Shown one piece after another: positions 1 through 64,000 of a stretch of 64,000 bases of DNA; the first letter of the stretch is position 1; each line of letters starts with the position of its first letter. A program made the translations under genes and the position numbers. This DNA is from Eledone cirrhosa. Lineage: Eukaryota. The notes under the pieces were generated by a model. The model saw nothing but the letters and a program-made list of their open reading frames with translations, ran no database searches and was not told the origin of the DNA. Location: positions 31,000,001 to 31,064,000 of the forward strand of contig OZ024745.1 of NCBI GenBank assembly GCA_964016885.1, given 5' to 3'.

Positions 1-64
1 GTAGTCGGATCGAACCTCGCAACTGAATGATTGTGGAGTAAACCACTTTACCATTTGGCCATAC
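1..64 (-). mobile_element. tRNA-derived SINE head (truncated by window edge)
   Basis: Minus strand has A-box TGGCCAAATGG and B-box GGTTCGATCC. Confidence 0.5.
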
Positions 65-2122
65 AGCGTCCATTCGATATGATATGAATGGGAAGGATAT
101 TGAAATAACATTAATGTTCACAGGTGAGCACCACGTCCGGTGAACTTAGTCACCTCTCCGATTTTAACTATTTACAACAACCCACCCACTCACCTTTATC
201 GTTTTAACTCTTACTAACTCCCACCCCCACTTAATTATAACCATGAGCCGTTTGAAATGTATCATCCATGCTTTCCAGCGATGAGATCATCAAAGCTTAC
301 AAGCACCACATGAATTTATGTTTTTATACCCACCGTTTTCCAGATGGATGTGGTGTTATATTATTTGTAGTATGAAACTATAAGAGAAAACAAATCAATG
401 TTTGTTTTCTAAAAGCACCATCCCTTAGATTTAATCATTTATTTTTCGGGAAGTCGACACTAAAGCTCATTCTGTTCGGCATATGGTAACCTTTTCTTAA
501 ACCCTGTCAAATGCTAGTGTTTGTAGTAAAAACTAAAGTGTATCCAAATTATCTCTGTTTTTCTTCACGTGTTTTTGTTTAGCTAACATCTCTGATATTT
601 CCTCCCGAGAAAGTCTCCGCAGTCTTCTAGAGTGACATCCGATATTCTCATGTCAAACAAAAACTGAAATGTCTTTATATATATATATATATACGCATCA
701 CCTTTGTGTGTTTTAATCAAGTGATGCACACAAAAGATATGATAATTAAGTTAACATTTAAAACAGCGTATACACGTGGAGGTATGAAGCTGCCTCTCTA
801 TCGGGCCGAAAACAAGAAAGATCAAGGCGGGTGTTCGACTCTTCTAGATTGACTTGTCCTTAAATTACTACCTGAAAAAGAAGGTATATTTTTCTTCAAA
901 TATAAGAAGAGTAGAAGTTAGAGCTCGTGGCTAGATCAGATCTACAATTAATAAATTAAAATCACTATCGTTAAAGTTTTTAAAATATGCGATGAGCATC
1001 AGAAATATACAGAGTTATTGCATGTTTGTGTTGTGGAGAAGATAATTCTCATAACAGCGAGTCTTCAAATGGCAAATAAAGGAACGCTTTTCAGATATGA
1101 AGATTAGCTGCAAATATATTGAATAAGCGGTCCTGGATCAAGGCATAATACCAAGGCATATTACCTGGCAGCCACCCTTGCAAGATTAGGCAAAGATCCA
1201 TTTGGGAAGCAGGAATGATGATTGTGCTGAAAAATGAACACCAATGAACATTTGCCTCGGTTTTCAATGCTTGTTTCGCCTAGCGGCAAAACCGAACATT
1301 AGGTCAACAGTAGGGGAACTAAGCCTCCATCAGTGGGTCACTGCGTCTGTGAGAGTCCTGGAAAGTCATCACAGTCAGTGGTGGACTGGGTCTAAAAATA
1401 CTGGTTGCCAGGAGATTAAGGAGGGCCCACCTACATATAGAATGCTATCATTTAATTTTTATAATGAATAAATAACAGTTTCGAAAAATACAAAACAGTG
1501 CAATCAAATCTTTGCGGAAATATATCTTACTTTCTCCAATAAAAATATTATGTATTTTGCGAAATCCAGAGTCTTTCAATAATGACCAGAAGTCGACTCT
1601 AAATATTACTAATATATCTCGGAAAGCCATAAGCAACACTACATCTTTTTAACTTTGATTTTGAAAGTAGGTTTATAATTATCAACTTTCATCATACGTT
1701 TGTAGCTGTCTTAGTTGGAGGAATTATAGACGGTGGTCATCCTGGTCTGAAGTTCGATCCTGGTTGAGAGTAGGGTTCCTGGTAAACTGTTTCAGTTTTT
1801 TCTATTGATTGTAAAATAAAAATTGAAAAAGGTTACATGTACTTTTTGACCAAGATTGAACCCAAGGCCAGGATCTCCACCGTCTCTAGTACCTACCACT
1901 AGGCCACAGAGACAACTACGAAAATCTTATGAAAATTCATTCTTCAGTGTTGTGGTATCGTTCATGTCTTTCTTAATGTTATTGCTCCTACTTAAAGTCG
2001 ACTTCTAAATCATTTGGGTGTTCCATAAACTACATCCTCGTTTTGTTTCCCTTTTATCTAGGCTACATTTTAACCTGCAATCCATGTTTCATTTCTGTTG
2101 CACCTCATTTCTCCCCCTCCTC

Positions 2123-2200
<78 letters not shown>

Positions 2201-2207
<7 letters not shown>

Positions 2208-2380
2208 AGATCAAAAGATGGTTAAAAGAGTTCCAAGTATTTTATTATGCGCATTTCAAAAACAAATATCATCATGGGATGATAATTGCGTTCTCATCAG
2301 ATAAAATAGGGAAACATGATATGAAGTTTAAAACACTTGTGAGCAGTGAAGTTTTAAATCAACATATGAAAAATAAAATG
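2201..2380 (-). mobile_element. Penelope-like relic next to (TA)n; second copy at 26303-26570
   Basis: Homologous to 26303-26470; contains a hammerhead motif. Confidence 0.6.
2238..2308 (-). ncRNA. Minimal type I hammerhead ribozyme
   Basis: Minus strand: TATTTTAT-CTGATGA-stemII-GAAA-TGCGCA-TA-ATAAAATA; 8-bp stem I, palindromic stem III, AUA triplet. Confidence 0.72.
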
Positions 2381-2889
2381 AGATGGATATATGAGATTGG
2401 GAAGAAGAAAAAAGGGGGCGGGGGGTTAGGAAATGGTAAGGAAGAGGAAGAAAGAAAATAAAGGATGAAGTGGGAGGAGTATAAGAAGGAAGGATGAGAG
2501 AGGAGGAGAAATGAGTGATAGAGAGAGAGAAATAGCCTTTACAACTAAGAAAAACATTGACTCACAAAGAGAAATTTAAAAAAACGTTGGAAGATAATAG
2601 ATAATTTTAAAAGATTTTGAAATTAAGAGTTAATGAGGTTTATTGATGTTGATGTTTATGATTAAAGAAAAAGGAATTAAGAATAGTATTAAAGGTTTAT
2701 ATATTGAAGGGTTTAATAATATGTGCGAAAAAACTTATTAATATGTATTATTAAAATAAAAATATTAATGTTATTAAGGATATAATGTGAAAAGAAGGAG
2801 AAGAATGAATGAGTTATGAATTTAGAGGAATTAGTTAGGGTTTAAACATCGGATGAGTAGCACTCCACAGTTTATAGGACTAGAGTATA

Positions 2890-2942
<53 letters not shown>

Positions 2943-3030
2943 ATACTTGAATCTACTATGATTTGGACTTACCTTATTCCTATATATATGTTTTCGCATG
3001 TCAGTTAGATTCAAACTTACAATGATTGGC

Positions 3031-3085
<55 letters not shown>

Positions 3086-3325
3086 GCAAACTAGGTCTAA
3101 AAATATTGGTTGCCAGATAAAGGGTGGGGGGCTACCTACATATAGAATGCTATCATTTAATTTTTATAACGAATAAATAACATTTTCAAAAAATACATAA
3201 GTGGAAACAAAACAGTGTAATCAAATTTTTGCGGGAAAATATCTTACCTTCTCCAATAAAAAGTATTATGTATTTTGCGAAATCCAGAGACTTTCAATAA
3301 TGACTTTTGGTCTTTCACACTCACT

Positions 3326-3387
<62 letters not shown>

Positions 3388-3508
3388 TCTGTCCCAGTCA
3401 TTCATTGAGCAACATCGGTAAGGTTGGCACCATTAACTTACGGTTGGGTGTGGATGCATTCATGTATATGTGTGTGTCCGCATGTATCTGTGTGTTTCTA
3501 AATATATT

Positions 3509-3560
<52 letters not shown>

Positions 3561-3640
3561 CACCTTCACCACTAATTGATTTGGCAGATGTCTTTAACCC
3601 ATTGATACCAAATATTATTTGGTCAGTAGTTCGTGTGTAA

Positions 3641-3687
<47 letters not shown>

Positions 3688-3693
<6 letters not shown>

Positions 3694-4083
3694 TAAACGG
3701 AATAGAAAATGCTGACAAATTGTTCACAGTTGAAAAATGGTTTAATTAGGAATAAAAGAGTATTAGTGATTGTATGGGTTAGTATTCAGTTGTGGTTTTA
3801 AGTTTTTAAGTTTTTACCGGTTGCGCATTTCTAAATGCTTTTCAAAAATAATTTTGAGATAGAGTGTCCGTGCTGTTTGCTCTGATCAGAGCAAACAGCA
3901 CGGACACTCTATCTCAAAATTATTTTTGAAAAGCATTTAGAAATGCGCAACCGGTAAAAACTTAAAAACTTAAAACCACAACTGAATACTAACCCATACA
4001 ATCACTAATACTCTTTTATTCCTAATTAAACCATTTTTCAACTGTGAACAATTTGTCAGCATTTTCTATTCCGTTTACCAATA
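3688..4083. repeat. Perfect ~396-bp palindrome (no spacer) between (TA)n tracts; Penelope-like inverted relic
   Basis: Arms are reverse-complementary around ctga|tcag at 3885/3886. Confidence 0.9.
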
Positions 4084-4135
4084 ACTTGTGTGTTACACCT
4101 CTATTCTTTTAACTATATATATATATATATATATA

Positions 4136-4535
4136 TATAAATGAAGTAACAGGAGGCTGGACTGGTGTAAATCCTTGAAAGGTTTATTATACTATGATCA
4201 TTTCAATGACCGGGTTCCATATGAATCCGGTGATATCATCAACTATTGGAATATAACAAAGGAATATGTAAAAAGCCATGGCTTTTTACATATTCCTTTG
4301 TTATATTCCAATACCTGATGATATCACCGGATTCATATGAAAACCGGTCATTGAAATGGTCATAGTATAATAAACCTTTCAAGGATTTACACCAGTCCAG
4401 CCTCCTGTTACTTCATTTATAATTAACTCCGCACCAGCAACTACACAAACGAAGATGGGTGAACTGCACTTCGTTGAGTACTCTTCACAATATTACACCA
4501 GGATTGACCATACGGAATGACCAACAAACCTTAAG

Positions 4536-4537
<2 letters not shown>
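4136..4537 (+). mobile_element. Penelope-like palindromic relic (arms 4136-4421) with 3' extension
   Basis: Near-perfect inverted repeat centred on gccatggc (4275-4282); flanked by (TA)n; hammerhead in the right arm. Confidence 0.7.
4311..4368 (+). ncRNA. Minimal hammerhead ribozyme motif
   Basis: ATAC-CTGATGA-(tatcaccgg...ccggtcatt)-GAAA-TGGTCA-TA-GTAT; the other arm retains palindromic TGATCA. Confidence 0.6.
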
Positions 4538-4597
<60 letters not shown>

Positions 4598-4689
4598 TTG
4601 TGTGTCTGTGTCTATATATGTATGTTTGCATGCATGAATGAATACACTAAGCTTTAGATTTAGTAGAATGTACAACCACTTATTCCAGC

Positions 4690-5328
4690 TGCATCGGCGT
4701 TTCCCTGAGGCTCAGCCTCCGGATCTGCCAGCCACACCCATGTCGCTGCGGTTCCACCCTGGACTCTTTCGGCCTCTACCCGCTTTTCTGTCGCCACAGT
4801 GCCGGCCGCATTCCACGCCATGCTGCCCTCAACGAGGTCATTAAGCATGACTTGGATGCTGCAGGCTTCCCTTCCCAGCTCGAGCCGGTGGGGCTGGATC
4901 GAGGGGACGGCAAAAGGCCAGATGGCATGACCATCTTCCCGTTCCGCGGTGGCAAACCCCTCGTCTGGGATGCCACTTGCACCGACACTTTCTGCAGCCG
5001 CAACCTGGTGCAGTCTGCGACTGACCCAGGTTCTGCTGCACGTCGGGCTGAAGGGGCCAAACTCCTCAAATACCGGTCGCTCTCAGATAGGTTTGCGGTC
5101 GTACCCCTGGCAGTGGAGACTTCTGGTATCCTCGGCCCCAGGGCTACCTCCTTACTCACCACCATAGGCGCTGAGCTGGCCAGCCGCAGGTGTGAGCCCC
5201 GCGAGTTGGAGTGGCTTTTCCAGCGCGTCTCCCTCGCCATCCTCCGGGGAAACGCCTTCTCCATTCTGTCCGCCGGGGCTGTGGGTGGGCCCTATCGCGT
5301 TGTAGTTGTTGTAGAAGAAACAGGATGA
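4690..5328 (+). mobile_element. CRE-clade non-LTR retrotransposon 3' fragment (Zn knuckle + restriction-like endonuclease)
   Basis: IGVSLRL..CQPHPCRCG..C..RHAALN, KRPDG, VWDATC, AEGAKLLKY, PLAVETSG, WLFQRVSLAILRGNA motifs in one frame. Confidence 0.85.
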
Positions 5329-5772
5329 CAACATCTAAACTAAAACTTTACATTGTATTGTCTTGACATTAGATTTCGATTTTCCTTCTCCCTATGCTCT
5401 CAGTGCTATTGGCTTACAATATTTATGCACTAACATATATTTTGGTTTATAGTAATTCCCTGAGGAATTGGTTGACCAAATGCTTTGCTTAATTGTTTTA
5501 TTCATTCTTTAAAAGATTTCATTCTTTCTCTTAGATTTCAGGTATTCTTTTAAAGCAAACCATTGGCCCCTAAAATACTACAGTGGGCCCTGCAATACTA
5601 CAGTGGGTCCTGCAATGCTACTGTGGGCTTTTGCAATGCTACCTGGCAACCTGGTCAGTCCGCCACTGATCACAGTATTTCTGATAATAGAAAACATGAC
5701 TGGTACGTGTCAACATGTGCATGTGTATGTGTGCGTGCGTGTGCATATGGATGTACATTGCGTGTGTGTCTA

Positions 5773-5811
<39 letters not shown>

Positions 5812-6280
5812 TCATGTACGTGTGTGAGCACACATGGATGAATGGTTAAACCGCTCACATAGTTGACTGATACATGATCAACAACTACATACACACACAT
5901 ACACACACATACACACACACACATTCAAAGACGCGGACGTGAACTGCATACGAAGCAAAGACACTTCTAGCAACTCTTCATGAACAGAGTCTTTCTAGCT
6001 GGAGGTTGACATCATATGGAGCTACGCACCGTCTCTATAAACAACAGATGTAGAAGCCCAGTTAACTCGCCGCGTGTTTCCTATGCTCACTGTGATGAGT
6101 TCAGTACTTTGTAGAAGGAGAAATGGGCGTTGGCCTTCACTGGTGAACCTCCGTCGGTTTCGACGATGAGTATTCGTTCCAATTGTTCAATCAACAGATC
6201 AGCAAGCTCAAGAAATTAACACAAACGTAAACATAGGCACACATACTCATACATATATATACATGTGTATGTATATATAT

Positions 6281-7134
<854 letters not shown>

Positions 7135-7243
7135 TATATATATACACATACATATATATGAAAAGATTCAGGACCCCGACGGCTGAGCCTAGCCGTTTCG
7201 ACGTAATCTTATTTTATTTTACAAAACTTTCAAACAAGAAAAC

Positions 7244-7299
<56 letters not shown>

Positions 7300-7306
<7 letters not shown>

Positions 7307-7939
7307 AGATAAGCAGAACAAGTAAAATTCAACCAATTTTTCAAAATAAATCAAAATTAATATACAATTAAAATTAATCAAAATTAAAAAATATAATATA
7401 AATATTTACCTATTCTAATGGCCCTAACTGTACAGTTTCACGGCGCAAAACATTAAATATCACGAGGATATTAATGGAAAAGCAACGATCATCAGAGAAG
7501 CATTTTCCTGTCCTAGGGTTAAAAACCCCAGGAACGACAAAATATATGACCTCACTCCAACTAATACAGGTCTGAAAGGTCGTAAAAGTGACCCGTAAAT
7601 ACATTGGTGTATAGTGAAGGCGGGAAATCGTAGACTAGCCGTCTATGATCGCCACTAAAAAAGATTTTTAGCAACTAAATAGAACGACAAAGATTTATCT
7701 CTACATACTGGAGATTATTTAATAAGGTTAATATATATCTGAGGGTACAATGTACCCCCGGAAATATATAGTGTGTCTATGATTTAAGGTGGTTCTATGG
7801 TAATAATTTGATATACCAGAACTTAATATCAAGATAAGCAGAACAAGTAAAATTCAACCAATTTTTCAAAATAAATCAAAATTAATATACAATTAAAATT
7901 AATCAAAATTAAAAAATATAATATAAATATTTACCTATT

Positions 7940-7942
<3 letters not shown>
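7300..7942 (-). mobile_element. Penelope-like relic with ~115-bp terminal direct repeats
   Basis: 7301-7415 repeated at 7826-7940; (TA)n on both sides; internal hammerhead. Confidence 0.6.
7422..7500 (-). ncRNA. Minimal hammerhead ribozyme motif
   Basis: Minus strand: TTCT-CTGATGA-long stem II-GAAA-CTGTACAG-TT-AGGG; palindromic stem III, GUU triplet, weak stem I. Confidence 0.58.
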
Positions 7943-8776
<834 letters not shown>

Positions 8777-8810
8777 AGATTTGAATGGATACAGTTTAGT
8801 TGAAAGGAAT

Positions 8811-8927
8811 TTATTGACACGTGTTTCTATAACAGTTACATAACCTAAAACAGCTATCTACAAACTTTTAGTTATGCAGACATTCAATATTTCAATGTTA
8901 TTATTTACTGTCATTTCATCAGAATAA
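8811..8927 (-). ncRNA. Hammerhead ribozyme motif with long stem II
   Basis: Minus strand: TTATT-CTGATGA-a(atgacagt...actgttat)a-GAAA-CACGTG-TC-AATAA; GUC triplet. Confidence 0.62.
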
Positions 8928-9523
8928 TATTACTGAGGACCTATTTAGTTTTTATAGAGAATATTAGGAGGGAGGGGTGAAGTTGTTAGAAGAATAGTTG
9001 AAGGAGTGGTTTTTCGATAGCAGTGAGAATTCTTGGTGGCAGTGAGTAATTAGATTCCCATCTGTTGTTTTGACATTTTTTATAGAATATATTATTGGTT
9101 ATTTTTCTAAATCTATAGAAGGATTAGAGATAGTAAAGATATGCGTGGTTGGTTTTGTGTTTGCACTTAATTAACATTCAGACTTAAATTTTTCTTTCAA
9201 GTGTACGTATCCTTTCACCCACGCATTCACACACAAATATATTTGCACACCTCCACAAAATACATATACTCACAATTCACATATTCATACTTACATATAT
9301 ATACACATGCATACACATATATATACACACATGTATTCATATACATACATACGCGCTCATGTGTATACATTTTCATACTCAACTTATCTTTATATACACA
9401 CGTATAGACACACTCATATATACATACATACTCTAGTCCATGTGTACACACATACACATACTTACACATCCATATACACATATATACATACATATATATA
9501 TACACATATATATATATACATAT

Positions 9524-9584
<61 letters not shown>

Positions 9585-9907
9585 TACATACATACATACA
9601 CATACACATACACACACATACATACATATATATATATAAGCACTTTAATACATGAATACACTTACATCTAACTATACACATCAAACATATATATATATTT
9701 ACTTATTTATATACATTTTCACATATATATACATACTTATGGACGTTTTTAGACACATTCATTATCGCATATTTGTACCTATTCTCATCAGCATATCTTT
9801 TCATTATTAGTATGGTAATTTAAGGTTATTAATATATGTTGAGAAGAGATTGTTTTTATATTTTTCTAACTAGATTAAGGTTTATATAGTTGGGGGATGT
9901 CCCTCTT

Positions 9908-10250
9908 TTATGTAATATTCGGCTTGTAGTGGGAAAAAAGGGTTTTAGTTCTGTGACGGCAGAATAATGTTCGTTCAATTCTGTTATTCAGCAGTTTCTT
10001 CTTGTGTGTGATTATGTAATAAATCTCAAGATTACACAATTTGCAGAAATTTTGGCTCCTGGAAAAGCTTTGGGTTTTAGCTAATTTTTCCCATTTTAGG
10101 GTAAACTTTTGGTCGCTATCCCTGAGCGTCCAAGCTTTTTCTGCTAAAGTTGTTACATTTCTTTGGCTCTGGTGTTTTATTGAGTAAGAATGCCTATACA
10201 ATCGAGATTTAAACGATGTTGCCGTTGATCCCACGTAATACCACTCGTGT
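9908..10250 (-). mobile_element. Penelope-like element GIY-YIG endonuclease C-terminal fragment
   Basis: YVGST..FKSRLYRH..TTLA..W.L..F.LKWEKL..CKLCNLE..LLNNR.E..CRH; 5'-truncated at a microsatellite; hammerhead motifs lie downstream on the same strand. Confidence 0.82.
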
Positions 10251-10280
10251 ATATATACATATACACACATATATATATAT

Positions 10281-10476
10281 TACAAAGGAATTGTGGTAAG
10301 GAACCAGATGGACCATAACGCACCAGAGTACTCAATACTTAGGGTAGTAGAGTAGGAAATAGGAAAAAGTATGACCCCGACGGCAGAGCTCTAGCTGTTT
10401 CGACGGCTATATCTGGACTATTTCCAGAAATAGCCGTCGAAACGGCTAGAGCTCTGCCGTCGGGGTCATACTTTTT

Positions 10477-10480
<4 letters not shown>
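10281..10480 (-). mobile_element. Penelope-like inverted-repeat relic (arms 10360-10480) with extension
   Basis: taggaaaaagtatgaccccgacggcagagc... / ...gctctgccgtcggggtcatactttttccta; related to 7165-7203; (TA)n flanks. Confidence 0.55.
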
Positions 10481-10545
<65 letters not shown>

Positions 10546-10659
10546 GTGTGTGTGTGTGCGTATATCTCCATCTCTTCCAAGTGTGAACCTAACAACTGTA
10601 ATTTTGCATTCCTGTGTTTGTTTTGCTTCATTTTTCATATAAATAGATAGATAGATACA

Positions 10660-11789
<1,130 letters not shown>

Positions 11790-12112
11790 GAGGGAGGTAA
11801 TTGGGTAAAATATCTTTAGGGACAGAAAATAAGTTGTCAGTAACCACTACAAAGCATCGAACTCTATCTCTTGAATTCCGTCCAAGTGCGTTACCGTCTT
11901 TAATGTTCCCTAATGAGGGTATCAAAAGTTGCCAAGTATCAATTTCATATTAAATAATTTATCTGAATAAAAATATTCTTAAAGGTCTTATGGAAAGAAA
12001 CATTGGCTTAGTAACTGTAAACGGGTTTTATTTTGCAAAACTCTTTCAAACGTAAAAAATATTTTGAAACATAAATAATGGATTTGCTCGATAAATCACA
12101 TACAAAAATATA

Positions 12113-12400
12113 TACGACAGTGGGTTGAAAAGCTCATAGGTTGGCTATGAAAGAATGATGCTAGAGCTGTGAAATCTTGCATGCATTACTTTCAACTCTT
12201 CTTATTAATAACTACATTGGGTTTTTTTCATGGGGCAGTCCTGACTGTTCAAAGAAGACATCAAAGTCACTAGTAGCGACTTCTCGTGAAAATGGACAAA
12301 ATTTGGCATCGAGGCCTTATCAAGTACCTACAGTAAAAGGGCTTAGCCCCCAAGGACATTCATGCTGATATGGTTGCTACATTAGAAGATGACTCTTCAG
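12113..12400 (+). mobile_element. Mariner-type transposon left-end fragment
   Basis: TA + cgacagtgggttgaaaagctcatagg TIR; homologous to the MITE at 62653-62843. Confidence 0.55.
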
Positions 12401-12931
12401 ATTACATAAAAACTACATGGGGCAGACTGAATGTTATGACCAACTACACTTCCACTAATGGTCAATCACACAATAAAGAGAAAGTTCGTGTGAACAAGAT
12501 ACTTCGTTTTTCTTAGTTTGTCAAAAGATCTTTAGCTTGAAATATCATGAAATCTATTGTTTTGTTTGTTCATTGTTTTTTTTTTTGTCTTTGTCTTTTT
12601 TTTGTTTTGTTTTTTTACATTATTCTAGTTCCTTCTGTATATTTCAATCTGCATTGTACTGGCTTTCCCAACACTCTCTTTGTTATTTATTGTAACATAA
12701 AAAAACTTTACACAATAGAAATTTAGAAAATACGTAATATGGATATATATCTGTGTATGTGTGTGTGTACATATTAGTAGTACTTTGTTTTTATATTGTG
12801 CAGGAAACTCAAGTCGATCTCGTTGAGATTAGAACTCACAATATTAACAATGAAACATAACCAAATATTACAATAGAATTTAGTACACCACTTTACTGCT
12901 CCTGCCATCCACTGCCTCAAATCTCTCTCTC

Positions 12932-12982
<51 letters not shown>

Positions 12983-13301
12983 ATCTATCTATATCTACTT
13001 TCTAAAACACACTATTATTAACAATGCCACGGTTATCATGACAAACATAAGCTGTTTTATGTCTTAATTTTAAACAGATGAATAAAGAAAGATTCTATTT
13101 AGTAAAAAACAAGGCAAAGGTGACTAATACTTTGTAAGGTTGCAGAAATAAAAATTATTAGTCATAAAGAGATTGTTGTGTTTATATATATATAAAGTAT
13201 ATGTTAGTTGATCACCGACACTTTTATATCAGCCTGGGGCATATATATAACAGAGATTATGAATAAACGAAGTGATTTATAACCCGTTGACATGTACTTC
13301 A

Positions 13302-13393
<92 letters not shown>

Positions 13394-14650
13394 TTCATCT
13401 TGCAGAGCTTTACCTCTCCGTGTACCCATAATTGCTCTTTCCTAGTGTAAGATCTTAAATGATTACTGAGCCCTGAAACACGTTTGAAGAGTTAACTGCA
13501 GCAATGTCTCATTTCAGCGTTGGTTCCATTTTTTCCTTGTTTATTATAAATGCTCATATGCCGCTTCAATCCTCCACGTGACTTGTAAGTTTTTTGACAA
13601 ACATGACATTGAAACTGGTTATCTGGAATGAAATATCTATAATTCACGTATGCCTTAACCGCTTAGGCGCGCGTGATCTCAGACTAGCGTGAAATATGTA
13701 TACGTTTGTACAGAAAGAACTTTTAAAGAAAGAATTAAAATCACTCCCTACGCTATTGCTTTTCTCATTTTACGAACTTTTCTTTTCGTTTCAGCATGCT
13801 TAGTTATGTCAAGCTCAAGACCTTTAACACCACTCTAAATCGTACTCGCCATGCTTCCCTATCTGCCGCAAATGATTCAAGACTTTTGTAAGATAAATTA
13901 AGACATTTCAAATTCGATTTTATAGTCTTGGTATCTTTTCTTTAGCTTACTAATTTTTCTCGTAAATCATTTGCTTGGGAATGTGCATATCATCCATACG
14001 GATGAAATGGCTTGTCTATTCTAGTTGGTATGGCTTGGATTGGTGTGATCCTAGCTTCTGCGAGAACCTCAGGAAAGAGTGAGGATCAACTTATTTTGTG
14101 TATATGGCAGAGGCATTTCTTGTGAAATCTTTCCAACATTTTTACATGACACGTGTATATTGTCCAAGTTTCAGAAGAACAAAAAAGACATACTATGATA
14201 ATGACATATTTGATACGGCACTTTGGCCAGAATTTAGATTCTATGTCAGGTCGCTGTCAAGTGTTTCAGGTAACATGTAACTCTATACAACCTTTCGCAT
14301 GACCGAGTCGTCAGCGATTCAACGTGCAACCCTACCAAGCTTGCTTGGCTAGGAGGGTGATATTTGGACACACTGCGGGATGAAAGACAAAACCCGTCAA
14401 AGGACAGAGGAACTCATGAGAATAGTGTCTACATATGCGTATATATGTTTTTATTGTATATTTGTGTGTTTGTGACTGTGGGGATGTGTGTATATAATTT
14501 TTAACCTTTCAACTTTTTAACTTCTAACATTTTGTTTTTAAAATTTTATCTTATTTTATTTTGTATCTTATTTTTATATATTATATTGTATATTATTTTA
14601 TTTTTTTATTTTTAGTATATATCATTATTATTATTATTTTATTTTTAGGT

Positions 14651-14843
14651 GAAGGGCGGTGAATTGGCAGTATCAGTAGAGGGTTGGACGCCATGCTTTC
14701 TAGCATAGTTACGTCCCTTTACGGTTTGAGTTCAAATCCCGTCGAGGTTAACTTTGCCTTTCATCCTTACGGGGTCGATAAAATAAAGTACCAGTAATGT
14801 ACTGGATAATTGCTGGCCTTGTGCCAAAAATAGAAACAATTTA
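14651..14843 (+). mobile_element. tRNA-derived SINE (core ctttgcctttcatccttacggggtcgataaaataaagtaccag)
   Basis: B-box gagttcaaatcc; many dispersed copies (17565-17975, 44340-44732, 47700-47850, 52515-52630, 61428-61590). Confidence 0.8.
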
Positions 14844-15729
14844 TTATTTTATTTTTAATGTATATCATTATATATAATACCAGGTCTTTAATTGCTGAGA
14901 GTCCCCTTACCAAGGCCGTACATTTAGTCATCTTTGACTCATAGAATAGACTGGACTTTACAGCCTAGTAGAGACATCTAGTCTAGAAGATGGTAGATTC
15001 AGAAATAAAAATCCGAAGTCTTTCAAGTTCTTGGTTTTGACATTCCATATGTCACACCAATGAAATCTTCTATTGTCAAGAAGTGGGGTAGTTCTGCGCA
15101 AGCTATGTCCACTCAAAATATGTTCAATCACACAGGTACACTACAAGTGCACCACAGGTTGGCCCCGGTCGTTATCCTGCAACTGTGGTCAATAGACAGA
15201 CACCGTCCTTTGCAACACACTTTCAGACTGGCTGAATGTAGAGTTCAATATTTTTGCCAAGAGGTTAGCAAAGATGTTGGCACTTGTCATCGATGTTTGT
15301 GTATGTGTGTAGGTGTACGTGTGTGTGTGTGTGTGTGTGTGCGTGTGTATGTGAATGTGAGAGTTGGGAGAAGAACGAGGTTCCATGTTCAGGAAAAGGT
15401 GTGTGCGTGGGGTGGGGTGTAAGTCAGTGTGCGTGCGTGTGGATGAAGAGGGCTCAGAGGGGTGGGGGATGGGGCGTGTCGATTCCGGAGGCTGAGTGCG
15501 TATATGTGGGGATGCGCACGTGTGTGTGTTTGTGTTTATACGTGGTGTGGATGTAGGTGGCGTGGTTCGAAAAAGAATGTGAGTGTTTCTGCGTGGTTAA
15601 GTTCCTAAGGTAGTTCCGTGGAGTGTGCGATGAGATGTTGGATATATATATAGTTGTTGTAAGGTTGCAATAAATGAGTCCGTAGGCAGTATGCCGTTTG
15701 AGCACTCGATGCTCGCGCAGAGCAGAGTA

Positions 15730-16265
<536 letters not shown>

Positions 16266-16312
16266 ATATATTTATATATATAAATATCTATATATATATT
16301 TATATATATATA

Positions 16313-16411
<99 letters not shown>

Positions 16412-16414
16412 CAG

Positions 16415-16505
<91 letters not shown>

Positions 16506-16581
16506 GAGAAAGAGAAAGAGAGAGAGAGAGAGTTGTCTATCCATCTAACTTTCTTTCTCTCTCTCTCTATCTATCTATCTA

Positions 16582-17115
16582 TGTATTGTCCCCTTTTCTT
16601 GTGCGCCCTTGTCGCTGATAAAGAAATCTATCTATCTATCTATGTCTTTGTATTGTCCCCTTTTCTTGTGCGCCCTTGTCGCTAATAAAGAAATATATCT
16701 ATCTATCTATGTCTTTGTATTGTCCCCTTTTCTTGTGCGCCCTTGTCGCTAATAAAGAAATATATCTATCTATCTATGTCTTTGTATTGTCCCCTTTTCT
16801 TGTGCGCCCTTGTCGCTAATAAAGAAATATATCAATCTATCTATGTCTTTGTATTGTCCCCTTTTCTTGTGCGCCCTTGTGGCTAATAAAGAAATATATC
16901 TATCTATCTATGTCTTTGTATTGTCCCCTTTTCTTGTGCGCCCTTGTGGCTAATAAAGAAATATATCTATCTATCTATGTCTTTGTATTGTCCCCTTTTC
17001 TTGTGCGCCCTTGTGGCTAATAAAGAAATATATCTATCTATCTATGTCTTTGTATTGTCCCCTTTTCTTGTGCGCCCTTGTCGCTAATAAAGAAATATAT
17101 CTATCTATCTATCTA
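16582..17115 (+). repeat. 67-bp tandem repeat, ~8 copies, matching the LINE 3' end
   Basis: gtctttgtattgtccccttttcttgtgcgcccttgtSgctaataaagaaatatatctatctatctat at 16644, 16711, 16778 ... 17046. Confidence 0.92.
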
Positions 17116-17564
17116 TGATAGGGAGAAAGAAAGCTATCACTGGAAAATTTAGCAGAATTGATAACTTCTCTACTGTCGGTAATTTACACGATAAACAAAC
17201 ACAATATGCAAAAGGTTAAGGGGAGACAACTCTTGAAATTTACTAATATATACAATTTCAGAGAACTGTGGAGAGAAAAGAGGAGGGTTAGTAGTAGTAG
17301 ATTTTCTTTATATAGTTACATTAAAATGAACATCAAACAATAAAATCAAAGCTATTTACATATTTAAGAAAAGTATTAATGTGGTGTGGTAAATAAATAT
17401 ATCCATCTACACCAACTCCCACTGGCACTGCCTTCGTCTCTCCCGCTCTCCCCATCTCTCACTATTTTAATTGGTGTGATAATGAAATGGGGTCTGGAAT
17501 GAATTAGATTCATTACCAAGGAGTCCACTGTGCATGTATGTGTGTATGTTAAGATCATTATTTG

Positions 17565-17975
17565 GTGAATTGGTAGTATCGGTAGAGGGTCAGAAGCCAT
17601 GCTTTGCAGCATAGTTACGTCCCTTTACGATCTGAGTTCAAATCCCGCCGAGGTTAACTTTGCCTTTCATCCTTACGGGGTCGATAAAATAAAGTACCAG
17701 TAATGCAATGGGTAATTGCTGGCCTTGTGCCAAATGTAGAAACAATTATTTATTTAGCATAGGGCGGTGGATTGGGAGTATCGGTAGAGGGTCGGACGCC
17801 ATGCTTTGCAGTATAGAGTTACGGCCCTTTATGATCTGAGTTCAAATTTCGCCGAGGTTAACTTTGCCTTTCATCCTTACGGGGTCGATAAAATAAAGTA
17901 CCAGTCACGCACTGGGGTCGATTTAATCGACTTTGCCCTCCCCCAAAATTGCTGGCCCTGTGACAAATGGGGGCC
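17565..17975 (+). mobile_element. Two tandem tRNA-derived SINE copies
   Basis: Same family as 14651-14843. Confidence 0.8.
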
Positions 17976-18025
17976 CACGCGTTGACAGAATAGAGAAGGC
18001 GTTTCTCCGGGGGGGGGGGATGATA

Positions 18026-18088
<63 letters not shown>

Positions 18089-18265
18089 AAAAGGCAAACA
18101 AAAATAACAAAGAAAACGATATAGTACAATGAAGAAATAAATCATTAGTTTTACGCGTAAAAGTCTTAACGTTTTTGACGTTAGTCCTTCATCAGAAAAT
18201 AGAATGAGAAATTAAAGAAGAAATAGAACGATTGAGGAGACGGGCAATGGAGGAAACGTAATGTA

Positions 18266-18759
18266 TTAGGTTAAGTAATAATTCATGAGTGTTTTTTGTT
18301 TTAATTTTAAAATGCGCAGACCAAAACACTTAGGCAAAATGTTTTTATGTTTTTCTACAGAGAATATTTTGCTCTACAAGATAGCGTGATTTATTTTTTG
18401 ATTTATTGATTCTTATCGATTTTTCATGTACTGCTTCATCCTCCATACTCTCCAGATTTGGCACCATCAGATTTTCACCTCTTTCGATCACTTTCAAACG
18501 CTTTACGAGGTATAGCGGAATTAAGGGCTTGGTTGGACGGATTTTTTTAGTCAAGACCGAACGATTTCTATCGCCGAGGCATCGAAAACTTCATTGACAG
18601 ATGGGAAGAAATCGTAAACAGGGTAGATTATCGATTAATTTGTCTTGATATTAAGGAGTCTTGCTTGTTTAAAATAACTTCATATTAAATAAATTGTATT
18701 AAATAAACTTGTATTAAAATAAATTCAGGAAAACGCTCATGAATTATTACTGAATCTAA
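18266..18759 (+). mobile_element. Internally deleted mariner element
   Basis: TA-flanked ~30-bp TIRs (ttaggttaagtaataattcatgagtgtttt / aaaacgctcatgaattattactgaatctaa); internal PPYSPDLAPSDFHLF at ~18440-18485. Confidence 0.85.
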
Positions 18760-18777
18760 TATATATATATATATATA

Positions 18778-19627
<850 letters not shown>

Positions 19628-19660
19628 ACCTCCTCTTTCTATCCTCATTTACGATACTGT

Positions 19661-19820
<160 letters not shown>

Positions 19821-20169
19821 ATGTGCGTGTGTGTGTGTGTCTGTGCGTGTGTGTGCGTGCGTGTGCGTGTGTGTGTGTACAGAGAGAGGAGGGAGAGAGA
19901 GAGAGTAGAGAGAGAGAGTAGAGAGAGAGAGAGAGAGAGAGATGAAACTTTGAAATCACTGCCACTTTTCTACTTATAAACTTTTGCATCCTACCCACCA
20001 GTATTGTACTCGATCATTTAATGTTTTCAAATCAATCAACTTTGTTGACTGGATGACGAGCTGATCGAAGTCATCTTCTCTGGAAGGCGGAAGATGGCGA
20101 AAAGCTGACGGTTCATATGTTGTGACAGTCGTCAAACTAAGCAGGCTTTTAGCTCACCCGAAGTTTATC

Positions 20170-21060
20170 ACTATCGTGAGCCGCTAGAGAAGACAAGAAC
20201 TTCGCAGTCAGCGGCCCAACTCCACCGAACGTCACGAACTCCACAGGCTGGAAAAAATAATTATTTGATAAGTCCTGGTATTTCCGAATTTTATTCTGGT
20301 CGGCAACGGAAGCAGTGGACCCCCCCCCCCCACATTCCCAGATGAGACACCTACCTCTCACCCAGGGACAAAGGGTAAGACTGTCTGGTCTTTTCCCATC
20401 ACTTCTGGATAAACCAGCCGGTTCCAGAACTGTAGGGATATTTCCCCGAGCCAGGGCCCGTTTGATGATCAGGTTTAGCTCGGTGTGACAGGCAAAATGA
20501 CCAGCATTCAGGCGGCAGGACAAATCATGTAAACCTGTGGAGTCGAGGGATCTACTACAGCGGCATCTCAGACTCCCACAGACGTCGGCTCCCACATGAA
20601 GTGTAATGGAGATGCGGAGTTCATCCTGACTGAGAAGGCCACTAATTTTAGCCACAGACTGGGCATCAATCCGGTCCCCCGAGAACTTTGTGCTAGCAGA
20701 AAGTAAGCGACACCTAGCAAATTGATCGGAAAGATCAAAGAGAGAGTTGAAAGTTTCCCTTGAACGCAGATTGTCCCATACTCTCTGATTCTGTCTATTC
20801 TAATCAGTAACTGGGACTGACAAACCCAGCTCTCTCCACTGTAGTAAAGCTTCATTCAACTCCCTGGTGGAACTAGTCCAAGTTAGGAAGGAGAGAATGT
20901 CACTCACCAAAGGGGGGGGGGATAGAGGAAAGAAAGTAAGGTAGGGACAAAGAGGTTCACTTACGCAAACCGAGACCTCCAAACCGTTTGGGCAAGGCAG
21001 CTTGGTCGCGGGACTCTGGAGAGACAACGAAAATTTGTAAGAGGGACTAACTCTAAGGAA
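20170..21060 (-). mobile_element. CRE-clade LINE fragment (RT end + Zn knuckle + RLE), degenerate
   Basis: CRCSRSLDSTGLHDLSC..H.ELN..LEPAGLSRSDGKRPD..KIRKYQDL..FFQPV..GGVGP. Confidence 0.8.
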
Positions 21061-21089
21061 ATACAACTTAGGGATTCCAAATTGTTCAC

Positions 21090-24000
21090 AATTCTTTCAG
21101 AATGAAAATATAAAGACAAATATAATCACATATAATAAATACAATTAACAATTGCTTGGAACCTCGTGAATATGACGCACCAATCTGTACGACCAGAGCG
21201 AGAGAGAGAAAAAAGGGGAAAATAAAAACAAAAACGACCATCCATCCACCACCAAGTGCGACAATCGGCCGCACATCACAAAGGTCAACAGAATATTTTG
21301 AGGCAAACCAATACACTCGCAACATTACCACAGGGGATGGCGAGGCTAAGGCGCTGAAACAACCAGGCACCCTCACGGCTGTAGCGGTTGTCTCCCTTGT
21401 TTTGATTAGGATCTAGACGGGAAGTGGAACCCTTTCTGCAACTTCCGGTCAGAGCCCTATAAAACTAACAACTTTGGGCTTCCTCTCTCTCTTTGCCTTT
21501 TCGGCACCAGGTCAAGAGTCTTCTCATTTGGCTCTGCCATTAATTTGGCCAACAGGCGCCTGGCCTTAGCCAGGCGCCCTCTGCCAGCCGCGTTTGCCTG
21601 GCAATCAAAACGGTAACTACTAACTTTGTTTCATTCTAACATTTATCTTTGACATGTCAAGTATTCTATCTACCGTTAATTAAATATTATATACACAAAC
21701 ATTGTCTCGTTTTGTTACATTCATACAACCAGTAATCTCGCTATATTGGTGAGCTCTTCTATTACTTTTACTTTATTACATTGTATCTTTGGGTGATGGA
21801 TAGATGGATGTCCAGTCGTTCTCTGGCCAAGAGCGGTTGGTTACCTTGATATCTATCATTGATTTTTCCAGACATTCTTTTGTCGTAATTTCCATGCCTG
21901 TTACAACATTCTCGCCAACTTGCTACATATTTTCATTTCGATTTTTATACACTAAAATTCTGGCGGGAGGTTATGTAGCGGTTGTCTCCCTTGTTTTGAT
22001 TGGGATCTAGACGGGAAGTGGAACCCTTTCTGCAACTTCCGGTCAGAGCCCTATAAAACTAACAACGTTAAGCTTCCTTCCTCTCTCTTTGCCTTTTCGG
22101 CACCAGGTCAAGAGTCTTCTCATTTGGCTCTGCCATTAATTTGGCCAACAGGCGCCTGGCCTTAGCCAGGCGCCCTCTGCCAGCCGCGTTTGCCTGGCAA
22201 TCAAAACGGTAACTACTAACTTTGTTTCATTCTAACATCTATCTTTGACATGTCAAGTATTCTATCTACCGTTAATTAAATATTATATACACAAACATTG
22301 TCTCGTTTTGTTACATTCATACAACCAGTATTATCGCTATATTGGTAACCCTGACGTGATACGAACACGCAGCCGTTCATCGCTATAAGTGGTCACCCCC
22401 AAAAAAAGAAAAAAATAGCACATCTGGTTTTGTGAGTAACATTACGAATACACAGCAAATTTAGCGACAAACTATGAAAATACTCAAGGACACGCACACA
22501 CGCACATGTGGAATTCGCACAGACATACTTTTTCTCTCACGCATCAATTAACTGTCGCATTTCACCAATATATATATATATGTTTCTCGTTTCTTACAAC
22601 GAACACTTTCAAAACAAAAGAAAACATTTCACGATATATATATATATATGTTTCTCGTTTCTTACAACGAACTCTTTCAAAACACAAAAAAAAAAAAAAA
22701 GTTCTAGTTTTTTGTTTTTTTCCAAAGTTCACACCTATAATTATGCTGATTGAAGCCTTTCTTTTTCATCATTGTCACTTTCAAAATTGCACTATCATTT
22801 TCTCGCGCGTTAGAAATATTTTTTTTCAACCTTGTATTGGCACGTGTAGGCAGCATAAATTCTCGATTCACTGAGATGTCTCTTACTCACAGACAGCCGC
22901 ACGCCAGAGATAGCATTTCTCCCCCAAGGATTCTTCAGCCTTAAGCTATATTCTTCTATTTGCCGGTTTATAAGTTTACAATGTAAATTTACCGTTGATA
23001 ACCGCGCATTTATTAAGAATGCTTATTTCTCTGGTCGCTGGCCTCTTGACCCTTCCAGGTCAACGCATTCTCAACATCGACCATCAACTTCGGCTGCTAT
23101 TTCTAGCACTTTGCGCAACTCATTTTTTTCTAAAAAAAAAATTTTTTACTGTGAATTTAAACACCGAATACGCTCACTCAGCGAGACAACAGCAGCAGCA
23201 ACAGCAATACATCAATACAGCTTCACCAAAGCCAGAGAATTCATTTTTGCAGCACTCTTCCTGTGAGAAAATCCATTCGGAGGTTGGAAATTTCACGATG
23301 TACCACAGAACAGAAACCACCTGCATTCATTCTCTGGAACACACTTTCTTTCCAGCTGTCATGTGATTGCACACCTGTGAACTATATTTTGAACTTTGAG
23401 CTCTTCTATTACTTTTACTTTATTACATTGTATCTTTGGGTGATGGATAGATGGATGTCCAGTCGTTCTCTGGCCAAGAGCGGTTGGCTACCTTGATATC
23501 TATCATTGATTTTTCCAAACATTCTTTTGTCGTAATTTTCATGCCTGTTACAACATTCTCGCCAACTTGCTACATATTTTCATTTCGATTTTTATACACT
23601 AAAATTCTGGCGGGAGGTTATGTAGCGGTTGTCTCCCTTGTTTTGATTAGGATCTAGACGGGAAGTGGAACCCTTTCTGCAACTTCCGGTCAGAGCCCTA
23701 TAAAACTAACAACTTTGGGCTTCCTCTCTCTCTTTGCCTTTTCGGCACCAGGTCAAGAGTCTTCTCATTTGGCTCTGCCATTAATTTGGCCAACAGGCGC
23801 CTGGCCTTAGCCAGGCGCCCTCTGCCAGCCGCGTTTGCCTGGCAATCAAAACGGTAACTACTAACTTTGTTTCATTCTAACATTTATCTTTGACATGTCA
23901 AGTATTCTATCTACCGTTAATTAAATATTATATACACAAACATTGTCTCGTTTTGTTACATTCATACAACCAGTAATCTCGCTATACGGCCATCACCTGG

Positions 24001-24115
24001 TACCTTAGTAAGGTGAGCCACCAACGATGACAAGAACTTCGCTGTCAGCGGCCTCCACCAAACGTCTCGAATGACACAAGCTGGAAAAATAATTGTTTGA
24101 TAGTTTCCGGTGTCT
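21090..24115 (-). mobile_element. CRE-clade LINE 3' end, interrupted by the LTR element
   Basis: Removing the insertion and one TSD copy restores ...PLTAKFLSSLVAHLTKVPGDGR|EGAWLFQRLSLAI. Confidence 0.75.
21380..23986 (+). mobile_element. Non-autonomous Gypsy-type LTR element with three LTRs (21380-21745, 21974-22341, 23621-23986)
   Basis: LTR termini TGTAGCG...CGCTATA; TATA-like ctataaaa; tRNA-Trp PBS at 22343; purine tract ggcgggagg before LTR2/LTR3; 4-bp TSD CGGC (21376-21379, 23987-23990). Confidence 0.9.
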
Positions 24116-24918
24116 GAGTGTGTGAAACTCCGACACCGCCTCCACCTTTTTTTTTTTTTAAAGTCGTTCGAAGGTCGGATTCGTTGAAAACACATGAAAA
24201 ATCCTAGGAAATAGAACAATTTCCCACGGAACGGCTGAGGAGTAAACTACCTAATTTTCTTACGCTTGAAAACTGGGATATACATCTTTGTCGTCACTGA
24301 AGTTTTTTTTTGTTTGTTTGTTTGTTTGTTTGTTTTGTTTTGGTTTGCTTTTAAATTTTTTTTTTCTTGTTTTGTACTATATCTAAAATCTTCCAAGTAA
24401 TAATTAATTCAGTTTATGTATGTACCTCTATTTAATCTTATATATTTGTTATATGATGATAAAAATGCTTTTTTAATCAGTTAAAAATTAAAATGCATAT
24501 TTCTTTTTTTAAATAATAATAAATTTAGTTTATTCACAGTTGTATAAATAACATTACAAATCGTTTGAAATTCTTTCAGAATGAAAATATAAACAGAGCA
24601 TATAAATAAATTTACAGAAGAATAACATAACAAATATGTTTTAAATATATACATAAGTTACATTACAAATACTTAGATAACATAATAAATTGCTCACGAT
24701 TCTTTCAGAAAGATAATAAATTGTCTTACAACGAAGATCCTACAAGGGTCTGTATTATTTTACCGGCATGTTACAGCCGTTTAGAATCTGGATTAAAAAA
24801 AGTTGAAGGCAAATCAACTGGGAGTAAATTCGAACGTGGAATTAAAAGTTTATAATGGTAGAAGTTGACATAGCGTCGAGTGAGACGTGCTACCACCACA
24901 TTACTAATTATTCTGCAC

Positions 24919-25028
24919 TGCGCATGTCCGTGGGAAATTCAAATCTTAGCAAACATCATTTAAACCAACAACTTTACAGTTAATTACATTACTGTTACTC
25001 TGGAGTTGATATTTTACTATTGCTTTAG
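24919..25028 (+). promoter_or_regulatory. Putative TACC promoter and non-coding first exon (NRF1-like plus E2F/CHR-like motifs; donor after 25028)
   Basis: TGCGCATGTCCG at 24919-24930; GTGGGAAATTCAAAT at 24930-24944 (reverse: ATTTGAA-TTTCCCAC); strong donor TAG|gtaagc at 25029. The exon at 27809 has an acceptor upstream of the ATG, so an upstream exon is required. Confidence 0.5.
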
Positions 25029-25279
25029 GTAAGCCAAATTTTATTTATATCCTCTTATTTACTTTCTCTAATTGTTTATTAAAACAATTTTTTCTTTCAA
25101 ATATTACATTTTCTCTCGATTTTTTTTTTAAATGCAAAACAAACATTTTTTAACGATGTTAGATAAATTTTGTTCTTTCGATTTATATACGTATATTAAA
25201 TAAATAATTGGTACAACTTATTTAGCGAATTAAATTCCTGCAGAACCATGAAAATAACTCGTTTGGGAGGTCATAATCT

Positions 25280-25600
25280 GTGACTCTTTTGCTCCCTGGA
25301 TGCTGCGATAAATGTGAGGGTTACTGCTTTCGTGGCCGAACGGAATAAAATTCTAAAATACTGGGAATTATCGACAACTTTTTTCAGCCTGCAGCATTCG
25401 AGACGTTTTGGAGAGCTGAGCCGCTAACAACAAAGTTGTTGTCATCGTTGACGGCTAGTTTTACCGAGGTGTCGGATGATGCCTGTGAAGGTGCTTAGCT
25501 CTTCCAGCATCTTAGCCTCGCTATCACTCTCTATAATGCTGCGAGCGTGTTGGCTTGCCTCAAAAAGTATTAATGGTTGGCTCCAGTGCCCCTTGTGGTT
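25280..25600 (+). mobile_element. Degenerate CRE-clade LINE 3' fragment in TACC intron 1
   Basis: DACEGA*LFQHLSLAI..NAASVL remnant at ~25478-25550. Confidence 0.55.
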
Positions 25601-26341
25601 TCTGGACCGATTGACACGGTGTTGAATTAACATTTTCTTTCGTTTTCATTCTATATTTCTACGTGAAATATTTATGTCATTAAAAGTATTGTATATAATA
25701 AAATAATAAAGACTATTTAAATGAAATATTAAGATTTTATGCAATAAATAGAATCCGTCTTTATATTTATACTCATTATGACCAGTTATTTTTAACATAC
25801 ACCTGTGATTTTGTAAGGAATATATAAAGTTTCTGCTGGTGGTCGTTTTCATTTGTTGAATCTATAGATTTTCTTAATTATGAATGATAAAAGTTAACCA
25901 TATAGCCTTACACTGTTAATTTCTCGTTAATTTCAACCCCATATATACAATATCTCTTCAGTGTTATTAATACATATATTCAAAAACAACATATTCATTG
26001 TTTCGTCTGCCGCAGTGAGAAAGCCGTTATTTTCTGTTACATTTAAAAAAGGTTTATATTTTGCACTTCCTCTGTCACTACCAGACCAGCATTAAGATTT
26101 AAATTATTTTCCACGTAAACTAGGCTTTTATAACGTTTATCTATTTACATATAAGATTGAATATTGTGTTAAAATGAGGATTTTAAAAAAATAGCCCGTT
26201 TTTAGAAAGTTTTCTTTTTTCTTTTACACCTCCCACTATATATTATGGAATACTGCTGGCTTTTTGCTACAATGTTTTCTATACCTTTCATTTATATATA
26301 TATATAATATAAGATCAAAAGATGGTTAAAGGAGTTCCATA

Positions 26342-26412
26342 TATTTTATTATGCGCATTTCAAAAACAAACATCATCAAGCAATAATATTTGTGTTTTCA
26401 TCAGATAAAACA
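26342..26412 (-). ncRNA. Minimal hammerhead ribozyme (same family as 2238-2308) in inverted relic 26303-26570
   Basis: Minus strand: TTTTAT-CTGATGA-aaacacaaatattatt..gatgatgtttgttttt-GAAA-TGCGCA-TA-ATAAAA. Confidence 0.68.
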
Positions 26413-26774
26413 GGAGAACATGATATGAAGGCTAAAAAACACTTGTGGATAGTGCAGTTTTAAATCAATGATGAAAACACAAATATTATTGCTTGATGAT
26501 GTTTGTTTTTGAAATGCGCATAATAAAATATATGGAACTCCTTTAACCATCTTTTGATCTTATATTATGCATACTCCAGTCCCACAAACTGTAGAGTGCT
26601 TCTTATCCGATATCTGCATTGCTTTATTGTACTACAATAAAACTCACCTCCTACATATATATATATATATATAAGTGTTGAAGTTTCCGTGGAAAAAGTA
26701 AAAGGAATGAAGAGTGCTCTATGTAAGTAACAGAGCTAAATATTTAATGTATAATAAACAACACAGTATAATTA

Positions 26775-26842
26775 CCTCATTACTCGAGGTTTCCCGAACA
26801 GGACGAACACAAGAGACGTCCGCATTCGTTCGTCAGATAAGG
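26775..26842 (-). ncRNA. Minimal hammerhead ribozyme
   Basis: Minus strand: CCTTAT-CTGACGA-a(cgaatgcggacg..cgtcctgttcg)g-GAAA-C-CTCGAG-TA-ATGAGG; GUA triplet. Confidence 0.72.
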
Positions 26843-27132
26843 CAATATATATATATATATATTGCAATATCGCATTCGTTCGTCAGGTAAGGCAATATAT
26901 ATATATATATTGCTTCTGACGAAGACGGTGAGATGGATATATAGACTCGAGGCTAATAATAGGGAGTTTTTTTTTATAAATAACGTTACAAATTGTTTAT
27001 AATTCTTACAGAATGAAAATATAAACACATATAATACAATTAATATTTCATAGTTGCGCAAACATTACAAATCATTTGCAATTCCTTCAGAATGAAAATA
27101 TAAACAGAGCATATAAATAAATTTACAGTAGA

Positions 27133-27540
27133 ATCATCATCATCATCATCATCATCGTTTAACGTCCATGTTCCACGCTTGCATGGGTTTGGACGGGAGT
27201 TTTCCCACTTGAGGCAAGAGTGGTTGTCATTGCTCGCATAGGACTGTCTGGCGGGTTTTCTACAGCTGGATGCCCTTCCTAACACCAACCACATTTACAG
27301 TGTGGGGCTGGGAGGTTTTTACCGTGTTGCCTACACGGCCACATTACAGCGTGGACTGTCTGGCGTGTTTTCTACAGCTGGATGCCCTTCCTAACACCAA
27401 CCACATTTACAGTGTGGGGCTGGGAGGTTTTTACCGTGTTGCCTACACGGCCACATTACAGCGTGGACTGTGTGTTTTTTTGTCGTGACACCTACACGAT
27501 CTCATTTGTTTTGGCCTGGATGTTGTGGCACCAACATAAC
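27133..27540 (-). mobile_element. RTE-LINE 3' tail / RTE-mobilised SINE with internal ~112-bp duplication
   Basis: (CAT)n + gtttaacgtcc..catgggtttggacggg and ttctacagctggatgcccttcctaacaccaacc match the reverse complement of 58700-58886. Confidence 0.75.
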
Positions 27541-27829
27541 TTTACATTGAAAGGGGCGGTGTGGATGGGGTGGGGGTGTATTTTGTTAGAGATGCCTAGA
27601 ATAACATAACAAATGTTTTAAATAAATAACATTACAAATGCCTCGGTAACACTACAAAGGATGATACAATGAATACAATTATTTGAGATGATACACTTAT
27701 TTGAGACCTGAGAGTACATAAAAAAAAAGTTTGTCTAATCCATACCATTAAGGAAAAGTATAAAAGAATATCTAAATTATAATTTTTTTCTCCCTCTTCA
27801 TTTCATAGTGAAACTACAAATTCTCCACC

Positions 27830-27879
27830 ATGAATGATATACCCAACAATAACTTAAGTATCTTGAAGACTTCAAACAG
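27830..27879 (+). CDS. TACC: TACC coding exon 1 (MNDIPNNNLSILKTSN; exon starts 27809)
   Basis: ttttttctccctcttcatttcatag| acceptor, ccaccATG, CAG|gtatgt donor; phase 2 matches the next exon. Confidence 0.7.
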
Positions 27880-30800
27880 GTATGTGTATTTAAATATTTC
27901 TAACATTGGCTCAATGCCAGCAATATGAAAGAAAGGAAAAGGTTGATTATATTGATCCTGGAAGGATAAAGACAGTTTACTTCGGCAGGATTTGAACTCA
28001 GGACTTTGAAATTCATAACTACTTGTTACAATCATGTGTAATTTAAACTGTATTTGATACAATCATCATCCTCTTATGTCCGTTTCTCCATGCTAGCATG
28101 TGTTGGATGGGTCCTTTCCAGCACAATTCAACTGTGAGCTTCAATGATTTGAGATCAGCTCTCACCATCTCTGCTTAGGTCTTCTTTGGCCTACTTCAAC
28201 TATAGCTCCCTTCCACTAGGATTTCTATGCACTTCTTCACCCAATGATCATCATCGGTTTGCATCACATGTCCATACCAGCACAGTCTTAACACAATATT
28301 TAACTCTTTTTTTTTTTTTTTCATTATACCTAACTGCCTGAAACTGCTCTTGGTTCTATAATACAAAATTGTTTGTAAAGTATTTATATTTATCTAAAAA
28401 CCTTCCAAAATGATTTTTATTAAGTTATGGTTAGTTATGAGAACATTCATTATATTAGTAAATCTCTCAAAATTATTAATTATTTGAAAGTTATAGATAG
28501 TCATTCATTAGAAATATGGTAACAAAGCAATTTGGATTAAAACACCAACAGAATCAATTTCCTTGATTAAAATGCACCAGCAATACATTGGGGGCCAAGT
28601 GCTTTGATTCTATTCTAGTCTTTAATCAAAAGCAAAAAAAAATAAAATATCCTCTTGTAATAGTTTGTTCTGTTTCAGTGGCATTGCAGTGCAGAGGGAA
28701 GTAGAAATATCACAGATTTGGCAACTAGATATCAAGTCTGTGGTCCTTAGTTGCTGTAAATACTTTCATATTTATATCTCTAATGAAAAGCACTGCCTCT
28801 TATTTTCAAATCATTTGGAAAATAGTCGAGAATTTGAGGGTTATTTGTGCGTCATTTCCTGCTGGTGTTATAAAAAATTCACCCAGTATAACCTGTAAAG
28901 TTGTTGGTGATAGGAAGGGCACCCAACTATAGAAAACCTGCCAAACAAAGGTTCAGAGGGGCTCTTCAGTTGTGTCAAAGGCATAACAACCTGCTTAGTG
29001 CTGATGCCACAATAAAATGCACATGGTGCACTCTGTAGCATGAAGGAATGTAAGTATGAAGTGGGTCTCTGGCCCATCTAAGCAGTCAGTAGCTCTAAGT
29101 ACTGGCTTGGTCTGTGATGACCCATTCAATCTTTGCTAGCAGGGAAAACAGACGTTCAATGAGGGTGATGAATGTCTTTGACTTTAGGTTAGATTTATTG
29201 TGTAAGATTCTAATCTTTGAGAAAATATTAAAATTTCTTTTTTCTTTACAAAGACTGAAGTGGTTAAATGACATTGTTTCAATGATTAATTATTATTAGT
29301 GTCAAAATTAAAACACAACTCATTATTACATATTCTCTTCATTAAACTGATTACCATTTGTTTTCAGGAATGATAATTTTAAAGTCCCATCTGTTCTCGG
29401 CTTATCAAAACCTGAGAAGGAACAAAGTCACCATCCTAACACTGTACCTCATAAGAAATCCCCTTGTTCTTCTCCAAGGGCTACCAATAATGAAAATGTG
29501 GACCCTAATAAGCAGCTGCCTAGAAGCACTTCAGAAGCACCTAATTTAATTGCAGATACACCTGGAAAACCAATCAATCTCCTCTGCAAACAGTTGTCAG
29601 CACTGGCACTGGTTACACCTGATGGAATGCCGATAAGTAATAAGAGTGACCAAGTAAAAGGTAAAAAAGTAAAACTTCCGTTTTCAGAACCTTTTAATGA
29701 TGGTAATCAATTTACTGTGGAAAATCTTTTTGGTAAAACTGCAGAAAATCCTTTTTGTAAAACCAAAGGAGGTAGCATAGATAAGACCAAGGAAAATAGC
29801 TTTGGTAAGATTGAGGAAAGTACCTTTGGTAAGACTGAGGAAATCTGCAGTAATTTTATCGGCACTCGTCGCAAGGCATTGATCATTACAGATGACGAGG
29901 AATTTTTCACTGATGCTGCAGAATATTTCAAAAGTGAAGACTTTGACAATGCCAATTTAAGTGAAGAGGATGCTTTTAAGTCTCTAGAATCATCTCCAAA
30001 AACTTCAAATATTGTAACCACTGATAAAACAAGCAATGATGCAGCTGAGAGAAAGTCAGAAAATGGTGATCCTGAGACTGATGATGACACACAGGTAGCA
30101 TTGACTCAGGAAAAGTTTTCTGAAGACAATATTCAGAAAGCTTTAGAAAATATGAGCTCGATATATAATCCAGATATTGCTGGAGACAATATCCAGAAGC
30201 CTGATATTCACAATATAGTTGACCATTCCAGGAAAAGCTATGATATCCGTAACTCTCCAGTTCCACAAGACTTTAATGAACCTGTTATCACATTCCAATG
30301 TGAGGAACAAATCCCAAATTCTCCAGTCCAATTGCAGAGAAAAGTCCTGGAACCTGTTGACCATTTCCAATGTAAGAAGCAGATCCCTAATTCACCAGCT
30401 CCACAAGAGAAAGTCGCTGACATTGTTGACCCTTTCCAGTGTAAGGGACAGATCTCTAATTCACCAGCTCCACAAGAGAAAGAAGTCGCTGATACTGTTG
30501 ACCCTTTCCAGTCTAAGAAACAGATCCCTAATGCACCAGCTCCACATGAGAAAGTCCCTGTTAATGTTGACCCGTTCCAATGTAAGAAACAGATCCTTAA
30601 TTCACCAGCTCCACAAGAGAAAGTTCCTGATACTGTTGAGCCTTTCCAGTGTAAGGGACAGATACCTAATTCACCGGCTCCACAAGAGAAGGTCCCTGAT
30701 GCCGTTGACTCTTTCCAATGTAAGAAACAGATCCCTAATTCACCAGCTCCACAAGAGAAAGAAGTCGCTGATACTGTTGACCCGTTCCAGTCTAAGAAAC

Positions 30801-33800
30801 AGATCCCTAATTCACCAGCCTCACAAGGGAAAGTCACTGGTGCTCTTGACCCTTTGCAATGTAAGAAACAGATCCCTAATTCACCAGCTTCACAAGAGAA
30901 AGTCGCTGATACTCTTGACCCTTTCCAGTGTAAGAAACAGATCCCTAATTCACCAGCTCCACAAGAGAAAGAGGTCACTGGCACTGTTGACCCTTTCCAG
31001 TGTAAGGGACAGATCCCTAATTCGCCAGCTCCACAAGGGAAAGTTCCTGATGCTGTTGACACTTTCCAGTGTAAGAAACAGATCCCTAATTCACCAGCTC
31101 CACAAGAAAAAGTTCCTGACACTGTTGACCCTTTCCAGTGTAAGAAACAGATCCCTAATTCAGCCCCACAAGAAAAAGTCACTGATACTGTTGGCCCTTT
31201 CCAATGTAAGAAACAGATCCCTAATTCACCAGCTCCACAAGAGAAAGAAGTCGCTGATGCTGTTGACCCGTTCCAGTCTAAGAAACAGATCCCTAATTCA
31301 CCAGCCTCACAAGGGAAAGTCACTGGTGCTCTTGACCCTTTGCAATGTAAGAAACAGATCCCTAATTCACCAGCTTCACAAGAGAAAGTCGCTGATACTG
31401 TTGACCCTTTCCAGTGTAAGAAACAGATCCCTAATTCACCAGCTCCACAAGAGAAAGAGGTCACTGGCACTGTTGACCCTTTCCAGTGTAAGGGACAGAT
31501 CCCTAATTCGCCAGCTCCACAAGGGAAAGTTCCTGATGTTGTTGACACTTTCCAGTGTAAGAAACAGATCCCTAATTCACCAGCTCCACAAGAAAAAGTT
31601 CCTGACACTGTTGACCCTTTCCAGTGGAAGAAACAGATCCCTAATTCAGCCCCACAAGAAAAAGTCACTGATACTGTTGGCCCTTTCCAATGTAAGAAAC
31701 AGATCCCTAATTCACCAGCTCCACAAGAGAAAGAAGTCGCTGATACTGTTGACCCGTTCCAGTCTAAGAAACAGATCCCTAATTCACCAGCCTCACAAGG
31801 GAAAGTCACTGGTGCTCTTGACCCTTTGCAATGTAAGAAACAGATCCCTAATTCACCAGCTCCACAAGAGAAAGAGGTCACTGGCACTGTTGACCCTTTC
31901 CAGTGTAAGGGACAGATCCTTAATTCACCAGCTCCACAAGGGAAAGTTCCTGATACTGTTGACCCTTTCCAATGTAAGGGACATATCCCTAATTCACCAG
32001 TTCTACAAGAGAAAGTCACTGATACTGTTGACCCTTTCCAATGTAAGGGACACATCCCTAATTCACCAGCTCCACCAGAGAAAGTCACTGATACTGTTGA
32101 CCCTTTACAATGTAAGAGACAGATCCCTAACTCACCATCCCCACAAGAAAAAGTCACTGATACTGTTGACCCTTTCCAATGTAAGGGACAGATCCCTAAT
32201 TCACCAGCTCCACAAGAGAAAGTCACTGATACTGTTGACCCTTTCCAGTGTAAGGGACAGATCCCTAATTCACCAGCTCCACAAGAGAAAGTCACTGATA
32301 CTGTTGACCCTTTCCAATGTAAGGGACAGATCCCTAATTCACCAGCCCCACAAGACAAAGTCACTGATACTGTTGACCCTTTCCAATGTAAGGGACAGAT
32401 CCCTAATTCACCAGCTCCACAAGAGAAAGTCACTGATACTGTTGACCCTTTCCAATGTAAGGGACAGATCCCTAATTCACCAGCCCCACAAGACAAAGTC
32501 ACTGATAATGTTGACCCTTTCCAATGTAAGGGACAGATCCCTAATTCACCAGCTCCACAAGAGAAAGACACTGATACTGTTGACCCTTTCCAGTGTAAGA
32601 AACAGATCCCTAATTCACCAGCTTCACAAGAGAAAGTCACTGATAATGTTGACCCTTTCCAGTGTAAGAAACAGATCCCTAATTCACCAGCTCCACAAGA
32701 GAAAGTCACTGATACTGTTGACCCTTTCCAATGTAAGGGACAGATCCCTAATTCACCAGCTCAAGAGAAAGTCACTGACACTGTTGACCCTTTCCAATGT
32801 GAGAAACAGATCCCTAATTCACCATCTCCACATGAGAAAGTCGCTGATACTGTTGACCCTTTCAAATGTAAGAAACAGATCCCTAATTCACCAGCCCCAC
32901 AAGAGAAAGTCACTGATACTCTTGACCCTTTCCAATGTAAGGGACAGATCCCTAATTCACCAGCCCCACAAGAGAAAGTCACTGACACTGTTGACCCTTT
33001 CCAGTGTAAGGGACAGATCCCTAATTCACCAGCCCCACAAGAGAAAGTCACTGATACTGTTGACCCTTTCCAGTGTAAGGGACAGATCCCTAATTCACCA
33101 GTCCCACAAGAGAAAGTCACTGACACTGTTGACCCTTTCCAGTGTAAGGGACAGATCCCTAATTCACCAGCCCCACAAGAGAAAGTCACTGATACTGTTG
33201 ACCCTTTCCAGTGTAAGGGACAGATCCCTAATTCACCAGCCCCACAAGAGAAAGTCACTGATACTGTTGACCCTTTCCATTGTAAGGGACAGATCCCTAA
33301 TTCACCGGCTCCTCAAGAGAAAGTCACTGATAATGTTGACCCTTTCCAATGTAAGAAACAGATCCCTAATTCACCAGTCCCACAAGAGAAAGTCAATGAT
33401 ACTGTTGACCCTTTCCAATGTAAGGGACAGATCCCTAATTCACCAGCCCCACAAGAGAAAGTCACTGATAATGTTGACCCTTTCCAGTGTAAGGGACAGA
33501 TCCCTAATTCACCAGTCCCACAAAAGAAAGTCACTGATACTTTTGACCCTTTCCAATGTAAGGGACAGATCCCTAATTCACCAGCCCCACAAGAGAAAGT
33601 CACTGACACTGTTGACCCTTTCCAGTGTAAGGGACAGATCCCTAATTCACCAGCCCCACAAGAGAAAGTCACTGACACTGTTGACCCTTTCCAGTGTAAG
33701 GGACAGATCCCTAATTCACCAGCCCCACAAGAGAAAGTCACTGATACTGTTGACCCTTTCCATTGTAAGGGACAGATCCCTAATTCACCAGCTCCTCAAG

Positions 33801-36800
33801 AGAAAGTCACTGATAATGTTGACCCTTTCCAATGTAAGAAACAGATCTTTAATTCACCAGTCCCACAAGAGAAAGTCACTGATACTGTTGACCCTTTCCA
33901 GTGTAAGGGACAGATTCCTAATTCACCAGCCCTACAAGAGAAAGTCACTGATACTGTTGACCCTTTCCAATGTAAGGGACAGATCCCTAATGCACCAGCC
34001 CCACAAGAGAAAGCCACTGATAATGTTGACCCTTTCCAGTGTAAGGGACAGATCCCTAATTCACCAGTCCCACAAAAGAAAGTCACTGATACTTTTGACC
34101 CTTTCCAATGTAAGGGACAGATCCCTAATTCACCAGCCCCACAAGAGAAAGTCACTGACACTGTTGACCCTTTCCAGTGTAAGGGACAGATCCCTAATTC
34201 ACCAGCCCCACAAGAGAAAGTCACTGACACTGTTGACCCTTTCCAGTGTAAGGGACAGATCCCTAATTCACCAGCCCCACAAGAGAAAGTCACTGATACT
34301 GTTGACCCTTTCCATTGTAAGGGACAGATCCCTAATTCACCAGCTCCTCAAGAGAAAGTCACTGATAATGTTGACCCTTTCCAATGTAAGAAACAGATCC
34401 CTAATTCACCAGTCCCACAAGAGAAAGTCACTGATACTGTTGACCCTTTCCAGTGTAAGGGACAGATCCCTAATTCACCAGCCCTACAAGAGAAAGTCAC
34501 TGATACTGTTGACCCTTTCCAATGTAAGGGACAGATCCCTAATTCACCAGCCCCACAAAAGAAAGTCACTGATACTTTTGACCCTTTCCAATGTAAGGGA
34601 CAGATCCCTAATTCACCAGCCCCACAAGAGAAAGTCACTGACACTGTTGACCCTTTCCAGTGTAAGGGACAGATCCCTAATTCACCAGCTCCACAAGAGA
34701 AAGTCACTGATAATGTCCCTTTCCAGTGTAAGAAACAGATCCCTAATTCACCAGTCCGACAAGAGAAAGTCACTGATACTGTTGACCCTTTCCAGTGTAA
34801 GGGACAGATCCCTAATTCACCAGCCCCACAAAAGAAAGTCACTGATACTGTTGACCCTTTCCAATGTAAGGGACAGATCCCTAATTCACCAGCGCCACAT
34901 GAGAAAGTCACTGATATTGTTGACCCTTTCCAGTGTACGGGACATATCCCTAATTCACCAGCCCCACAAGAGAAAGTCACTGATACTGTTGACCCTTTCC
35001 AATGTAAGGGACAGATCCCTAATTCACCAGCCCCACCAGAGAAAGTCACTGATACTGTTGACCCTTTCCAATGTAAGAAACAGATCCCTAATTCACCAGC
35101 TCCACAAGAGAAAGTCACTGATACTGTTGACCCTTTCCAATGTAAGAAACAGATCCCTAATTCACCAGCTCCACAAGAGAAAGTCACTGATACTGTTGAC
35201 CCTTTCCAGTGTAAGGGACAGATCCCTAATTCACCAGCCCTGCAAGAGAAAGTCACTGATAAAGTTGACCCTTTCCAATGTAAGAAACAGATCCCTAATT
35301 CACCAGCCCCACAAGAGAAAGTCACTGATAATGTTGACCCTTTCCAATGTAAGAAACAGATCCCTAATTCACCAGCCCCACAAGAGAAAGTCACTGATAA
35401 TGTTGACCCTTTCCAATGTAAGGGACAGATCCCTAATTCACCAGCCCCACAAGAGAAAGTAACTGATACTGTTGATCCTTTCCAGTGTAAGGGACAGATC
35501 CCTAATTCACCAGCTCTACAAGAGAAAGTCACTGATACTGTTGACCCTTTCCAGTGTAAGGGACAGATCCCTAATTCACCAGCCCTACAAGAGAAAGTCA
35601 CTGATACTGTTGACCCTTTCCAATGTAAGGGACAGATCCCTAATTCACCAGCCCCACAAAAGAAAGTCACTGATACTTTTGACCCTTTCCAATGTAAGGG
35701 ACAGATCCCTAATTCACCAGCCCCACAAGAGAAAGTCACTGACACTGTTGACCCTTTCCAGTGTAAGGGACAGATCCCTAATTCACCAGCTCCACAAGAG
35801 AAAGTCACTGATAATGTCCCTTTCCAGTGTAAGAAACAGATCCCTAATTCACCAGTCCGACAAGAGAAAGTCACTGATACTGTTGACCCTTTCCAGTGTA
35901 AGGGACAGATCCCTAATTCACCAGCCCCACAAAAGAAAGTCACTGATACTGTTGACCCTTTCCAATGTAAGGGACAGATCCCTAATTCACCAGCGCCACA
36001 TGAGAAAGTCACTGATATTGTTGACCCTTTCCAGTGTACGGGACATATCCCTAATTCACCAGCCCCACAAGAGAAAGTCACTGATACTGTTGACCCTTTC
36101 CAATGTAAGGGACAGATCCCTAATTCACCAGCCCCACCAGAGAAAGTCACTGATACTGTTGACCCTTTCCAATGTAAGAAACAGATCCCTAATTCACCAG
36201 CTCCACAAGAGAAAGTCACTGATACTGTTGACCCTTTCCAATGTAAGAAACAGATCCCTAATTCACCAGCTCCACAAGAGAAAGTCACTGATACTGTTGA
36301 CCCTTTCCAGTGTAAGGGACAGATCCCTAATTCACCAGCCCCGCAAGAGAAAGTCACTGATAAAGTTGACCCTTTCCAATGTAAGAAACAGATCCCTAAT
36401 TCACCAGCCCCACAAGAGAAAGTCACTGATAATGTTGACCCTTTCCAATGTAAGAAACAGATCCCTAATTCACCAGCCCCACAAGAGAAAGTCACTGATA
36501 ATGTTGACCCTTTCCAATGTAAGGGACAGATCCCTAATTCACCAGCCCCACAAGAGAAAGTAACTGATACTGTTGATCCTTTCCAGTGTAAGGGACAGAT
36601 CCCTAATTCACCAGCTCTACAAGAGAAAGTCACTGATACTGTTGACCCTTTCCAGTGTAAGGGACAGATCCCTAATTCACCAGCCCCGCAAGAGAAAGTC
36701 ACTGATAAAGTTGACCCTTTCCAATGTAAGAAACAGATCCCTAATTCACCAGCCCCACAAGAGAAAGTCACTGATAATGTTGACCCTTTCCAATGTAAGA

Positions 36801-39800
36801 AACAGATCCCTAATTCACCAGCCCCACAAGAGAAAGTCACTGATAATGTTGACCCTTTCCAATGTAAGGGACAGATCCCTAATTCACCAGCCCCACAAGA
36901 GAAAGTAACTGATACTGTTGATCCTTTCCAGTGTAAGGGACAGATCCCTAATTCACCAGCTCTACAAGAGAAAGTCACTGATACTGTTGACCCTTTCCAA
37001 TGTAAGGGACATATCCCTAATTCACCAGCCCCACAAGAGAAAGTCACTGACACTGTTGACCCTTTCCAGTGTAAGGGACAGATCCCTAATTCACCAGCTC
37101 CACAAGAGAAAGTCACTGATAATGTCCCTTTCCAATGTAAGGGACAGATCCCTAATTCATCAGCCCCACAAGAGAAAGTAACTGATACTGTTGATCCTTT
37201 CCAGTGTAAGGGACAGATCCCTAATTCACCAACCCCACAAGAGAAAGTCACTGATACTGTTGACCCTTTCCAATGTAAGAAACAGATCCCTAATTCACCA
37301 GCCCCACAAGAGAAAGTCACTGATACTGTTGACCCTTTCCAATGCAAGGCACAGATCCCTAATTCACCAGCCCCACAAGAGAAAGTCACTGATACTGTTG
37401 ACTCTTCCCATTGTAAAAAACAGATCCCTAATTCACCAGCCCCACAAGAGAAAGTCACTGATACTGTTGACCCTTCCCATTGTAAAAAACAGATCCCTAA
37501 TTCACCAGCCCCACAAGAGAAAGTCACTGATACTGTTGACCCTTCCCATTGTAAAAAACAGATCCCTAATTCACCAGCCCCACAAGAGAAAGTCACTGAT
37601 ACTGTTGACCCTTCCCATTGTAAAAAACAGATCCCTAATTCACCAGCTCAGGAAAGGAAGTCATCCAATGATACTACTGATTCTTTCAAATATAAAAACG
37701 TTATCCCTAATTCTCCAAATGCTCTACAGAGTAATGTTTTCCCCTCTGTATTGTCAACCAATGAAGAGTGTGTGGATATTACCAATAACACTGAAAATTC
37801 TAAGATGGGCAGCAAAGCTGTTTCCACCATGGTTAACAAGGAATCAGAACAACAGAATTCTAACTTGTCATCTTCTGAAGGAGATAAACAGCAAGAGGTG
37901 ACCAAGTCATTACAGCTCCTTGACACCTGTGAACCTATCATTTCTGGCTTGACTACTGAAACTCAAAACATGTCACCTGAGCAGTTAGGATTTAAATCTG
38001 CGCAGAAAGGTATTTTGTCTTTCTTTTTTATTTATTTATGTTAATGGTTTTCTTTATTTTAAAGGCATGTGGTTAAGGTGGTGGACTCACAATCATAAGT
38101 TTGTGTGTTCGATTCCTGGACTCATTGCATTGTTCTTGAACCAGGTGCTTTATATCACATTACTTTCCATAAGACTGGTCCCTGTCGTTAAACCATTAGC
38201 ATTTACATTACTCTATATATACTATTATATTTTCACAGTAAACATTTTACCTCATATAATTATCTCGCATAATATCGAATCTATGAGAATGATATTCATT
38301 TTGAGAACAATACCTTAACATCGGTATGGCCAGTTTGAACAGAAAGAGTTGAGAATTCTGGCCTGATATGGGCGGTTTAAATGCTAAAGGATTAAACCAC
38401 TCGAAAAACCTACTTATGTGATGCAATTTCATTGTAATCGATTTAAACCTACATAGGTGTGAGCTGTAACTTTATATGGTGTACTAGGTATATTTTATCA
38501 TGGCAACAACACTAGAGAAGTTGTCATGTCCTCAGCAGGTCCAATGTTCCTCTCAACCTTGCACTATCTTTATTTGAATGCCAACCACTTCTATCATGGC
38601 ACCTGTACTATTGAGGTTGTCTTGAATCTTACAAGACTAAAGAGTCTTCACTGCTCACCATTATCTCCATACAGTGTGGTCAAGAGGGTGAATAGAAGAG
38701 AGTAATGACAGAACTAAGGTGAGTGAGGGAAGAAAGCAAAAGTATGAGAAAGAGAGTTGGTGTTTGATATGAGTAGGAGAAACAATAATGACAAACTAGT
38801 GGAAGAATCATTTGTATTCTGCAATAATTTTCTTCAACCATTTAAAAAAATTTATATTGTAGGATTTACCTGTGATGACGATGATTGGGAGTTGTTAAAC
38901 AGCAATAAAACTATTGTAAGTATATTTTTGTCACTCTAATGGATAGAGCGTAAAGGTAGGGTGGTGGGCTTGTAATCTGGAGTTCAATTTTCAGACAAGG
39001 CAGTGTGTTGTATCATTAAAGCACTTGATTTCACGGTGTTCCAGTTCATTCAACTGCTATGACACTGATGACAAGCTGTATCAGCCTTTCCCTTGGACAA
39101 CATCATACATAGTATATAGTATATTGAGTGTATATATAATGTATGTGTTGCCATGTCACTAGTGCAAAACTATCAACTTTTGCCTTATGTCCAACATTGG
39201 TGGCATGAAGAGGTGGAAACTGGAATGCATGGGTCACCACTGGGCTTGTACCTTGGAGAACTTTCCAGCTGCAACACCTCTGATCCAAAGGGACCTTTGA
39301 CATTTTAACCCTTTTGTTACCATATTTCTAATGAAATACATTGCTCAATTAATTTTGAAAATAATTTAAAATTTGGTTGAATTTGAATAAAATAATTAAC
39401 TTGTTTGTTATTAAGCTGGTGACTGAATAAAAATTTCTTACATAAAATTATGATGGAAGGTTTTAATAAAATATAAACACTCTAAAACAAGTAGTTTTGT
39501 ATAACAGAATCAGCTAGTTTTGGGCAGGATGGTATCGGAAGGATTACCATGATATCTAAAATAATGGCCTGTGAATTTATGAATTGCTAAGATACCATTT
39601 TAAACTTTATACTCGTGTCATAAGAGCGCCAACGAATCTGTCAATGGATTCAGTAAAGTCCTTGCAATACAATCCACAATCATAACAATATGAGCTGACT
39701 TCTTTGTTTTATGCTAACTTAATGCGGTTTTTATTACAAAAAGAAAATGCTTTAGAGAAGTAGCAGTTTAACTCTTAGACAATTTGGTACTGCACTTGTT

Positions 39801-42800
39801 TTGTTTATATCATAGTATTGTGTTCTCTAGCTAATAAAGTCTTTTCTCTGCACCATCTCTGTGTAAAATACATTATTAGTTGATAAAATTTTCAGTTTTG
39901 TGGGAAATGTGATGGGCTTACTTTGGCATGTTATGTGCTCCCTTTGAAACTATGATGGGGAATTTGTTGGAGATAAGGTTTTCACAGGTGGTCTCCAGAT
40001 GAAAACAGACAACAACTTGGCCCCTAGCAAAACGTCAAACAAAACCTCATGCAATTATGTACTTGGAATAACTATCAACTTGCTGTCTTCACCTGGCAAA
40101 TAGAATTATTTACTGTTATAAAGTTTGAGATAACATAGTAAATTTGAACATCTAATATATCTATGACAAAATGTATAATTTGTCTATTATTTATTATTTC
40201 CAGATGAATGCTTCTCGGTTATGTCGAGAAAGTCTGTATGTAAAATTTGATCCACTTCTTGAATTGAATAATACACTTGATTTTAACACAAGTAAGTTGT
40301 TTTATATTTCAGGTGTTTTTCATTTCTTAGACTGAATAACATCAAATATCAACATTAGTCTGTATTTCCACTCAAACCACAGAGATTCAATGTTCACATT
40401 AGCAACTCACTTTTTAAAATATATTTGTTGTGATACATCATCGTTTAACATCCATGCTAGCCATTTAATGGATTAAACATGTCATGTTATGAGGCTAACC
40501 AGGTCAAGTGACCACATCTTGCTTATACAGATCTGTTTTAGTTTGGTTTTCCATGGCTAGATTCCAACCACATTACAGTATGTACTGGGTGCTTTTTGTC
40601 ATAGCACCATCACTACCATTTTACAGGGTGGGCTGGGTGCTTTTTATTGTGGCACTACTACAAACACTTCACAAGCTGGGCTGGGTGCTTTTTGTCAAGG
40701 CACCAGTATGACCACCTTACATGGTGGATTGGGTGCATTTTTGTTGTGGCACCATTAAATAATGATATTGTGTCTCCAGACACATGTCTAATTACATGGA
40801 GAGTTGTCAAATCTCAAATATACTTCATACAAATGTTTTTAGTTTATCAGATTTGAGTTAATTTCATGACACACATAAATATTAACACACCTAGAGATGA
40901 TTAGCAGCACTGGTCTGAAGGCTGGGAACCATTGACAATTGCACTAATTCTCATCTATATGATGCTGTATGTCCATGATTCATATTTGGAAATAAGTGGC
41001 GTTGGTGGGTCCCAAATCCTCATCTGACCATTATTCGGAAGCTGGCTACTGAACTGCAGTTCATCTGCCTTCACAAAGATGAAGCTGTTGGCCACTTGAA
41101 AGGTTGTCACCTAAGTAACTAGAGAGTCCCATATACCCAGTTTCAAAGTCAGTGTTCCTTCTGGACATATAGCCAACTAAGGCTAACAAGCTCTACTCGT
41201 TCTTTTTTTTACACACTATTGGATGGTCATTGACTCACCTGAGCTATTCTGTTCTTTGGTGGGGTTTTTTTTACCCTGTAGGGTGTCCAAAAATCTCCTT
41301 CCTCATTAATGGAATACTAACCATTGACCTTACCAGCATATAACCATCTGTGGGTCTCTTATTTAACTGCTAGTTGGAGCAGGACTCTCTGTTCAGACAG
41401 AATAACTTAACTCTATCATTACCATATTTCTATGGTAAATCTGCTTGTGACTTGCAATTAATTTTGAAAATAATACAGAATTGACAGGGACTTGGTAATA
41501 TATCTAAACTTTCTCATGTTAATATTTGAAATTGTTAGAATAATGTGAATTCATTTTTGTTTTCTTTATTTTAGATAGAAATAGAAATGTGAGTAAGCAG
41601 CCTAAATTAGAGAAAATTAAAAGGTAAGCTTCTTCTGAAATAATATTTTTGTAGTTAGTCACTGAGATAGCTGAAATAAGTGCTGACCTCTGTGGTTCAA
41701 TGCAAAGGTTTCATAGTAGTTAGTCACTGAGATATAAGAAATAAGTGCTGTCCTGTGTGGTTCAATACACTGGTTTCACAGCTAACCACAATCAGCTTTG
41801 CTAAAGTTTTGGAGTTTGTTTTGACTTTGTTTTTATCATCTTCATCGTTTTTATGTTCGTTTTTCCATGGTTGGATGGGTCCTTTGAGTGAACCAGAAAC
41901 CACACAGGGTTTGCATGGTAAACTCTAAGAACACCACGGCCTTGCCTACACTTAAGCAAGAATAAAATGTTTAATGGCTGCTTTTCTCTGATTTCAGTCC
42001 AAACTCTTCACCTGATCTAATAATGATGGATTCACCAACACGTAAATCAATTTACCAAAAAGCTGCCAACATGCAGAAGGCAAACAGCTGCATCAGAAAC
42101 TATGTTGATGACATTTTATCACTGACCCCTGAAAAGGACAATGTAAGATTTGGTGGAATTTTTATTTTGTTTTGCATACATTTAAATATTTAGATGATTA
42201 TTTTACACCCACTTCCCATCTCACCATGAGTTGGATGGTTTCCATAGTTAAGCACTTTCTATGAATGGAATGGGTTGGATGATTTGGCACAGTCTAATTC
42301 AAGATGGTTCAAATACTATGCTTAGATCGTATGTTGTATATAGGGTGCATTTTATTGTGGCACCAGCACTACCACTTTACAGTGTGTATTGGGTGCATTT
42401 TATTGTGACACCAGCACTACCACTTTACAGTGTGTATTGGGTGCATTTTATTGTGGCACCAGCACTACCACTTTACAGTGTGTATTGGGTGCATTTTATT
42501 GTGACACCAGCACTACCACTTTACAGTGTGTATTGGGTGCATTTTATTGTGACACCAGCACTACCACTTTACAGTGTGTATTGGGTGCATTTTATTGTGG
42601 CACCAGCACTACCACTTTACAGTGTGTATTGGGTGCATTTTATTGTGGCACCAGCACTACCACTTTACAGTGTGTATTGGGTGCATTTTATTGTGGCACC
42701 AGCACTACCACTTTACAGTGTGTATTGGGTGCATTTTATTGTGGCACCAGCACTACCACTTTACAGTGTGTATTGGGTGCATTTTATTGTGACACCAGCA

Positions 42801-45800
42801 CTACCACTTTACAGTGTGTATTGGGTGCATTTTATTGTGACACCAGCACTACCACTTTACAGTGTGTATTGGGTGCATTTTATTGTGGCACCAGCACTAC
42901 CACTTTACAGTGTGTATTGGGTGCATTTTATTGTGGCACCAGCACTACCACTTTACAGTGTGTATTGGGTGCATTTTATTGTGGCACCAGCACTACCACT
43001 TTACAGTGTGTATTGGGTGCATTTTATTGTGGCACCAGCACTACCACTTTACAGTGTGTATTGGGTGCATTTTATTGTGGCACCAGCACTACCACTTTAC
43101 AGTGTGTATTGGGTGCATTTTATTGTGGCACCAGCACTACCACTTTACAGTGTGTATTGGGTGCATTTTATTGTGGCACCAGCACTACCACTTTACAGTG
43201 TGTATTGGGTGCATTTTATTGTGACACCAGCACTACCACTTTACAGTGTGTATTGGGTGCATTTTATTGTGGCACCAGCACTACCACTTTACAGTGTGTA
43301 TTGGGTGCATTTTATTGTGGCACCAGCACTACCACTTTACAGTGTGTATTGGGTGCATTTTATTGTGGCACCAGCACTAACACCAGAAAGTACCAGTGCC
43401 ATAAGAGGTACCCAGTATATTCTGTAGAGTGATTGGCATTAGTGAGGGCATACTCTATTTTTTTTAGTATACCTTTGTCATTTAGACTTATCTGAAGTGA
43501 AGTCTTATTTGTTGTGGTTAATTTTAAGAAAAGACAAACACCATATAAGTATAACAATTCTGTCTCTATACAACAAAACTTCACCTCACAAAAGGAAAAT
43601 GTGATTGCTTCAAATTGTAAATAAAATCGATGATTAGCGTGTTCAATGAGGCCTGTGCGTTGTTTCACTTCTATTTATGTTGAGATGTCTCTCTCTCTCT
43701 ATTTAGGTGAATGCAGTATTTTTTGGTACACCTCTGCCACAGAAAAAGAATAGCGAAATTGTTCAAGTGAGTTCTTTAATTTTTATACCTTAACATTTAA
43801 ACTCAATGATCTTTTAATTTTTCTCTTTCTCTTTTTCACTTTATCTTTCATTCTTACTTTCTCTCTCTCACTCTCTCTCATACATTGTATTCCCCTGCAA
43901 TCCACTCAGGTATTGAAGTACACCGAGGAAGACTGGCTGAAGATGAAACAGAATATAGAGCTGGAATATCAGAACCGTTTGATGTCAGTCAGTCAAAACT
44001 TTACCCGGAAGATGTCTGAACTAAAACAGGAGCTCGAGAAGGCATTGAGTGAAAAGGAAACTGAATTGGAACAAATGAAGGAGAATTTGGGTCAAAGACA
44101 AACAGAGAAAGAAGCTATGCAAAAGAAGGCAGCTGAATTAACGTAAGTAATAGAATTGATACCAAACCAATTCTGGAAGAATTGAAGGGATGCTGTAGTG
44201 ACATAATGTTTCTTAGGCATTTTGTTTAAACTTAGTGGAGCCCATCCTCTTTCCAGATCAGAATATAGCCAGTTTCTTTCAGAGTAAGGCGGGAGAGTGA
44301 TAGTAAAAGAAGTGAGAAAGAAGATAGAGGAAGAATCGACCCTAGTGCTGGACTAGGCCTTTTTTTTTTATCAACTGCTAAAGGATGAAAGGCAAAGTTA
44401 ACCTCAGCAGGACTTGAACTCAGAATGAAGAGAACCAGAACAAATACTGCAAAACATTCTGACGTTCTGATGATTCTGCTAATTTGCCACCTTTGTTTCT
44501 ATGATACATAGTTGTTTATTTACCTAAAAACCTTCCTATCATAATTGTTTCTGCTTTTGGCACAAGGCCAGCAATTACCCAGTGCATTACTGGTACTTTA
44601 TTTTATCGACCCCGTAAGGATGAAAGGCTAAGTTAACTTCAGCGGGATTTGAACTCAGAATGGCAAGGCCTGTAACTCTATGCGTCAAAGTATGGTGTCC
44701 GACCCTCTACCGATACTGCCAATCCACCGCCCAATCATAATGTCATGTAAGAACTTTTGTTTAGTTATGTTCCGAATATGAACCTTTAATAATAGGTAAG
44801 TTATTTTACTAAATATCTCCAAATTTTTGGTTATTTTTTTTAAATGATTTGAAAATCATGAGCAGAGTATTTTATTAACAGAATGGTTAAAATTTACACA
44901 GGTACAAGTTGTATAGCTCCAGGTGAAGTGGCATCAGCAAACTTTTTGTTAAATGCATTTGTCATGGTCACCGTTTTTTTTGGTGAATACTTAAAACTAC
45001 ATTATTCAGTATGTCCTCTCTGTAAAGAGGGCAGGGTTAAATATGAGGGAGATTTGGCTGCTATATCTAGATGGCTCCCACTACAAAGAGTTGGTAGCAA
45101 TGGTGATGATTACAGTAAGTTACTACTGATCAGTTTTATTTGAATATAATATTTAGCTCAGACATTTTGGGGTTCTCTATTTTTCATTCATTTCATTTTA
45201 CGTCCGCTTTTTCCCTGCTTGCAAGGGTGGGACGGGAACTGATTCTGGCTTGATTTCTACAGCTGGATACCCTTCCTAACACCAACCTCATTTACAGTGA
45301 GTGCTGGGTGCTTTTTTGCTGTGGTACCTGCATGACCACTTTGCAGTGGAATGATATGGACCCCAGTCCCTATCATCTCATTTCTACAGCTGAGTAAACT
45401 GGAGCAATGTAAAATAAAGTGTCTTGCTCAAGGAAACAACACATCACCCGGTCTGAGAATTGAACTCCCAACCTTTCGATTGCAAGGCCAATGCTCTAAC
45501 CATTAAGCCATGTGCTTCTGTTTCTCTATGTTCACAACAAAATGGATTTCTGTTAAACACATGCCAAGTACCAGTGTTAAACTAGGGAAAAGATTAGTCA
45601 GCCATCCAAATACCAGTTGGTGGTATTATATATATCATTGTCGTTTTAACATCCACTTTCCTTGCTAGCAACCCTCCTGGTCACATACCTTAAATGAGTG
45701 ATGTTAGGAGAGCAGGCATAAAATGATGATAATCATGTACATAAGGAGTTTGCTTTGCAACTAGTATTTTGGTTTCAGTTCCACTGGTACTTTGGTGTGT

Positions 45801-48800
45801 CTTCTACCATTGTTTTATGTTGACCCAAACCTTGGATGGATTGAATCTGTAAACTGGGAAATTTAGCCATGTCATACAAGATCATTGATTGTATCTGAGG
45901 TTGTGTTGAAACCGGTAGTGTTGAGAATGGTTTGAATTAGTTTCATGATTTTATGTTAAAGAGGTTTATTTTACATTAAGCAATTGTTTTTGAATACCAA
46001 ACATATTTTCTTTTTTCAACAGAAATCTTTTGGATGAATATCTCGTATTGATAAACCATCTATGTGGTATGTATCTGTTTCTACACCACTAATTGAATGC
46101 ATGTGAGTGCTCAGGGTGTTGGATAAAACTAAACTAAAGGTTTTAAAAGACCAGGCAAGAGGAGAGCTGGAGACTAGCTGTTGAAGGAAAGCTAGCTTAA
46201 CACAAAATAAAAAGAACACAATGACAACACTGGAAGAGGGTGCCTTCAAATGTAGTCACTCCTGTGTGGATCTTTACAGCCACAGCAGATGTTGATCTAC
46301 CAGCAAGACAATGCAAAACACTCATGGCACAGATCCAGTGAGGTTTCTTTTCCTCACTAAACAATTTTTTAATGAGAACAGGTTTTTTTGTAAATACAAT
46401 CTTTAAATTAAATAATCTATAATGCATTAACCTCTATTTTTCGTTTGTTGTCTAAAAATATAAACACAGACATGTCTGTGTGATTAAGGAGCTTGCTTCA
46501 CTGCCACATAGCAGCACCTTGAGCAAGTGTCTCCTACTCTAGTCTCAGACTGACTATTGCCTTGTGAGTAAAATTTGGTAGACAGAAACTGTGTGGAAAT
46601 TTTTCGTATATATCTATTTACCTTTACTGTTTGTTTATTTCTTATAACTTAGCAGTTCAACAAAAAGATAATGATAAAATAAGTACCAGACTTTAAAAAA
46701 ATAAATACTCGGGTAGATCAACTAATTCCGATTTATGCAATGCTCCAGCATGGCCTCGGTCTTATGACTGAAACAAATAAAATAATCTTTACAATATGCT
46801 AGTTTGAAAACTATAATAGTCAGTGTAAAAAGTTTGAAAATGTAAAATGCACCTTTTTTAAAAAAAGAAAAAGAATTTATAATAAAAGACCAATAAGTTT
46901 CAAAAACCCTGTACAATGTGGTAGAAAAATACAAAGGATGACAAATAAAACAACAAAATAATATTTTATCCAATATATTTCAAATGTGAAGCAGAAATGA
47001 TTCAAAACAAAAATTTGTAATATTGCTGATAATGTTTACAAGAGTGAAGACCCTATTAATGTAACCCTCTCATGTCCATTACAATATCAACATATTAAAA
47101 TATCATCTGAATAAGTTTTCATTTTCAATTCCAGCTGATAAAAAGAAGTGCGTAGATGACTATACAAAAGATATTGATGGAACTCACAAGGAAGTAGAAG
47201 CTGTAAGTATTAAAAACTTACTGAATTTATTAATTAAATGTTAAATTTTCTTTTATTTCTTCATCAGTAAATGAGTCAGAAAGCCACTTGAGAATGTAGA
47301 TAGAACTATTTTTGTTGTTTTTTAATTAGAAGCCTTTTCACTGAAAAGAAAAAGAGTGTTAGCACTTCATCATCACCATTTAATGTTCATTTTCCATGCT
47401 TCCATGGGTTAGACAGGTCCTCTCCAGTACATCTCTCCACTTGTTTCTTTCCTGTCTCATCTCCTCTGTGGTATAGTCAGTTTCATTGGGTCATCTCTCA
47501 ACAAGTTGTTATAATTTCACTTTATTTCATTTCAATATTTTCAGGTCAAAGAAGAATTACAGACTGTTCAGAAAGCATATTCACATTTACATCAACATTT
47601 TGAAAAGGCTAAGTTAATAATTGAGGGTCTTAAAAAGGCAAGTTGGAATTTTTTTTTTCTAAAATCAATTTTAACTGAGTGCAAATGTAATTATCGAGTC
47701 AGCAAATTGGCAGTCATTAGAACTTCAGATAGAATGCTTTGCAGTATTTGTTTTGGCTCCCTGCATTCTCTGAGTTCAAATCCCTGCAAGGTCAACTCTA
47801 CCTTTCATCCTTTCAAGGTTGATAAAAATAAAGTACCAGTCTAATACTGGGGTTGTTTCTTCTTCTCTATCTCTTTCTCACTTCCTTTCTATCATTCTCT
47901 CTTCTCGGGAAGAAATCGGCTGTTTAGACATCAAGAGGATGTGCTCTGTTGGGTTTTAAAATTGCTGAAAGAAATGTCATTGTCATTACAGCACCCTTAC
48001 GACTCCATCAGGAGTTACAAACTCATACATATGTAATATAATATATATATATATATATATATATAAATTAGGATTGGTGCTCTGAAATAGCGATGTATAC
48101 ATGAATGTATGTATGTATAGTATATTACCAAATATACTATACATGTATTCATGTATACATTGCTATTTCAGAGCACCAATCCTAATTTTTTATTTTTGCT
48201 GGACCGGCAATTGCTCTGTATAATCAGTTCCTGATTATTACTGGAATTCTATAAGAATCCAGCCTCTATAATTTTCGGCAAAGGTCGGTGAGTGCTAGGC
48301 TCTGATGAACACCAACAGTGTGAAACAGATGTCAGCTTATCTCTCTTCCTTTGCTGAAAAAAGTCACTACTTTAAAAAATACAATTGTAATTATCACTAA
48401 ATGTTTTCTTTCGTTTAGAATGAAGAAACATTAAAGGGAAAATTTACGGAGATGGCAACCAAAATAAAAGACGATCAAAAAGCTTATGCCATACTGAAGA
48501 GAGAAAGACAAGAAATTGTAACTAAGTAAGTCGCCATTGACCCTTTAGTATTTAAACCGGCTGTAACTGGCCATTCATACTGATGTTAAAATAAATATCA
48601 AAATCTCATAGATTCAGTAAATATAGTGTAATGTAAATGTTAAGGGGTTAAGCCAATATGGAGGATGCAGAGAAATTAAGCCAATGTGCCACAACCATTC
48701 GTTTTGTTTTTTTTTACCTATTTAGTCAGGGGAGATAAGGGCTGTGCCCATGACCCTTTTCAGGGTCTTGGGGGGGGGGGGGGTATTCTCAAACTGGAGA

Positions 48801-51129
48801 TATGTTCTGGATATTTGAAACAGTGATTCTGCTATTTCAAGCCCTCCATGACAGATAGGAGGAAGGTATTGTCAAACCAGAGGTCGGTTCTGGATACTTG
48901 CAACAGAGGAGTTCTGCTCTCCTCCATTGTTGGTGACTGGAGCAGTCACCAACAATGGAGACCTGACCCCGGAGATCAACTGCAGATGTGGTCTGGCCAC
49001 TGGGGTCATGTATTCACTATCTTCTGGAAGATGAAGCTCTGTATCTACAACGCGTTGGTCCTCTCCAATCTCCTCTATGGAACAGAAACATGAACCTCAC
49101 AAAGACCCTGGCAAAGAGGATTGATGGCTTCAATAGTAGAGTCCTGAAAACCATCGAGAACATCAGATAGTGCCACCACGTTTCCAACAAAGGGCTGCAT
49201 GTGTACCCGCAACCTCACAGCAATCCATGCAGGCACTGATACAGACATGTCCTCCACCTCCCACCAGATCATCCTACTGGGGCTTTACTCACATTCAATA
49301 TAGCAGTTGTGGAGGCCCCACAGCAGCCCCCTGCACCAGAAGAGTGGATGTGATTAAGGTAGCTCTCCAGAGGCTTGATATCACTATGGAGGATGCAGAG
49401 AGGTCGGCACAGGAAGGACCACCAGTGATGGAGGGCAGCTGGTGGATTTGGTCGGCTCTACACACAATGAGCTCTCTGCAATCACTGAACTAGGATGACC
49501 TCAATCCCATTGAGCAAGAAGGAGGGCTCTACTAAAGGCACCCAAAAGCCAAGTGGTGACAAAGATGATGATTCATTGCCCTCGTACCTTAATTATACTG
49601 TCCACAACAGGTGTTTGATATTTAATTTTCTCAATATCACTAAACCACAAAGCATGGAAACTAATGGTTTTTCTTGGGTATTTATCATCCTCCTTGTTTA
49701 ACGTCCACTTTCCACGCTAGCATGGGTTATTTATATTATTTATTATAATTGATAAATACAAAAGTTTTATAGTACTAAAAATATAAAGATTTTAAATATA
49801 TTGAATGTTTTCTTTTTTTTTAATTATAATTTTCAGCCTTGAAAACGAATTACATGCCTTGAAGAAGAAATTAACAATTGATACTTCGTGTCTTGAAGCT
49901 AAGAACAAACGCAAAGATATGAAGATTGCTGAGCAAGAAAACGAACTCGAATTAAAGGTAAACATTTTGAGTGGTTGTTTTGACAGACTTGACAGTCATA
50001 TCTCCCTCAAATAAGACTAGTCTTTAAAAAAAAGTAGAGATATAGTGCATTCCTTCCATTTACGTGGAGGTTCAAATCAAAGTCTCTCATAGAGACCCTG
50101 TTTTTGTGCTACTACCTCAACTCTCTAATGAATAATAAGTGGGGTGTGTACAGTGCCTTGGTGAAAACTAAATTCCTCACTAAAAATAGAAGTTAAGGAC
50201 TGAAACACTTGCTTGATGAGGGGTTCTTCTCTGAAGACCTGCTGTCCAGCTCTCCTGAGACTTTCTTTGCTACAAATTTTATTCTGCCCTGTCTTAACCT
50301 TTTTGATACCAACTCACCCAAAACCACTTCTGGTTCTATGAACCCAAACCTCTCATTTTAAAAGATTCCTATTTAAACTAAACACTTCCAACACAACTTG
50401 ATAAGAACCTTTTGTTAAATTAGGTTAGGGTGTTGGTCTCACAATCGTAAGTTTGGTTGTCAGACTGGGCAGCACATTGTGTCCGTGAGCAAGGTGCTTC
50501 ATTCCACATTCCTGCAGTTCAACAGCAGCGGGTTAACCTTGTTATGAATTGGTGTCCCATGTAAGGGAGATCTTTGTACCCTCGATTACTCTCAAATATC
50601 ACCTGAAATTGGGATACAGTGCAGCCTAATGAACTTCTGGGTTCAAGAAAGACTTACTGTTTATACTTGAATATAAGCCAAGGAATATGTGAACCCCGCC
50701 ACATCCCCCAAAAAAACAATGGTAAAAATGGAGAGGGGGGGGGGGGGTTATATTCACCATCTACACATGTTGATTAGCTGCTTCAGCTTATAAATGGGGA
50801 TTGGATATATGCCCATTTCTCCAATATAAAATGAGTCAGCTTTTTTCAAGTATATACAGTAAATGCAAGCCCTTTAATCAGGCAGTCAACTGTTTCTGTC
50901 AGCAACACTTTATTTTTTCTTTCTCTTTTTTCACTCATTAGACTGTGCCCATGCTGGAACACTATTGATAAATATTACAACTCTGTTCTGTATTGCTTAT
51001 CACAAATTCTGTACAACTATTAAAATATATATATTTTTTTTTTTTTTTTGTTTCTTTCAGAAAAAACAAATAATAGAACTCACTAAAATATGTGATGATT
51101 TGATGGACAAAGTAGGAGACACTCAGTAA
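27830..51129 (+). CDS. TACC: TACC-family centrosome/spindle protein, spliced CDS join(27830-27879,29368-38009,38863-38915,40204-40291,41575-41623,41998-42142,43707-43766,43910-44142,46023-46066,47135-47202,47545-47637,48419-48525,49837-49957,51061-51129); 9822 nt, ~3273 aa
   Basis: All exons have pyrimidine-AG acceptors and GT donors (one GC), and the phases chain without a stop. The protein contains RESLYVKFDPLL (TACC3-type Aurora-A/clathrin motif) and a C-terminal coiled coil ending ...IEGLKK|NEETLK...ELTKICDDLMDKVGDTQ*, the TACC domain signature. The start is in a Kozak-like context, ccaccATG. Confidence 0.9.
29368..38009 (+). CDS. TACC: TACC giant exon (8642 nt) containing the 23-aa repeat array
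   Basis: tttgttttcag| acceptor, in frame with the 2848-aa ORF; AAAG|gtattt donor after GFKSAQK; no stop across the array. Confidence 0.88.
30350..37650 (+). repeat. Coding minisatellite, 69-bp unit (variants 66/72 bp), about 105-110 copies
   Basis: Unit gtcactgatactgttgaccctttccaRtgtaagRRacagatccctaattcaccagcYccacaagagaaa = VTDTVDPFQCK(G/K)QIPNSPAPQEK. Confidence 0.97.
38863..38915 (+). CDS. TACC: TACC exon (GFTCDDDDWELLNSNKTI)
   Basis: ttgtag| ... |gtaagt, phase 1 to 0. Confidence 0.8.
40204..40291 (+). CDS. TACC: TACC exon with RESLYVKFDPLL motif
   Basis: tttccag| ... |gtaagt; conserved TACC motif. Confidence 0.92.
41575..41623 (+). CDS. TACC: TACC exon (NRNRNVSKQPKLEKIK)
   Basis: Long pyrimidine tract + ttag| ... 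AAG|gtaagc, phase 1 to 2. Confidence 0.75.
41998..42142 (+). CDS. TACC: TACC exon (SPNSSPDLIMMDSPTRK...TPEKDN)
   Basis: tttcag| ... |gtaaga, phase 2 to 0, open frame. Confidence 0.8.
42343..43379. repeat. 48-bp intronic minisatellite, ~21.6 copies
   Basis: gggtgcattttattgtgRcaccagcactaccactttacagtgtgtatt, nearly invariant. Confidence 0.97.
43707..43766 (+). CDS. TACC: TACC exon (VNAVFFGTPLPQKKNSEIVQ)
   Basis: tttag| ... |gtgagt, phase 0 to 0. Confidence 0.75.
43910..44142 (+). CDS. TACC: TACC exon, start of coiled coil (VLKYTEEDWLKMKQ...)
   Basis: ctcag| ... |gtaagt; heptad-rich acidic ORF. Confidence 0.9.
44340..44732 (-). mobile_element. Two tRNA-derived SINE copies (intronic)
   Basis: Reverse complement of the 14651/17758 family. 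Confidence 0.75.
45380..45515 (-). mobile_element. tRNA-derived SINE, second family (ccttgagcaagacactt core)
   Basis: Minus strand A-box tggcttaatgg, B-box gagttcaattc; related copies at ~38065, ~38935, ~50420. Confidence 0.6.
46023..46066 (+). CDS. TACC: TACC-domain exon (NLLDEYLVLINHLC)
   Basis: ttttttcaacag| ... G|gtatgt, phase 2 to 1. Confidence 0.8.
47135..47202 (+). CDS. TACC: TACC-domain exon (ADKKKCVDDYTKDIDGTHKEVEA)
   Basis: ttccag| ... |gtaagt, phase 1 to 0. Confidence 0.82.
47545..47637 (+). CDS. TACC: TACC-domain exon (VKEELQTVQKAYSHLHQHFEKAKLIIEGLKK), GC donor
   Basis: ttttcag| ... AAG|gcaagt; matches the TACC-domain L..VE..FSDL...YE..K..IEG.KK segment. Confidence 0.88.
48296..48339 (+). 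ncRNA. Minimal type I hammerhead ribozyme in a TACC intron (sense), part of Penelope-like relic 48066-48370
   Basis: TAGGCT-CTGATGA-ACAC(caaca)GTGT-GAAA-C(AGAT)G-TC-AGCTTA; preceded by inverted repeat 48066-48187 and (TA)n. Confidence 0.72.
48419..48525 (+). CDS. TACC: TACC-domain exon (NEETLKGKFTEMATKIKDDQKAYAILKRERQEIVT)
   Basis: tttag| ... |gtaagt; NEE.LK motif. Confidence 0.9.
48880..49540 (+). mobile_element. Degenerate RTE-like LINE 3' fragment
   Basis: KLCIYNALVLSNLLYGTET*.LTK..KRIDGF..RVLKTI.NIR remnant, with stops and frameshifts. Confidence 0.7.
49837..49957 (+). CDS. TACC: TACC-domain exon (LENELHALKKK...ENELELK)
   Basis: ttttcag| ... AAG|gtaaac, phase 2 to 0. Confidence 0.88.
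51061..51129 (+). CDS. TACC: TACC terminal exon (KKQIIELTKICDDLMDKVGDTQ*)
   Basis: Poly-T tract + cag|; conserved ELTKICDEL C-terminus; TAA at 51127-51129. Confidence 0.93.
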   Translation, partial: KKQIIELTKICDDLMDKVGDTQ

Positions 51130-51433
51130 TGATTTTATCTTAATTTGTTATGTAAATTGTATATATAAATGTTATGAAGAATTGTCAGTACCTGTGGCAA
51201 TTAACATCTCTGTGTAAATGTGTATATGTATGTGTGTATGTTTGTGATTATGCCTGAACTAATTTATCAAATATTTCTTATGTCTGCAATCAGGGAGGGG
51301 CTGTCATTTTTTTATTTTGATGGAAATAAACATATTGCCAAACATTTTTTTTTGGTAGATTTGGAGTATACTGTCTGTTTTAAACACATATTTCTGTATA
51401 ACAATTTTAATTTTTTAAGTATTATCCATTTAT

Positions 51434-51472
51434 AATAAATGTTAATGTTTATACTCATTCAGTAAAAATAAA
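51434..51472 (+). terminator. Candidate polyadenylation signals of TACC
   Basis: AATAAA at 51434 and 51467, followed by a T-rich tract ~300 nt after the stop. Confidence 0.45.
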
Positions 51473-54117
51473 TGTTTTTTTTCTTTGGATAAAATATCTT
51501 GTTAAAGTGGTTCTTATTACCGAATATTGTTCATACAGCTAACAACTAATTTGTAAGTGTTGCACCTATTGTCGACCAGGTAACATGAACTCCTTTGTTA
51601 CCTGGTTCTATGATACAAAACCATTTTAAAGTGTTCACATCATTTAATATCCACTTTCCCAGATAGCAAAGATTGGATGGGTCTTCACAGACTCAGTCAA
51701 TATGGAAGAGGGTCTACAGGCCGAGGGTAAAATCTTCCTACATAATTTTTTAGTAATGAAATAATTTCAATAAATACATGAATAAACAAATTAATTGAAA
51801 TTGTGTATTTTATTAGAAACCATTTGAGCTCAGGCCCCTTTTCACATGCATGAAAATCTCTGAAAAAATTATACAGGCCTGAAAAGCCTCCGGGCTTGAG
51901 ACTTAGAAATTGCAATGATTTTATTTTTCACTCAGCATTCGATACATCAATCAGTTTGAAATGATTTTAAACAATTTAGGAAGAAATTAAGTTTTCTTTA
52001 ATTTATTAACTAAAATAATAATAATCATAGCCTTCTTTTAGATGAAGTGAATTCAAATTTTCTTCAAATTTTCCTCCAGTTAAACCCTTGATTAAAAGAA
52101 AAGAAAATTATAGTATTAATGGTGAGGACTGGGTTTTTTTGTTTTTTTTTCAGATTATAACATAATTATATATCCAGAAATTAGATATACAAATGATCAT
52201 AAACACCAAGAATGTACCTCCCAATATAAGAGTTAAGGGCAGTCATAGAGAAAAAGCTAGACATGTTCAGAGGCATGTAAACTACAAGAACCATCAGCTG
52301 GCAACAAATTCAGAGATATATGGTGTCTATCACAGTAAAGAGATGGCATTGGAGATCTTTGTATGGACCTATAAGCACCTGGTGGAGTTGTAGGGGTGCC
52401 ATATTGACATACAGCCTTTGGGGGTCATTTTAAACCTGGTAGAGCTCATCCCCTCTCCAGGTCTGAAAACTGCTGATTTCTTCCAGAAAAGGATAGAGAT
52501 ATAGAGGAAGAATCCTTTTTCTATTGACCTTGAAAGGATGAAAGGCAAAGTTGACCTTGGTAAGATTTGAATTCAGATTGTAGAGAACCTGAACAAATAC
52601 CACAAAACATTCTAATGACTTTGCCAATTAATTGCCTTGGAGATCTATTGCATAGCAAAAAATTGGAAATTTCTGCGAGATAATCTGCTGAAGACCATGG
52701 ATCAGGTCTCTGCTGGAGTAAGGCACAAATGAGATGGTTGTGGAACGTTAGAATAGACTGCAGGAGTGTAGACAAAACAACTGTTTTTTATTAATAACGG
52801 TTTCTGATTTAAGCACAAGGACAAACATTTTGGGAAGAGGGTAAAGTCGATTAAATTGACCCCAGTACATTACTGGTACTTCATTTTATTAATGCAACAG
52901 GAATTCCTAATCAGTCAGGTTTGAGATCTGGCTTCATTTCCTGCTCCTTTAGAAATCAATACATTATGAAAGTAGAGAATTCCAAAGGAAAGTGATAAAT
53001 GATTAGTAGATAATCTAGTTCTATATAACTTTCCAACTACCAATTGTATTAAGGTACTGGATTATCATTTAACAGCTGTTCTCCCTTCTAGCAAAGGTTG
53101 GATGGCTTGTCACAGACTGAATCAGAGGAGTGGGGTGCTGCATCTCGCTTCCTTACACACAATTTTACAGTGTACTGGCTGTGTTTTATTGTAGCACTAG
53201 CACTAAGGAGGTTGTCACAACTAAAGAGTCCTTGTGACCTTTTATTGGCAAGTTTTCTACAGCTAGTCCTTTCTTATACCAACAATTTTACAGAATGTAA
53301 TGGGTGCATTTTGTCATGGCACCAGCACTAGTGAGGTTGTCATATCCTCAACAACCCTAAAGAGCTCTCTCTACATTGTTATTGTTTGTTCATCAACCAA
53401 TTTATAATGTACTGAGTACACTTTATGTAAAAATACTTCAACAAAAGTTTCGTTCTGTATAGTCGATGCTGTTTGATGGAAATATTTATTTTATAAACAT
53501 TGTTAACCATTGACTGAGCAAATATTGTTCTTGGTAGTTATATTGATTGAGGAAATGTCAACACAAACTTACCATCTTCATACAAATCACAATAGGGGGT
53601 TCTGCCTTACTAAAATGATAAATTGGGACTCTAGGCTTTGGATTTTCCTGAAGATAGAATAAAATGTATAAATATTTAGAAACAAATATATTTGATAAAT
53701 TGTTTCAAAAATAAGTTTTTTTGTTTTCCCCCTTTCATACTTAAAGGAAGGTTTTTATGTTGAATCAAATATACAATAATGAAAGTAAGGTGTGACCATT
53801 TACTTCTGAAGCCTTGTACAATATGAAACAGAAAAGTCTTGTTTGTTTAAAAAGCTGTGCAATGTAATGGGTTAAGTTACCAAGGTAACAATCAGAAGGG
53901 AATTGAGAGAGTAAGCAATATAAAAGGACAACTGACTGAAAGTTACCTTAGCAATTTAATATTCCAAAAATCTATCGGGATTAACCATCCATTATCAAAT
54001 TATCGGGAGGGGCTTCAGAGAAAAAACAGATTTTTCTTCCTAGTGGCTGTTTATTTTTTTTTTTTTATTTGGGAATATTAACTTGCTTAGGTAACTTTCA
54101 GTTATTATTCCTACTCT

Positions 54118-55240
54118 TTTTTCATGACGTTATTATTGTTAATTTTACTGATGTAGTATTAACTTGGATATTTACCATGCGACCCTCAGTTCCTACCTCA
54201 CAATTAGCGATAAATGTAGGTATTTTAGCCTACATATTGTCGTTAATATTATGATGTTCCCTGCTGTATTAGCGTTAAATTTTCCCTGCTGTATTAGCGA
54301 TAAATTTTCGAGGGTTTCTCTTAGTAGCTTTTTTCATGACGTTATTATTGTTAATTTTACTGATGTAGTATTAACTTATTAACTTGGATATTTACCATGC
54401 GGTATTCTAATCCTATTGTATCTCTCTCAGTTATTTACCATGCGACCCTCAGTTCCTACCCCCCCCCCTCTCTATGCACTTCTTTAAGGCTTACTACCCT
54501 GTCTTTAACCTAATTCATTCAATCTGAAAATATTGAAGAGATAAGACACTTTCCCATTCTTCTCTGCTAAAATGTACCACTAGAGCTGATTCAAATTTTC
54601 CCAGCCAGCCATCCATCTAATCTACGAAGGTATTTTAGCCTACATATTGTCGTTAATATTATGATGTTCCCTGCTGTATTAGCGTTAAATTTTCCCTGCT
54701 GTATTAGCGATAAATTTTCGAGGGTTTCTCTTAGTAGCTTTTTTCATGACGTTATTATTGTTAATTTTACTGATGTAGTATTAACTTATTAACTTGGATA
54801 TTTACCATGCGGTATTCTAATCCTATTGTATCTCTCTCAGTTATTTACCATGCGACCCTCAGTTCCTACCCCCCCCCCCCCCCCTCTCTATGCACTTCTT
54901 TAAGGCTTACTACCCTGTCTTTAACCTAATTCATTCAATCTGAAAATATTGAAGAGATAAGACACTTTCCCATTCTTCTCTGCTAAAATGTACCACTAGA
55001 GCTGATCCAAATTTTCCCAGCCAGCCATCCATCTAATCTACGAAGGTATTTTAGCCTACATATTGTCGTTAATATTATGATGTTCCCTGCTGTATTAGCG
55101 TTAAATTTTTCCTGCTGTATTAGCGATAAATTTTCGAGGGTTTCTCTTAGTAGCTTTTTTCATGACGTTATTATTGTTAATTTTACTGATGTAGTATTAA
55201 CTTGGATATTTACCATGCGACCCTCAGTTCCTACCTCACA
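54118..55240 (+). repeat. ~410-416-bp tandem monomers (about 2.7 copies) directly upstream of the RTE ORF
   Basis: aggtattttagcctacatattgtcg recurs at ~54218, ~54628, ~55044. Confidence 0.9.
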
Positions 55241-55487
55241 ATTCCCCCCCCCCCACCCCACCCCACCCCCACACACCACCATAGTCTATTCGACCAATCA
55301 AACCTAGCATGCCATTTCCACTGCTGCTGCTGCTACTACCTGCCTAACTAACTCTCTCCTCCTCTGGCGCATCCCAACACACCCTGCCATTACCCCACCA
55401 CCACTGTCCTTCTAGCCCTCAATTTTCCCACCGTTATGGATGAATGAGCTGGGAATACACGAGCAACTCTGAATCAATAGATGAAAT

Positions 55488-58400
55488 ATGAATCTGCGAG
55501 CTACCAAGCACCCACGTGAAGCGCCAACCCAGAGACCCTCCCCTACGAGTGTCGACAAATGCCCAAAACTCCGAGTTGGTACCATCAATGTAGGCTCAAT
55601 GAAAGGAAGAGCAGGAGAAATCGTAGAAATGCTAGAGCGAAAGGAAGTTGATGTATGCTGTGTGCAAGAGACTAGATGGAGAGGAGGGTCTGCTAGAGTC
55701 CTTGTAGGAAAAAGCCAGTGCTACAAATTTTTCAGGGTGGGAAATGACGATGGGATGGGTGGTGTAGGTATACTATTAGCTGACAAGTGGGTAGATAAAG
55801 TAATCTCAGTGTACAGGGTAAATGCAAGAATCATTAAACTCAGACTAGTCCTGAATAAGACAATTACCACAATAATATCAGCTTACGCACCCCAATCGGG
55901 GCTGCCAGACGAACTTAAGGATAGGTTTTACGAGTCCCTAATACACACTACTGCTCTAACAGACGACAAGGACTTCCTAATCATTGCAGGAGATTTTAAC
56001 GGACACGTAGGTAAACACTGCGACGGCTTCAATAGAGTACATGGAGGCCATGGAGTTGGCACAAGGAATGAGGAAGGATTCAGACTTCTAGAATTCTGCG
56101 ACGCCAATGACATGTCGATATGTAACACAAACTTTAAAAAACCCGACAACCACCTGATCACCTATAGATCAGGGGAGCACTCTAGTCAGTTAGATTTTAT
56201 CCTCATCAGAGGACGTGACAGATGGACGGTCGTAAACACAAAAGCCTTCCCTAGTGAGGAATGTACATCCCAACATAGCTTAGTTGTCAGCGACCTCACG
56301 GTCAGAACTAGACGAGCCCTGAAACAGAGGCCAACCTGGAGAAGAAAGATCTGGAAGCTGAAAGTCCCCTCAACCAGTAACAGATTTAAAGATATTTTAC
56401 TCAACGCCTACGACAGTAAAGAAGAACAGATAGAGACATTTAACGTAGAAGAGAACTGGGAGTTCCTAAAAAATAACTTACTAGAGGCGACGGATGAGGT
56501 TTGTGGCTGGAGTAAGACCTCAAGCAGGAGGAGAGTGACTTGGTGGTGGAACAATAAGGTAGATGAAGCAGTCAAGGCCAAGAGACAGGCATGGAAAGAA
56601 TGGAAGAACGGGGGGAGCAGGGTACATTACATAGAGACCAAGAGGGAAGCTAGGCGGGAAGCAGAGGATAGAAAATTCAAGAATGTTTTACAACGTGAGG
56701 ACCAGAAACAGGAGGTATTCAAGATTGCGAGGCAGTGTGTCAGAGATAGTTGTGATGTCATTGGAGAGAAGTGTATCCGGAATGATAAAGGTGAGCTTGC
56801 AAGTGCTGAGAAGAAAGATGCATGGAAGAGTCATTATGATAGATTACTAAATGAGGAGAATGCATGGGAAGAAGAGACCCTACCCCACGTAGACCCTATA
56901 GAGGGACCAGCAGTACAAGTCAGCGGCAGCGTAGTAAGTAAGGCAATCAGAGATATGAAGATAGGGAAGGCAACCGGTCCATCGGGTATAGCTGCCGAGA
57001 TGCTGAAGGCATCTGGGTCTGTAGGTCACACTATAACCACACGTATCGTTAACCAGGTAATACTAGAGGGGGCCATACCAAAAGATTGGTGCAGTAGCAT
57101 CATTGTCAACTGCTACAAAGGTAAAGGCGATGCACTAGATAGAGGAAACTATAGAGGTATAAAGTTGATGGACCAGGTCATGAAAGTAACAGAAAGAGTT
57201 ATAGCACAGCTGATTAGGGACCGGGTGAATATAGACGAGATGCAATTTGGGTTTGTACCAGGGAAAGGCACCACTGATGCGCTCTTCCTTGTGAGGCAAT
57301 TACAGGAAAAGTACCTAGCTAAAAGTAAGTCACTCTACTTGGCATTTGTCGACCTTGAGAAAGCCTTTGACAGAGTTCCACGTGCAGTAATCTGGTGGGC
57401 TCTTAGAAAACTAGGAGTAGATGAATGGCTTGTGAAAGCGGTACAAGCCATGTATAGGGGAGCAGTCAGCAAAGTTAGGATTGGCAATGAGTATAGCGAG
57501 GAATTTAGCGTACAGGTTGGGGTCCACCAGGGCTCTGTTCTTAGCCCTCTCCTGTTCATCATAGTCCTGCAGGCAATAACGGAGGAGTTTAAGACCGGAT
57601 GCCCATGGGAACTCCTGTATGCTGATGACCTCGCACTCATAGCTGAATCTATGGTAGAACTAGAGAATAAATTCCAAACCTGGAAGCAGGGACTAGAGAG
57701 AAAGGGCCTCAAAGTCAACATGACAAAGACTAAGGTCCTTATAAGTAGACGAGAAAACAGAACCCAGATCCCCTCAGGGAAATGGCCTTGCTCAGTATGT
57801 AGGAAAGGTGTAGGTAGGAACTCCATTCTTTGCCCCAAATGCAAACAATGGGTACACAAGAGATGTAGCGGGATCTCAGGAAGCTTAATTAAGAATGTAG
57901 GATTCACATGCAGCAGCTGTGCTGAAACAGCAAGCAAACAGCCACAGGAAACAAGTACCACCAATCTCTGGGAGGGCCCTGTAGAAACAGTAGACAGCTT
58001 CTGCTACCTAGGTGACCGAATTAGCAACGGAGGTGGGTGCTCAGAAAGTACAATAACTAGGGTAAGAACGGGATGGAAGAAGTTTAGGGAACTACTACCA
58101 CTGCTAGCTGCAAAAGGCTTCTCCCTCAGAATGAAAGGCAGACTGTATGATGCGTGTATCCGAACAGCGATGTTGCATGGTAGTGAGACCTGGGCGCTGA
58201 AGGTGGAAGACTTACGTAGATTAGAGAGAAACGAAGCCTGCATGCTCCGATGGATGTGTAACAGTAATATACGTGAACGACAAAGCATAAATGAATTGAG
58301 AGAGAGACTGAGCATAAGAGGAATCAAATGCTGCGTGCAGGAGAGGCGGTTACGCTGGTATGGACATGTGATGCGTATGAAGGATGACAGCTGCATAAAA

Positions 58401-58580
58401 AGGTGCAGAGCACTAGAAGTTGATGGAAACCGCGGAGTGGGGAGACCCAAGATGACTTGGGATGAGGTGATAAAAGCCGACCTTACCCAACTACACCTCT
58501 CAAAGTCAATGACACACGACCGTGACTTCTGGCGTCACGCAGTAATACAGGGTACCCGACCTCCCATGGGTACATGCTGA
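55488..58580 (+). CDS. RTE LINE ORF: apurinic endonuclease + reverse transcriptase + PHD-like zinc finger (1030 aa)
   Basis: GTINV, VQETRW, SAYAPQ, GDFNGHVG, SQLDFIL, SQH; YRGIKL, QFGF, FVDLEKAFD, GVHQGSVLSP, LLYADD; CSVC..CPKC..WVHKRC..CSSC. Confidence 0.93.
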   Translation: MNLRATKHPREAPTQRPSPTSVDKCPKLRVGTINVGSMKGRAGEIVEMLERKEVDVCCVQETRWRGGSARVLVGKSQCYKFFRVGNDDGMGGVGILLADKWVDKVISVYRVNARIIKLRLVLNKTITTIISAYAPQSGLPDELKDRFYESLIHTTALTDDKDFLIIAGDFNGHVGKHCDGFNRVHGGHGVGTRNEEGFRLLEFCDANDMSICNTNFKKPDNHLITYRSGEHSSQLDFILIRGRDRWTVVNTKAFPSEECTSQHSLVVSDLTVRTRRALKQRPTWRRKIWKLKVPSTSNRFKDILLNAYDSKEEQIETFNVEENWEFLKNNLLEATDEVCGWSKTSSRRRVTWWWNNKVDEAVKAKRQAWKEWKNGGSRVHYIETKREARREAEDRKFKNVLQREDQKQEVFKIARQCVRDSCDVIGEKCIRNDKGELASAEKKDAWKSHYDRLLNEENAWEEETLPHVDPIEGPAVQVSGSVVSKAIRDMKIGKATGPSGIAAEMLKASGSVGHTITTRIVNQVILEGAIPKDWCSSIIVNCYKGKGDALDRGNYRGIKLMDQVMKVTERVIAQLIRDRVNIDEMQFGFVPGKGTTDALFLVRQLQEKYLAKSKSLYLAFVDLEKAFDRVPRAVIWWALRKLGVDEWLVKAVQAMYRGAVSKVRIGNEYSEEFSVQVGVHQGSVLSPLLFIIVLQAITEEFKTGCPWELLYADDLALIAESMVELENKFQTWKQGLERKGLKVNMTKTKVLISRRENRTQIPSGKWPCSVCRKGVGRNSILCPKCKQWVHKRCSGISGSLIKNVGFTCSSCAETASKQPQETSTTNLWEGPVETVDSFCYLGDRISNGGGCSESTITRVRTGWKKFRELLPLLAAKGFSLRMKGRLYDACIRTAMLHGSETWALKVEDLRRLERNEACMLRWMCNSNIRERQSINELRERLSIRGIKCCVQERRLRWYGHVMRMKDDSCIKRCRALEVDGNRGVGRPKMTWDEVIKADLTQLHLSKSMTHDRDFWRHAVIQGTRPPMGTC

Positions 58581-59039
58581 AGCATATAAACAATATGCCC
58601 CCCCCCCCCCCCCACCGCAAGGTGGTCGTGGAGGTGCCACGGCAAAAAAGCACCCAGCCCACACTGTAAAGTGGACGTGTAGGCGCCACGAAAAAGCACC
58701 CAGCACTCACTGTAAATGAGGTTGGTGTTAGGAAGGGCATCCAGCTGTAGAAATCAAGCCAGATCAGTTCCTGTATGAGCAAGGCATGGTCAGCCGACCA
58801 GACACTGCCCACAACAGGACAACCCGTCTAACCCATGCTAGCGTGGAAGAACGGACGTAAAACGGTGATGATGATGATGATGATGACTCTCTCAATTCAT
58901 TTCTGATTATTACCATGGCAATCTAACCCACTTGCATTGCATGGCTTTATAAACAAACAGACTTTTCAGTAATGAAAGTATTTAAAAAATGATAATAAAG
59001 ACAGTATATCACAACTTAGGTGGTATATATCAACTACAC

Positions 59040-59650
59040 TCCATGGACGTGAGGGTGAAAGCATTGTGACAGAGAACAGCAAGCAACACCTGCTACATCA
59101 GCCATTCTGCCTCGTAGGGTTCCATCCTCAAGTGAGATAGACTTCTCATGATTTTACAGAGGAATATGGCAATCTGGGGGCCAAGGACACCAAAGGTTTT
59201 GATGACAACTGGCAAAAATAGCTGTCAGTCAAATCCCAACATCTTATCTTCCCCTCCTCTGCATTATGGGCAGTGATGGCCAGATTTGTTGTCATGACAA
59301 TGAAGTCAGAACCAAAGAATGTATCACAAGACACTCCCATATTAGTGACCAACCCCACTGAAATGGGAAAAGGTCCATCATGGTGGTTGAGGCCAACAGG
59401 CTCCATTCATGATGGAAAACTGACTGCATCGAGTCTTCTTCTAATGGTGCCATTCAAAGCAGCATGCACTATGGCAACAGGAAAGTGGATGTAGTTTAAA
59501 CTTATCTTCCTAGCTCCACAATGGCACTTGTGTGGCTCACACACATGGAGACCAAGATGCAAGTGAACTTATTATCATGAAGAGTACCGGTTGATAAATA
59601 GGACACCCAATTCAGCCGCATGCCATTTTTTTTGGCTGTGAAGCAGACAG
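59040..59650 (-). mobile_element. Degenerate CRE-clade LINE fragment
   Basis: EPVGL..DG..CDTF..AHNAEEGK.. remnants homologous to 4852-5328. Confidence 0.65.
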
Positions 59651-60109
59651 GAGAGTTTTAGTCCCAGAAAGGCTCAATATCCACTTGATATTGTTCCAGC
59701 CATGTTGGTAACTTGCATACTGTTAAATTATTACTAAAGTTAATATGTGAGGAATTTTTAAGATACTGTATTTGTTCTTATTCTCTGATTCTCCTCTTCT
59801 TTCTGGTCTTATTCCATTTACTCCATCTTGTCAAGATGGAATAAACAGAATAGGACCAGAAATAAGAACAAACAGTCACTGAGGAGGTCATAGAATGTGT
59901 GATGAAAGAGCATTGATAAAATAACCAATAACTAATAATAAAGCTGAAGTGAAAGTCAAGCAGTACATTGTTTTTGGCAAAATGACCATCCCCAAATATT
60001 TTAAAATACTGATTGGTTAGAAGTTGAAAATATGGACTTTACTGTTACTCAAGAACTTACTTGGGATTCTTCATATATATAAACAGCTTTCTTTATTTTT
60101 TTGGCATCC

Positions 60110-60320
60110 ACATCACAAAACATGGAAACCTGAAGAAATAATAATATAAGGGTCATCCCCATCATCATAGGAGCACTGGGTACTATCTCAAGAGCTTCCA
60201 AGACTGGTTAAAGAACATTAGCCCAGACCCTTTTCTTTTTTTTTTGAACATTCTAGAGACTATGCCTACTGGGAACAGTAGGGACCCTCTGATATGTCTT
60301 GAATATCTGAGGCTGCAGGG
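60110..60320 (+). mobile_element. RLE-type LINE (R4/Dong/NeSL-like) 3' remnant
   Basis: VIPIIIGALGTI ... RLCLLGT remnants. Confidence 0.5.
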
Positions 60321-62652
60321 AACAGGTTGATGTTCATGCCTACTGGGAACAGCAGGGACCCTCCAGGTAACAGCTTGATGTTCATTAAGGCAAATTTTCC
60401 AGTTAAATAACAACAATGGCTGAGATATCAAAGTAATAGGCTGGTGTAGGGTTAAGAGGAACAGTGTAGATAAGTAAAATGGATTGGTTTATGTAGATAA
60501 GTTCAGAAGAGTAAAGTCTGCTGTTGTTCAACAGAAGAAACAGCCAAAGAATGTAATGAGGGACATTTACAAAGTTGTACTATTGTCGAAGATATTCCAG
60601 CCATGGCTCTTATTTCGAGCAAGTCATATAACCATACAGAGACTCCTTTATTGACTTATAATCATTAAGTTTTCCTTGAATGTGGTCAGGGGTGTGTATT
60701 TTCTATCAAACAAGAATAAAAATCATAAATAAAAATTAAAATTATTAGAAATTCAATTTTTAAAAAAGCTTAAAAAATTACATTTTTTCTATATTCTGGT
60801 TTCAAAGAGCGGTAAAATTTGCGCCCCTGTTTACCAGCGTTCCAAATAGTAAAATGTGATAGATGGCTGAGAATGTCTCTCTCAAATCTCTCAAGTCGAA
60901 TATTCCAAATTGTTTCCCTGTTGGATAAAAAATAGCTCTTGAAAACTAGAAACATATGACAAATGAATGCAACAAGTAGAGAGATTCTGGATAGGATCTA
61001 TCCAACATTTGCAAGAATGAAAAAAAATATGAACACAAAAATAATGAGGAAGATGATAATAAAATTTATGGTGGAAAATGGTATCACTGCTGTTGCTACA
61101 GTTTTAGTTCTGATCAAGTAGACCTATGATTCAGACAATAACCATCACATTCAGACATTGAATATGTTGGATAGTGTAGTGTTATAAACATTACAAGTTT
61201 TAAAAAAACCCAGAGATTTGGTTGTTTATCCAAATTATAAACATACAAAGGCTTGTAGCTGTTTGGCCTACCAAATCTCACTTATGAAAATCTATAAGAA
61301 TAAAGATCCCATAACTCCTTGTGGAGTCGTAGAGGCATCGTCATACAGCTTGTCTAGGGCACTTTTAAACCTGGCGGAGCCCAACCCTCTCCAGGTCTGA
61401 ACACAGTCGATTTTTTCTGTAGAGGAAAAAACGACCCCAGTACTGGACTGGTACTTTTTTTATCGACCGTGAAAGAATGAAAAGCAAAGTTGACCCTGGT
61501 GGGATTTCAACTCAGAGCACGCAATGAGGTGGGACAAATGCCATAAAGCATTCTATCCGATGTCGTAACAACTCAGCTAATTCACTGCCTATCAAAATCT
61601 ATATCACCTTTAAAATGGAGACCATGTTTTAAATCATAAATCTTAAATCTAGTAAGTACACCTTAAGCCAAAGGAAATAACTTGATTAAACTACACTTTT
61701 TAGTATGCTGGTGAAGTTAATCCTTTCATAAACTATAGTCATGAAGTCAGGATTTAATAACTAACAAATTTCCTCCTGGAATAGAATGTAACATTTAGAG
61801 AATATTTCTTTATAATAACTGGTAAGTGTTCCTAACTGTTGCAGTAAAGTATGTAAAATTAATTGTCCCACTCAGAAACCATTCTACTGCTAACTACTCC
61901 TGTGCATTTTCTACCATGTAATATCATAATTCACACATATCTTGTGATAGCAACAGGCACTAAACATACTTGAAAACTAGATAGAAATGAGGCAAGTATA
62001 CTCTGCTGGAGCACATTTGAACTGAGACAAAAATAATATAAACATTAGACGCATATGGTGTAGCAGGTTAGCACTAATCAAACAGAACTAAGATTAAAGG
62101 CAGTCTAGTCCAGTCATGACAATCCCTTCTTTTTCTTATGTGCAAAGAAGCCAGGATCACAGTATCAAATATCTTTTTCTATGATTTGAGGGAGATTTGG
62201 CTTCTATTTCTAGCAGATTAAGAAATCACATAGATACTACCTAATTTTCTTCATAGAATTAGATACAGTGTGCAAAGAAGAAGGCTGTGCTGGTATGGAA
62301 ATTGTTGTTAGAGGCACCTTACCTCAATGGTCAGAGCCCTTGGTCAAAATTTGATAACATATATAGAAGCTGATAGAGAGTTAAAGCTATCTCCATAGAA
62401 ACAGGACCCTCAAGTGAGTTGATGTAGCTGCAAGAGATGTATAAGAAAGCAATCTACTTACTCAGAAACTGAGAATGTTGTACAGTTTGGATGGTATCTA
62501 TACATAAGTAAATCACTATTTATTCTCATCACACTCCCTTTTAAATCAAGATGTTTATAGAAAAATATCAGGTCCTCTGGTGTTCCCTAAAAATAAAATT
62601 GTAACTAACATAAATAGAGTAATGTTACAATAAATCTCTCATTACTGAAATA

Positions 62653-62843
62653 CAAGAGTAGGCTGAAAAGTTCATAGACTGCCAATGAAGGAATGATGCT
62701 AGGGCTGTGAAATCTTGCATACATTAATTTCAACTCTTCTTATTAATAACTGCATTGTTTCTTTCCAGGGACTGGAAAATAAACCTCATTTGTCATTCCA
62801 TGAGAATATCTGGTCAGCCTATGAACTTTTCAGCCAACCCTCG
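62653..62843. mobile_element. Mariner-derived MITE
   Basis: ~29-bp TIRs (caagagtaggctgaaaagttcatagactg / cagcctatgaacttttcagccaaccctcg) flanked by TA. Confidence 0.8.
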
Positions 62844-62984
62844 TAATCTAAAATTTCTTGATTACCTTTCTTATTTCCATTATGTATTAAATTATAAGAG
62901 ATTTTCTGCAGAAATAATAACAAAATCGTTCCCAAATTACACTCTACAATCTTCAAACAGAAATTCATATTGCATAATGTAGTT

Positions 62985-63500
62985 ATCATCATCATCATCA
63001 TCACATGTCCATGTTTCCATGGATTTGATGGTTCTTTTTCAACATAACCCCCTCCACTCATGGCATTTCTTTATCATCTCCTATTAGGTTCAGCATTCTG
63101 AGACCAGCTCTCACATTTCTACCTAAGTCTCCCTTTACTACAGCTTCCTTCCTCCAGGTGGGATCTCTTAGCACTTCTTTACCCAACAGTCATCATCTAT
63201 ATGCAATTGCATGTCCATACCAGCATAGTCTTTTCTTTTGTACACACCAGATTCCTTTTATACCCAGTTTTTTCTCTCAGCTCATCTGTGATTCAGCATA
63301 CATACACATCAACATTACAAATCTAATGAGGTATGCTTGCTTCAAATCTCAAACCTTCATATACCTTCTACAAATACTGGCCATGTCTCACTGCTATGCA
63401 ACATTACATTTCTCATGCAGGCATCATATAATTTACCTTTCATCGATAAAGAGAAGCCCTTTTTTGTCAACAGAAGTAGTTCATTGAATATTTTTCTGGA
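62985..63500 (-). mobile_element. Degenerate 3' fragment of the same RTE family
   Basis: KIFNELLLLLTKKGFSLSMKGKLYDACMRNVMLHSSETW matches the ORF at ~58070-58195; (CAT)n tail. Confidence 0.8.
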
Positions 63501-64000
63501 TGATGACCAATACACAACAAACAACAAATGTTTTACAAATAAAACAACTAACAACAAACCTTTCCTACTAAAAGCAGGAGTTAATCTTATACCTCGGAGT
63601 GGAACCTTCTAGGTGCAAAACCTCAGAGTCATTTGTAATCAAAATGGGTTTTTAGACTGTCGATCACCAATGAAAAATGCCATTTTTAATACTTATGTAA
63701 AAGATATTGAAAAAAATAAAGAATAATGGCATACCTTTCCATCTTCTGAAAAGCCACCAACTTTATTAAATATTTCTCGGGAGCAAAACCATGTTGGCAT
63801 GGCAATTGTGGGTCCATGGGATGTAAAAATCTATAAACAGTATAAACATAATTAGAGAAAAACACCACGCACAATTAACATTAAACATGTTCTTAATAAG
63901 CCATGAATCTTTATATATATATATAAATATAATATATAAGTGGACTTAAAAACGATAATGATGATGATATATATGTCATAGTGTAGTTGTTGTAAAACAT

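Follow-up and report, generated by a model that had tools for sequence, protein, structure and literature searches.

A 107-unit array of the TACC N-terminal motif in a giant coding exon of Eledone cirrhosa, probably a tolerated minisatellite

The analysed window, a 64,000-nt stretch of the Eledone cirrhosa genome, contains a TACC gene in which one giant exon carries 107 tandem units of a TACC motif, and we think it rather probable that this array is a coding-minisatellite expansion of the motif, tolerated in a predicted disordered spacer with loosely constrained length. The unit has likely been multiplied by unequal crossing-over, and the array shares tandem units, in-frame length variants and nested duplications with the coding minisatellites (VNTRs); it is likely to be tolerated because it is located in this spacer. 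Judging from homology, the spindle functions should reside in the C-terminal 380 residues, which would be phosphorylated by Aurora A and bind clathrin and ch-TOG. The array would form a near-neutral, proline-rich tail of some 2,450 residues, a predicted mitotic substrate of proline-directed kinases. Selection would preserve chiefly the frame and only weakly the motif.

The gene model has 14 exons (27830-51129) with a CDS of 9822 nt, encoding 3273 aa plus the stop:

27830..27879, forward strand: coding exon 1, with the ATG and phase 2 at its end; N-terminus alignable to octopod TACC
29368..38009, forward strand: giant exon 2 of 8642 nt with AG..GT bounds, entered in phase 2 and left in phase 1
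38863..38915, forward strand: exon 3, first letters GA, phase 1, from the gene model and orthologue alignment
40204..40291, forward strand: exon 4, with FDPLL and a serine of Aurora A type (TACC3 clathrin-interaction region)
41575-41623, 41998-42142 and 43707-43766, forward strand: exons 5-7, from the gene model and octopod orthologue alignment
43910-44142, 46023-46066, 47135-47202 and 47545-47637, forward strand: exons 8-11, TACC coiled-coil domain
48419-48525, 49837-49957 and 51061-51129, forward strand: exons 12-14, coiled-coil domain continued, with the stop in the last

By homology the gene is an octopod TACC with the C-terminal TACC coiled coil present, as the initial annotation had it. 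Exons 3-14 show 63-70% identity over about 374 aa to the TACC of Octopus sinensis, O. bimaculoides and Argonauta hians (P0001, P0070 and P0002), and the 5' part of exon 2 (300 aa) is 44-47% identical to the octopod orthologues, which form a long branch with 1.7 changes per column. The last 120 aa of exon 2 align weakly to the Argonauta segment directly preceding exon 3, at a score that 17 of 2000 shuffles attain, but to neither Octopus protein, where 741 and 535 of 2000 do so. Scanned singly, exons 11 and 12 give weak TACC_C (PF05010) matches below the cut-off (E 0.006 and 0.03), and the orthologues P0001 and P0002 are above it with 91 and 85 bits versus 29.9. The sequence of exon 4, RESLYVKFDPLL, aligns with vertebrate TACC3 and has a weak match, below the cut-off, to PF25777 (Aurora-A_bind_TACC3, E 0.12); the Aurora A site, a candidate phosphosite, and the dileucine clathrin-interaction segment are intact. 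The coiled coil and the Aurora A-type serine with FDPLL are common to the TACC family (TACC3/maskin/D-TACC), as is a long N-terminal acidic, Pro- and Ser-containing region with [DN]PF-x7/8-xSP, but the spacer of Eledone is near neutral and not acidic. TACC is apparently single-copy in this genome: a second paralogue was not found with four queries, in a search of low sensitivity where the gene's own exon 8 was best at only E 0.28, and a search of the genome for the TACC family gave no match. An Rfam search of the 64-kb window had no match either.

Two repeats are located in exon 2:

29782..29843, forward strand: small tandem repeat of 24 bp (8 aa)
30275..37660, forward strand: 107-unit tandem array with unit lengths of 66/69/72 bp, every unit combining one [DN]PF-x7-NSP copy with a linker

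About 2460 residues (75% of the protein) belong to the array, and the exon bounds, the length of about 3273 aa and the share of three quarters given for the repeat in the initial annotation all stand. So do its unit lengths, as the 106 intervals between the 107 anchors are 23 aa in 92 cases, 24 aa in 8 and 22 aa in 6 (69, 72 and 66 bp); Tandem Repeats Finder (TRF) reports a period of 69 with 106.5 copies and 91% matches. The reading frame contains 88 DPF, 83 strict DPF-x3-[KG]-x3-NSP modules, 104 NSP, 110 SP and 109 Cys, and P-x-S-P is present in 98 units. More than 100 modules and about 100 each of DPF, SP and Cys had been proposed, and this is right for the units, SP and Cys but too high for DPF and the strict module. 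Blocks of higher order measure 486, 552, 1101 and 345 bp, with 824 bp of the 1101-bp block exact, and these nested block duplications are very young. The region is predicted to be disordered (FoldIndex -0.068), in agreement with the earlier suggestion. A fold of six units made without an alignment has an uninformative pLDDT of 40.6. The net charge per residue is -0.016, with almost no Arg (0.002) and 4% aromatics. SxIP, clathrin box, FxDxF and RxxS sites are absent from the array, and full Cdk sites are only two. A PDB sequence search with two units gave no match; the best Atlas score, 0.83, is at most a lead. A Pfam Toxin_6 match on the repeat (E 7e-4, below the cut-off, 9 residues) was taken as chance. 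A mobile or dispersed repeat was rejected, as a search with the unit DNA gave its own locus alone (53 matches, one candidate region scored).

That the assembly has inflated a much shorter repeat to this array length is extremely unlikely. One 824-bp exact duplicate at an offset of 1101 bp and two of the three runs, with only 0.59-0.69 of the assembled word counts, could suggest it, but the variants within the array are graded, its 7356 positions yield 2643 distinct 31-mers, and twelve exact-match contigs reach 0.56-1.06 of the assembled counts, equal to about 63-108 units. The reads, proposed earlier as a check, thus fit roughly 60-110 units, as a coarse measure, read depth not being a copy number and the runs possibly coming from the assembly's own sample.

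The array is under frame constraint and has been read in frame along its length: the 77 substitution types include no stop, against an expectation of 3.6 (P 0.0075), the five internal indel types all measure 3 nt, and both features extend over units 3-99. At the amino acid level 51 of the 77 substitution types are non-synonymous, and the synonymous excess has a P of 0.11 once edge-only variants are removed. Changes occur in 23 of 86 possible types in the motif core versus 28 of 65 in the linker (P 0.027, or 0.10 without edge variants), a weak sign of protein-level selection on the core. The other frames are interrupted, as stated in the initial annotation, but one forward and one reverse frame have only 4 stops in 2451 codons and an intronic 48-bp array likewise has one stop-free frame, so that this argument is weak; coding is supported instead by the variant spectrum and by homology.

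Exon 2 has one open frame and a length with a remainder of 2 after division by 3, and skipping the whole exon shifts the frame and leads to a stop at codon 21. The claim that it cannot be skipped in frame is correct to that extent, but four sites could drop the array in frame:

29660, 29702, 29804 and 29828, forward strand: four phase-1 donor-like sites upstream of the array, candidate donors

Joined to exon 3 they are predicted to give in-frame forms of 490-546 aa without the array, and the unskippable-exon argument for translation is therefore incomplete. They score 5.6-6.3 versus 4.8-10.0 for the gene's own donors, each left out in turn, in a matrix based on 13 sites. A giant form that is minor or stage-specific, with most mRNA leaving exon 2 before the array or starting downstream to give a TACC of 360-550 aa, is nevertheless improbable. 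Translation of a short form might begin at Met 2916, where exon 4 begins, and long and short isoforms with or without SPAZ motifs are described for human TACC1 (PMC8665927), but the stop avoidance and the 3-nt indels indicate that the array has been read in frame, the database models of the three other octopods contain a long TACC middle, and the donor at 38009 follows the segment with the weak Argonauta alignment. The joint 27879->29368 was not seen among the 15 of 64 joints listed for contigs of four runs against 27500-30260, where runs X1-X3 cover intron and exon equally; run X4, of unrecorded kind and with a different depth pattern, has coverage in parts of exon 2 and in words of the array, and it was counted neither for nor against expression. 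Within the array there are 93 T/GTAAG donor-like sites, and their predicted joining to exon 3 gives a stop there. Ultra-long exons are reported to be shielded from cryptic splicing by RBMX proteins (PMC11446547), and these are likewise very long and contain numerous splice-like sites that would harm the gene if used, but in Eledone the sites have been multiplied together with the unit.

Against a motif profile built on 71 non-cephalopod instances one array unit scores 22.5 bits, a score reached by none of 2000 shuffles and none of 2000 with DPF and SP fixed, and by this comparison the unit is a homologue of the conserved TACC N-terminal motif. The motif is carried by 85 of 111 TACC-like matches, most with 1-3 copies, and 105 of the 111 have 0-4; the maximum elsewhere is 16, and E. 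cirrhosa has 84 matches (107 units). Profile score and family counts both favour the lineage-specific amplification that was first suggested. Tandem arrays are present in 18 of the 111 (matches of at least 500 aa). The units of 12 lack the motif and those of 6 bear it, versus 2.5 expected (P 0.003, with related proteins counted as independent). The TACCs P0089 (13.5 x 19 aa), P0091 and P0107 have amplified the motif as 19-, 20- and 23-aa units, and the salmonid TACC3 proteins P0007 and P0019 bear it in arrays of 3.6-5 x 102-108 aa; all have the same motif in tandem, but at least six times fewer copies than E. cirrhosa. The array motif presumably corresponds to the vertebrate 'SPAZ' or 'SDP' repeats. 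SPAZ motifs are described in the TACC1 N-terminus (PMC8665927), and in TACC3 an indel polymorphism in the 12-aa repeats of human exon 4 and a mouse 24-aa repeat of varying number (PMC1175095). These are likewise Ser/Pro-rich, variable in number and located in a large N-terminal exon, but with few copies and not 107. Variation in repeat number in TACC N-termini is thus already known and the array is not new in kind. An assigned partner for the motif was not found in the literature, where an earlier description of motif or partner may have been missed, and nothing relevant was found there on TACC in octopus or cephalopods.

The same stretch of the protein holds different repeats in three other octopods. 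Between two conserved anchors the spacer is 2708 aa in E. cirrhosa, 1578 in Argonauta, 1282 in O. sinensis and 738 in O. bimaculoides, and is filled by about 65 x 11 aa in Argonauta and by 4 x about 230 aa in O. sinensis. DPF, NPF and the intact motif are absent from all three other octopod TACCs, whose spacers have a net charge per residue of -0.10 to -0.12. That the arrays are wholly unrelated had to be softened, as a degenerate module is recognisable in the 230-aa repeat of O. sinensis (33-37% over 30-52 aa) and a weak alignment was obtained for the Argonauta unit with composition correction off.

DPF motifs bind the AP-2 alpha ear, and endocytic accessory proteins such as Eps15 have arrays of them. 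With 88 DPF in a predicted disordered chain the Eledone array resembles these, having multiple DP[FW] in a disordered region, and the initial annotation saw in it a possible link between the spindle and the endocytic machinery. This is very improbable: the tripeptide belongs to a longer motif in which NPF is more frequent (127 versus 84 DPF over 150 matches), the conservation runs ten residues past DPF to a K, a hydrophobic residue and NSP, and the orthologues of three close relatives do not conserve a single DPF. The known link of TACC3 to clathrin is through pS558 and a dileucine (PMC3734082), which is intact in exon 4. Avidity for AP-2 could still come as a side effect.

That the array is tolerated is supported by the variation of spacer length and filler among the four octopods (738-2708 aa), the motif-less units in 12 of the 18 TACC arrays, the known repeat-number variation in human and mouse TACC3 (PMC1175095), the young nested duplications, the frame constraint with weak amino-acid constraint, and the report that TACC3 does not need residues 1-499 to localise to the spindle (PMC3734082). 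Against it, the unit is a conserved family motif and not an arbitrary sequence, motif-bearing units are over-represented among arrays, the core takes fewer changes than the linker, and an insertion of 2,450 residues with 93 cryptic donors should be costly. The copy number could instead have been selected, about 100 motifs forming a multivalent phospho-switched scaffold that tunes or enlarges a liquid-like TACC network at the spindle poles, for example with one conserved partner docked many times; we regard this reading, akin to the phospho-switchable scaffold or condensate former of the initial annotation, as compatible with the data but rather unlikely. The wide occurrence of the motif and its amplification in P0089, P0091 and P0107 agree with it, as do the more conserved core and the P-x-S-P of 98 units, where one phosphate per unit would bring the calculated net charge per residue to about -0.10, as in the other octopod spacers. 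In addition, fly TACC is described as building a centrosome scaffold with liquid-like behaviour, and phase separation in vitro is reported for the N-terminus of mouse TACC3 (PMC11804907), but the same source makes scaffold assembly dependent on a stereospecific TACC-clathrin contact, and the array has almost no Arg and 4% aromatics. Further, the intact motif is lost in three other octopods, the enrichment count treats kin proteins as independent, the core/linker difference is non-significant without edge variants, and two motifs at most 40 aa apart, as in 31 of the 111 matches, would seed unequal crossing-over without selection. It is a speculative and unlikely extension that [DN]PF-x7-NSP is an ancient TACC docking-plus-phosphorylation motif whose copy number governs the spindle-pole scaffold in its size or its material state, with about 100 copies here and the cryptic array donors made fail-safe by the stop in exon 3. 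It might be Bora-like and act on Aurora A, Bora having an aromatic residue, F103, nine residues before the proline-directed S112 (PMC12953601).

The E. cirrhosa array is the most extreme amplification of the TACC motif in the comparison and may serve as a natural bait of high avidity for its partner. Four octopods with spacers of 740-2,700 residues and three repeat types would offer a test of whether length, charge or motif content matters to the scaffold, and the 8.6-kb exon with 93 donor-like sites a clean test of long-exon protection from cryptic splicing outside vertebrates.

The gene that carries the array, in the segment at 31000001–31064000 of the 3.0 Gb assembly, has 14 exons at 27830–51129, chosen by eye and then phase-checked, and a CDS of 9822 nt with a single terminal stop. 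The TACC of about 3273 aa proposed in the initial annotation is thereby upheld, since the model gives 3273 aa with octopod TACC homology at both ends. In the model, the intron that follows exon 11 uses a GC donor at 47637. The closest proteins are those of Octopus sinensis, O. bimaculoides and Argonauta hians, and the four octopod TACCs cluster together at 100/100 in a tree of 12 rows, where their branch is long, at 1.7 changes per column. Identity to these three is 44–47% over the first 230–310 aa and 63–70% over the last 379 aa, or 61–67% for the C-terminus in the alignment behind the tree. Two of the orthologues pass the TACC_C cut-off, namely those of O. sinensis (P0001) and Argonauta (P0002), although their sources label them "leucine-rich repeat-containing protein" and "serine/arginine repetitive matrix protein 2-like" respectively. 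In the octopod TACCs inspected by eye, the KG-x-Y-x-F-D stretch found ahead of the motif in many TACCs elsewhere is absent. No second paralogue was found with four low-sensitivity queries of the genome. Exon 4 encodes an Aurora A-type serine and FDPLL, aligned with vertebrate TACC3; in human cells these residues bind to the ankle of clathrin (PMC3734082).

Exon 2 (29368–38009) contains 107 unit anchors, with intervals of 23 aa (92), 24 aa (8) and 22 aa (6). More than 100 tandem DPF-x3-K/G-x3-NSP modules had been claimed; the number of units stands, but only 83 are strict modules, with 88 DPF and 104 NSP in the exon. The array is made up of nested blocks of 486, 552, 1101 and 345 bp, with exact identity over 824 bp in the largest, and this structure suggests recent unequal exchange. 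The unit DNA had no match outside the TACC locus in the genome, where one candidate region was scored. Read depth over the array, from the 12 exact-match contigs among 24 listed in three sequencing runs (X1–X3), is 0.56–1.06 of the assembly expectation, or about 63–108 units, a rough estimate from reads that may come from the assembly's own sample. A much shorter array in the raw reads had been named as a refutation; the depth excludes a very short one, and that the array length is an assembly artefact is scarcely credible. Other features of the region are:

16566–17112, tandem array of 67 bp x 8.2
about 21370–23990, three near-identical copies of a 400–600-bp element upstream of the TACC gene, seen by eye
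24900–25030, possible promoter and non-coding first exon, with TGCGCATG, a reversed TTTGAA and a donor-like AG/GTAAG
30275–37660, cryptic 5' splice sites T/GTAAG in 93 units, spelled by Cys-Lys codons of the array
40585–40757, degenerate 48-bp array in intron 4
42335–43383, 48-bp minisatellite in intron 6, 22 copies with 98% matches, one frame open by chance
54218–55203, tandem array of 416 bp x 2.4
55485–58577, plus strand, open frame of 1031 aa matching endonuclease, reverse transcriptase and PHD finger, from a LINE-type element that lies downstream of the TACC gene

TGCGCATG and the reversed TTTGAA may be NRF1 and CHR cell-cycle elements.

With a profile built on 71 instances of the motif from TACCs outside the cephalopods, one array unit scores 22.5 bits, reached by none of 2000 free shuffles and by none of 2000 with the selection letters held fixed (maximum 14.8). 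The family survey covered the best 150 of 462 representative hits, taken as TACC-like by an E below 5e-12. Among the 111 of these with at least 500 aa, the motif is missing from 26 and occurs one to three times in 75; the highest count is 16, compared with 84 matches to the survey pattern in E. cirrhosa. In the same 150 hits the motif starts with NPF 127 times and with DPF 84 times, with a preference for K, a hydrophobic residue and N further along. It is presumably the SDP/SPAZ repeat of vertebrate TACCs. Three database TACC-like proteins (P0089, P0091 and P0107) have it in tandem arrays of 19–23 aa with up to 16 copies, which shows that amplification of the motif is recurrent. Close motif pairs are already present in 31 of the 111 hits and tandem arrays in 18, six of them motif-bearing where 2.5 would be expected (P 0.003, rows not independent).

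The other frames had been described as interrupted, and stops are indeed present, but two frames have only 4 each and the intronic 48-bp array likewise has an open frame, so an open frame on its own is weak evidence of coding. The variants among the units say more. The 106 intervals together show 77 different substitution types, of which 26 are synonymous against 19.1 expected (P 0.012), 51 are non-synonymous and none is a stop against 3.6 expected (P 0.0075). Without variants confined to six edge intervals, 64 types remain, with 20 synonymous (P 0.11) and no stops (P 0.021), and a separate count that took in 90 of the 92 units of 69 bp agrees (74 types, no stops, P 0.011; synonymous P 0.08). 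The internal indels are of five types, perhaps four events, each of 3 nt, and the first interval holds a 2+1 insertion. The missing stops and the 3-nt indels show a protected reading frame in which most amino-acid changes are let through. Of the possible non-synonymous types, the motif core shows 23 of 86 and the linker 28 of 65 (P 0.027, or 0.10 with edge variants left out).

Exon 2 had been considered impossible to skip in frame, which holds for the whole exon, where skipping leads to a stop at codon 21, but not for four phase-1 donor-like sites 5' of the array that would drop it and give in-frame proteins of 490–546 aa if joined to exon 3. Joining any of the 93 T/GTAAG sites to exon 3 would yield TGA; exon 5 would instead give Tyr and exon 10 Ser. 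Of these sites, 24 have the same nine letters as the modelled exon 6 donor, and the synonymous TGC, which would destroy the site, occurs 2 times, compared with 97. An acceptor-like CAG lies one base ahead of T/GTAAG in 33 places. That the array is mostly spliced out is on the whole improbable. Because of the many donor-like sites and 38 branch-point/pyrimidine/YAG patterns in the array, the giant form probably depends on a safeguard for long exons like that provided by RBMX, which protects against cryptic splicing (PMC11446547).

Between two conserved anchors the E. cirrhosa protein has a spacer of 2708 aa; database models, in which some repeats may have been collapsed, give 1578 aa for Argonauta, 1282 aa for O. 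sinensis and 738 aa for O. bimaculoides. A unit of 11 aa occurs about 65 times in Argonauta and one of about 230 aa four times in O. sinensis, both aligning weakly to the E. cirrhosa unit, and the two Octopus species retain three degenerate NS[PI] modules near the spacer end. DPF, NPF and the intact motif are absent from all three proteins, and coupling to AP-2 through the DPF of the array is very doubtful. A literature search on TACC in octopus or cephalopods turned up nothing relevant.

The array contains 17% Pro, 4% Cys and 4% aromatic residues, with a net charge of -0.016 per residue, and a FoldIndex of -0.068; a single-sequence fold was uninformative, at pLDDT 40.6. P-x-S-P occurs in 98 units and the full Cdk site in only 2. 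The array could be a selected multivalent phospho-scaffold, which we regard as possible but rather unlikely. The N-terminus of TACC3 undergoes phase separation in vitro, fly TACC makes a liquid-like scaffold (PMC11804907), and several sites of Xenopus TACC3 are phosphorylated in meiosis (PMC12270485), whereas residues 1–499 of TACC3 are not needed for spindle localisation (PMC3734082). The E. cirrhosa array is a real, coding and extreme expansion of a known TACC motif, and somewhat more probably than not it reflects minisatellite growth that would have been tolerated in the predicted disordered spacer of TACC.
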